NCBI GenBank assembly: GCA_001938485.1
Contig: MQRK01193510.1
Coordinates: 1 to 64,000 of the forward strand
DNA length: 64,000 bases
Source: Girardia tigrina
Taxonomy: Eukaryota
Direction: 5' to 3'
Position numbers and translations under genes: made by a program. Under the pieces are notes generated by a model. The model saw only the letters and a program-made list of their open reading frames with translations. It had not been told where the DNA came from and made no database searches. This document shows, in pieces, positions 1-64,000 of this stretch. Every line of letters begins with the position of its first letter. Position 1 is the stretch's first letter.

Positions 1-28
1 TATAGTGTACCTCCTTGGTACATTTTGT

Positions 29-69
29 GACCTGATGATGGGATTTTTATTATCTCGAAACGCGTCGTC
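29..69 (+). ncRNA. Minimal type I hammerhead ribozyme (Penelope-type)
   Basis: GAC(29-31)-CTGATGA(32-38)-t-GGGAT/ATCTC stem II-GAAA(57-60)-C-gc-GTC(64-66, cleavage triplet)-GTC(67-69, pairs with GAC). All core nucleotides are present. Stem III is the palindromic ACGCGT typical of minimal PLE hammerheads. Confidence 0.8.
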
Positions 70-1176
70 TTATTTTTATCCCTATTATATAGATTTTACC
101 ATACATTGTATATATATATTTATTTATTTATTTTTAAATTATTTAAACAAAAATTGTTAATTATTCTAATTTAGATATCTGTTAAATAAATTCCATTTGC
201 AATTTATTTAAAATTAATCCCCATTAATCCATCTTTATCAGCATTAATCAATCAAATTCTTGGAGTCTTGTCGACATTGATAGACAAAATACACGTATAG
301 CAATCTCTGTTAATTATAGAATTTATTAATATAAATAATAATATAATAAAAAATATTACGACGACTTTAAAAACAAATTAACTGACTTTGTCTTATCCAG
401 ATTAATTCGAAGAAAAATATTTATATATTTATATTTCTTTACATTCATATTTATATGTAACCTTATTGAATGTTTACACAATTCAATTTAAATGTTATCC
501 TAACTGTTATTTATGTGGATTTGTTGCTGCTGGAAGAATAATTGGGAGATTCCTCATCAAACTGTATTTTATTGATTCTGCGAGATTGCAGATGCATTTA
601 ACAGCTAATTAAATCATTTCTGATTAATGAAACAATCTTTGCTTTTCTTTCGGTAAATTACGTTTCCATTTTTCCTTGAATTAATTAATTGAAACTAATA
701 GTAAATTGAAAATGTTCCAATTTCTAAAAAAACCGATTTTTATTTAAATTAGAAAAAATTAATGTCGAAATAAAAAGATTAAACTGAAAAGAAATTCGTT
801 TTACAAAACGCAATCAAAAAGCAAATATTATCTAAAAATAAGTTTTCCTTTGCAAAATAAATATTCCATTGATAAAATTAAAAAAATTATAATTATAATT
901 CACTTTAAAAATGAATTTATTTTTGGTTTAAAATTTACTTGTAATGGAAATATTATTTATTGGATTTATTTCGTGTATTTTCAATGTATAAGACGACATC
1001 CCATTGTTGGACAATTTTTTTAGGGATAAAGGATCGTCTTATACATCGAAATATGCGGTATATTTAAAATACGTAAATGATACGAATGTAACACTTTTAA
1101 CATTGTGACACATTATAACATAGAATGAAAACGTTTCGACAAAAGTCCTAATTACAAGAGTTAAGTAAAGACTTAT

Positions 1177-1290
1177 TATATATATATATATATTATATAT
1201 ATATATATATATATNNNNNNNNNNNNNNNNNNNNNNNNNNNNNNNNNNNNNNNNNNNNNNNNNNTATATATATATATATATATATATATA
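1177..1290. repeat. (TA)n microsatellite spanning an assembly gap
   Basis: TA dinucleotide runs flank an N gap. Similar (TA)n tracts, mostly next to gaps, occur at ~3129-3336, ~10582, ~21254, ~32391-32502, ~39408, ~45314 and ~61181. Confidence 0.95.
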
Positions 1291-1339
1291 TTTAGTAACT
1301 ACCCGACCTGGTAAAGAAAAAGATTTCAAAAACAGCAAT

Positions 1340-2330
1340 TTTCATAACTTAACAAGCATAACATTTGTAAGCATCATTTACACTCCGCACATATCCACTA
1401 AAGAAAGATTAACTCATAAAACACATTTTATGAGTTTTTGGGAGGTACATGTTGCTAAGAAAGCTTCCATGGCAACCTTCAAAACGTGCCTCTAAAATAC
1501 TTCTTCAAGTGTCTGAAGGTTCATAAATTGCTCGGTGCCAAATCTTGGCTGTATGGCCGATGATCTAAAAGCTGCAGTCAGACACTTTCTATTGTGGCAC
1601 AAGATATACCCGCTATGTACACTTGTTCATTTTCGTGGATAAACCATAGTAGTGTGTTCTGCTTCTAGTTATTATTTTACTCCATTACCATGAGTTGGTT
1701 GTAATAGACAACAGTGATTATGGTGGCTTAGTCCGCGAAATTCATAAGAATATCATCTTTAATATCTCAGAAAATGGAAAACATAATTGCTCACCCTTGA
1801 CGTGTCCTCATTCTCATTTTTGGAGATAGATGCTAACTGATGCTTTGGTTCCAGCAAATGCGTGCTAAATTTCATCCTTCATAATTAAATTTTCAAGAAA
1901 GTCTCGACGTGTTTCTCTCATAGGTTTTAGTTGTTCTGACTGCACTCCAAGTGGTTTTGCATCATTTTTCCTGTTGAGAAGCGGAGAACGAATCTGGAAC
2001 ACAGTTTCCTGATACCTATGAATTTTGATTTGACGTGAGCTGTATCAACATTGATGTTGAGCTTTGTTGACAGCATTTTCAAAGTAATTGGATACTATTC
2101 TTGGATAATCATCCTCAATTTTTATCAACTGTGCAAACATTTCTAGTTACTGTTCTGATTTTTCTTGATCTAAAACGGTGGATAGAGTACACGAAAACTC
2201 TCTGGCCCTGTATTTAACAGTTGTCAGAGATGTGGAGTTATATGGGTATGTTAACTGCAACAGATAGTAGATTTCACTGTATGTATTCTTCTGCAACTGA
2301 AATAATCGCACTTACAATAATTCAAAATGT
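1340..2330 (-). mobile_element. Degenerate mariner transposase relic
   Basis: Minus-strand reading gives HTH-like 'SLTTVKYRAREF...VLDQEKS' near 2150-2240 and 'RPYSQDLAPSNL' (mariner YSPDLAPSD) near 1525-1560. Many stops and frameshifts. Confidence 0.7.
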
Positions 2331-3298
2331 CACAATAAAAATTTTAATGCGCTTGATAAAATTAAACAATCACTGAAATTAAAAAATATATTAATTTATT
2401 TAATCTCCTAAAAATACTTAAAATTGCTATTATATTTTTTCACCTTAGGTACTTTGAATCCACACCGCGTATATATATAATCATAATTTATGTTTAACTA
2501 ATTTTTTTAATATTTTAAAAAATTAAAATTAATATTATCAAGTTTTTTTGTTTTCACAATAATCTTTAAAGCATTTTTGTTCCTTGATAAATTATAAAAG
2601 TGAGCTGTATTTTACTTTTATTTATTTTTTTCTGGTATAATCAATTTTCTTATTTTATTTTGGAATATTATCGAATTTTTATTTTTCGACAATATTATGT
2701 TTATTTAAGTGTTTTTCTATTTTCAGTTGACTTTGGTTAATTTGATCGTGCTTAATAATTTAATTTCCAAAATAATTTCCAATAATTTCCAAAAACTATT
2801 ATCCGATTTCTGATTTTAATAAACTGGGAATTTTGTACATGTTTGTATAATGCACGGGATCCTTTAAAATAGATAACGATTGTTGATTGATAACATTAAA
2901 GATAATTAATAATTATATTAAGAAGAGTACATCATTAAGGGATTGTAGATTAAAGCTCAAATTTCAAAATGTTATAATAAACTTTTTTTATACCGGGATA
3001 TTACTAAATGACCAAAACATTTTTTACTTTAACCTTAGTTTAGAAAATAATTTTAGTATAGAATACTTTTATAAAATTTCTCAGTTTTTTTCTCATTCAA
3101 GAAATTTCGAACATGCTTGTTGATTTGAATATATATATATATATATATNNNNNNNNNNNNNNNNNNNNNNNNNNNNNNNNNNNNNNNNNNNNNNNNNNNN
3201 NNNNNNNNNNNNNNNNNNNNNNNNNNNNNNNNNNNNNNNNNNNNNNNNNNNNNNNNNNNNNNNNNNNNNNNNNNNNNNNNNNNNNNNNNNNNNNNNNN

Positions 3299-3340
<42 letters not shown>

Positions 3341-3946
3341 CCACTGGATACGAAATAAATAACAATCGTTTTTTGAAATTCTAAAAAGGACAAATCCTAC
3401 GAAATAAATATCGTCTACTGGATTTCATTTTCTCAAACTCTATTTATTAGTTTAATGTAAAGAGAATGGCTCATAAGTTGCAAATACATGACATTTTCTT
3501 TCAAAATTCAACCAAGAAACGAAAATTTAAACAATGATTATTGTTTCGGAATAAATTTTTATAATATTATTATAATATTATCACTATTTTATACTTGAAG
3601 CATCTCTCTCTTCTTTGCGCAAAGACAATTCGAATCATTGTTATTTAAATAACAAAGGCTGAAATATTTGTTGCCTTTATCTATGTATATTTGGAAATAT
3701 ATAAATGATAATATAAATAAAGTCAAAAAGAAAATTAAAAATAATTAAATTTAAAAATTGGTTTTTTCAATTTTGTTTGTTTAAATGAACAACAAATTTA
3801 ATTATCATCGATGACTCATCGAGTAATATTTTCATTTACTAATTTTGGTGAGTAATCGTGCAATTCCTCGAACAGTGCCAAGTTCAAGGCCAGTATGTGT
3901 GTCGGTTATTAATCGAGCCACTGAATGAAGTGACTGAATAAAATGG

Positions 3947-3977
3947 CTCGCTCTAATAGGTTAACCAATCATAGGGA
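3947..3977. repeat. Dispersed palindromic motif (consensus CTCGCTCTGATTGGTTAACCAATCAGAGCGAG), copy 1 of 4
   Basis: Related copies at 13972-13999, 33463-33492 and 50147-50177. Confidence 0.65.
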
Positions 3978-5507
3978 ACTTGAAGCCAGACATTTACCTT
4001 CCAAAATGTATCTTGTTACAAATAGTTTTTTGGACCACAGTTTCTTTTCTATCTTGAGGTCTACTTTGCTTTTTTTGAATAGAAAAGATTATTTTGTTAG
4101 ATTCAAAGTATTATAGGGGATTTTTATTTACATTTGTCAGGTATTTTTATTAGAAAGTCAATAATCATGGGGTAATAAGAAAATATGTCAAAAATAATAA
4201 TTTTACGACTTGTATATCTGTAAAAATCAAAAACGTCGTTGTACATTGAGAAAAATACTCTGTTTAATTAAAATCCATTTGTGGTATATTGATATGACTC
4301 TCTGAAGATATAGTTCTCCATTACTTTTACTGTTTCTTTTAGTATTTTCTCTGCCAAAACATTTGAAAAAAATTATAAAACTAAGAATAAAAACTCACAA
4401 GGATCTGTCAGTTTAAAAAGTAATATAATATTAATCAGTTAAGTAATTTTCTCGATAAATAATCGCCTTTATTATCTTACAAAATCATTTAAACCATATT
4501 AAATAGAATCATTGTAATATTTGTATTTTCTAAAAATAATTTTCTTTCGAAAAAATTCCTGGAAATAAATGTATCATCATATTTGCTGTCTTCAATCATA
4601 ATATAAATCATTATATAAATAAAAACTTTGTATTTTATTATTCAAATATGTATTTTGCTGTCCTTTATTCAAACAACCACGTTTTAAGAAGGTGGATTTG
4701 TTTTTAGTTTATGTAATACATAAAAAATAACTAAATAAATTTTCATATTTAATATTTCAAAAATCACAAAACATTTTTATAATTCAATGTTCATTATTAA
4801 AACCTAAGAAATATAATAAAATATTTTTATCACAATAAGGATCTTTTATTCCATTATACTTTTGAAATAGGTTTGTTATCATCAAATAGCAGACTCCTTC
4901 TTGAACAATGGTTCTATCTTTCGTCTGAATCACGAAGCATAACACTCGAAAATTAAAAAATATTTTCTGAGAATAGAAATCGTAAGCTCAAATTGAATAT
5001 TAATTCTATAAATTAAATTGTTAACAAAAAGTTCAAAATTTCAAAGTTCATTTTATCTTCATCTTTTCTATTAATATAATTATTAAATATATGTTTTAAT
5101 TTTTCAAAACATCTAAATCAAGATACAATATTAAATTTTTCTTATCATTTTCGACTTTCAAATAAGGAAAATAGTACATTAAATTAGGAACTAAATATAC
5201 AAGGTTTGACGTGATATTGTTCTGCCGGGTTATCTGTATCATTGCAATACCGCTCATCAAGATTCATTCATCGAGACTCATTGTTTGATATCTCACCTTG
5301 ACTGCAGGTTCACTACTCCCAAAACCTTCACACCAACATTTGTAGCTAGGCCTTTAAGTAATTGATTGCTAGTCACGTTAAGAATACGATCACTTCCGGG
5401 TTTCGAACAGCAGACGGATACAGCCTCAATACTTAAGCCAAGAGACGAACTCTAGTTTCTCAGGGATACCATTTGAAATTATGTTGCCAAAGCAACTTAT
5501 CCCCATG

Positions 5508-6323
5508 AATATATGTGTGGGTATCTAATCTATTTCGAATGATATTGAGCCACTATGCTCTTTAGAGGGTTCACCCAAACTAAAGAGTGCTAGATGCCCC
5601 CCGATAGGCCTCCTACGGGGACGGAGTGCTTCAGTCTCCAAAATTTCTTGGGCTCCCCTGTTGCAAACGACCAATCATGGATTTTGGTACCATGATTGAG
5701 CATCCCTTTGGCTGTATTGTTGGACTTGGGACAGCCGCGACAGGGACAGTTGAACTCTCCCCTCGCATTTGGATCTGCGATCCAAAAAGACAAATGTGTA
5801 TTTTCGGGACAAGTCGTTTGCTTCACCACCGTTTAAATAGTCGGGGTGACTGTTGCTGGTTGAAATTCGGTCGTTTGGATGAATGTGGGTTCTTCGTTTC
5901 AGTCTGGATTGTCGCTTCTTCTTTTGGATCGCGCTGATGATTCTGGAGGATGTTAATTGATATTCTCCCTCACTTCTATTCGATGATCTTTACTCAGATG
6001 CCTCGTGAACCATCCTTTCGTTTTGTAACTTTTGCCGCATTTGGTACATTTGAACCGTTTTTCATCTTTTGGGAGCTGAAACTGGATGCTTACTGAGGAT
6101 TCCGTGTGATCCCGCTTGAGATGTCTATTCAACTTCTTTTGTTTGACGAAATCCTGAAAGCAACATTCTATTCTACATTGAAGGAGTTTATCTTTCTCAT
6201 TGATTAATTTCGGCAGATCGGCTCTTGTTTTATTCTGCTTCCCTTCTCTTATTAAGGAGTTTATGTATTGCTCTCTTTCTATAGTGGGGTCTCTGTGGAT
6301 AATGTGGTGTATGAAGTCTCCAT
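5508..6323 (-). mobile_element. LINE copy B: 5'-truncated 3' end with three C2H2 zinc fingers and 3' UTR
   Basis: Minus strand reads LQCRIECCFQDFVKQKKLNRHLKRDH, FKCTKCGKSYKTKGWFTRHLSKDH and GEFNCPCRGCPKSNNTAKGMLNHGTKIHDWSFATGEP. The 3' UTR is homologous to that of copy A (6460-6545). Confidence 0.85.
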
Positions 6324-6452
6324 ACGTTGCAAGATGGAAGCTGCCTCAAGATTAACAGACTGGCTTACGCGGACGATCTCTGTCTGATAGACACCAACTG
6401 GAACCATCTTATCAGAAAACTAAATCTACTGAATGACTCATTTGTAGATTTA
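6324..6452 (+). mobile_element. Inverted LINE reverse-transcriptase fragment
   Basis: + strand QDGSCLKINRLAYADDLCLIDTNWNHLIRKLNLLNDSF (YADD catalytic motif), opposite in orientation to both flanking LINE copies. Confidence 0.85.
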
Positions 6453-6459
6453 AGACCAA

Positions 6460-9400
6460 ATATGTGTATATGTGTGGGCCTCCAATCTCTTTCAATGGTA
6501 TTGAGCCTAAGGCTCTATAGAGGGTCCACCCAAACTAAATTCCTTAAGGGCTTTCGTTAGGCCTCCTACGGGGTCAGTGGCCTTCCGCCTCTGAGCAGTC
6601 GGTTTGCCAGTTATAAACGTCCAGCCACGGAACTTGGTACAATGGCCATACATACCTTTGGCTGTTACGGTGGACGCGTAACAGCCAAGAAATGGGCACT
6701 TGAATTCTCCACTTGCTGTCGAGTAGTCGACTGGCAGTCGGTATTGCAGGTACGGCTTTTCTTCTGTATCGTCATTTGTCTATATCCTCGACATACTCAC
6801 AGTTGCGTCCGGTAACTGAGAGTTGGATTGGTTTGATGTCGGCTCTTTCTCGTTTTCTCTTTCCCCGTTTTCTTCTCTCTGGGCGTTGGATATTGGCGGT
6901 TCTTGGTGATTCTTCTGAATGTGAATCCTTAGGAATCCAGCATTTTTGTATTCCTTCGGGCAATGTTATTTCTTTTCTCTTTGTTTTCGCGGGATTGAGT
7001 CTGCTCCATCGTGATCTCTTCTGAGATGCCTGTTCAATTCCTTCACTTCTGCATACTGTCTATGACAGACATCCATCGGGCAGCTGTATTCTTTTAAACA
7101 AGATAACACCAGTCTCAGTGTTTTCTCGTCCCCACTCCTTTGAATTCTTCTCAGTCGGTATATCTTCTCGATCTTTCCATCCATCTTCAGTAGATTCTCT
7201 TGCAAAATGTCTCTCTTAAATTCCCCCAAAACTACACTCGGCCCCAAAGAGCCAGTGAGTGTCCACTCTGAGACATTCTGCCAGATGTTGCTTTTTCCAA
7301 CCGCTGATCTTCTTTCCTCCGATGAGTTCGCATCCACTGATCTGTTTGACGTTCTCTGGGCAGTCTCCTAAATCGATTTTGACATTGTGGATGATTCTTC
7401 TCCGCGCAATGATATCCATTGGGCTTTTTAGTTCAATAGATATCTCATCCATCCTGATTCTTTCAGCTTTTAATATCCCCAGAGTTCGCCGAGTGCACAG
7501 ATTGTGAAATGCTTTCAGCTTTTTCACGTGTGCTTCGTTTGTTTTCCAGTTTTCACAGCTGTAGTAAACCACCGGGAATACACAGTTGTTAATTATATTC
7601 TTCTTGTTCCGGAGAGACAGCTTGTTGTTCTTCAACACTGGTCTGATCGTTCGTAGTTTCGCTGTTTCTTTCTGAATCGTGGCCTTGATGTCCATACCTG
7701 AGTTTCCCCCACTCTCAATTATCGATTACAGGTAGCAGAATTCGTCCACCCATTCAATTCCGGCATTCAACTCGTTCCTTGCCGTAATGTATTTTGCTCC
7801 ATTGAGATTCAGGATCTTCGTTTTCCCAATGTTTATTTTGAGCCCCATATTCAAGAACGCAGTGTTGAGACTCGTCAGATTTCTTTCGATGTTTCCAAAG
7901 TCCTCATCCAGTAAGCACAGGTCATCTGCATAAGCAAGCCTGTTCATGGTCAGTTCTTCCCCATTGTAGTTCAGTTTCACACAGCTTGATAGTCCCTTTT
8001 TGATTGCGGTGTTAATTGCATGATCAAAGACAAGATTGAATAATAGAGGTCCTAATACGCAACCTTGGCGGACTCCTTTGTCCATTCTGAACTTATCCTT
8101 TCCTATGCTGCCCGTGAAACATTCATGAAACTTCATGATAATGCTCAGCATTCGATTCTGTATTCCAATTCCTTGAAGACAGTTCCAGAGAACTTTCTTG
8201 GGTACCCTATCGAATGCCTTTTCAAGGTCTATAAAGATAGCAAAAACATTTATATTCCGGTATCTGGCCTCTTCTTGTATCTTTCGTATGATACCTATTG
8301 CATGCGCCGTTCTTCTTTTTGGTTTAAAACCAGTTGTCCAGTATCCTTTAAAGATGTGGCATTAATCTATTTGCAATGATTCGGGCCATGATCTTTCCTC
8401 CTATATCAAGTAGGAATATTCCTCTATAATTGTTGAGTTCCTTCTTGGACCCCTTTCCTTTGTATAGGATCACGACCTTCGCCGTTTTCCAAGCCTCCGG
8501 GAATTTCGCTCTTCCCTCCCATATGTCCACGAAACATTACAGGATCTTTTCAGTTAACTGGAGACCGCCCCACTTATATAGCTCTGGAATGATACCGTTG
8601 TTTCCAGCAGCTGTACTGTTCTTCAATTGCCCCATAGTACTTACTTCTTCTAAGTGCGGTGAGTAATCGATGTCTAGTGTTTGGTTCTGTTCGATATCTA
8701 CGATATAATCTCTTTCGCTCTTCTTGAATAGATGTGAGAAGTGCTCAGCTAACACTTCGCTTTCACAGTGCTCTGCACAGTACATAGAGGGGATTCCTTT
8801 GTTTCACTATTGCTGAGGACTCTGAGTTCCGTGTATAACTCAGAAGTCTTCCCCATACATGTTCTATTGAGAATACCTTCTATCTCTTGTCCGATTTTTT
8901 CAATCCTCTCTCTTTTCCACTTCCTCAGATACCGCAAGGTGTTCAATTTTGAAGCCTTCCATATTGAATATGTCCTTTCACATCTATTCTGAATGTACTC
9001 CTTCTTTCGTTTCCATTTCTCCTGCAGTAGTGGTTTCAGTTCTTCTAGGTGCCCGTGTATCCACCTTTGATCGAGCTGGATTTTTTTCTTTCGGTATCTT
9101 TTCGTGGTCTTTAAGATGACCTTGTCCAAGTCATCCAAACTTTAGACATTCAGACAAGCCTGCCCTATGTCACTACATATGGCCACTTTATTGTTCTGCA
9201 AGGAGAACCTGTCAATTTTCCCTTTACATTTCTTCTTTCTATCGTTTGCCAACTTGAGTATCTTATTGTTGTTGGCGATCCATATCGTTAACACGACTAA
9301 ATCGTGGTCTGAGCCGCAGTCAAAGTTTGGATAACATTTGACGTTACTTATTCTATTGCATCTGCTCTTTTGCGACAGGAATAAGTCCAATAATAGCCTT

Positions 9401-9868
9401 TTCTTCGTTGCTGGGTGTGTCCAGCTAGTTCGTTGCGCCAACTTGTGTTTGTAGAAGGTGTTCTCTACTCGTAAGTTGCACGCGTCGGCCAGATCTATTA
9501 ATAGACCTCCGTTTTCTGATGTTACTGTTGAACTATGTAACACCAAACTTTTTTACCATTTTCCACCGTCCGATTAAGTCGACAGTTGAAGTCGCCTCCA
9601 ACTATCAATTCGAATTTTCTCTTCTCAGCTTGAACCGTTGCCCTTTCAACATGTTCATGCAATGATGCAAAGAAATCCTCCTTTTCCTCACTTGAGTATC
9701 CGCTGTGAGTCGGAAATGTGATCGATATTTGGGGTATGTGAGATAGGAAAACTCTCTCGCTGATCTATTTATATTCGATATTCATAGAATCTTTTGATTT
9801 TAACATCATGGCTACGCCTCTTACTCTTGTGCCACTCGTACTGCTACTAAGCACGATGACACTGTAGA
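6460..9868 (-). mobile_element. LINE copy A (RTE/CR1-like): APE endonuclease, RT and C-terminal C2H2 fingers; frameshifted and 5'-truncated
   Basis: APE motifs 'GVAMML', 'IVGGDFNCR', 'SWTHP', 'GSDHDLV'. RT motifs 'YKGKG..NYRGIFLL', 'GVRQGCVLGPLLFN', 'LAYADDL', 'FCYL'. Fingers 'YSCPMDVCHRQYAEVKELNRHLRRDH', '(C)PKEYKNAGFLRIHIQKNH', 'GEFKCPFLGC...GWTFITGKP'. Ends in a CACATA-type short tail. Confidence 0.92.
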
Positions 9869-10073
9869 ATCATTAGGTGCTCCGACGGACGTCGGTCGCC
9901 CATGCAGTTAGCGGAGAGAAGGTCCTCAAAGTGCACTGATGATGGTTTTCTGCGACTCAGGATTATTGCTTGTTGAGATCCATGTACGGTGTTGCCGATT
10001 CAGTGTTGAAGTATTCTTGAAACTCCATGAGAATGGATGGTGGAAGGTTGGCAGTGACGTGAAGGAATTTCAT
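9869..10073 (-). mobile_element. Ty3/gypsy-type gag fragment
   Basis: KFLHVTANLPPSILMEF...TPYMDL/KQAII...FEDLLSANCMGDRRPSEHL (one frameshift), matching the gypsy gag pattern 'PY..LK.AI...LGDR(R/K)PS.LL'. Confidence 0.7.
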
Positions 10074-10156
10074 AATCTAATAATTTTTTCTAATGATTAA
10101 AAATAATTTTTTAATGTAGCAAATGCAGTTTACAAGTTTGTACTTGTAAAGTTATT

Positions 10157-11553
10157 ATTATTAAAGTTATGGGAATAATAGCCAAAGACAACATAACATG
10201 CTTTTCAATCCTAAACAAATCTAATTCAAGAAATTTAAAATGTCTAATATCGTATTAAGTTTATTACAAGAAATCATTAAAATTCAGTTTTATTATTAAC
10301 CCATTAAGTAGCAACTTTGAAAAATAAAGAGAAAAAGTTTTTTTTAAAAAAGTAAAAAAGAAAACTTTTAAATAAAAAATCAAAAATGTGAGCAACGGTT
10401 TATATGAAATGACCAAAAGGGTAATGAAATTATTTAAAAAACTAAAACTACATGAATACAAAAATATTTTTTTCGTAATGTCCTATAAATAGTTCGCTGG
10501 GTTATAATGGGTTAAGAGAGAAATACATTAATATGGTTTTTAAATGAGAGCATATTTCCATTCTTTTTATGAACTATAGGTATATATATATATATATNNN
10601 NNNNNNNNNNNNNNNNNNNNNNNNNNNNNNNNNNNNNNNNNNNNNNNCCATGGAATTTAGTAACCTGTTTTTGAAGGCTTTTTACTCAATCGATTTTCTT
10701 CAAACTTCGCCCACTCACTCATTCTCGATGACAATAAATGATTATGTAAAAAACTTTTTAAGATCCCAAAGTGGGAAAAGAAGGAAAATTCTGGGTTCCA
10801 GAACAATATTAATTGCAAGATATCTACTTACAATTTTATAAGTAGTTTATATTAATTTTATTATATTTTTAATTAAAAGTTGTTAAATGTTAATTTTTTT
10901 AAATTTTAAAAACTTTGTTGGCAAAGTAGAGTTCTGTCTGCATAAAGAATGGATATAGAAATTTTAATTTTTGATTTACTAGTTTTGTATTTTGTTATCA
11001 AAACATCAACAGTTAAATATTTTGTTTGGCTGAGTGATGTTGTTGGACCATTTAGTACCCATACTCTAGTCGCGTAAACTGGTGACTAATTGTAACAAAA
11101 AATTTAACCATGATTCGCGAAAAGAAGGACCCCTTGTTTTAATTTATAAGTTAACACACGAAATATTTTTTTTCTAAGGAAAACAATCCACTAAAATATT
11201 TTTCGTGAAATTGTCTTTCTATTTAAATATATAGTTATCTGTATTTTATTTTTGTATGTATAAGTTTTCAATAATTATAAAAGTAAACGTTGTTTACAGC
11301 CAAAATATTAAGTGTTTGGCATTATTTGGAAATTTCAATCTAATTTACATTTCAATAGTAATTCTTTTGAGAGAGGAATTGAGGAATTACTAAATGTAAG
11401 TTCTTTAAATTTCAAAATGAAACTTCAAAATTTATTTTCAATATTAAAAAAATTAAAACAGCATTCAATATTATCATTTGTTATTCTCCAAAAAATTATT
11501 AAAGTTATGGGAATAATAGCCAAAGACAACATAACATGCTTTTCAATCCTAAA
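10157..11553 (+). repeat. Perfect 59-bp direct repeat pair (10157-10215 and 11495-11553)
   Basis: attattaaagttatgggaataatagccaaagacaacataacatgcttttcaatcctaaa is present identically twice, about 1.34 kb apart. Confidence 0.9.
10296..10515. mobile_element. piggyBac-type MITE
   Basis: TTAA-CCCATTA ... TAATGGG-TTAA ends; non-coding AT-rich interior. Confidence 0.6.
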
Positions 11554-12181
11554 TAATATGTATTTGCTTCAATAATATGTGTATTCCTAATATGTGTATT
11601 ATTACATTGTAATTTATATAATAAAACCAAATTTTTTATTCGTGTATATTATTTCCTATACAATATTAATTGAAGTTTAAATTTATATATAATCATAATA
11701 TATTAGACACGTTCTTCGTATGAAAGATAATTGTTGCAAGACGGTTAGATAGTTGAACGTATTTGGATTGCTTGTCAGCCCACTGATTACACTAACAGTG
11801 TGACCCAAGGTTTACTCTATTAAGTCCTGTTGAGGATTTAAATGATTGAATAAGGTGTAAATAGTTTTTTTGATGACAAGCAATATGCGACTAAAATAGA
11901 TTGTGATAACCACCGACTGAGTTATTTCCCTGAGACAAACATTTAGCAAAACTTTCGTCGATCGGCATATCGATTTTGTCTCAAGCGACAAATTTTGTTA
12001 TTTTTCCTGTATTTATATAAATATTTGGAAACCATCTGGACAACTCTCCTTCAGATCATCAAAAGCTACATTAAAATCTTCTGAAAGACAAAATATTAGT
12101 ACAAAAACATATTTGATATATTTTAATGGCTTTGTCGTCTTGAGACAGATTAGATAAACTTTCGTTTTGTATTCGTAACTA

Positions 12182-13390
12182 TTAGGTTGTTCGATATGAA
12201 ACGGGTCAAACTTCACACCTTACATTTCAATCGCGTATAACTTAACTTTGAACTATCGTATGAAAATAAATAAGGTATTTCTTGACAGATANNNNNNNNN
12301 NNNNNNNNNNNNNNNNNNNNNNNNNNNNNNNNNNNNNNNNNNNNNNNNNNNNNNNNNNNNNNNNNNNNNNNNNNNNNNNNNNNNNNNNNNNNNNNNNNNN
12401 NNNNNNNNNNNNNNNNNNNNNNNNNNNNNNNNNNNNNNNNNNNNNNNNNNNNNNNNNNNNNNNNNNNNNNNNNNNNNNNNNNNNNNNNNNNNNNNNNNNN
12501 NNNNNNNNNNNNNNNNNNNNNNNNNNNNNNNNNNNNNNNNNNNNNNNNNNNNNNNNNNNNNNNNNNNNNNNNNNNNNNNNNNNNNNNNNNNNNNNNNNNN
12601 NNNNNNNNNNNNNNNNNNNNNNNNNNNNNNNNNNNNNNNNNNNNNNNNNNNNNNNNNNNNNNNNNNNNNNNNNNNNNNNNNNNNNNNNNNNNNNNNNNNN
12701 NNNNNNNNNNNNNNNNNNNNNNNNNNNNNNNNNNNNNNNNNNNNNNNNNNNNNNNNNNNNNNNNNNNNNNNNNNNNNNNNNNNNNNNNNNNNNNNNNNNN
12801 NNNNNNNNNNNNNNNNNNNNNNNNNNNNNNNNNNNNNNNNNNNNNNNNNNNNNNNNNNNNNNNNNNNNNNNNNNNNNNNNNNNNNNNNNNNNNNNNNNNN
12901 NNNNNNNNNNNNNNNNNNNNNNNNNNNNNNNNNNNNNNNNNNNNNNNNNNNNNNNNNNNNNNNNNNNNNNNNNNNNNNNNNNNNNNNNNNNNNNNNNNNN
13001 NNNNNNNNNNNNNNNNNNNNNNNNNNNNNNNNNNNNNNNNNNNNNNNNNNNNNNNNNNNNNNNNNNNNNNNNNNNNNNNNNNNNNNNNNNNNNNNNNNNN
13101 NNNNNNNNNNNNNNNNNNNNNNNNNNNNNNNNNNNNNNNNNNNNNNNNNNNNNNNNNNNNNNNNNNNNNNNNNNNNNNNNNNNNNNNNNNNNNNNNNNNN
13201 NNNNNNNNNNNNNNNNNNNNNNNNNNNNNNNNNNNNNNNNNNNNNNNNNNNNNNNNNNNNNNNNNNNNNNNNNNNNNNNTGTGTTGACAACATGGGGGGA
13301 TATTTTGATTAAAAATAAAATGTTATTATTTAAAAAAAATCGATTTACATTTTACTTTAATTTTGACCCGTTTCATATCGAACAACCTAA
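12182..13390 (+). mobile_element. Young mariner element; interior lost in an assembly gap
   Basis: Perfect 29-bp TIRs TTAGGTTGTTCGATATGAAACGGGTCAAA flanked by TA. Transposase C-terminus CVDNMGGYFD* follows the gap. About 1.2 kb long. Confidence 0.9.
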
Positions 13391-15149
13391 TACAATGATT
13401 GAATAAGAGCAAATATACCATCAAATATCATTATATCAGGAAACACTATAGACAGGCCACTGATACTACTATTTCAGAATCTATCGAAACACTGGAAAGG
13501 ATGAAAGAACATCTTTGCCCAAGAAAATTCTCGAATAGCCATTCATAGTTGAATTGCATTTCATTACATAAATTAATGGATTTTAACATAAGTGTATTAA
13601 GAGACTAAATTACGCCAAATAAAAATCTGTGAAATGCATTATTTATTAATTACTGCACAAAGTTTCCAAAGATGAATTATAAAATTGGAACATAGATTTA
13701 TGAATTATTTGTTTTATTATAGTAATTATTTTAATTTACAAAAAATTATTCAAAAACATGTTTTTATATAGTCGAAGAAAGAAAAAAGCATATTTAATTA
13801 GTCTAATAATGTTTTGTAGAAATTAATTTTTATAATAATTGTGTTTGGAATTTAATTTAATTTTATTTGTATTTTTATTATTGTTTTTGTTAGTCAAAAA
13901 AATCATAAATCCATTATATGTGCCGAGTATTATCATGTATATGTTTGGGGACAAATTCGATGCTTGAAATGTCTCCATTGGTTGACCAATCAGAGCGAGT
14001 TTTGTGAAAGACAGTAATCACTAAAATCTCTATTGTTGACTTTAAATGCATGAATTTTTGTATAAATTACGTATAATTTTATGAAATATAAATTTATTTG
14101 AAATTGTACGAATTAATGAATGAAAATATATTTTAAATCGAACGAGTTGGTTTAGTTTTGATTTTATTTGCGAATTCAAATATTTTTTCCGATTGAGTAG
14201 AGTTTTTGATTTGAATAAACATTTGTACAAAATATATTTTTCATTTTGTTCTGATTCTCTTTGAGACTGAAATATGAATTCTGTTTGATTTGAATTGATA
14301 ATTTCTAAAAAATAAGTAATGATCAATCTAAATAATAAATTTAATTGGGCCCTGCACGATGACAAAACGTCCGTGTTTCGATCGCACCACCACTGTATCT
14401 TTGGAGCAGTCTAATGGGACAATTTGTAAAAAGAAAATAATTAATATTAATTAATACTAATTTTTATTGTAAAATAAATTATTTAAGTTAGAAAATTTAA
14501 CATAATATAAAAAACAATTAATTATCATAAACAATTTTAGTTTTTGTTTTATTAGTTATTGAAATATTTAAATAAAAAAAATATATTTTTTATAGTAAAA
14601 AACATTGTTTTGAAAACAAATTATCATTTTTAAATATCTTATATGAAATGCTTTTCGGTATTTTCTTTAGAAAATTATATAAATAATTAATGTTTCCAAT
14701 AAAATAATTTTTAATTAAATTGATTAAATGAACATCTACAAATTATTTTATCGTGAAAATATATATATGAAAATATTAAAATATTAGTATTTTTAAATAA
14801 ATATTTTTTAGTGTTTTAAGTTATTTCCATACAATTAGAATTTTGATCAGTATTCTGTGTTGGATACAGACTCCTTTTTCGTTTTATTTTGTTAATTTTA
14901 AACTTTTGTTCTATCAATGGACGATCCACCTTGTTGATGTTCTGATGTGAACAAAACATGTTGTGAATTGTGAAATATTTAATTTCATTCCACACAATTA
15001 TGAATTGTAATATTGATGATATTTAATAAAATGATAATTTTAGAGACCTATAAATTAAATTAAATAGAATTTTTATAATAATATTAATGTGAAAGTTTGT
15101 TTATTTTTAAAACTTTATCTTCTGAAACATCTTTTGATTGATTGAGAAA

Positions 15150-15965
15150 GAAAGAAAAAAGCAGTGATAACCTTTTTCAATGAGATGATAATTGAGAAAG
15201 ATATACCTTTTAAGGATGTTTATTTGACTTGTCAATGCTCTCGTGTCACATATGAATCAACCATATAGACACGTTTGATTGATACGTCTACACATAGCTT
15301 AAAAAATATTAATTAAATAATGATAATAATTCAGTGGAACTGAAAGAAACATGAACATTTGAAGCTCGATGTGAAGAAACTGAAAGTTTTTTACAAGGAC
15401 TTATTTTCGGAATCTTAACGTTCTCATAAATTTTAGCTCAAAATTATGTATACAACAAATATCGTTGTACATCGAAGATAGGATTTATTTGTTTAGGAAA
15501 GGTAATCAAAGAGAAGCAACCCATCACCATAGAATTCTGTAAATAAGTTATAACTTTCTCCAAATACAGTGTTTTTACCACATATTCATTCAAAACTAGA
15601 ATTTATCAAGCATTTTGTATTAGCTTTACATAAGCAAGACATATGTTTCCAATGGGTTTGCTTAGAGCTTTCAGTTGAAAGTTAAACTAAACTTAAGGAT
15701 GGTGTTTTTGATTGTACTTAAATTCGAAAGGTTATAAGAGATAAGGAAACTGTTGCAGTTATGTCGGCAAAAGAAAAATTAATATGGATGGCACATAAAT
15801 TAACAGCTAAATGCTTCTCGGGAAACCATTATTCCATTAATTACAAAATATAAATTGACAACATCAGTGATAATATTGAACAATATCAGCAAGAAGTCAA
15901 GAAAAATAAAAATTGGTATCAAGATCAATGGAATGTAGCAATGATGGCTTATTACTCTTAGTTAT
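15150..15965 (+). mobile_element. Chapaev3-like (CMC superfamily) transposase relic
   Basis: Degenerate motifs recognisable as 'IKL..IKHFVLAL', 'KLKDGVFD..IRKVIRD', 'FSGNH', 'ISD..EQYQQE...WYQDQWNVAMMAYY' (family consensus VSDE.GERFHQ..RYQG.W...M.DYCW). Confidence 0.6.
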
Positions 15966-16529
15966 TTTCCAGGCGCATTCCTTCAGTGTTACTACGTTTC
16001 ATCCATCCAAAACTTTACAACTGATTGTCTTGTTTTCTGAGGACTATACAAACGAAAATTCTCATTTTTGTTACATATTCTCCCCCTTTTGATATTCATT
16101 TTCTAACAGGATAAATATACAATATTTAATAACTTATTTCATTTGATTTGATATATAAATTAATAACGAATTTAGAAAGAGAACCTATGAAGAAGGTATA
16201 TTTGCACAAAAATCATACAATGGTTTTTCAATTGCTCCTGCTGAGCTCAATGATTTAAAAATAAAACGAAATTTATTTAATATAATATTAACATTTCAAT
16301 ATTAAATTAATATTAGGTTTTGTCCATGTTATGTTCCACATACGATGTTCCACTCGTATGTTGCGCACAAATTGGTAAATAAAGTAGTTAAAACTCAAGA
16401 TCTCCATATACCCTTGCGAGCTCTAATAGTCTAAAAGTTTGTTTCATTGAAAACAGTGTTTAAGTTTTTAAAAAGAATAATTATTCTAGTGCTATTCTGT
16501 TTTTATATAATTTAATTTTATCAGTTTAT

Positions 16530-18480
16530 GGATGCACTGATGGTGCAAGGTCTGATCCGAATAATTATAGAGGGATCTTCCTCTTAGAAGTCACCGGCAA
16601 ATTTTTTTTTGCACGAATAATCGTACATAGAAATAAGCAGGTGATGAAAGAAAGGTTAGACCCTTGGCAGTTTGGTTTTTGGACAAAAAGAGGTACTATG
16701 CAAGCTATAAGTATACTCAGGCTGATACAGGAAGGAGGTTTATATATGAACCAGAAGGTATTTGTGATATTCATTGATTTTGAAAAGGCATTTGATAGTG
16801 TCCAACGTGAAGTTCTGTGAACCTGCCTGAAATGATTCGGCTTGACGGACAAGATTTTCGACATGATCAAGGAATTTCGTGAGAGCTTCTTTGCCTCTGT
16901 GGGGCATTGTGAGTTTCTCATGGAAAGAGGTGTCAGACAGGGATATGTAAATAGACCCTGTCTTTTTAACTTGGTCTTCGATGAAGTCATCAAAACGGCG
17001 ATACTGAAAGAATTCGGGGGAGGAATTACCCTGATCGACGAGCATGGTGACGAATTTCAAGTCAATAGACTTGCTTATGCAGATGATATATGTATTAGTG
17101 ACTCTGATATAGATCGTGCTGTAAAAACTTGAATATACTTAGAAGCACATTTTCAGAATTTTGGTCGACTTTTAGTGCATCTAAGACGAAAGTCATGTAC
17201 CTAACTGATGACTCGGGGACTTGAATATCGCAAGTGATGTCTGGTGAAAAATTAATAGAATGGGTGAGCGAGTTCTGTTACCTAGGCAGTATATTGACCC
17301 AATGTGGTAGCTGCAGTCGGGATATCGGTCAGTGGTTGCGTTGTGGAATGAGTAAGTTACGAGAATTGCAGCCTGCGATTCAAAGTAACCGAGTTCCTAT
17401 AGCGCTGCAAAGAAGACTAATCGAATCAAGCATTTTTTCAGGCAGTGTATTATTGGAGTGAGTGATGGGCAACACCTGAAAAAGAGGTAGCCTGGCAACA
17501 GATTTTTCATAATACCTGCACACGCACTGCTCTTGATAAAACTAAACTTGACAGAATACGTAATACGGATATGTCAATTAGTTTAACCGAGGTTCGTGCG
17601 GTACTGGTGAAATGACGTATTGTATTCTTTGAGTACAATAGACGAAAAGGTGTACATAAGGTTAAAAGGGTATTAAACTCTGAAATGGCCTCAGGAAATA
17701 GAAAGGTCAGCTGTCGTAAAAAGCAGTTGATGAAAGAGCGTATCGCCCGTGATAAGCTCTGGTTATTTGGTGGCCAAGAAGATCTGGTCGAATACCAGAA
17801 TGCTTTAATGAGTGAGAAATTCTCGACACTGACGAGAAATTCAAACTCCTAATCAAAGGAACTGTGTCTGATAAATTGACAGAAGTGATTGAACAAGGAA
17901 AAATGTTCCCGAAAATGCTCCAATCGCGTATCAAAAGAGTGCAATGCATGTATCCTTCTTGTTTCAAGTCTTTTGCAGAACAGAAGGAACTAAGACACAT
18001 CAAAAACACGCATACGGTCATGACTTCACAGAAACAGAATGGTGACAAACTATTCCAGTGTCCCATGGAAAATTATCACAAGACGTATAAAACAGATGGA
18101 TGGTTAAAGCAACATTTATTGATCGATCACCGAACTCAAGGCAGTACCAGTGGTACTAGTGCTTCACAAAAAAACGTATATAAATAAAATGTACGTACAA
18201 AATCTTCGAACCCAATCGCAATGCATGATGTGTCAGTGCCCCTCGACGGTACCGCGAAGACGGACTCAGGAGTAATTCCAAGGGTGGTTCTCGACTTGCG
18301 ATTAAGTAATACAAATGATGTGGGGATATTTCGGTTTCCCTTTACTCATTGTACGAAACGTGTTTACGCAGCCAAAGCTCTACAGAATCACGTTACGAGG
18401 GATCATGGCTGGTCCTTTCTGACTAGGAAACCGAAGCGTGCCCGTGCACTGAAAGCTCGCATTCTTGCATCTTAAGCCGT
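16530..18480 (+). mobile_element. LINE copy C (same family as A and B): RT and three C-terminal C2H2 fingers, degenerate
   Basis: 'DPNNYRGIFLLEV', 'FIDFEKAFDSVQR', 'GVRQGYV', 'LAYADDIC', 'FCYLGS'. Fingers CMYPSCFKSF..ELRHIKNTH, FQCPMENYHKTYKTDGWLKQHLLIDH and GIFRFPFTHC..LQNHVTRDHGWSFLTRKP. Confidence 0.9.
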
Positions 18481-18634
18481 GCAAGAAAGTCAATAGGCTC
18501 TGTATTGTCTAATTATTTATCGTTTTTTTACTTTGATTGTGACATAAATAAAAAGAGGAAAATTCAGATAATGATCAATCAAAATAATGTACAATGAGCC
18601 CAGCATGAAATGTCCTAGCATCAAAACCGCTGTG

Positions 18635-18693
18635 CCTCTGCTACCACTGCCCGGTCCTCGGGGCGATCTGGAAATCGGATGGAACAATAATAA
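18635..18693 (+). repeat. Dispersed GC-rich stem-loop element with (TAA)n-like tail, copy 1
   Basis: cctctgctac..ccggtcctcggggcgatctggaaatcggatggaacaataataa, homologous to 24602-24653 (+) and 48842-48897 (-). Confidence 0.7.
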
Positions 18694-19370
18694 TTTTACA
18701 TAAATATAATAAACAAATGAAATTATATGGAAATAATAAAAGTAATAACTCTGACATTGTATAATGATGTATTACTATTGAAAAATATAAATTAGGTCCT
18801 ATTACCGACGATACTTACTAATCAAATATTAATATAAAAATTTTCAAATTAATTTATAAGATATTTCTTTATTTGTAATATGATTTTCGTATACAAACAA
18901 CATTAATGACGAAAAGCTGCAAAATCTCACAAATTTGGCCTTTTAAGAAATTAGCATAATTTTTCGGTTAAAAAGTATTATCTTCTTAAATTCTTACTTT
19001 GTTTAGCTGATAATTTCCAGAGCAACCTAATCTTTTCAAGATCTAATCTGATAAATCTTACTTAAACAACAATTAGAACAAAAAAATGAAAAGATTGATA
19101 TTTATCTTCATTTATATAAATAAATTATCATTATGTTTTATGAAAAAGAATGGAAAGAAATTGTGAAAAACCTCCTAAAAATAAAATTATTTTACTGTAA
19201 TAATTGTAATAAAATAAATAAATAATTTTCTTTTTTAAAATAAATTTATAAAAAAGTAACATGATAACTAACAAATATTATGATGATGAGGAAAAAAGAA
19301 TTTCAGAAATATGAACAATAATCAATTTCCTAAAAAAGCTTTAACAAAATTGTTTTTCAAAAGTATATTA

Positions 19371-21050
19371 CAGTAGCGTGTAAAAGTCTGTGGACAATAC
19401 AAAAACCACAATTTTCACAATTACACCATGAGTTCAAAAGTGGGCATACTTAAACTTTGACCAGGTATGTAATTTTTTACGCAAAATAATTCTTTTTTTT
19501 AATTTTTGTAATATTTTTATGACTAATATTCGATTCTACAATTTTAATAACAAGTCTGTGGACAATTTATAAAATTCATAGTTTAAATAAGGTAAAAGCG
19601 AATTATATTTAGGTATTAATTTTAAGTATTTATCAAATAAAAGACCTCATGTCAGTAAATGTCAGAAGATATCAAAAAAATTGCTTGCTAGTGTTTATCT
19701 TATAGGGAAAAAAATCTTATAGAGACATTGCATCGCTTTATAATGTAAGCAAATCTGTAGTCTTGCCAAGAGAAACAATCAGCATCATACCATAGACAAC
19801 AAGTCACGAAGGGGAAGACCAAGAGACTAAAGATGATATAATTCTTACAAGATTATTGAAATCGTATTCTCAAAAGAATGCTGTTGAATGGAATTAAATA
19901 ATGATAACGAACTATAATGTTAAGTGTAGTCTTGATACTACAAAATGTCGTCTTTTGAAAGCAAATTTATTTTGTCGTCGACCATTAAAAAAATTTTTGA
20001 TCTCGGTAAATAATCGATATGCCTGAGTCAAGTGTGCAAATAAATATCATAATTGGACCTCCAAAAATAGTTCTTTTTCCAAGGAATCGAATTTCATGAT
20101 CTTCGAGAGTGATAGAATTAAGTATGTAAGACATCCTGTGGGTAAAGTATTTGATCAAAAATATCAGCTCTCTATGATTAATCATGGAGTTGGGCATTTG
20201 TTGGTTTGAGTGCCCTTACATTGATGACATTTATGTACAAAGATATCATTGGTTCATCAATCGTAGAACCAGAATTAGAACTCATGTGCCCAAATAAAAT
20301 AACGATAATCAGTTAAACCGAATATAAATTACCACAACACCTTCAATAACAATAAAACCAAAATCGATTATAAATTTTTATTTTCACAATAAACGCTTTT
20401 TTTTAATTTTCCGCTTCCAATCCCAATAATTGTCACTTATTAAAACAACATTAATTCTTACTAATTAATTTTCTTTTTAATCTTCTGAGGAACTTTTATT
20501 GGTAATGATAAACTTGAACTTCAAAATTTCTTTTTATAGTTTTATAAATTTAATGATTTAAGTAATAATTTAGTTTTCAGGATATTCTGCAGTAATAACC
20601 TAATTTTCTTCGGGTCATAATTTCTTATTAAATTCAAACATTTCTATTCTGTCGAATCAACCCTAACGGGTATTAAAATGTTACTTTTTGCAAAAGATAA
20701 AATTTCAGGAGGTTTGGTATTTCAACAGGATAATGATCTAAATCACAATTCCAAGACAATACGAGCTCTACAAAAATATTCAAGAAATTTGGAGAAGTGA
20801 TGTGATAAACAAATTAGTCGACTCAATGAGTGATCGTTGTAAAGCAGTTTTAGCTTCGAAAGGTTATGCAACAAAATAATAATAAAATTTACAATTTCTA
20901 TCAGTTCTTGTCAAACATTTTTGCTTTTTTATTAAAATTGGAATTGTCCAGAAACTTTTGGTCAAAATTTAGGCATGCCACCTTTTTATCTTTTGGCTTA
21001 TTTTTGAAAATATTGATTTTTTACTGTCCACACACTTTGACATACTGCTG
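19371..21050 (+). mobile_element. Degenerate Tc1-like transposon with IR/DR-type ends
   Basis: TIRs CAGTAGCGTGTAAAAGTCTGTGGACA / CAGCAGTATGTCAAAGTGTGTGGACA (reverse complement). Inner repeat AAGTCTGTGGACAA at ~19552. Relic motifs 'FSKESNF' and 'FQQDND'. About 20250-20690 looks like an unrelated insert. Confidence 0.75.
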
Positions 21051-21253
21051 TTTATTTGTTCCAATTAAAAATAGGGAATGACATATAAATTTGTTGTCGA
21101 ACGTGTCATAACTTAACCTTTTCAACATTCTATCAAAATTGTATTTGTTATTTTTTATTTGGAATATATATTTTATTNNNNNNNNNNNNNNNNNNNNNNN
21201 NNNNNNNNNNNNNNNNNNNNNNNNNNNNNNNNNNNNNNNNNNNNNNNNNNNNN

Positions 21254-21295
<42 letters not shown>

Positions 21296-22285
21296 ATGTA
21301 TTTATAAAAGTAAATTATTAAAAATTTATATTTATTTTAACAAAACATTTCAAAGTTTATGAATCAAATTGAAGTACGGCGGCCAAATAAAATCTCCAAT
21401 AATTAAAAATGTCGATCCTCAACCATCTGCGACGAGCTTAACGTTTTCGCCATTTGTAAAAAAACCGTTATTTAATTTTATATGTAAATATCTAAAATAA
21501 ATATTTAATTTTCAATTTTAGTAAATTAGAGGAATTTTCTTTCTTTACTCATGTGACTAATTAATGTTTAAAAATATTTATTTTATAAATTTAGTGATAC
21601 TAAATTTTATTATATAAAAATAATAATTTATTCATTGATAAATATTAGAATTATTTTCGATTACGATTTCAAAAATAATTTAACCTTTTTGGTTTAAATA
21701 TTTTTATCAGTGAACTTAATTTTCTCTTATAAAAATAACTCAACAGAAATTATTTAAATTGTAAAGGGCATTTAAGTTCGGAATAAATTTGGAAGTATTT
21801 TGGGTACAAATTTCGAGAAACTTGGTTTTTACATTATGTTATATTATGTTATATCTGATCTATTAATAATTATAGTAATTAAGGTACTTTGATAGTAGAT
21901 GCTGTTGCTAATGATCTTATAAGCTTTCTCAATTTTTCTAGGTAATAAGATAGACTAAATAGGCATCTTTACAAAAGGAATGTATGGTTTATTTTATAAG
22001 AGATGTTTAAAGTTTCATACAAAAAGTAATCCTTATTCGTGCTAACTAATCTCATTACTTTCTATAATATCGTTTTAATTATATATTTTTAAAATATTCT
22101 AATTTGGTTTTCCTAATCTCGTTTCTTGTAAAAGAGTTGATCTAAATCTTTTATGCTTGAAATTGCTTATTTTTCAAAATGAAACCATTTGAACATTTTA
22201 CTTTATTCTCAATCTCATGTAATCTCAATTTTATAAAATTTTCTTTTGAATATCATTTCATTCTTTGAGCAATAATTTCTGAATG

Positions 22286-23538
22286 TATTAGATTTTTGCA
22301 AAAGCAATACGGATTTTTGAACCTAAACTTTAAACAAATGTAAATTAGCGCAGAATAAACTTTATTAATCGAAATAAAAGCAATCAGAATTAATACATTT
22401 TTATCAACGAGAAACAAGTTTATTGGTGCCCCTAGTGTAGAATTCCTCAGTTCTGGATGCAATAAAAGCGGTAAAGGTATCTTTGGCGTCGTCTTGGTTT
22501 TTGAAGCATTTTTCCGGAAGGAAATTGTCCAGATGCTTGAAAAAATGGTAATCGGTAGGCGAGAGGTCCGATGAGTAGAGTGGATAGAGAGTAACTTTTG
22601 TAGCCCAATTTGACTAGCTTTTGCAGAGTTGATTTTGTGATGTGTGGCTGAGTGTTGTCATGGAGGAGAATTGGTTCATTCATATTTACCAATCTTGAGC
22701 ACATACGTTGGAGTTCGTCATGCATTTTGTAAATTATGTGGCAGTACTTTTCTGCGGTGATCGTTTCACCAGTATTCAGAAAGCTGAGATGGAAAAGACT
22801 GGCTGCAGACCACCCAACAGTCACCATAACCTTATTTTGGTGGAGTTTCGGTTTCGGAAAGTGGTGAGGAACCTCATCGCTGTCCAACCATTTTACTAAA
22901 CACCGCCAATTGTCGAAGAGAATCCGATTCTCATCACACGTTACAATCCGATCGAGAAAGGGGTCGTTCTTGTTGCACAGAAGAAGCGCGTAAGACACCT
23001 CAAAACGACGATTTTTTTCTTTCATTCAATTTGTGAGGCACCTATTTATCGAGCTTTTGTGACTTTCCAATTTGTGCCAAGCGATATTTGAGGGATCAGT
23101 GTTTAGCTCTTCTGTGAGTGATCAAACGGTTGTGCGTTAATCGGCTTCCACCAGCTCTTTCAATTCATCGTAGTAAATCGTCGACGGGCGTCTACCATGA
23201 GGCTCAACTTCCAGGCTGGTATTGCCAGAGGTGTACCGTGCATTCGTTGACACTTCCCTTGCCCTAAATGTCGTTGATGTTTCAAGTGATTATTGCTGAA
23301 TTACATCCTAGGTTGAACTCGTAGATGTAAAATAAAAATCACGTTTTTACATCTGGAATTAAAATCGAAATTAATAACAAAAGAAACATTATAATAAGTT
23401 TTAGACAAATATATCTGAAAGAGTATAAATTTTGAATGACTTTTGAATGACTCATAACATCACAAATGCTTTAGTCGTATAACATTCCGGTAAATACAAA
23501 AAATCAGAAACCGGAATTCTTTTTGCAACAACCTAATA
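22286..23538 (-). mobile_element. Degenerate full-length mariner
   Basis: ORF 22447-23025 has 'FLDRIVTCDE', 'KVMVTVGW' and 'ILLHDNTQPH', with shifted 'DLSPTDYHFFKHL'. Diverged TIRs TATTAG(A/G)TT..TGCAAAA at both ends. Confidence 0.88.
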
Positions 23539-24601
23539 AGAATATTTGTATTGATTTTTGTTGTCAGAAAAGCATTATCTGATCTATTTATGTTTCATTT
23601 AAAAATAATAAATGTCCTTCACGCAATATATAGTGGTGGAATCTCAAACAAATGAACCCTATTGACTACACGTTAGGCAATTGATGATTCTAAATAGAAC
23701 CATTTTTATTATAGATTATGTGCATAAAGTCTTTTAAGTTTCGAGATCCAAAAAGTAGAAATATTTGATTATTTCTTTTTTTATTTTTAATAATTAAATA
23801 TGAAATTTTAGTTTAAACATCATTCCCCAGTAATACCGTTGTTTTATTCTAAAGTTGCTATTTTAAAAAAAGTTTAAAGGTTTATAAATAAAATAAATAC
23901 GCATTTAACAGCAAAGAACGTTGTTGGTTATCTTAGAAAGAATTTCTATCTCTGATGGAAAACGTTAGACCAGCATTGGTGATTCTTAAAATTCCTTTTG
24001 AGGTCGTTTAATTACAAATACTTGTTTACTGAATCCAGAGAGGATATGATCGCCCTATATCTTTTAAAAAACAGAATTAGAAGCTTCTAGTTTCGGAAAA
24101 CATTATTTCTGTCAGAGCCTGTATTTATTTTTTATAGGTTCATGTTTTCACTAAAGTAATCATTTCTCGAACGCGACATTTTACTTTTCTGAGTCCTAAG
24201 TTATTCTGTCACAAAAACCATTTTTCGTTATTTTAATTCTTCACAATTTTTCTAAAACTTGTGGAAAACTCTAAAACTCTTCATTGTTTAATAAAATAAT
24301 AATTTCTTAAAATATAATGCTTATTCCCATGTATTAGAAACTATGTTCTGCGTATTATTTATTGTAATGGTTAAACATTAATCTTAAATAATAATAAAAA
24401 GATTTTTGTGATAAAGACAATATTGTATTTAAATTGAAAACAAGATGATGATCATTATTATTTCTTTGGATTTTCGATTAAAAGAAATAATATTTCCCTC
24501 TTGAGTTTTTATTTGGTCTAATTTCAAAGACAAACTCTAATAATAAACTATAATCAAACTGGCCCCGAACATCGAGTCCGAGTTCCTTATTCTTATGCGC
24601 A

Positions 24602-24653
24602 CCTCTGCTACAATCTTCCGGTCTTTGGGGCAACCTGGGGATCGGGCGGAACA
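24602..24653 (+). repeat. Dispersed GC-rich stem-loop element, copy 2
   Basis: CCGGTC-TTTGGG-GCAA-CCTGGG-GATCGG hairpin, homologous to the copies at 18635 and 48842. Confidence 0.7.
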
Positions 24654-27471
24654 GAGTTTGTGTAAATTAATTCTGACAAACAATTAGATTTTGTTACCAT
24701 AAGGATATTTTTTTCTGGAATAAAACTTTACATAATTTTAAACAAATAATTTTTATGTTCTAAATTCTGCAAAAGAGAAACAAATGAATTTTTATCAATA
24801 AACAACAAACGGAATGAAGTTTCTGTCAAAAAGTTTATAACATAAAATAAAGATGCTCATACTTATTAATTAAAATATTTTCGCATTATCAATTTGATCC
24901 TCGCAAATTTTCAGTCAATACTATTGAAAATGTTTCATCTTTTAAATCCTTTTATCTCTTGAATAAAATATTTTACCGTTTGTTATATCGTTAATTTACG
25001 TTTATAACAACAAAGTAAAATTATATTATTTTATTAAAAAACAATAAATATAAATTTTTCAATGATTGCCACATGTTATGCTATATTTTACAGACATATG
25101 ACCAAACCGACCCGTATTTAAAAGCTACATTTACATATTGCAAAAAGCAATATGTATATGTTGAGCAAAGATGAATTGCATATCAAAATACGATCCCCAT
25201 GTGACGGATACCCAACTTTACTCGGACCTTTATGATCGGTTTCCAAAGGGTCAAATCTTATTATATCGGTTCTTAGAGATCTCTTGTAAATCAATCAATT
25301 CTTGTCTATTTCTAATATTTATTGTAGCTAAAATGCCCCCGTAACTCTATTTCGTCTAGTCGTATAAAACAGAATTTTAATTGCAATAGTCACATTTTGC
25401 TCTAAAACGAAAACATCAATGAAAAATTATCATTTTCTTTTTGAGACAAATAAAATACGTTTTCATAAGAATAATTAAATCAGTCGAATACTCAAATATT
25501 TCTTAAGGAGCAAATAAAAGATATTTTAAAAATACGTTTTTTTTGAGTAAATTATTGTAATATTAATTCATAGAAAAATCTTACAGAAACACAATCGCTA
25601 CAGTTGTTGTTACATGTGTCAATAGCTTTTTTGAGATTGCTCCGAGTCTTAGTTACTGACAGAAATCTCTTCAAACTTCCCCTTATGTATAGACTCTACT
25701 TCTTGCATAACATAAGTAAAGGTTTTGTTCATATCCTTTTGAAAATTTTACTGAACAATCTTTCTTTTTACAAATGTTCACCTTAAAAATTTTAATAACT
25801 TTTTACAAATATTTTCTAAAAATTGAAATAAATTTGACATCATTTTCCTTTGATATTAAATCTGAAACTAATTTACAGCTCTAAGATGATTATATCCCCA
25901 TAAAGACTCGCTTGAAGATTTATCTTAATCCATAAAGATGGATAAATTCTTTGACATAAAGTAGTGATTGTATTTTTGAGATCAAAATTTAAACATGACA
26001 AAATCGATTCAAAAAAAGAATTCAACATAAAAATGATGCGTTTGTAAAATATATGCAGATACTTAAGTCAGTAGTAAGCTGTTGATGCAGCTTTTTGCTA
26101 TTTTCAATTGTAATTTCTAAATAAAATTTTCAAACATTACATGTATCCGTTCCAGTGATGCATTTTAATGTAATGTTTTATATTAATGTCATTGTCATAA
26201 CATCATAAGCAAAATTACTTATATCTTATAGACATTCCTCTTTCATTAACCCTCAAACAATCTTAGAATAAAATGTCACCCAAGTATATTTTCTGAGAAT
26301 CTACAATTGTATTTTTGACAAACATTAGGTTTTAGCATTTTATGATTTCAAATTTCTTTTGAAACAACAGCAGGTTCCCAAAATTTATAATATTAAATAA
26401 GATATATTTTATATAGAATAAACGGGAAAGTTTGCTTTTATTTCAATTTGATAATTACACTGATTTATTTACAAGTTTAACCATAATTGAATATTTTTTG
26501 TTATTAAGTAAAAAACAAAAAACTTCATCTTAACTTAATATTTAACTTGTTTTATTTTATTAATCGATAGTAAATTCCTAAAAAATCAAAAATTAATTTT
26601 TAATGTAAATAAATAATTAAGTTTTGGTATATTATCAATTTAAAATTTTTAAAAATATTTTGTGTTTTTGATGAAAAATATAAATTTAAAGTATTATAAT
26701 TTTTAAGTTTAATTTAATAAATCGTTATAATAATAGTTTTTTAAGGGAATATGCAATATAAACGGGAAAAAGTTGAGAAATTTATCTCGAGAAATGGGAT
26801 TCAACTGTAATTCTTAACACTAAACAAATCCAATGAGGATCTCATGTTTAATTAATGATCGTATAAGGTTTAAAAGAAATTTTCATTATCTTTTTCAGTT
26901 TTGAGAGAATAATTAATAACTATATATTTATAAATTAAAGTATATATAATTATTTATATCAATATCATATTATATCAAAGGATCCTGAATATATAAAAAC
27001 TCCTGAGATTGTTTAAATCAATCAGTGTAATAAAGTTTAGACGCGCATTATTTGATTGTGTCAAAAATAAACGTTTATCTATTTTTTCTATTTAATTTTT
27101 CTATTTTCTAATTTTTTCTATTTTATCTATTTTATTGCGTTATTAGTAATTATTTAAATCTTTTGTAGAAGAGAAAATTTCAAAAATTTTTGCAACACAA
27201 TTTTGCAATAAAAATTTACTATTAGCATAATAAATTTATTATAAAGCATGAAAGGAAAAAACTAAAAAAATTCTAGATAATATAGTTACATTTGTGGAAA
27301 ATTGTAAAATGTTTTTTGCAAAAACATTTTTTTCGACTAACTAGTTTGATCAAATTTTCACATTATCATTTATTAACATTGAGAATGAGTAAATACACAA
27401 AGTTTTGAGAAACTTGATTGAATGAAAACCTTCAAATAAGTTCGTAAATGTCATTGATATATATATGCGTG

Positions 27472-27991
27472 TGTTATGCCAAATTTGTGTAATTGCCGAA
27501 TTAGTGAAATCGGCAACAGTTTGCTAAATAGCGTAATTTCCGAATTTATGAACTAGTCAATTTTTTGCCTAATTCACTAACTATATGAAAAATTTTCATT
27601 TAAAAATGAAAATTTCTCAATTTAAAATGAAAGATTATGTACTTATTATGAAAAGAGATAAATTAAATATGAAAAAAATCTTAATTTATTATGCAAAATA
27701 GACTCAAAATGTTAAATTTTATTTATAGTTAATTAAACTTCTTTCTTCGTGTCAAGCTGAATTACAAACGTTTGTATTTTAAGTTTTTTTCATAATTAAT
27801 TGATATTTATCACATTAAATTGATTTTTTCATATTAAATCGATATTTTTTCATATTAAATCGATATTTTTTCATATTAAATCAATATTTTTCAAATTAAA
27901 TATTAATATAAATTTTATAATTGAATTAAAAAATTTTTTAAAAAAGTTGCCGAATTCGTGAATTCGGTAATTACCCAAATTCGGCATAACA
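27472..27991. mobile_element. MITE with ~45-bp TIRs and an internal ~21-22-bp tandem repeat
   Basis: TGTTATGCCAAATTTGTGTAATTGCCGAATT.. / ..AATTCGGTAATTACCCAAATTCGGCATAACA. About four copies of GATATTTTTTCATATTAAATC at 27800-27900. Confidence 0.75.
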
Positions 27992-29740
27992 TATATTTGT
28001 TTATAACATGGAAAAAGAATTAAAGATTCATATAATTATTAAAAACACTAATTGGATTTTCAATACAATTTGAATTGTCACTAGAGCAATTCTCCATAAA
28101 ACTTTCGTAACAAGTCATCGTTCTAGATTGATAAATTTTTTATTGTATTTGTTAACGTCTTATTATTTAAACAAATTTAAATTACAATTTATTTACAATT
28201 CGATTTCAAAATAATTTATAATTTAAATTACAATATAATTTTAATTATTTTTAAAAAATATTTTAAATATATTATTTAAGATATATTAATTTAATTTTAA
28301 AGTTAGTTATTTAAAATTGAATAAATACTCCGACGTTTTAAAATATTTAAAATATCAATCTTTCATCTAGAAGGGAGAAACACAATCCTAAAACAACATA
28401 CAATAAGCACAATTCCAAAATATTCCTTTTAATTATTATTGTTAAGCAATAATCAATTTTCAATAAAAAACGTAACATAATTAACTGAATAAAATAATCT
28501 TGTTTGACAATTATACATAACAAATCATGCAAAAGAAAAACAAACAGATCAAGGAACCGGTTGGCCACATCAAATCTGTAATATAATCATTGCCCTTACA
28601 AAAAATTGATCTTGGTTAATATTTATCATTGAAAAATCAAAATAAAACATGAGATTATGTTCTTTTCTCCTTGACATTTTCAGTTGATAAAAATCTTGGA
28701 ATGATGAAAAATTTAGTGGCTGCTCTTAAATTAAAACTAACGATAAATGTCAAATAAATATTTTTGAATATCTAAATTTATATCAACTGCTTGGATTTTA
28801 TTATTTATGAAATAAATGTCGAAATTACATCTTCGAATTATTCAACAACAACGAAAATTCAAAGATTAAATTCATCTCCCAACGGATTTCGATTATATAT
28901 TTTCTTTGAAAATAATTTAATTTCACATTTTCCCATTTTTTATTCTAAAAATTGTATTTCATTACGGACATCAAATAAGAAAACAAACACTAGCCAAGGT
29001 ATATGATATTAAAAAAGAGGAATAATTAAGATTAATTGGAAGAGAAAAAAGATAATTAGAATACTTTACAGAGGGGAATGGATGGAACCTGGGAAATTTG
29101 TGAAAAGCAGCTATAAATTATAAGCAGTGTTGAAAGCATGTAAATATTTGGATGCATCTATGACCAAACGGCTAAGTGCCAAGAGAAAGAAGAATATTCT
29201 AAAAATATGAGAGGTAAACCCCGTTTTACTTTATGGATGTGTTATAGGACAAACGATGCAAAACAAAACGATGGTTAAAGATGATGTTGTTCTAACTTTT
29301 TTAATTGAATTTGAAAGTATACCTAAAGCATTTCCCATTTTAGAAGCAATTCGTTATTCAAAAGATCGTTTTTAAAACATCTAATATCATTTTCAGAGTA
29401 ACGCATTTTCTATTTCTTCGTGCAGTTCGTTTACTCATTTCATTTGGCATTCATTTACGGAATTTTCGACTTAAATAATTATTTTCAAGTAATGTAAATT
29501 GTTATATAATTTCCCATAAATAAAAACAGCCTCTTACATACTTGAGAAAAAGAATTTCAATTTAAATATTAAATATAAAAATTTGCTTCGAACAATAATA
29601 ATTCGGCCTTCGTTAAATTAAAACGATGTTATGTGAGGTTCGTCAGTGATTAATACCACAATCGCCGTTATTATGTCCATGGCAAGTTATTTATTTTAAA
29701 TAACATCAGCTTAATTAATTTTAGAATCGTATTTTTATTA

Positions 29741-30909
29741 TTAGGTGTACAAGTATAAAATGCGGATTAAATTTTGAAAAGAAATACGTTAAAAACAAAA
29801 GAACGATAAAAAAGCTTTATTCAAAATATGCTCCATTACTAATGATACATTTGTCCCATCTATATCTCAAATTGTGNNNNNNNNNNNNNNNNNNNNNNNN
29901 NNNNNNNNNNNNNNNNNNNNNNNNNNNNNNNNNNNNNNNNNNNNNNNNNNNNNNNNNNNNNNNNNNNNNNNNNNNNNNNNNNNNNNNNNNNNNNNNNNNN
30001 NNNNNNNNNNNNNNNNNNNNNNNNNNNNNNNNNNNNNNNNNNNNNNNNNNNNNNNNNNNNNNNNNNNNNNNNNNNNNNNNNNNNNNNNNNNNNNNNNNNN
30101 NNNNNNNNNNNNNNNNNNNNNNNNNNNNNNNNNNNNNNNNNNNNNNNNNNNNNNNNNNNNNNNNNNNNNNNNNNNNNNNNNNNNNNNNNNNNNNNNNNNN
30201 NNNNNNNNNNNNNNNNNNNNNNNNNNNNNNNNNNNNNNNNNNNNNNNNNNNNNNNNNNNNNNNNNNNNNNNNNNNNNNNNNNNNNNNNNNNNNNNNNNNN
30301 NNNNNNNNNNNNNNNNNNNNNNNNNNNNNNNNNNNNNNNNNNNNNNNNNNNNNNNNNNNNNNNNNNNNNNNNNNNNNNNNNNNNNNNNNNNNNNNNNNNN
30401 NNNNNNNNNNNNNNNNNNNNNNNNNNNNNNNNNNNNNNNNNNNNNNNNNNNNNNNNNNNNNNNNNNNNNNNNNNNNNNNNNNNNNNNNNNNNNNNNNNNN
30501 NNNNNNNNNNNNNNNNNNNNNNNNNNNNNNNNNNNNNNNNNNNNNNNNNNNNNNNNNNNNNNNNNNNNNNNNNNNNNNNNNNNNNNNNNNNNNNNNNNNN
30601 NNNNNNNNNNNNNNNNNNNNNNNNNNNNNNNNNNNNNNNNNNNNNNNNNNNNNNNNNNNNNNNNNNNNNNNNNNNNNNNNNNNNNNNNNNNNNNNNNNNN
30701 NNNNNNNNNNNNNNNNNNNNNNNNNNNNNNNNNNNNNNNNNNNNNNNNNNNNNNNNNNNNNNNNNNNNNNNNNNNNNNNNNNNNNNNNNNNNNNNNNNNA
30801 CACTACATAATTACTCAATATTATGACATCATTGCCTAACCATTGACCTACTTTTTGCATTGTGCACAATCCGTTTTCTGAAATCCGCATTTCATACTTG
30901 TACACCTAA
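29741..30909 (-). mobile_element. Young mariner element; interior lost in an assembly gap
   Basis: Near-perfect 28-bp TIRs TTAGGTGTACAAGTAT(A/G)AAATGCGGATT with TA flanks. Transposase C-terminus NLRYRWDKCIISNGAYFE* on the minus strand. Confidence 0.9.
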
Positions 30910-31759
30910 TATATGTTTTAAATCCTAATTCATTTTTGACTATAATAAAAAGAAATATTTAATAAAAATATAATGTTAATTTTATTTTTCTATTATTTCA
31001 TTTTCTATTATTTTTGAAAATTTGTTATTTCTGTTCTAAAAATTGAAAATGTTCTAAAAAAATGTTATTCTTTTTTATCTTTTTTATATTTACTTGTTTT
31101 AATCAGTAGTAAAAAATCATAAAATAATAATGTTCAAAGGTTATATAATTTTAATTTTATTTTTTGGGGCTTTCTCAATTATATTGTTATTTAATAAATA
31201 AATTACAAAACGAATTTCACTATATTCATGGAAACTTTTAAAAAACTTAACAAATATTGTTCTTTATTTGTGGCATTTAATAAACTGTTTGGATTTTTGA
31301 TTATTTTTCCAATCTACTTTGAAATGTCATCCTATCATCAAATAATATATTTATTTATTTCATCATTAATACAGGTGGCCAAGTACGATCAACGGGGGTT
31401 TGTCTTATAGTGTTTACTTGCCAATTCTCGGAGGTAAATTATTTCCAATGGCTAACATATATTGCTCTTTGAAATTTGTAATTAATCCTTGAATTAATTT
31501 TTATTATTAATTTTCTGTCTGTTAAATAACTTGTGATGAGGAAATTTATTTTTCTAATATTGAGCTCATGAATTTTTGTTGTTAATTAATACGTAAAATA
31601 TATATATAATTAAAAATAAAAATTTAGTAAAACAGAAAAGGTCAAAATTTAAAATAAACAAATATTGCAAATTATGAGAAATTTACTTTCGGGTCCGTAA
31701 AAAATATACAACTATTAAGCAATAAAATACGAACGTCCTTTTAAAATCTATTGGAAAAT

Positions 31760-31965
31760 TAAACATTTTGACGGTTTTACCATCATCTTCAGATCACTGA
31801 TATTTAAGCTTTGTATTACTTATACATGTAAAATGGATGACTGTCTAATCTAATAAGTAAAATTAATCGAAAAATCTTAACAGATTGGTTGAGAGTGCCG
31901 TTTGAACACTGACTTTAGGAACAGGAGACTTTATTAACAATGCTTACACTACACTTTTCCCTGTT
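31760..31965 (-). mobile_element. Penelope-like 3' end with degenerate hammerhead
   Basis: Minus strand: '(E)ALLIK..PKVSVQ' C-terminal motif, then gat-CTGAAGA-tgatggt-aaa-accgtc-aaaatgttt. Homologous to 37820-37960. Confidence 0.55.
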
Positions 31966-32260
31966 TCGGAATTTAAATTAAATTCTTATTATATTATTGT
32001 TATTTATATTTAAATATTCCAAATGTATCCTTTATCTTTTGCCCAAAAGACAATCAAGTCAAAATAATTTTTCCATATTTGAATAGTTTTTTTTATTTGA
32101 ATTCCTTATTTCCTGAAGATTTATGATTTGCTTTGATTGACAATTGTTAATTTATTTACCGCTTTCCTTATAAGAGATATGAAAATAATTAAATAATTTA
32201 AATTTGAAAAAAATTAAAGAATTAAATATTAATAAATAATAATAATTCCTTTTAAAATAA

Positions 32261-32463
32261 AGAGCTGTTCATTTAATACGTAACGCTTAAGGGGGTGTAG
32301 GGGGGTTCTGGAGATTATTGGGTATTTTTTGTAGTGACCCAGTTAATTATTATATATAAATTATATATAGTAAATTATATATAAAATTACATATATATAT
32401 ATATATATATATANNNNNNNNNNNNNNNNNNNNNNNNNNNNNNNNNNNNNNNNNNNNNNNNNN

Positions 32464-32503
<40 letters not shown>

Positions 32504-33321
32504 CGAGGATCCATAAAAACAATCATTAATATTACGGATTACAACTATATTATATTACCTACAAGACATTTTCCTGTAAAATCGGTTCGTAAAGGAATTT
32601 TCTGCAAACCAATTTATCAATATTCCCCCTGAAAGTGCATCGAAATCGAGATTTATCCATGCCATTCTCTCTCTCTCGTATGTGATTTTTTTGTTATATA
32701 TGTTTATTTATATTGTGTAAAATAAAAGTTATATGCATATTTATCTTTATTTTTTTTGTTACGTTAAAGGAGTTAACTGAAACACATTTTCAGTTAGCTC
32801 TTTTACATTTGTGACATAGATAGATTTGTTATTTAACAGAAATTTGTTACTTAACACTTTGGACAAAAAATTTCTTAAAGTTTCGATACTTATTTGACTT
32901 ACCCGTGAGAGGAGGACTAATTAGGTAGACAGCTTGCAGAGTGAAGGAAAGGAAACAATTTATATTTTTTTGATTAACTAACCCTCCAGTGCAAACATTA
33001 CATCCCACTTTTATCATTAAATCATCGCGACACTATTGCTCTGTTCTGCTAAGCTTTTTTTTACTAAAAAAAGTACTATTGAATATAAAGTCTATGAATA
33101 ACATAGTATTCTCTGAATTCGGTCTTAGACGGATGTTAGTACTAATGTTACAAAAATCGTGTTAGTACTGCAAGGTTAATAAAAGTTTAAGAACAAAAAT
33201 TTTGTGTTATGTCATATGTTCGGGGAGTTGTTGGGTCTAGCGATTTGTGGAAATTTGTGACATGGGAGATGACAGGTCACAAATTCCGATTTTTTGCGTT
33301 ACGAATTAAATGAACAGCCCC
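32261..33321. mobile_element. PIF/Harbinger-type MITE
   Basis: TIRs (A/G)G(A/G)GCTGTTCATTTAAT(A/T)CGTAACGC at both ends, flanked by TAA on both sides. Confidence 0.7.
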
Positions 33322-34869
33322 TAATTGAGGTTTGATCTTTTAAAAACCCTAACAAAGGTATTTTGTTCAAGTTATTGTAGTAAATTTAAATATTAGATAT
33401 TTTATTTTTTTTTTATTTTTATATATATCAGGATAACCAAGAAAAAAACTTGAGTCTATTGACTCGCTCTGATTAGTTACCAATCCGAGCCAACCTTGTC
33501 AGATGACGAAATATTATTATTATTTATGTTATTGTTATTCTTTTGTTATTATTTATTATTACGTTTTTGTTCCAATCTTCTTATTTTCCTTATGATGGTT
33601 TTTATTCAGAAAAATTTCAAATTTTTATTTTCGTTTCCAGAGATATTAATCTACTGAATTATTTATTTTTTTTAATCTTTATATCTATTTTGAATCATTG
33701 ATTTCCTTTTAATAATAATAATTATTTTAAAACTATTTTTGCTTAGAATCTTGATATATAATGTTAATACTGAGTAATCGAAATCGCAGACAAAATAATA
33801 ATCGCTCGAATCAACGCACTATAAATATGTTATTATTTTTTCAATAGATTATTCGTTATATAAATCGCGCAAACATAAATCATTTTGTTTTCTTGTATAT
33901 TCTAACTTTAAAAAATAATTTAACTGAATTAGAATTATTATATTCCTTGTTACATTTACATCCAAAATGATAACTATAATGTTCTCAAAGTTGTAATAGA
34001 AGCATTTAAGTGTATAATAAAATTATTATCATTTATGAAATTAAGACTCCGAATTCAGGGTTTAATACAAAAGCAAAGTTCTTTGAAAAGATCATATTAA
34101 TCAGAAACTGTTTAAATTCCAATATTTGTTCCAATATTCTTCAGGAAGTTCCCATGAAAGAGACAAGAAGTTTAAGTTGTCTAATTAAGAATACAAATAC
34201 TTGATAACGGTATGTGCAAAAACGAACTAATAAATATGAATCAAAATCAGTTTCTAACTTTACTCATAAAATAAGAATATAAGTCTTCAAATTACTCTTA
34301 ATCAATCATGACAATTGAAAAGAAGTATGAAACAAAAAAAATGTTTTTACTTAACAAGGAGTCCTGGGTCTTCTAATCAATTTAGTTTATTAATGTCTAC
34401 CGACAATTATTTATTCCCATTATTTGTTAAAACTAGTAAAAATTGGTAAACAATTTCCGAACACAACTCTATAGGTGTAAGTGATATTATTTATTATATT
34501 ATTATTTTTAGGTACGTGATACTATTTTAAATTTATGGTATTTTCAATACTTTTTAAATAAATGTTTTAATTATTTAAAAGCACTATAAATAAGGTACAA
34601 TTACAACATAACCAATTTGCAAACAACTATTATTAATGTTGGAATATTGATTTTATTATTCATTATTATTTTTTTCAATTAATTTATTAATAGTGTTTTG
34701 CTAGTTTCTCCGCTATTGATTTTGAAAATCAATTAACAATATAATTTCTTTACTTATTAGAGCTATCTTGATATCCTTTACATGAATATGAAAGGGCGTT
34801 AGATGACCTTAAGTTGTGTTTTGAGGATATTTAGATAAAGAATTTCTTTAATTAAAATACGGAAAATCC

Positions 34870-34950
34870 CGGTACATGTAAAGGGTTTAAGACAACATGC
34901 GTTGAAGAAACGTCGCGTTATCTTTGTAAGAGAATCCAAAGACCACAGTA
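34870..34950 (+). mobile_element. Penelope-like GIY-YIG endonuclease fragment
   Basis: TCKGFKTTCVEETSRYLCKRIQ resembles the consensus C..C..TYVGETSRHL..RI.EH. Confidence 0.6.
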
Positions 34951-35152
34951 ATAAGTAATAATAATAATAAGAAAACGTGTTAAGGGACACGAATACTCAA
35001 GACTTGAAAATTCTGTACCACCAAATAAAAAATTATTAGGAAAGAGTGACGTGAAGTGTTTTATGAGATCATTAATACTTTTTGGTTAAGGAAACATCTT
35101 TTTTTACTTCGAATCGAATAAGAAAAAAACTTAAGTCACACTCTTTACATTA

Positions 35153-36428
35153 GGACTGAGTGCGAAAAATATTACTAACTTTAAATCTCTATAATTCCAA
35201 CATAAATTCACAAATTACAAAAACTAATCAAGTAGGCTGTTGTTTGAATAAATTAAAATAAAAATCATTTTAGTATTCATTTTTAAATTTCATATTTCAT
35301 GAATATTTCATCAGAAACAGGAAATCTCGAATTAATTATTCATTTATTTCTAAAAAATCCACAATGAAATCAGAAAACAATTGCCAGAAAGGCAAAGATT
35401 TGTCAGAAAACAGTTTCTAACGTTATTAAAAAACTTCAATGAGAACTTGAACGTTTTTAGAAAAATTGGTTCGGAAAGAAGAAAGGGTTTTTCGTGTACA
35501 CAGAATGTGAAGAAAGTAAAAGCTCTGTTAGAGAGAAATCCTCGTCTATCAAATTGAAAACTGGTGGTAAAGTCAAATTGTAGCGAGAAAACAGTTTGGA
35601 ATTTTAAACAGTCTGTTGATTTAAAAACATATAAAGTTTAAACAGTACCAGACTGGAATGCTAACAAGAACGTAAAGGTGCAGCAGCGAGCCAGAAAGTT
35701 GAAATCTGGTTTTCCTGTGAAGAAAAAATGTTGCATTATGTATAATGAGACATATGTGATCTGCGAGTTTTCCCAGTTAGACAAGAATTTTACTCTGCAA
35801 CTAAGAGAGGAAAAGTTGAAGATAATTTTAGAAGCAATAAAAAATTTAAGTTTCCCAAAAAATTGCTTGTTTGGCAGGCTGTATGACGATGCGGGAAAAG
35901 GAGTAAATGCTTTGTCAAATCTGGTAATATAAACACAGAATTTTATGTGAAGGAGTGCTTGCAATAGCGTTTATTACCATTCATAAGTCAGCACGGAGGT
36001 ATTACTTTCTTTTGGTATCGTGCCACTATGACAGGGCAGTCAAGAAGTCGCACGAAGACAATACGTCGATTTGGTGCAAAGATAGGCAAACCCCCCGAAT
36101 TGTCAGAGCTTCGCCAGTCGAAAGATATTGGACCCTGATAAAAAAGCTATTAAAGACGGCAAACAAGAGAGCACAGACAATTGCAGATTTTCGGAACACG
36201 TAGAATAATGCAAATAAAAACGTGACAGAAACTACAATTGCAAGTCTAATGGCAGGCATTCCGGAAAAGATCATAGAATTTATCAAAGAAATAAATAATC
36301 TTTCTTAGCTCACTAAAATTATTTTGAATTAAACACATTTTTCAAAACAGTCGGTATTTTTTTCAATCAAAAATATGGTTTTGAAGATAGATGATTTTAA
36401 AGTTAGTAATATTTTTCGTACCCAGTCC
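35153..36428 (+). mobile_element. DD37E-like (ITmD37E-type) Tc1/mariner superfamily element, degenerate
   Basis: ~35-bp TIRs GGACTG(A/G)GT(G/A)CGAAAAATATTACTAACTTTAAA. Relic motifs 'CCIMYNETYV' (CIMDDETYV), 'FPKNCLFGR/WQAV' and 'NPPNC.ELRPVERYW'. Confidence 0.75.
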
Positions 36429-37819
36429 TTATAATTTGTTATTAATAAAAATATATCTAACAATGTATTTAAGTTATAACTTCTTTATGTTTAACTTAAC
36501 TAACTAAATTTTATTCAATTTATTATACCTGGTCGAACAATTTCGAATGGATGATTGAATCTATGCGTATTAAGGTTAATCAAAATTATTTATTTTTTGT
36601 TTTAGTAAATTTTTTAATTGTAATGAAAATAAATAATTTACCAATAAAATATGCAGAATTAACATTAAAATAAATTACAAAAAAAATTGTTGTTGTGACA
36701 AACTTTGAGAAAGTCGATGTTGCTTATCAAAGGAAAATCAGGGGATTTTGTAAATTTGCGATTTTGGATGTTAGTACATTAATAATTTGTTTATTTTAAT
36801 ATCTTCAATCAAAAATTATAAAGCGGATACCCCGTACATTTTTTTTAAAAAATTAATTACTGAATAAAAATTGTCAATCAACACAAGAGAGAACGAGAAC
36901 TGGCCCTCGCTAGAGCAAAAAATGATCTTGGAATAAAACAATCAGCAATAATCTTAAGGTCAGCAGCTGGTCGGGAAGATCCGGATCAATTCTTGCTTAA
37001 GGATAACTATTCAATCTAGATCTAAAAAATACGATTTCTAAGGAGTTGTGAAACAGCATGAAGACAGATTATAATTAATTTTTATAGCATTCTAGAATGC
37101 TTCGACATTTGTGCTCAAATGCCCCCTTTAATCTATACTATTTGTTAAGAAACTGAGTACATTTTAAAGGGTAAAATAAGTCAAATAAAAACCTTCATGT
37201 AAAATAAGTATTTAAAAATAAATAACAAACCAAAACATGAAAAAACAATCTATTTTTTAAGGTTTTCAATTTTATTAACTTTAGGTAATAATTTTAATTT
37301 TACTGAGGAATTTATAAAAAATATGAGTAAATTAGTATTTTAACATTTTTATTGAATTACTTTTTATTTTTTTTTGAAATACAATTTATTTTTAATTTCA
37401 TTTAATGATGAAAAAACATAAAATATTAAACATGAGAAATTAATTAAAATGAATTTTTCTGACTAAAAAAATTTTTTTCTCAATTTTAGACTTATTTTAA
37501 TTAAGTAATTAATTATTTTTAATTATCTATATTTATTTTTGGATTATTTTTATGAATTAATTAAAATAAATCAGAAAAAGAAAATATTAATTAAGTTCTT
37601 TGCAAACATTTTTTTTGTATTTTAATTTGTACTTTGTCAATTTATAGAAAAAATTTCAAGTAATTAAATGAAATGAAAAAGTTTTTTAATAATTTATTCT
37701 ACTTATAATTTTAAGTAAAGTTGTCTGTTTTGAATAAATATATTATTTTCCAAAATACATGGAAAAATATACATCAAACATTCATTTATAGATTAAAAAT
37801 CGAGGAACTTTTTAAAAGT

Positions 37820-37960
37820 ATATTTCGAATGTTTTACCGTCATCTTCGGATCACTAATCATTTACTTTTCATTGCTTACATATTATAAATGAAGGATTAA
37901 GTTATCTCTTTCGTAAAATTAATCGAAAATCATTATCAAAGTGGTTGTGAGTACAGTTTT
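37820..37960 (-). mobile_element. Penelope-like 3' end, second copy, with degenerate hammerhead
   Basis: Aligns by eye to 31760-31900. Minus strand gat-CCGAAGA-tgacggtaaaacattc-GAAA. Confidence 0.5.
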
Positions 37961-39406
37961 ATTTTATAAATAATACTTCATACGACACTCAACAATTTGT
38001 ATAATTCTTGAGCATCGTTTAAAAAACCTTTTTCTTAGTGTTAGACTGACAAGGTTTCCGATTCGCATAAATATTACTCTTACATCCTGTTCTTGGCGGA
38101 TATCGGATCTCAGATAAACAATCCATTGTACGTTTTCTCTGAATATTTTTTGTTTCTTCATCCTTTTAGTTTTCTAACTCACTGCGTACCTGACTAATTT
38201 GCCTAACAAAAACGGTCGCGCTCCTATCAGGATCTCAGTTCATATTAATCGATACCTTGTTGTAATGTACGATCTGACAGACCTCATACGCGATCTTCTA
38301 GAACATCCTCAAAGCTATTCTTAATTGGCATGACCTTGCATGAGATTCTCGAGTTTGGATACACTTGCCACAGCACATTTAAGGCATAGATCGAGGTACT
38401 CTTCTTCATCTTCTTTTGTTTTTTTCTAATTTGGTTTCTGGACATTCGTTTTACTGCTTTCTTTTTCGCTTTTTACATACACTTGGAAACTATTGAAATG
38501 AATAAAAAATCATTTTTTTTCAAAATTTCTTCATTTCTAATTTAAAATTCTTTGTGGTGCTATCACCAATTTAAAAATTTTTCAGATAAACTCAACTGAA
38601 ACTAAAGAAAATATAACCATTTAATTTTAATTATTCAATATATATAGTCTAGAATTAATAATGGTGTAGAATCTCTCGTTCTCTCACCAATTTTCATTGC
38701 TTAATTCACTTGTGGTACATGTTTTGCTTTTTTATTGAATATGTGAATGAGTTTATTAATTTGTTTGTTTATTTGCTTTTTGTGAAACTGAGAATCTGAA
38801 GGGTGAAAGAAAAAACGAAAAAAGGAAAGTAAAGAAATAAAAGGATCAATGAAAGCTTTCCCCCTCGCATCAAAAATTATAGTACATTTTAATTATATTA
38901 AAAAAATCAATAAGCTATAAAATTACCAAGGAATAACAATATTTGGATTTATGATACACTTATGAATTATGATACACAAATTCAACCTTACCAGATACAT
39001 AAACGATTTGTTCGGCAGTAATTTGAGATCAACAAGCGATTATATTTAGATATATATCCCAAACAAATAACAGAAATTAAAATTGGGAATTTCGCCAAGA
39101 ATATTATCGTTGAATTGTCGTATTAATTCAGTATGCTAAGAAGCAAAACAAAGAAAATCAACCGTTATATTTGTCGAAAATAATCCGATTAATTAATTTG
39201 ATCAAGCACACACCAAATAGTTCTTCGGTCGTCGAACGAACAAATGAGAAATTATTTTGCATCAAAATCATACAAAATCGATTGAGTGACATTTATTATT
39301 TTTGTTACGGGTTGTTACATTAATTATTGTGTTTATCACTTTTATCAATAATAACATCATTCATACACAGTTATTTTTTATTTATCAGCCTTACGACAAA
39401 GTTCAG

Positions 39407-39451
<45 letters not shown>

Positions 39452-39499
39452 GTTAGCTTGGTCTGAGGTATTAATAAATGGCATTTTTAATAATAATTT

Positions 39500-40075
39500 A
39501 AATATAGACAATTTTTTATTATTAAAATTATTTCCAAAACAAACGCGTTTCAGTGCAATGAAATAAAGTGATTAGTTTCTATTAATTAAATGTTACAAGT
39601 GCGAAGCGTTGTACATTGAAGAGACAAGTCGTCATCTCCGTACTAGAATTTCTGAACATACTCAATCTAGTAGAAATTGTTCGATATTGAGCCATATTAA
39701 AAAATTTGAAGATAATCTTAATGATAATAATAAGATTTTTAAGTGATTTTAAATAATTTTGACAAAAATTAAAAATATTATTGTCGAAACACTATAAAGC
39801 ATCATAAACCATGTTTAAACGCACCAGGTGATTCATCTAATCCTATTAAATTTTTAAAATAACATTAAAATATTTTATCAAAATATTTGAAATATCATTA
39901 AAAATCCTTTTTTAAAAAATCATGTTTTTTAGATGTATGATATCATTATTTTTTCAACTATATAAATAGTAATTAATTACTTTATTTCATTGCACTGAAG
40001 ATGACGTACTTGTGAAACGCATTAGTTTTGGAAATAAATTTAATAATAAAAATGGCCTTTCTTTATGTTTTATTA
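39500..40075 (+). mobile_element. Penelope-like element remnant: GIY-YIG fragment between inverted pseudo-LTR copies with a hammerhead relic
   Basis: KCEALYIEETSRHLRTRISEH at ~39597-39660. The arm at ~39962-40075 (contains CTGAAGA..GAAAC) is repeated in inverted orientation at ~39500-39585. Confidence 0.8.
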
Positions 40076-40552
40076 TATATATATTTATTTATCGTACTCT
40101 AAAATAAAAAAATTCTAAATTATCTTATAAATAAAAATGTTTAAAACAATCCGTGTAAAATATTAAAAGAATTTTAAAACATAGTTAGAAAAGACAAAAA
40201 AATAAATAAACAATTGCTTCTGTCCAAACATATTACTCAAAGACATTAATCTTTTGGCTTGAAAAATTTAGAAATATCAAACAAAACGTAATTCAGAAAA
40301 AACTAAGTTAAAAAAGATAGATTAATCTTGAATCAAATTCTTGATCAAAGAAAAGAAAAAATCTCTTAAAGTACATAGTATAATTCAAGTTTTTTTGTAA
40401 CTTTTTATTTAAAATTATTTTTTTTCCTTTTTCTGTAATTTTAATTTTTTATATTTTATGATAAATCAATTGTAATTTATGTTTGCAAAAAATATTAAAA
40501 AGATTTATTTTCAAAAATTTCCATTTGTATATCATAAATACGAATCCTTGTG

Positions 40553-40610
40553 AATCGGAGAGACAAGTCGTTATATCCGAACTAACTTTGGTTAACATGT
40601 TTAATATTAA
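40553..40610 (+). mobile_element. Further GIY-YIG fragment
   Basis: IGETSRYIRTNFG*H. Confidence 0.55.
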
Positions 40611-41222
40611 CCAAGCCTAAACATCCAAAGAGATTCATTCAATCATTGTAAAGGACATTTAAAACATGTTTTTAGAAACTGTTAAAATTATTTTTAATTC
40701 AAAAGAATAATTAAAAAAACAAGGAAAATAGTATGAAGATATCCATAGCGGTACGATCAGAATAAAAAATTGAGACTTAAAATAAAAGAGGCTTTCATAA
40801 ATTTGACCCAAACGAATTCTGCGAAGACTTTCAAATAAGAAAAGAAGTAATCGAAAAAGCCGTTAAATAAGCGAAAAATAAAAAATTATAAGATGTAGTG
40901 ATCACAAAAAAAATAAAATTTATTAATTTTAATTTTAATAAAAATATAATAATATAATATAATAAATATAATAACAAAAAAATCAAAGTGTAGCGCAACA
41001 TTGAAAATGCAATTAATTAATTAAATACAAAAAAACTTAGCAATAAAAAAACTATTTGATTTTAATTGTGTTTGAATTATTTCACTATGTAAATGACAAA
41101 AAATATACAATCGTGGTTGAAGTAAAAAGAAATAAATGTCTCAGTTTCGTCGAATTTAAATTTTCTAAACTTGAGTTTCATTTTCGATTGTGAATTACAA
41201 TTTGTTTCCTCAAAATTATTCC

Positions 41223-41431
41223 AAGATCGGCAAGCAGTTCATGACTCACTACTACTATTGTCTGCGAAACAACAATACGATGGTCTTTTCCCTCTATCTC
41301 GATAACGTGCTGCTGTCGTAACGGGGCACTGAGCTGCAGAGCTATATGCAGACTTGCCGTTCCAGCGACTACAGTTCACCATCACTAACGCCAACTTTCA
41401 CCCGATCGGGAACGATGTCTCCGTCCGTCGC
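41223..41431 (+). pseudogene. NTF2-like (nuclear transport factor 2) pseudogene fragment
   Basis: KIGKQFMTHYYYCLRNNNTMVFSLYLDNVLLS*RGTELQ / DLPFQRLQFTITNANFHP, versus NTF2 IG..F..HYY..FD.....L..IY.....LTWEG..FQG...LPFQKI.H.IT..D.QP. One stop, one frameshifting deletion, GC-rich. Confidence 0.75.
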
Positions 41432-41509
41432 GAATATGATTATTTATTCAAACGCCTGTTGATTGGAAATTCGGGAATAGACTAATCATCCTTATTGCTC
41501 AGATTTACA
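41432..41509 (+). pseudogene. Rab1-like GTPase N-terminal fragment
   Basis: EYDYLFKRLLIGNSGID*SSLLLRFT, versus Rab1 [26 protein letters not shown]. The P-loop is broken by a stop. Confidence 0.85.
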
Positions 41510-43888
41510 GTCTATTCAAACATTTCATAAGATTTTAATGGTTAAATGATAATTTTTAGTTGATTTAAATCTTGGTTTGGTCTTTAATTAGTGTAGTTAC
41601 CTTTCTTAACACAAATATAATAATATTTATATTAATATTATATAAATTTTATTTATTTCATTTTTCATATATTTATAAACTTATTTATTTGATCTCTTCC
41701 TCTGTTCTTAATGGAAGGCCTCACCTTAAGCGCCCGCTCAACTAAGTGGAGAAAGGATATTTTAACAATATTATAATAATATAATAAAATTTAATATTCA
41801 ATTATAAATGAATAATTAAAAAGACATTAAAACGAATTGACTTATAAAGCAGTAATTACTTATAGTTGAATTATTTTTCAAGTAAAGCCGGATCAAACTA
41901 GTACAAGCATAAAATTTCTAATAAATCCATAGGTTTATTACAAATCTGTTGATTTTCGACATTTTTGTAAAACTCTAAACCGTTTTTTAAAGGTTTATCA
42001 ATAATTTTAACAATTTTGTGTCAAACCTATCGGAATCAAAATATTTGCTGAAACTGCAATGAAGAACACAAATATCTACATTTACTATGAGGGGACGATG
42101 TATGATTGTTGTGGGATTTCGACAAAGTCCTTCCCTTCATAACGTGAACCGATCAATCAAGGTCCTGTAAATTGGTTCAGTGGATCCGTATTTAAAACTA
42201 AACTATTGTGTATTCAAATTGTATGACATCAAAAACCTTTTATCTTATTAGTATATTGAAAACACAATTGAAACTGAAAATCCTTCGGAAATTGTGTATA
42301 AATATGAAAGAATTACAACTGAAATCAAATAAGAAAATAATCAGAAGAACAAAATAGATTTTGTAAAGACAAAACCAAACATTTAAAGTATGGATAAAAT
42401 TTTAAAATATATTTCTCAAACCGACATCAATCTATAATATTTAACTATGAATTTAATATAAAACTTTTTAAAAAATGAATAAAAGAAAAATACACTACAA
42501 ATTTTATTTTTAAATAATCTTTAATTTATGTCAAATATATTTATCGTCTTAATTATAGAAAGTTTTTTTTAGAAAATTAAATTTAATTTATTTTTATAAT
42601 AATAATTGACATTTTAATATATAAAATATTTTAAAATAAATTTTATCCTTTTACAATCTTCTTATTTTCCCAGAATTTAAGAAAAAAAAACATTTACTGC
42701 CAAAAAGTATAAAATAATTCAAACTTTTTGGATTATTTTATGTGTAATTAAAATTAAAAATAAAAAAAATTAATAAATTATTTTTTTTATAAAAAATTGA
42801 AATAATTTACAGAAATTCATGTGATAAAATTAAACAAATTTAAATTGCTTTTTTTATGAATTATTATATTTGATTCTGTAGATTTAAACAACAGATTTTT
42901 TATCAATATATTTATTTATATAAAATATCGAAAAAGAGTTTTTCGTTGATCGAAGGAGAGCAAAAGAATATCAAAAATCTGTTGAAAATATTCAATAGAT
43001 TGTTTGCAAATTTATGCATCATTAGAGAATTCAGATTAAGATTGTTTGGAAGATTGAGTGACAGACGAAAATCCAACTGTCACAGTCAACGCTACGTTGA
43101 AAAAGAAATTCTTTTTTCGAAGGAAAGCGAGCACGAGCAATAAAATCTTAGGCCTAGTCTAAAGTAAACCCAACATACAAATTCTCTTTTTGGGGGGAAA
43201 AAAGAAAAGCAGTGCTTTTTACTTATGTCTATATACGACTGCCAAACCGAACAGTGACTTTAATATGAATCACTCTTTAAGCTTCTCTTAAAGAACATGC
43301 AGAAGCTCGATAAAAAGAGTGTCAAGAAAATCTGTATGCAGCTCACTAACAACTGTAACAAATCACATTTCTTCTATATTTATGGAATTATATAAATATA
43401 TACGATTATATATAATATATAATATTAATGATTTCTCTGTGTTCTTATTGGTCAAGATTGATTTAACATACAACTCGGTAATAATTAGTTAAATATTCAC
43501 GTTTATTTTATAACTAAACAAATTATCATCTTTTTTTAAACCAAAAAGAAAAAAAGGATTTTCTTTTTTTTTCAAATTTGGGTTTTCTTTTTGATCGGGT
43601 AAAAAGATTTTGTGGAAAGATAAAATCAGGGAAAAAACGAAACGATTCTTTTTGGTTGTTTGTTCAATTTCAAATGGAAAAAAAATAAAACACGACAATT
43701 TGAAAAAAATGTGAATTAAACGAATTTTATTTATTTATTTATTGAGAGAAAAAACTATTTCTATAGAAAAAAAACTATTTTTTTGTATATTGATTCATAT
43801 AAAAACTAATAAAAAATTGAAACCCGAAAAAAACAATCAAAAATTTGCAGTATTTGTGGATAATAATTACCTTTTAAAATCGAAAATT

Positions 43889-43946
43889 ATGGAAAAAATT
43901 AACTTTTGGCTGATTTCATTTTCGTTAATTCACGTCAGTTTAACAG
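43889..43946 (+). CDS. Probable first coding exon (signal peptide) of a neurexin-like gene
   Basis: ATG..MEKINFWLISFSLIHVSLT+G followed by the donor AG|GTATGA. Hydrophobic signal-like peptide. Phase 1, matching the exon at 57767. Confidence 0.6.
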
Positions 43947-45017
43947 GTATGATTTTTTTATTTTATATTTATAAAAATTAATATTAAAAATAAATAAAAA
44001 TAGTTTCTAAAATTTTTTTTGTTTTAAATATATATATATATATATAATATATAATATTTTATAAAATTTTAGACAATTTACAAACTAAATTATTATTTCA
44101 TTTTTTTAATTATAAATTATAAGTTTTTTCTAAAATAAATTTATTTGGCTTTTTATTAAAAAATATTTATATTGATTATTCCCGTTCACTTTAGTAAAAT
44201 CAATTTAATGGTTTGCATCGTTTTATTAAAACAAATCCAAAATAAGTAAAAAAAATAAATAAAATTGTAATGCAAATTTATAAATATTTTTCTTTTATAT
44301 TTTTTTTCAAAAAAAATATTTAATAAAATATTACATTCTAAAAAATATTTTTAAAAAAGAAATATTTTTTTACCAAATTTTTAATTCAATTTTATTTAAA
44401 TATTGTAATTAAGATAATATTGAACATTTTTTAATCAAAAACCTCAACGTGTGAGAAGAATAACATATGTTAAGAAATCCCACAGAAATGCACATTAGAC
44501 AAATAAATCATTTAAATACTTTTTTTTAGTAAAGAAATTTATTTTGAAGACAATCTGCATTTTATTTTTATTTATTTTATTATATATTTATCTAATTTAT
44601 TATTCTGTACTTCTTCTTTGTCTTTCTTCAAGTAATAAAAATATTTTTGATAATATTTGAATTTGGATTTAAAAAATATTAAAAAATAGTGGAAACATTT
44701 TTTTTGCGAAATCAATTTTTTTAATCACAAATAATTAAATTACTTCAATAAAATAAGACTTCCAATTTTATTAATAATTGTTCCTTTTTAATAAAATTGG
44801 TTTTCAATCAGTTTCCGGAATCAAAATCTGTTATCACGTATATGAAAAAATATTTAAAGAGTGAAATTAAAGATATTGAAAAAAATATTATTCTGTTTTT
44901 TATAAAAAAAAATTCATTTTTCATTCATTTGAACATTAAAATGGTAAATTTGCATCTTTTTGAAAAGTATACCACAATAAACGTTATCGTGGTATATATA
45001 TATATATATATATATAT

Positions 45018-45240
45018 CAGCGGCGTAGCCAGGATTGCAGAGGGGGTGGAAAAAAATTCCTGAAAGATCTAGCAATCTTAAATATAATTGGGGTTGCTAA
45101 TTATGTTTTAATTTTTTTCAGGGCTGGGGGTGTCTCCCGATTTTAACCCTCTAAACTTAAACGATCCTTAAGCTCCTTAAACGTTCCTCGGACCTCCTTT
45201 TTTCTCCCCGATTAAAATCCAATCAAGGGTTTCTATATTA
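45018..45240. mobile_element. Possible hAT-type MITE end
   Basis: Begins CAGCGGCGTAGCCAGG after (TA)n and is GC-rich. The other end is not visible because a gap follows. Confidence 0.35.
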
Positions 45241-45313
45241 ATCNNNNNNNNNNNNNNNNNNNNNNNNNNNNNNNNNNNNNNNNNNNNNNNNNNNNNNNNN
45301 NNNNNNNNNNNNN

Positions 45314-45345
<32 letters not shown>

Positions 45346-45349
<4 letters not shown>

Positions 45350-45850
45350 TGCTGAAAAGTTCGGATGTATTTTAATTACAATATTTGAAGCGGTTTTAAT
45401 ATTTTATTCAATGATACAAAAATCCGTTATTTACAATCACTCGTTGCCATTTTCAGGCAGTATGAATGTTTATATTTCCGGAGCCACAATATTCAAAAAC
45501 ATCCATGGATAGTTTCGAATGAACTGAGAATTTATTCCATCCGATAATTTTGAAGTTATGCACTTAGATAATAATATAGTGAATATTATGGGTGACTATG
45601 AACTTCCAATTCGACATCATTGGATTTTGTTGCAATATGTTGTTTATAATTATCTTGATGAAACAGAAATCCTTCTGTGGTTCGCTAATTCTTCCAAGCT
45701 TTTCGTTGATAGCTGCATTCAATTTACCGAGTTAGCTTCATTTTATGTTCACAGAGATGACTTTCCCTTGTTTAATGACCTCTTAATAAACTGGGCCTCT
45801 TCTATCTTCAGTAATTATAATCTTATCCTAAAGAGGTTGCATGAACAGAT
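45346..45850 (-). mobile_element. Mariner relic (3' half)
   Basis: Minus strand 'GPVY*EVIKQGKVI...LGKLNAAINEK...FHQDNYKQH' (mariner G.VYYELL..G.TI...FHQDNARPH). TIR-like gagtgctgaaaagttc at the left end. Confidence 0.6.
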
Positions 45851-46770
45851 TATCACTCGGTCTGATAAATTAATTTTAAGTAAATTGTGCTAAACAAAAA
45901 TACTTTACTTAAAGAGAAATACAAGATGTTTAATTCAATCATCAGCAGTGAAATGGTTAATGCCGATTTTTTTCAGAATGTTGGTTACTCTTCAACATAG
46001 AAAACAAAATGGTAGTATCAACCTTCAATGGGTCATGTTTTTTTGGAACAAATTATCAACCGAAGTTTTTAACATTTAGAAGTTCACTTTCAAACATGTG
46101 ATATGAGTTTGTACAAACAAATATTATGCAGTGCCGTTTCAGAAACTCATACCATTTACTATAACTTATTCGCCGTCATAATATCCACATTGTATTTTCC
46201 AACCCGACCCGACCCGACCCGACTGTATTTTAAAACAACCCAAATGTAAACTTGGTGATAAATTGGATATTTGTCAACCCAAACTCAATTAGATTTTCTA
46301 AACTTGGTTTGGGTCACAATTGCCAATCTTAATGGGAGAGTGTAACACGTACTCTTTCAATAACCTCCAACAGGTGAACTAAATCATAAAACTAAATAAT
46401 TTATTTTAACTATTTGTCGAAAAATAATTACACGATCATTTTTTAAAATAATACCTGTATTCTTACCTGTCTTTAAAAAAGAAATTGTAAATTTTAACAA
46501 TTAATATTTTTCAATAAATTTATCAATAATTTGATTGATTTTCAGTATTAAAGAAATATTATTTGTAATTCCTTGATTATAAAACTGAATAACGTTTTAC
46601 ATTATAAGATCGAAAATTTCAAATATTTGAGTTTATGACTTTCTAGACATTTGCTTTAGGAAAGAGAACGGAATATAAATAAACCTTTCTAAATAATAAA
46701 TGTAACAAATATTTTTCAACCTTATTAAATTCACCTATAATCAACAGCTGATTATTGTATTGATGTTAAG

Positions 46771-48456
46771 TTAACCTTTAACTGGATAGAAGAGTCTCTT
46801 GGACTCTTTATTAACCGTGCGTAAATCAAAAAAAATATACCATTTTCCGGTCAATTTAGTCTTTTTGCCAACCAATTTAGTCTATGCTAGCATAAATTTA
46901 GTCTTTTTACCAATCAATTTAGTCTTTGCCAATCAATTTAATCTTTTTTGCAAATCAATTTAGTCCTTTAATAGGTAATAAATATTTTAATATAAAATTT
47001 AATAATTAACGAAAAAAACCAAAAGTTAATTTATCATTGGTGAACATATGCTATACCAGCAGCAGCAATGACAAGATTCTGAAGAATGTAATGAAAGTAT
47101 CCAGAACAATCATTGAAAGTTACTGTCGTTGTTTCTGCCATTATTAATTCGGACAACAATTCCTTAATTTAGACCTAAGACATTTTTTTATTTTAGAAAA
47201 TGAATTCTCAATGGGATTTAGCATATAAGAATATGGTGATAAAAATTTAAATGTAAATCCATATTGGGTGATTATTCTCTGAATATCATTCTTCCTATGA
47301 ATACGTGCATTATCCAATATTAGACAGGCATTATTCATTCTTTTAACATCTCGCAGGTACCTGCAAAGTTCATCGACATAATCATTAAAAATATCAGAAT
47401 TAACTGTAGAATTGGAAATTGTTTTGCAAAATCCCATTCCATCAATTGTAAGGCTTGCTATTAAGGATATCGAACGCCCCCTGACAGCAGGCATTCTTAC
47501 AATTACTCTGGTGCCTATTCTAGATCTTCCATATGATCGCTTGAGATGTAAATTAAACCCGCTTTCATCAATAAAAACCACTCTAGAATAATCATTTTGA
47601 AAATAATTGCCAAACTATATAGCATATTGTTTTCTCATTTCGATTTTGTCAGGCATATTTACTCTATCAAACTCACGATGTGTTAATTTCATCGTAATTC
47701 TGAGTTCTTGAAGGCATCTATTGATAGTAGAAATAGAAACGACATGCCTATTATCAGATTCTATCTGCAGAGCTCTTTTAACTTCATTTAAAGTATATTG
47801 AGAGTTGAAAGTCACAATATTTTCAATTGCATTTATGATTTCTGGTGTTAGTATGGTTTTACTACTACCACCACTACTCATTGCTTCAGTTTTCCAGTTA
47901 ATTCATATGCTTTCAAAATAGTCTTCGCAGTACTATAGTTAACTTCTAATAATGTTGATGCTTCCTTAATGCTTTGGCCTTGCTCGTTTACAAGACGAAT
48001 CAAGCTTAATCGTTTTTCATTGGAAATAGAACAGTTATTTCTAGAGTTTTTTCTATTCCTGATAGATTTATTTGATTCATTTCCACTATTATTCTCCATT
48101 AAATTCAACCAATTTTTTTTAAATTCTTAAAAAGCGCGGGAAATCAGTTTTTAAAGTATTTTCAAATTAAAACTATTTTAATAACTAAATAAATTAAACT
48201 ATTTTATTATTAAAAGACTATATTGATTAAGAAAAAGACTAAATTGATTTGCAAAAAGATTAAATTGACCGGAAAATGGTATATACTAATTCAAATTCAG
48301 TTTTTAGCACTTTTTTTAACTAATCATGAATTTTATTAAACGTATGTTCGAATTTTCAAGGATTTCTTATGTATACATTCAATTTTCAGCTTAAGAGTCT
48401 TTCGGACTCTTCTATCCGTTTATGTTACAAAAACATTCTATCCGGTTAAAGTTTAA
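46771..48456. mobile_element. piggyBac-type MITE interrupted by a nested Tc1/IS630-like element
   Basis: TTAA-CCTTTAACTGGATAGAA ... TTCTATCCGGTTAAAGT-TTAA ends. The internal palindrome AAGAGTC..GGACTCTT occurs near both ends. Confidence 0.65.
46840..48279 (-). mobile_element. IS630/Tc1-like DD34E transposon, full length, transposase disrupted
   Basis: TIR CCATTTTCCGGTCAATTTA(G/A)TCTTTTTGC flanked by TATA, with subterminal AATCAATTTAGTC repeats. ORF pieces 47878-48108, 47615-47881 and 47144-47581 contain VFIDESGFN, LILDNARIH and PYSYMLNPIE (34 residues from D to E). Confidence 0.92.
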
Positions 48457-48841
48457 ACTAAACTCATTATGTTACTGCTTGAATTGTTTAATTTTATTGT
48501 TTTATAGACATTAATTTTCTCTTAATAGCTACTTTAAATCAACAATTTAAATATTTAATATATGAGCGATGAAATAAACTATTTCATTTTATTTTGTATT
48601 TTTTATGTGATCTTATTCTTAGATTACCTTACAAGACTTATTTGTGGTCAACCTGAGGATCCATATGAACCAGGTTGTAAACCATTGATCTAGAAAACAC
48701 GCAATAACTAATCTAACTGTTATTATGAATCTACTGATATAAACTTAAGCAATCTATTACAATAATTTGGAACTCAAGGTTTTCGTCATTTTCATATTAT
48801 CCTCAATGTACTTAGTGTCAAATACTTAAGAAATTTCAATG

Positions 48842-48897
48842 TTATTGTTCTGCCAGATCACCAGGTTGACCCGGAGACCGGAGATAGGTAGAGATGG
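48842..48897 (-). repeat. Dispersed GC-rich stem-loop element, copy 3
   Basis: Reverse complement: ccggtc-tccggg-tcaa-cctggt-gatctgg-cagaacaataa. Confidence 0.65.
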
Positions 48898-51339
48898 TGG
48901 TTAATTTGAATCTTGGGAAGTTTGAGTTCGTGCTATGCTCATTTAAAAATATTCAAACCGATTGTCATTTTTTTATTTTTAAATCAAGAAATCACAAAAT
49001 AAATTCCGAGTGATTAGAATTTAAATAAATTTAAAATTAAAACAGCTCAAATTCGACAAAATATTAAAACGTGTTCAAAATTAAAATAGTCAGAGCACAA
49101 TTGATTGATCAGAAATATTAGAAAAAATTGTAAATATTTGTTTTATAATATTGTAATTTCGAATTTCAAAAAGCACCTTTTAACTTTTTCTATAAACCAC
49201 TCTCATAGGGCATTCTATATAAAAATGAATAGAATAATAAGAAAATGGAAACTAACCAATAAAAATCAATCATTTTCTAGATTAGATAAAACACAACCAT
49301 TTTAATAGAGCCTTAATATACAGAAAAATTAAACATACCTACAAATACAAACATACACATATTAAACACACAAAAATAATATAACACACACCACGTATAA
49401 AGATGATTTATTAACATTATGAAAGGGTCTTTAACGTTTTAATGAGGATAATTAAAATTAACTGGAAATTTTAATTTTTTAAAAAAATAATTTCAAGATT
49501 GAAATAAAAATATGGTTATCTCAGTTCTGAAACAGGAATTTACGGATTTGTCAGCTTGAATTGTTACTCGAAATTGTCTGAAAATTTCGAATTTCAATGA
49601 AATCGGCCGTTACAATAAATTTATCATTTCGAAACATAACCAATTGATTCAGTTTATCAAACGGGATGAATTGAATGTTTAAACTGAAGCAGAAGTGCTT
49701 TATTTTGTGAGTCGCTAGATTAAGACTCTGTCTCATGTTCGATTGCATCAAATGAGTCGAACTAAAAATTGTAAATTTTTATTAGAGAATCAAATAACGA
49801 GAAATTGTTTTTGGAAGGGTTTTATGGCATCACATGTTTTCAATTTAATATTTAATAATAAAAAAAACATTAATGCAGATTAAATGTTAATTTATCGAAT
49901 GTCTTAAAAAATAAATCTGACGTTATTCGGCTAAATGACTATATTTACCCTATTTGAACGTTTTAATACCTTATTAAAAAGATATTAGGTGTAGTAAGAG
50001 TTCGACGAAAATATCATGATCAGTAATTCAAATCGTTCTACAAAATTTAAAATTAAGTAATCAGCTTTCGACAAAATTTCAAACGAACTACAAAATTTCA
50101 CGAATTTTCAATGATCTTTAAACTGACACTAATGTCTGACGCAAGGCTCACTGTTATTAATCAACCAATCAGAGCGATCTATTATACTAACTGGCCTCAA
50201 TATTTTAGTGGCACTCTCGGCACACACACATTGTGGGGCCAAATGAATTTTGGAATGGATCAGTCATTAATAGTTCATAGGAAACAACTTTCAGTTTTTA
50301 TTTAATTTCTTCTTAAATTTTTTAATTTATATTATTATTTTTTACATATTAATATATAATGCAAGTGTTAAATCAACAAAAAGTCAAATATAAAAGATCA
50401 ATGAATTGTCACAATAAAATGTTGATTTAAATCGTCCTTAGGCAAGGCGAGAGTGGAATTTTTAAATATTTATTACAATATACAATTTTAATTCCAAAAC
50501 AGTTATATTTAATAATATTATTATACTGTATTATGAATTAGTGGTAAAATGAAATATATTTTATATATATGCTTCAAACAAATAAATTGAAAGATTCATC
50601 GAAACAGTTAATCTTTCTATCATTTACTTTTTATAAATAAAACCCAAAGGAATTTTATTTCGCTAATTTTCTGAAACAAGAAATATTTAAAAATTGATAA
50701 AAAATTTAATGTTTAAGAAAATACATTTTATTTTCAATATTTAAAACAGTGAAAAAAGATTGAGTTAAAATTTTATATCATTTTTTTCTGAATTCTTTTA
50801 ATATTGATTACTTTTCTTTTTCGTAAATGAAAAATATATAAAATAATAAAACAAACGACTGATAAAAAGCAGACAAGAATAAATTAGAAATAGTAACTTG
50901 CATTTATTCATTTAAAATACAATTTGTAAACGAGACATGAAATATAAAAAACGTTCTTACATCCTTCATATTTTTTATAAGAACAGAAATAATAAAATAT
51001 TCGTCAAATAATTTATCCCATCGATTTCTTGGTTATCTCAACATTATCCGTGTAGTTATTTTATTATAAAACAAAATATCAAAGTATAAAAGTGTCAAAT
51101 AAATTATTTTAAAATTAATTATATGTAAATGGATGATAATATTTATAAGTTTAAGTAACTAATTACATATTACGATTTTGATCAATTGTCTATTTTCTTT
51201 AATAAATTCTAAAATACACTTTGGTTATTCGTCCGAATTGATATATTAAAAATTCATAGTGCACTTATTTAATAACAGAAATTAAGTAGAAAAGAACATG
51301 GCACATAAATAATTTGTTTAACCAACATTGAAGGATGTG

Positions 51340-52050
51340 TATAGGTATTTTACTTTCAAAATGGGACCTACAATTCTGTACACACCTTTTCCAGCGTCTT
51401 AAAAGCTCTAAAAAAGAATTTTCGTTGAAAATGGCTGGTTAATTCTCGAGGAATTTTGACACCTCTTATTTTATTTCTGCTTTTGAGGTGAAATCAGAGC
51501 GATCTACCTCACAAAAGTTTTCTGGATAGAGGAACAAATAAAAATCACTCGTACCTAGGTCCCATGAATAGGGAGGGAGTGGAAATCCCGTTTATTTTCG
51601 CTTTTTAGATTCATATTTAGTGTTCGGTAGATAGTGAGGTTTCGTCAACAGCTACGATGTTTTGCAGAAAAATATCCCCAACTTGCTCTGAAGTCAGGAG
51701 ATTGACGTGACACGAACTGAGTTTGTTTTCTCACACTTCACTTGTTAGGAAGCGTGGAATGAACCATGAAAAAAAGTTTTCTCAGATCCATAGACTTGAT
51801 AAGGGATCCAACCGTCTTTAGCTGAGCGTTCTTGTTGTAATGAGTCTGACAAATTTGACATTACCTCCAATAGTTCTATGTTTTCACAAATTTATAAAGG
51901 TCTTCTGTTACCTTTCTCATCAAAAGCACTCTGTCTATCATGATTGAATTGTACTATCCAGTCATAAATAGTAGTTTATATACATTCCTGAACTTCTTTA
52001 TTATTTCCTTTGGTGACATCTTCTTCAAAAAAACTTTATTACACTTTAAA
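51340..52050 (-). mobile_element. Mariner relic
   Basis: Minus strand PLPPYSWDLGTSDF at ~51540-51582, with a C-terminal-like 'VGPILKV' near 51350. Boundaries are approximate. Confidence 0.6.
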
Positions 52051-55000
52051 TTCCAAGGTAAAAACATGATTGTAACGACAAATTAATTATCCGTAAAAAT
52101 TAAACCTCATGCAGATGGTACAGTAAAACAAATTGTATTTCAGTTACCTATAATACTCAGTGAATATGTCACTAAAAATAAATTAAATTGATATATTATT
52201 AGACCTTCATTCCGGGTATTTAATGAGCGCACTACGTATCAAGTTTATTTAATTTACTTTTTTTCTAAAATATTTTATCTATTAGAAAAACATTAATAAT
52301 TTGGATATGTTGAACAAATAACTTTCAAATTATGAATTACCTCTGTAATTTCCTTTTTGTTTCTAAATTCTTTAACTGAACATTGAAAGGTATAGAAAAT
52401 TTTATTTTAATGAGTGCTTGAAAGTGACATTTGGCATTTAATATTTCATAGAAAATATATATTCCATCTGATCATTAAAAATATTGTTCGGAATTTTTAT
52501 TAGTAACGGATAAGTAAAGCCATTAAAACGAAGACTGAACATAAACTATTTCACTGAACACTGTAAATATTCATTTATTCAAATTTGTCTTTAGCACTTG
52601 TTATAATTAGCAATGTTATAGAAACATAAACCATGGCTAATTGAACCAAGTGAGACATTCAGTCAAATTAAGTATTTTCTGAGACTCAAATTCGATTGCC
52701 AGTAAGAATGTCTATCGTTTTTGCTTTGTAATAAATACAAATGTTTACATAATTAGTTCCTAGGAGGATACGCCTACCAGCCTCATATACATATGAGTCA
52801 TTTATAAACTCTAATACAATGTTTGATTTTGATAATTAAAATATTTTGAGGAAATTCATTGAAGTGAATTATTAAACACCACAATAATTCTATTTTTAAA
52901 TTCTTTGATTTTATTTAAATGACATTTTTATTTATAGTTCCAAAAAAAATTCATGATCGGAATCGGGATCTTAAGATCTTGGATCCTTTGTTCTAACTCA
53001 TGTATTATACTTTACCAAAGATGACCTAAAGAAGTAGATAAATACAGTTTTTTATTGTAGAAAAATATTATTTTACATCTATATGTTTTTTATTGAAAAC
53101 TAGCAAAGCGAAAAAAGTATGCGTGATCAGATCAAAGAATGTTTTTTTGAGATTCATCATATATATAAAAAAATATCGATCACCTAACAAACGTCCATTT
53201 ATCAAAATCTATCCTTATTCAAAATCTTCTGTAAAGTTAGTTTTTGTAATGAAACCTTCCTTAAAACTTTCTTTGACCATTGGAAATAAGGTCATTTATT
53301 TCGTTTTGTTATTAAAATTCTTTTATAACATATAAAATCAACATTTCAAACATCATTTAAAGTAAAAATATTTTAGTAATAAAAATATAAATAAAGACAA
53401 TTTAAAGTCTAACAAAACACTCCACTTTTTAACTACCATTTATAAATAAAACTTCTTAGACTAGTATTAAGTATGTCAAGTGAATAAGAAATAAAAAAAT
53501 CGCACAGAGCTCTGACAACCTAATTGGTCCTCTCATAATGGAAGTATGTGAATAAAGCTTAGTGCATTGTAGATGATTTTCTTTTCTTTCCTCGTTTATA
53601 AACCTTACTTCTGACGCTAGTTTTTTTTCTTTCCTTTAAACATTTTCTTTGGCGAGTGGTTGTTAAACCATGTACTTGTATGTGTGGATGGTTAAAGGTA
53701 ACTAGTATTTTTATTTTATTTTATTTTTTTATCATTCTTTGTATTTTATATTATTAAGAAAAATTGAAGAAGTAAAACAAGAAATTATTGAAGGAAAAGA
53801 AATAAAGGGAAAGAAATAAAAAAAAAGAAATTGAAAAATTAAATAACCACATTAATTATTTTTAATTTAAAAATAATGAATTTGTCTATGGCAATTTAAA
53901 ATTTCAAAGAAAAAATAAAAATCAATAAAATTAATTATACAACAATTATAAATTACATTATGTCCATTTTCGGCAAAAATTGAATGCAATTAAACGAATC
54001 CCTGTGTATATTCATCAGTCTTTTGGAAATTATCAAAATATACATTCGACAACAACGACCTATTATTACTTGACATTATTTTTGATCAACAGTCAGAATA
54101 TTTTGGATATTTACAATTACATTTTCCTTAAATATTTGCTTATCATAAACTGAAATATTCCTCAACATTACCCACAATTTGGTTGTCTGTAATACTGTGA
54201 TAAACGAATATTGAAATAATTCATCTAACTTTGATTATTTTATTAAGAACATTTAAACAAGTCTCATTTGAATTTTTATTGCAATTACATTTAGAATCAT
54301 TACAACTCTCAGAAGGTCTTTCATCGTTTGCCATCATTCTAATTGGTTTTCTTATTTCTATTTTTAATCATGATTATTCAAACAATTTTTCTAAGTTATT
54401 TTTTAAAATATTTAACCTCTTAAAAAAATATTAATTAAAAAATAATAATTTTTACCATTTTTCAATAAATCCCAAAATAATAAAAATATCATCAAATTTA
54501 AATTTTACTAAAAATTATTAAACTTAATTTTAATAGTGAAATTAAAAATATGAACTTATCGAATGATTATTTTAATTATGTTCGAATAGTCAATCACTTT
54601 AAATTAAATAAAAAAATACCAATTTCCATCTGGGTGGGAGAATCACCATTCTAAATTCAACATATTTAAATCAACATACATCATCCATACATTTACTCAT
54701 TCAAACAATTTAAAATATTCCTCACATATTTAACTTCTTATGATTAATATTTTTCATGTTTTATTTGTAAGTTAGATAAATTAATTATATCTTATATTTA
54801 AGTCATGTTATTTTAAATCATTTTTGTAACCATAAACTAGGTTCATCCAAAACAATTATTTTGATTAGCCTAATTCAATCGTAAAAAAACATAAAATTAT
54901 CTGATTTACAACCTATTATACCAGTTGGATCGGTTACTTTTATAAGTATATTTAATATGAGATACCGTATATTTTACATGATGATGTTTTGAATACTCTT

Positions 55001-55116
55001 CTAACTGGGTCTTTATAATACGTTCGACTTGCTTCAGTTGATTAACTAAGTCTCAGTATATCAGACCTTCAATGTCCCACCAAACGCGAATTTGGCCCTT
55101 AATATTGTATATTTCT

Positions 55117-55744
55117 CTATTTACGATTAACATTAGAGATTGAAAACATAATTACGAAAATAAATCTATTGAGAACACATTTTCGACAAATTTCTTTGTT
55201 GCATTCATGGACAGGAAGCCGTGTCTCCATGTTTTTGGAAAGAGAAGAACTGTCTTTCAATTTATCATCTAAAGCACTTAGAGATTCTCCTCGTTGAATT
55301 ACATCGTTAATGCTTTTCCCTATAATTCTTTGAACGTTTAAATTAGAATTAATTTGAGTAAAATTTATTGGTGTTCGGTGTCTATATATTTCTTTTGTGA
55401 ATTTTGAATATCTTTATCGACCTCAATAAATACATATGATCTAGTTTACTGCCATATTTATTATGAAATTCATGGGATATCTCTTTCAAAAATTCAAATG
55501 CTCTTATCTTAGAAAATTCAATTTTAGTTAAGATGATACAACAAATTTCTCTACCAATTAAATCATGAAACATATATAGATCACTTTCTATGGAACAAAT
55601 TGAATGATATAAATTAGTCATTTTCTTAAGCAATGGTTTCGCTTGATTTTGATGACTATTTAAACTTATAATCTTTTCATCTTCTTGCATTGAAGCCGCT
55701 AACACCAGTCCATCATTTATTTTTAAATTTGTCAGCAAGATCAT
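55117..55744 (-). pseudogene. SEC22: SEC22 (longin R-SNARE) intronless pseudogene
   Basis: MILLT..INDGLVLAASMQEDE..HQNQAK.LLKK matches the SEC22b N-terminus. After frameshifts it reads 'VQRIIGKSINDVIQRGESLSALDDK..SSLSK' (SNARE motif). No introns; the transmembrane tail is degraded. Confidence 0.88.
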
Positions 55745-57766
55745 TTTTAAGTTTACGTAGAATTATTTCACAAATTGCCAAAAATACTGGAGAGCAAAAA
55801 AAGAACGAAAACCGACGAAATTTTTATTGTTCTCTATCAAAAACCCCCAACCGATTAAATACAGACTTTTATTTTTAATTCAAACTCTTTTTTCAAATTG
55901 TGACAAAATTCATATTTTCAAAATATAAACCTTAGCACACACACAATACACACTCTCAACCAATCAAATTAAAAAATGTACATTCACAATCATTACTCAC
56001 AAACACAGTCCATTCACACAACAATCAAACGAATGAAATACATACTTGCATTGTACATTCATTCAAAAAAAGGAGGCTCATAATTTGATTTAAATTATAT
56101 TCATTGTTTTACCGAAATGAAATAATTTACTTTCAACGAATATTTTTTATTTTGAAAGTTTTGCTGATAATTAATCAATTTGATAATTAATCACATTCAA
56201 ATTGTGAATTAACAAAGAAATCAAAACCCGATTTAAACGATAAAAATGACAATGAATCGAATTTCAGACAATCTTGCAAAGATTTCTTTCACAATTGGCC
56301 TCAGTTATTGTTAACGAAAACAGAAATTAACGAAATGATCAATTTTACGATTATTTAATTTAATTGTTTTTATATTTAATTATTTTATTTTAATTAAATT
56401 GATTTATTTAATTATTTTAATTTATTAATTTAATTATATATTTTATTTATGAATTCCTGAAACTGGCAAAAATGTTCGGTCAAATCGGCAATTCTCCGCT
56501 CCAATTCATTTGCCATGAAAATTGATCTTGTTTTACTTTTTCAATTTCAACATTATTTACTTATTTAAGACTTTTCCTTTGGATATTTTATGATAATGAT
56601 TCAAAATATTTTTGTAAAATCTCCTGGAATTTATTTAAATAACGTTCATATTTGATATTAATAAATTTTATTGAAAATTACGTTTGTAATCCTTGACAAA
56701 CAGTAATATTATCTTAAGGTAATCGATCGAACTTTTTTTTATTTATAAAATAAATATTTATTATGTTCAGGTAATTATTAAAGTTTTTTTAAAATATTAT
56801 CACTATTAACTTTTATATAAAAAACTGATATCTTTTTCTCATTTTGTCATCTTATTTTAGCAAATTCATAATTATTGCATTAAATGTTATTCTATTTAAT
56901 TATAAATAATTACATGATAATTAGCCTTCCACTTTTATTATTTTTATTATTATTGTTCAATAACAATTATTGTTAATTAATGGAAATATATTTATTTTCT
57001 AAATATTAGAAAGGCTTTTGTGTAAATTATCAATTATTATTATTATAGACTTAAATTAATATTATTATTTATTCGACATTATATAAATATTCTTTTACCT
57101 TAAATACAACTTAATTGTTTATTATTACAACTATTCTTTCAGTGACATTGAAATAAAGTTATTTGTATATACGTTTACTAATTTATTTTATAAAATAATC
57201 TTTTACTTTTAATATTAGAAATAATATTAATAAATATATTGTTTAATTTATAATAAAATCAATTATTTCTAAATAAAAACATTTTCTGATCCATTAAAAA
57301 TGTCTGCTTCTATAAAATATAACAGAAATGGGAAAATATAAAATCCGAAAGTCGATTCGCATGATGTGAAATGTGCATTGTAACTAATTGAATATTTTGT
57401 TTTAAAAATTTCTGCAATTTCCGTAAAATTTACTACTTACATATAAAAATATTAATCTGATTATATAATTTTTAATAAAACATTCTAATGAATTTATTAA
57501 TATATTTGTCAATTACATCACACAAAAATATTTATTAATTATTTTAAATAAATTAAAGTTTTTTGGGTGCAAATAAATAATATCAAATTATATTTATTTA
57601 TTTATATTTATTTTTTTTACAAATAATAAAACATATATCTAAAAAGTAATGAAATAATTTTCAAACGAAATTTACGTATTTAAGTTTGGAAAATGTAATT
57701 AATATATCTTTTATATCAAAAAATGAATAAAAATGTAATTAAAGTTAATAAAATTTGCTATTTTAG

Positions 57767-57901
57767 AACAAATACCAGTGGCAACATTCCTTCAAGACGC
57801 TTCAATATACAATTCAGTAAATATCCCAATAATTAGTGAAATGGATCAAATAAACCTTCAGTTCAAAACAAAGCAAGATTCTTCCTATATTTTCTATGTT
57901 G
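57767..57901 (+). CDS. Neurexin-like laminin-G (LNS2-type) exon
   Basis: ttttag|...|gtaagt, 135 nt, phase 1-1. (E)QIPVATFLQDASIYNSVNIPIISEMDQINLQFKTKQDSSYIFYVG, versus the alpha-neurexin LNS2 start [46 protein letters not shown]. Confidence 0.8.
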
Positions 57902-58918
57902 GTAAGTTATGAAATTAAATTAAATTTATTTTTAATTAGTGAGAGAAAAAGTTATATAAACTTTTTGAAAAATTCGTTCATTATTATTTTTAAAACATTT
58001 TAAGAGAAAAATAAAATGCAATATTTATATGCAGAAATTATGTCTAAACTGAATATAAATTATATTTAAAATTAATATTAATAAATATATTTATGAATAA
58101 ATTTATTTTAAAATAATGCTGTGTGATTTTGTGATTAATAAAACGATACATTTTAATAAAATAAAGCTTCTTTAGGAGTATTAAAATATGATCGTTTGAA
58201 AATTTGATATATCAAAAAATTATTGCTCGGGATTCTAATTGTTATTATCATTATTTATAGCAAATGGATTTCTTCATCTCTCTCTTATCTCGAAAAAAAC
58301 TTTTTAACTTAAATGAAAATCTGTGATAATTTTTATTTGCTTTTGTTGTTATTTATAATCTTTCCAAATATATATATATATATATATATATATCATATAT
58401 TAAATAGAAAATAAATAAATTAAAATATGAGTAAAAAACATCAAAATTGAACTGAGTTCAATTTAAAATAAAATTTGTTATTGAGTTACAACTCTTTGTT
58501 TCGATCCTTGTTTGTGTTTGAATTGCTACCACCGTTTAGTCAGTGTGTTCACTTTTGTGCTACCATCGTTCATTATTGGGTGTGTATATGCCAGTTTTTA
58601 CCAAATTTGATTGGCTGGTGAGTTTTGATTTCAAATGTTTGAACTCGCTTTGTCATTATTTTTTGAGTTGATAAGATTTTGTAGACCATTTGTGAAATCG
58701 GTGGTTGAATTGTTTGCGAAATTTTTTGTCGGTTTTTATTAGCTATACAAAAACGATATTCATTTTTTTGGAGATGAAACCTTTTTTGATTGTTGATAAA
58801 AAATTTTTAAAAACGAAATGAGTCGTAATGGACTTGAAGAATACCATTTCGATATAAAGGTTTCTCATTGTTATAAAGGAATTGATTATCATGCAAAAGA
58901 TAGATTTGTGCAATATTA

Positions 58919-60745
58919 CAGGGTTTGTCAGCACATTTCAGAATGACATCATCACATTTAAGATTTTTGTAAATCAATTTAAGAATTTTGTACATCCGTT
59001 TAAGAATTTTGTATTTCCATTTAAGAAATTCGTCAAATCATTTATGACTTTGTGTAAATATTGCGAAATATACAAGTTTACAAATAACGAAATCACAGAC
59101 ACAAAAACTAAAATGAATAGCTAAAATTTATTTAATTCCCATCATATATTGGTGTTCTACTCAAACACTTTGGAAGGAATGAAAAGACATTCCTAAAATA
59201 TGCAGAACAATCTTCAACCGTTATATATTCACTAAACTTATCTATATAGGCAAATAATTCTGCTTCAGACTTTGGTCGTGATTCACGTATCATTCCTTTC
59301 CATTTCGAAAACATATTTTCAATCGGATTGAGGAATGGCGAATACGGTGGCAAAAACATCAATTCGCATATATTTGCATCCATATGCATTGCTAAAAATT
59401 TGTCTTTTATGGATTGGTGCTTGTGAAATCGGACATTATCCATAATGACCACAGAACGACAGATGTGTTCATCTTTGATATACTGTAAAATTTCATCGAT
59501 GAAATTAGTAAAGGTTGCTGTGTTGAACGCCGATGTTTGGGTCACATATTTTACTATTCCACCCTTATTCATTGCGCAACATACAGAAATATTCCTTGAT
59601 CTAAGGCATTTCATGTTATGTACAGCTGGTGATCCAGCTAAAGATCGTCCTCTTTTACTTCTAATAGAAACATTAAAACCAACTTCATCAACGAAAAATA
59701 AATTATTTTCATCAAGATTGGATAAAATGTCCATGAATTTTTTCGCATAATCGTATCTTTCATTCAAGGACTTCTCATCATTTCTACGTTCAGGGATTAA
59801 TGTTGCAGACTTTAAGGTATAATTAAAGCTACCAATATATCTGTCAATTGTTTTCAGACANNNNNNNNNNNNNNNNNNNNNNNNNNNNNNNNNNNNNNNN
59901 NNNNNNNNNNGGTATAATTAAAGCTACCAATATATCTGTCAATTGTTTTCAGACAGACAGCAACATTAAATTTTGAACGCAAAAGTCCTTGAATGTGCTG
60001 AAGAGTAATTCCGCAATTTTCATCAATCCTTGATTTAATGGCATCAACATGGTCTTCGGTTAAAGCTTTTCTTCTTGGTCCTCCTTTCAGTTTTTGTTCG
60101 ATCCTATTTTCTTTCTTGTAGACCTGAATAATCGAATACACTGTTTTATNNNNNNNNNNNNNNNNNNNNNNNNNNNNNNNNNNNNNNNNNNNNNNNNNNN
60201 NNNNGTCAATAATCATTTTCCTTATTTCATTACAAACTGCCATATCTAAAGAAAATATATATGTAGTAAAAAATAAAAAACAGTTTACTCTACTTTACAA
60301 ATTTAAATAATTATAATTGTAAATTTAAATTATTAATATAATTTAAAATTTTTGAATAATATTTTTGCTATAGTAAATGGCAAATATAAAGTCCATTTAC
60401 GATAGTTTCACTGGAATTTTGCATGAATCTTTTTTGTAATAGCTAAGAATATTTTATAATAGTGTTTAGTGTGTTGATGAAATTCTATTTGGAATCAATT
60501 TAAATGTTTTGTTCTGATTTTAAAGAAAAATTTTAATCAACAGACAACAATTTATCAATATGCACGATTCTGGAATGTATTTGAAATGTTTTTATACATT
60601 TAGTATTGCATAAAAACTAAATGTATATTTAAACAAATTCCTAAATTGACTTACAAAATTCTTAAATTGATTGTCAAAATTCTTAAACGGATTTACAAAT
60701 TCTGACGTTGAATTACAATTTTCTGAAATGTGCTGACAAACCCTG
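58919..60745 (-). mobile_element. IS630/Tc1-like transposon with perfect TIRs and a probably intact DD39E transposase
   Basis: Perfect 25-bp TIRs CAGGGTTTGTCAGCACATTTCAGAA with TA flanks and subterminal TTTAAGAATTTT repeats. Motifs FFVDEVGFN, VIMDNVRFH and LPPYSPFLNPIE. Confidence 0.93.
59132..60243 (-). CDS. Transposase (HTH and DDE_3-type catalytic domain), ~338 aa after gap correction
   Basis: ORFs 59854-60243 and 59132-59767 join in frame (..GSFNYT-LKSATLIPERRNDEKSLNERY..) once the duplicated 45 bp around the gap at 59861-59910 is collapsed. No stops in the visible sequence. Confidence 0.8.
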
Positions 60746-61176
60746 TATTCATTTGGTCTGCTCAAAGATTTTGTTTATGATGATGGGTTTTGATTTTGTT
60801 GAAAGAAAAAATTAATTTTTCCTCAATTTAAATTTTTATTGACGATTTTCTTAATAATTAGTTTTTTGAAACTTACAATTATTGCTAGAAACGATCAGAT
60901 TATGAATTTGAGTGGTTATAATGTCTTTTGATATCCGTGAGTACTGGAACGACTTTTAATTCGAAAATGTAATCAATATATCAGACGATTAAACAAATCG
61001 AATCATTATATGTTTACAAATAATAACGTTCAGGATTAATATTATTATTATATTTATTAACAAAAATATATCTTTATTTATATCATATTGTGGGTCTCCT
61101 TATGAAGGTTAAAATTTCTGCCTCTAAAAGAATATGAATAAGAATCTCTGAAGAATTTATTGCCTGATGCTTAAGT

Positions 61177-61220
<44 letters not shown>

Positions 61221-62559
61221 TTCTCATTAGAAAATAACCTATTTTTCTTCCAAACAATTTATTTGGACACGAATCATTTGACAGCAATACATCAAAAGGT
61301 TTTGTAATTTTGAAGAATCCTTTCCAATTCTTATATATATTGATATATTCTGCGAGATGTTGTACTCAATTGAAGATTTTAGTGAGCTTATGAATTATCA
61401 AATTTGTAGGTTACTTTTTATGTAAAAATAACACTTTAAACTGGAAATATAAAATATATGTAATAATTTAAAGTAATATACGTGATTAAGCAAATGTATA
61501 AATTTCATTTTATTAAAATCACATTTATTTACAGTAGAAAGTTTTAACCATACTTAAAATAAAAATATTTTTAAGTGTTATTACGAAATATAAATCTTTT
61601 TATCATAAAATAAATAACCTTTGTACTATATTTATATTCATATAAATATTTTTTCAGATATTTATAGCAAAAAGTTAGATATTTTATGATTAAAATGTTT
61701 ATATTTCGAAATCAAAAGATTTATATTTCGGAATAACACTGTATTTATTAACATCTATTATTTTTAAATATTAAAATTATCATATAAGAATATTTATTTT
61801 ATAATAATTTCCACCAATTCCTAACGTAAAATATATTTAATGCTTTGAAAAGAAACCCAAAATAAATTAATAATTAATTTATTCTTAAATGTAAACAGTA
61901 GAAACAAATATTTATCATTTTAAGTTATGAATATCATATTGGAATAAATTATTTATTTGAAAATTGTAATTGATTCTATTAAAAATGAATATATTTTTAA
62001 AATTTATTGCAATAATAAAATATCTGGTGTATCCAATTATTTATAAACATAACCAATTCAAGTTAAAAAATTTCATGAATATATTAATTAACGATAAAAT
62101 AAATAAAAAGATTGAAATTAAACTTATAAGGGAAATTGAGTAGTTTTTCTTTCTATTAAAACAAGTAAATAATTGTCTGACAGTCACAAATGTTTGATTA
62201 CTTTAATTAGAGGTCGGAGAGAAAGTTTCGGACAGAAATGTTTTTATTTTTGCAATTTGTAAGTTTTATAATAGATATTTATTAAAATATTTTCAAAACA
62301 TCAACTTTAGACATGTTTCGATCACAATCTTTGATCATTTAAGCAATTGTATTTGTGTTTTAATTTATTTTAATAATTTATATTATTTTTATAATATATA
62401 ACGAAAAATAATATTATAATTTTTTTTGGTTATTATTTTTAATTTTAAACAATAATTTGATTTTTTTTATTTAAAGCTATTTTATATGGAGGCTGCTTTA
62501 TTTTTCCCATTTTAGATGTTAATTAGTGTTGCGACCCTTTGTCCACCGTAGTGCACCCT

Positions 62560-63270
62560 CTATCCATAAAATACTTAAATACATTTATTTTGACCCCAGT
62601 TGATTGCTTGGAACCAGTGCCGTTTCGGGAGCAATTCACTAATCTACCACTACCAATAGATTGACCCAAAGCGAATCATATAAATAAAAATAATTGCGAT
62701 AACAATAACAATAACTACAAATTACATGAATAACAATTTTATTTTAATAATATGAAAATCGAAAAATCAATCTGCGATTTCAATTTTAAATTTGATTGCA
62801 GAAATTTATAAATTAAAATTCTTGCCTATGCTTACAAATGCTAAGCTGTGTCTTCCAATAACGCTTATTCTCAATTTTTCGTCACAAACTAATCATCTAA
62901 CCGATGGCAAGTATAACTAGTTTTTCCGACTGAACAATTGTTTCTATTTTTTTCCCAGTTGCAAAGAAATTGATTCACAACGAACAACATTAAATTTCTT
63001 CAACATCTAACCTTCCAAACAGTGAATAACTGTGGTATTAGAAGATCAATCGATTCTTCCAATAAGAACAATAAGAAGAACAAATACTACAGGCGATCTA
63101 TAATTACTTCTTTGACTTCAATTTAATCCAATTATCTACTAAATATGAACATCGAAAATTCCTCCTGCTAATCTGTTTGACATCTCAACAAAAGAATGTT
63201 TTAAAAATTCAAAGTAACTTAACTTTATTCACTCTCCCTATAATTCCTTTTTTTCTTGCGTAAAAGGTTT
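62560..63270 (-). mobile_element. Possible highly degenerate Tc1-like relic
   Basis: The minus strand shows weak similarity to the Tc1 'S..TV...L' and 'V.SDEKKF...G.DG' segments. No TIRs were identified. Confidence 0.3.
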
Positions 63271-63699
63271 AATCTTCCTTTTGTCCTTCAGTTAATTTAC
63301 TTTATTGTTAATAGATTTATAGTAATATTTGTTTGATTATTTTTACTTATTGTTAAAAGTAAGTTGATCGAATTACTATTATTAAGTTAGCTCACTTTTA
63401 CAACTAGAAAAGTTATTGAACTCTGTAGATATGACAAATAAATAACTTCATCCATTTAAAAAAAGTTAATTTATTATTCTTAAGAAGAATTTTCATTCAC
63501 ATGAGTGTTTTTTTTGTGAATCTTCGCTAATAAGACACTATAACATATTGATTAACATCAATAATGGGGAAAGTAAAGCTGCTTCAATAATAGATATCTT
63601 TAAATAAAATAAATATTTAAAAATAAAAATATTAACTAATAAAATTGAACTTTAATATTATTTTTTAAATTATTTTCCTTATTGTTATGTCCATCGACT

Positions 63700-63900
63700 T
63701 TCTTAATCAATTCTTATTTATATTAAACTATTGTATCTTTTTATTATATGTAATATGTTGATATATTATTATTTATTTATTTATTATCACATGAATTTAT
63801 ATTTATTATCATTTATTTTACCTATTTTTATTTGTAATGTATTCTTAATTTATGTATTATTTATTTATTATGTAATTATACATCGTTACACAAAAATTAT
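63700..63900. repeat. Low-complexity degenerate (TTTATTATTA)-type repeat
   Basis: Recurrent tttatttattat units. Confidence 0.6.
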
Positions 63901-64000
63901 TATCATGGCGACATCATGTCGTTATGATAATAATAATAAAATTCAAAAATTAAATTTAAAAATGTTATATTGATAATTCGATCCCAAAAATTATTATTAC

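Follow-up and report, generated by a model that had tools for sequence, protein, structure and literature searches.

An apparently unnamed RTE-type LINE lineage with three C-terminal C2H2 zinc fingers, represented by decayed copies in Girardia tigrina

The window analysed here is a 64,000-nucleotide stretch of Girardia tigrina DNA (contig MQRK01193510.1, positions 1 to 64,000). Searches with intact relatives by tblastn, together with Pfam and translation, identified three decayed and mutually diverged copies of an APE-RT LINE (called A, B and C here), confirming the three copies and positions given in an earlier note on this DNA. Copy A (~6460-9860, minus strand) is a near-complete, 5'-truncated and decayed single-ORF element comprising APE, RT, thumb, three fingers and a 3' UTR. 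It aligns with residues 22-1145 of an intact relative, P0001, in five tblastn pieces of 71-89% identity, with 7 stops and 4 frame changes. The APE endonuclease (9145..9857, minus) corresponds to P0001 residues 22-133 and 135-392, the first 21 P0001 residues being absent. The Pfam family Exo_endo_phos_2 is weak on this piece and above the cut-off on P0001. The RT and thumb lie at 7460..8656 (minus; Pfam RVT_1, E 1.4e-21); in the alignment behind the tree they reach 89% with P0001. Finger 1 (F1; 7008..7085, minus) retains an intact C-x4-C-x12-H-x4-H. In finger 2 (F2; 6903..6965, minus), the alignment places a 12-codon deletion that removed the first Cys; at this site a contig from run X2 carries an extra 37 letters. 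Finger 3 (F3; 6588..6707, minus) carries a W-S/T-F-x-T-G-x-P extension, and its last His is gone. The copy ends in a 3' UTR with a short CA/TA-rich tail (6460..6543, minus), in which 65 of 77 bases are identical to the 3' UTR of B. Loose contig ends indicate that other copies stop at the same 3' end.

Copy B is a 5'-inverted insertion placed exactly in the tail of A. Its 3' part (5510..6330, minus) holds three fingers (~6103-6207, 5980-6054 and 5647-5754, minus), the ORF end and the 3' UTR, and matches residues 459-703 of the intact protein P0225 at 83% identity. The inverted 5' part (6324..6452, plus) is, on translation, an RT piece around the YADD motif, and matches P0225 residues 212-254 at 86% identity. 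This geometry is that of twin priming. B is not simply a 5'-truncated copy, and the inverted piece is absent from the earlier note. An 8-base direct repeat around the whole of B (5511..5518, the second at 6460-6467) is a candidate target-site duplication inside the tail of A. The repeat overlaps the shared tail and may represent tail homology instead of a duplication. Tail pairing has been proposed for RTE insertion (PMC6007223, excerpt) and would account for the position of B. No target-site duplication was found for A or C. RTEs characteristically end in a short, microsatellite-like repeat; the 3' ends of A and B have a short CA/TA-rich run, and no more than a few repeat bases are seen at loose contig ends. 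At the ORF end that A and B conserve, a candidate hairpin did no better than shuffles. Copy C (~16530-18472, plus) is 5'-truncated and heavily decayed, with RT (Pfam RVT_1, E 4.7e-20), thumb and three damaged fingers at 17915-18016, 18050-18133 and 18338-18445 (plus). Its F1 has a one-residue helix deletion, and one Cys is missing from each of F2 and F3. The closest intact relative of C is P0075 (50% identity in RT), and the two are tree sisters (100/95). Rfam gave zero matches within the window. A longin ORF of the window, used as a query to place the host broadly, gave no match.

The fingers were detected with held-out profiles, trained on 24 relatives from outside the window copies' own clade. 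Nine sites score 12.6-36.2 bits, in the order F1-F2-F3 in every copy (31.9, 12.6 and 26.0 bits in A; 21.4, 22.6 and 36.2 in B; 21.5, 24.3 and 29.1 in C), and the rest of the window gives nothing at 8 bits or above. On 137 LINE proteins from outside the lineage, the maximum is 14.4 bits. The layout of F1, F2, a long low-complexity linker and F3 is common to all three copies, as the earlier note had described; the fingers are not intact throughout, five of the nine being damaged. The conserved terminal motif H-x-W-S/T-F-x-T-G-x-P in that description was overstated. The strict form is found in one of the three window copies (B) and in 4/38 lineage proteins, and the F3 terminus is fitted by a broader form, N-H-x4-H-x-[WFY]-[SN]-x2-[TS]-G-x-P-x-R.

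Intact relatives are present among metagenome proteins, at 88% identity for A and 83% for B. These and 36 further clusters make up a lineage set of 38 proteins. In an RT-only tree the lineage forms one clade (36 of 86 rows, support 97/83) inside an RTE-type group of 82 rows (99/99), which includes AviRTE-motif proteins and insect proteins named DUF6451 or CFDP2. With references labelled by motif, the RT is placed with RTE sequences and apart from CR1/L2-like and RTEX-like RTs. The AviRTE motif was observed in the sequences, the other reference labels are provisional, and no Repbase consensus is among the rows. A sister relationship to a branch of single-finger proteins (FastTree local support 96) was unresolved in the careful tree and was not retained. 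The RT motif R-[GS]-I-[FW]-L-L-[DE] occurs in 35/38 lineage proteins and in none of the 137 others; the APE motif W-x-H-P-x-T occurs in 20/38. Pfam finds APE and RVT_1 on intact members. No RNase H family was found by Pfam in eight lineage proteins, and no such domain is seen in the full-length model. Our search of the literature found no description of a three-finger lineage, and keyword searches of PMC3391268, PMC3894237, PMC4035085 and PMC3185411 brought up nothing of relevance. The lineage is apparently a deep, unnamed branch within the RTE group, judging from these sequences. The suggestion of an undescribed lineage thus stands as regards a distinct RT clade; finger-bearing APE LINEs as such were already known. 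The best explanation of A, B and C is that they are dead copies from three subfamilies of this one lineage.

A genome scan identified a lineage member in one of 80 loci (L082). No member was found among the 80 loci listed in a metagenome scan with generic RT patterns, or in a viral sequence scan. Runs under other organism codes in which the lineage holds a small share were set aside as evidence of habitat. L082 is a single ORF of 1162 codons starting at base 222 of a 3725-base contig, with no ORF1, and it contains the DNA of the intact member P0072; contigs of this kind may be missing some 5' sequence. A 5' HDV-like ribozyme occurs in some RTEs. In L082, bases 93-171 match drz-agam-1 with 26.7 bits, short of the gathering score of 37 (E 0.023 and 0.0025; one element only), and the ribozyme-like fold pairs 7/7 positions in P1, 7/8 in P2, 4/4 in P3 and 7/7 in P4. 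The 5' ends are absent from the window copies.

F3 is present in 27/38 lineage proteins. Three of the 11 proteins without it also lack F2, and truncated gene calls are possible for some. At 25-65% protein divergence, the helix residues are nearly constant: K2 (32/35), E3 (24/35) and R6 (30/35) in F1, G2 (33/34) and W/F3 (29/34) in F2, and K2 (25/26) and N6 (23/26) in F3. The inter-finger linkers measure 11-100 and 27-119 residues. Two to six K/R within 14 residues downstream of F3 form a basic tail in 26/26 proteins. Between A and B, the fingers have pN 0.32 and pS 0.74 over 80 codons (pN/pS 0.30-0.61, bootstrap), with synonymous sites close to saturation; in the linker control, placed by a protein-guided alignment, pN (0.48) is also below pS (0.71). 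On these codon data, the fingers are under purifying selection. Between P0001 and P0051 the identity is 67% in RT, 60% in F1, 66% in F3 and 19-22% in the linkers, and F2 of P0001 is only 26-38% identical to members beyond its own subfamily. Across the lineage, the fingers thus appear to be conserved about like the RT, and the linkers do not. The earlier reading of the fingers as a functional nucleic-acid-binding module is supported as far as a conserved functional module goes; of the two roles it offered, target choice is disfavoured and recognition of the 3' UTR is unproven.

A finger model shows three confident fingers (pLDDT 91-97), disordered linkers and extra strands past the F3 helix. 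Foldseek with this model gave no match at E 0.001, and a second fold search had a best VIA Z of 3.7, F3 being barely covered. The ESM Atlas returned generic C2H2 clusters and an unnamed 54-member cluster with RT plus zf-C2H2 and without taxa, which are leads only. The position of the fingers cannot be read from the full-length model (pTM 0.64).

C-terminal fingers are not confined to this lineage. One to four are present in 20 of the 137 other LINE proteins. The remaining 117 have none, and the fingers are therefore dispensable for target-primed reverse transcription (TPRT) generally. The octopus RTE (RTE-2_OV) has one C-terminal C2H2 finger (PMC9115989), and L1Tc has two, in a domain that prefers single strands and RNA and acts as a nucleic-acid chaperone (PMC2805920, excerpt). 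The case for novelty is weaker than in the earlier note; given these one- and two-finger elements and the 20 proteins, what is new is this specific combination of three fingers within RTE. Single-finger RTEs (RTE-2_OV, AviRTE-like) resemble the lineage in having a single ORF with APE and RT, no RNase H and the W-x-H-P APE motif, and the distance from YADD to the first finger is comparable (252-370 residues in the lineage, 274-296 in single-finger proteins). The lineage differs in its three specialised fingers, as against one S-R-I-G-L-x-S-H finger in the AviRTE-like branch. The two occupy separate tree branches, and the AviRTE H-P-R-S APE motif (T-W-x-H-P-R-S-K) is found in 11/13 single-finger proteins and 0/38 lineage proteins. 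L1Tc/ingi elements are alike in their single APE-RT ORF and several C-terminal C2H2 fingers with basic flanks; L1Tc has a 5' HDV-like ribozyme, for which L082 holds a candidate. L1Tc differs by its RNase H (PMC5814959, excerpt) and two fingers, whereas the lineage lacks RNase H and its RT is RTE-like in a tree containing no ingi sequence; the likeness is probably convergent. A-clade R2 likewise has three fingers, ZnF3-ZnF2-ZnF1, each with a distinct binding mode, one touching template RNA and the others target DNA (PMC12180492, excerpt). Those fingers are N-terminal and tightly packed, and R2 has a Myb domain and a site-specific, C-terminal restriction-like endonuclease. In the lineage the fingers are C-terminal and loosely tethered, APE is at the N-terminus and copies are dispersed, so R2 offers an analogy only. 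Human L1 ORF2p is the top PDB match in sequence and fold for the APE-RT core (16% identity). Twin-primed 5' inversion is characteristic of L1, and B shows this geometry; L1 differs in having ORF1 and a CCHC C-terminal domain.

That this is an RTE-type lineage with functional fingers is very probable. As an overall explanation, we favour, at somewhat better than even chances, such a lineage in which the fingers serve as separate nucleic-acid clamps in TPRT. An active element would encode one ORF of 1080-1500 residues, arranged APE-RT-thumb-F1-F2-linker-F3-basic tail and preceded by a short 5' UTR with a candidate HDV-like ribozyme fold as seen in the single full DNA copy. It would move by TPRT, an established pathway, into dispersed sites. 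The three fingers would be independent modules on flexible tethers with one fixed job each, gripping structure and not family-specific sequence. They would keep the template RNA and the nicked target DNA together and promote annealing or strand exchange, in the manner of the L1Tc C2H2 domain and of the additional fingers in A-clade R2. F3 is predicted to be an extended finger in which W-S-x-x-T-G-x-P adds a small hairpin ahead of the basic residues, and of the three it is the best candidate to contact RNA or single strands. Some branches have lost it, so it would be an accessory. This clamp mechanism, drawn by analogy, we hold to be about as probable as its opposite.

A reading in which the fingers, F3 chiefly, recognise the 3' end RNA of the element itself (ORF end and 3' UTR), giving cis-preference as in stringent LINEs, is unlikely. 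The A and B 3' UTRs agree as noted above despite near-saturated synonymous sites, so the UTR is either constrained or was recently swapped together with F3, in which pS is lower (0.54, against >1 in F1). ZnF3 of R2 reads template RNA bases (PMC12180492, excerpt), but L2 elements bind their tail between EN and RT (PMC4176376, excerpt). The C sequence has no resemblance to the A and B UTRs beyond that of shuffles (scores 32 and 44, shuffled means 36 and 40; C is decayed), and the UTR folds no better than shuffles (z -0.1 to -0.9), with 1 of 22 consensus pairs covarying in two sequences. Because the helix residues are constant across the lineage, without subfamily variation, the fingers may read the 3' UTR in a family-specific way, but this is unproven. 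Still less probable is a role in protein contact, with the fingers docking back onto the RT/thumb or linking the complex to chromatin or to a host factor that is conserved. Single C2H2 fingers commonly bind proteins. The invariant G-W of F2 and the K-E-x-x-R of F1 would be odd in a base-reading finger and are conserved in the way of a protein interface, and weak structural neighbours include the protein-binding fingers of EEA1, NDP52 and FOG-1 (Z 2.6-3.3, not significant). However, the basic helices and tails suggest nucleic acid, the lineage hosts are probably diverse, and the full-length model has no apparent fixed dock and lower confidence in the fingers.

Reading of target DNA to steer insertion would be consistent with the classical ββα fold, with the top Foldseek matches being DNA-binding fingers (E 0.005 or worse) and with B lying exactly inside the tail of A. 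We nevertheless regard it as very unlikely. A Krueppel-type array needs short TGEKP-type linkers, which occur in 0/38 lineage proteins; the linkers are long and variable, F2 has G-W at base-reading positions, and run X1 contains thousands of contigs, with mixed 3' flanks (agreement 0.60-0.66 over 40-56 contigs). A triplet-reading array is accordingly not favoured on linker grounds, and sequence-based target choice is disfavoured by the linkers and mixed flanks together. The position of B is accounted for by the tail pairing cited above. Neutral carry-over of the fingers, or chance matching in low-complexity C-termini, is hardly credible. Decay of the window copies is even (A fingers 23/28, 19/26 and 31/39; linker 42/58), but this is post-insertion decay; the active subfamilies keep the fingers and not the linkers, which contradicts neutrality.

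A broader version of the clamp reading is speculative, and we would not expect it to hold in full. An unnamed clade-level RTE branch, spread through aquatic or host-associated eukaryotes for which little sequence exists and met so far almost exclusively as stray metagenome contigs, would have independently evolved a three-finger clamp, giving an APE element the equivalent of ZnF3-2-1 in A-clade R2, with a separate job for each finger. F3 would be a new extended C2H2 type, made up of the finger, the W-S-x-x-T-G-x-P hairpin and the basic tail. It would keep the template RNA in place at the nicked target, and its annealing activity would also give L1-style twin-primed inversions.

Single-ORF RTE elements are under development as gene-insertion tools (PMC13708176, excerpt). 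The lineage bears on how template and target are held in APE-type LINEs other than L1. It supplies intact natural proteins that share one RT backbone and differ in finger number (four, three, two or fewer), which allows the role of the fingers to be tested by comparison and deletion. For LINE classification the lineage adds a deep branch, and its diagnostic motifs help annotation and can flag bacterial MAGs contaminated by eukaryotic sequence. None of this alters the general view of retrotransposition.

Six-frame translation and self-comparison revealed three LINE copies in the window. Copy A (APE, RT and C-terminal region) lies at approximately 9860–6460 on the reverse strand. Copy B comprises a C-terminal 3' part (6330–5510, reverse strand) and an inverted 5' part holding an RT piece (6324–6452, forward strand), and copy C (RT and C-terminus) lies at approximately 16530–18472 on the forward strand. 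All three are dead; compared with its nearest intact relative, copy A has seven stops and four frame changes. The earlier note had described a common layout of three C-terminal C2H2 fingers (F1, F2 and F3, from N to C) in these diverged copies. Profiles trained on 24 relatives, with the window's clade and its sister left out, recovered the order F1-F2-F3 in each of A, B and C (12.6–36.2 bits), confirming this layout. They gave no other match of 8 bits or more across the 64 kb, and none of 137 other LINE proteins scored above 14.4 bits. A ligand or helix residue is lost in five of the nine window fingers, and the copies have decayed evenly relative to their own intact relatives, as expected of dead copies.

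With the RT of copy A as query, 33 proteins were retrieved, among them P0001 (88%), P0002 (80%), P0003 (57%) and P0004 (35%), which are uninterrupted ORFs of 1145–1234 residues with the same three C-terminal fingers. P0225 and P0077 (82–86%) represent the subfamily of copy B, and P0075 is the nearest relative of copy C. A five-sequence profile was searched against 1.84 billion representatives, and the best 150 matches were listed. Of 182 proteins, 173 had sufficient RT for a tree and nine were dropped. FastTree, run on RT columns alone (the 173 proteins, 15 of 33 locus RTs, P0225 and two window copies), placed all multi-finger proteins of the window's type on one branch. In an IQ-TREE analysis of 86 chosen rows, this three-finger branch (36 rows) is separate and supported at 97/83, rising to 99/93 when the deepest row is left out; support for the window clade is 100/100. 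The set was picked by a profile that includes the fingers; its size is therefore a lower bound, from biased sampling. The branch is nested in an 82-row group (99/99), which we take to be RTE from motifs, the tree containing no Repbase consensus. This group also contains insect proteins named DUF6451 or CFDP2 and proteins with the AviRTE APE motif (first approximately 400 columns of supplementary file 3 of PMC4844689). The motif R-[GS]-I-[FW]-L-L-[DE] occurs in 35 of the 38 lineage proteins versus 0 of 137 others, and W-x-H-P-x-T in 20 of the 38 (the APE is absent from many of them) versus 1 of 137. None of the 24 clusters looked up carries a eukaryote name; two are in bacterial MAGs, each on a lone contig of 3.7–3.9 kb, which we read as contamination. 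Eukaryotic LINE contigs binned into bacterial MAGs, species-representative genomes included, comprise L082 (the locus encoding P0072), P0071 and many of loci L081–L160. LINE-like RTs are encoded by 187 of the 427 pattern matches of the genome scan.

F3 was found by pattern in 26 lineage proteins, and a profile added P0074; eight others end after F2, one after F1 and two before F1, and one lineage protein has four fingers. The general form of F3 is C-P-x2-4-C-x8-24-N-H-x4-H-x-[WFY]-[SN]-x2-[TS]-G-x-P, with W in 16 of 26; basic residues come next. The stricter ending proposed in the earlier note, H-x-W-S/T-F-x-T-G-x-P, holds for copy B and four of these 26 proteins but not for copies A and C. 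Helix positions are fixed finger by finger: K2 (32/35), E3 (24/35) and R6 (30/35) in F1; G2 (33/34) and W or F at position 3 (29/34) in F2; K2 (25/26) and N6 (23/26) in F3. The inter-finger linkers span 11–100 and 27–119 residues, with no TGEKP linker in the 38 proteins. Between P0001 and P0051, identity is 67% in the RT, 60% in F1, 66% in F3, 30% in F2 and 19–22% in the linkers. Constraint on the fingers is also seen between A and B, where 80 finger codons give pN 0.32 and pS 0.74 (ratio 0.30–0.61, with synonymous sites close to saturation); the values are 0.48 and 0.71 in the linker and 0.33 and 1.06 in a 33-codon RT piece. AlphaFold2 predicts three ββα fingers (pLDDT 91–97) joined by disordered linkers. 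In this prediction, F3 is preceded by a helix and a strand, and its own helix is followed by a pair of short strands that include W-S and K-P. The core of the full-length model matches L1 ORF2p and R2, and the finger positions are not fixed by this model (pTM 0.64). In the LINE proteins P0033 and P0018, C2H2 fingers lie inside the RT/thumb region and not at the end. The RTE-type RTs of L002, L003, L005–L007, L009 and L011–L013 carry a PHD-like insert, rich in Cys, that separates the RT motifs from YLG; in one Atlas cluster, 48% of members combine RT and PHD.

The inverted part of copy B matches residues 212–254 of P0225 and the 3' part residues 459–703; they join over a 7-base overlap, and approximately 200 codons are absent between them. 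B begins at the final base of A's tail and has an 8-base repeat on both sides. This single case has twin-priming geometry in a non-L1 LINE; twin priming has been described for L1 (as cited in the part of PMC4476161 consulted). Recombination is another possible route to copy B. The target of B matches the element's own tail, in agreement with the tail-target pairing proposed for RTEs in the excerpt of PMC6007223.

The 3' UTRs of A and B are identical at 65 of 77 bases while their synonymous sites are saturated, which would reflect either RNA constraint or a later 3'-end swap. Copy C has no similarity to this UTR above shuffles, and no 3' RNA fold is better than shuffles. The last ten ORF codons (P-V-G-G-L-S-G-G; 5596–5626 and 6550–6580) show conservation in A- and B-type proteins that extends to the DNA, as though they belonged to the 3' RNA signal; a hairpin there is no better than shuffles. 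At loose contig ends of X1, a sequencing run with contigs on the window, the terminus is a short CA-rich run and the flanks are mixed (agreement 0.60–0.66), which points to dispersed insertion. L082 has a single ORF starting at base 222; its 5' UTR (93–171) matches two HDV-like ribozyme families weakly, under gathering scores, with complete or almost complete P1–P4 pairing. Some RTEs carry HDV-like ribozymes.

The window (26% G+C) is poor in genes and crowded with transposon remnants. In run X1, the flank 4800–5572 is present with no mismatches at depth 77, and 22,487 contigs map to 4800–10590. Summed depth, which is not copy number, ranges from 4e5 to 1e6 across the RT and the fingers and drops to 7e4 at the APE end; the A-type LINE is a high-copy repeat, mostly of 5'-truncated copies. 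GC-richer stretches flanking the A/B composite (5150–5500 and 9870–10100) are moderately repeated in X1, match no protein of this analysis and are possibly an older repeat entered by A. A 62-base direct duplication (10157–10218 and 11495–11556, 98% identity) lies upstream of A. The window also holds a mariner transposase remnant (22450–23025, reverse strand; Pfam Transposase_1), two Tc1/IS630-like elements with DDE_3 domains and terminal inverted repeats (46835–48284 and 58917–60747) and further inverted-repeat elements (39470–40092 and 62404–63665). An intronless 126-codon longin-domain ORF (55385–55762, reverse strand), presumably Sec22-like, gave no close homologue in a search and could be a gene piece or a retrocopy. 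A decayed coding remnant upstream of C (15500–16000, forward strand) may resemble a common invertebrate DNA transposon protein.

APE-RT proteins work by TPRT. Element anatomy, clade and finger constraint are established here from sequence, and we lean slightly towards a reading in which the fingers would act in TPRT as a nucleic-acid clamp or chaperone. Helix residues fixed across the lineage favour an invariant partner, be it a structure in nucleic acid or the surface of a protein, over family-specific sequence, and the basic character of the helices and tails speaks for nucleic acid. Contact with protein, which the fixed residues would fit too, is for this latter reason rather improbable. 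That the fingers read the cognate UTR is unlikely, if less so: RNA constraint is one option for the 65 of 77 bases kept in A and B, but the lineage-wide helix residues fit an invariant partner better, and L2 elements bind their cognate tail with the region between EN and RT (the portion of PMC4176376 consulted), which would leave the fingers free as a general clamp. A triplet-reading array is disfavoured by the long variable linkers and by G-W at the reading positions of F2; with the dispersed insertion indicated by the mixed flanks, these make targeting of a DNA sequence very improbable. Two tested cases, from extracts of the papers, come nearest to a clamp or chaperone: in L1Tc, the C2H2 domain has chaperone activity and a preference for single strands and RNA (PMC2805920, PMC5814959); in A-clade R2, the three fingers each bind differently, one gripping the template RNA (PMC12180492, PMC12503042).

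Families of this kind are usually deposited in Repbase/Dfam, and it is possible, though we do not expect it, that a named family already exists. A literature search with few subscription journals, and with Repbase/Dfam outside its scope, found no description of an RTE lineage with a three-finger array. Together with the separate clade, this favours the undescribed lineage suggested in the earlier note; its distinctness is tempered by an octopus RTE with one C2H2 finger, termed relatively rare in the section of PMC9115989 consulted, and by multi-finger C-termini outside the lineage (for example P0099, P0119 and P0191). The latter indicate that finger gain recurs in RTEs, among which the three-finger lineage is real, selected and probably unnamed.
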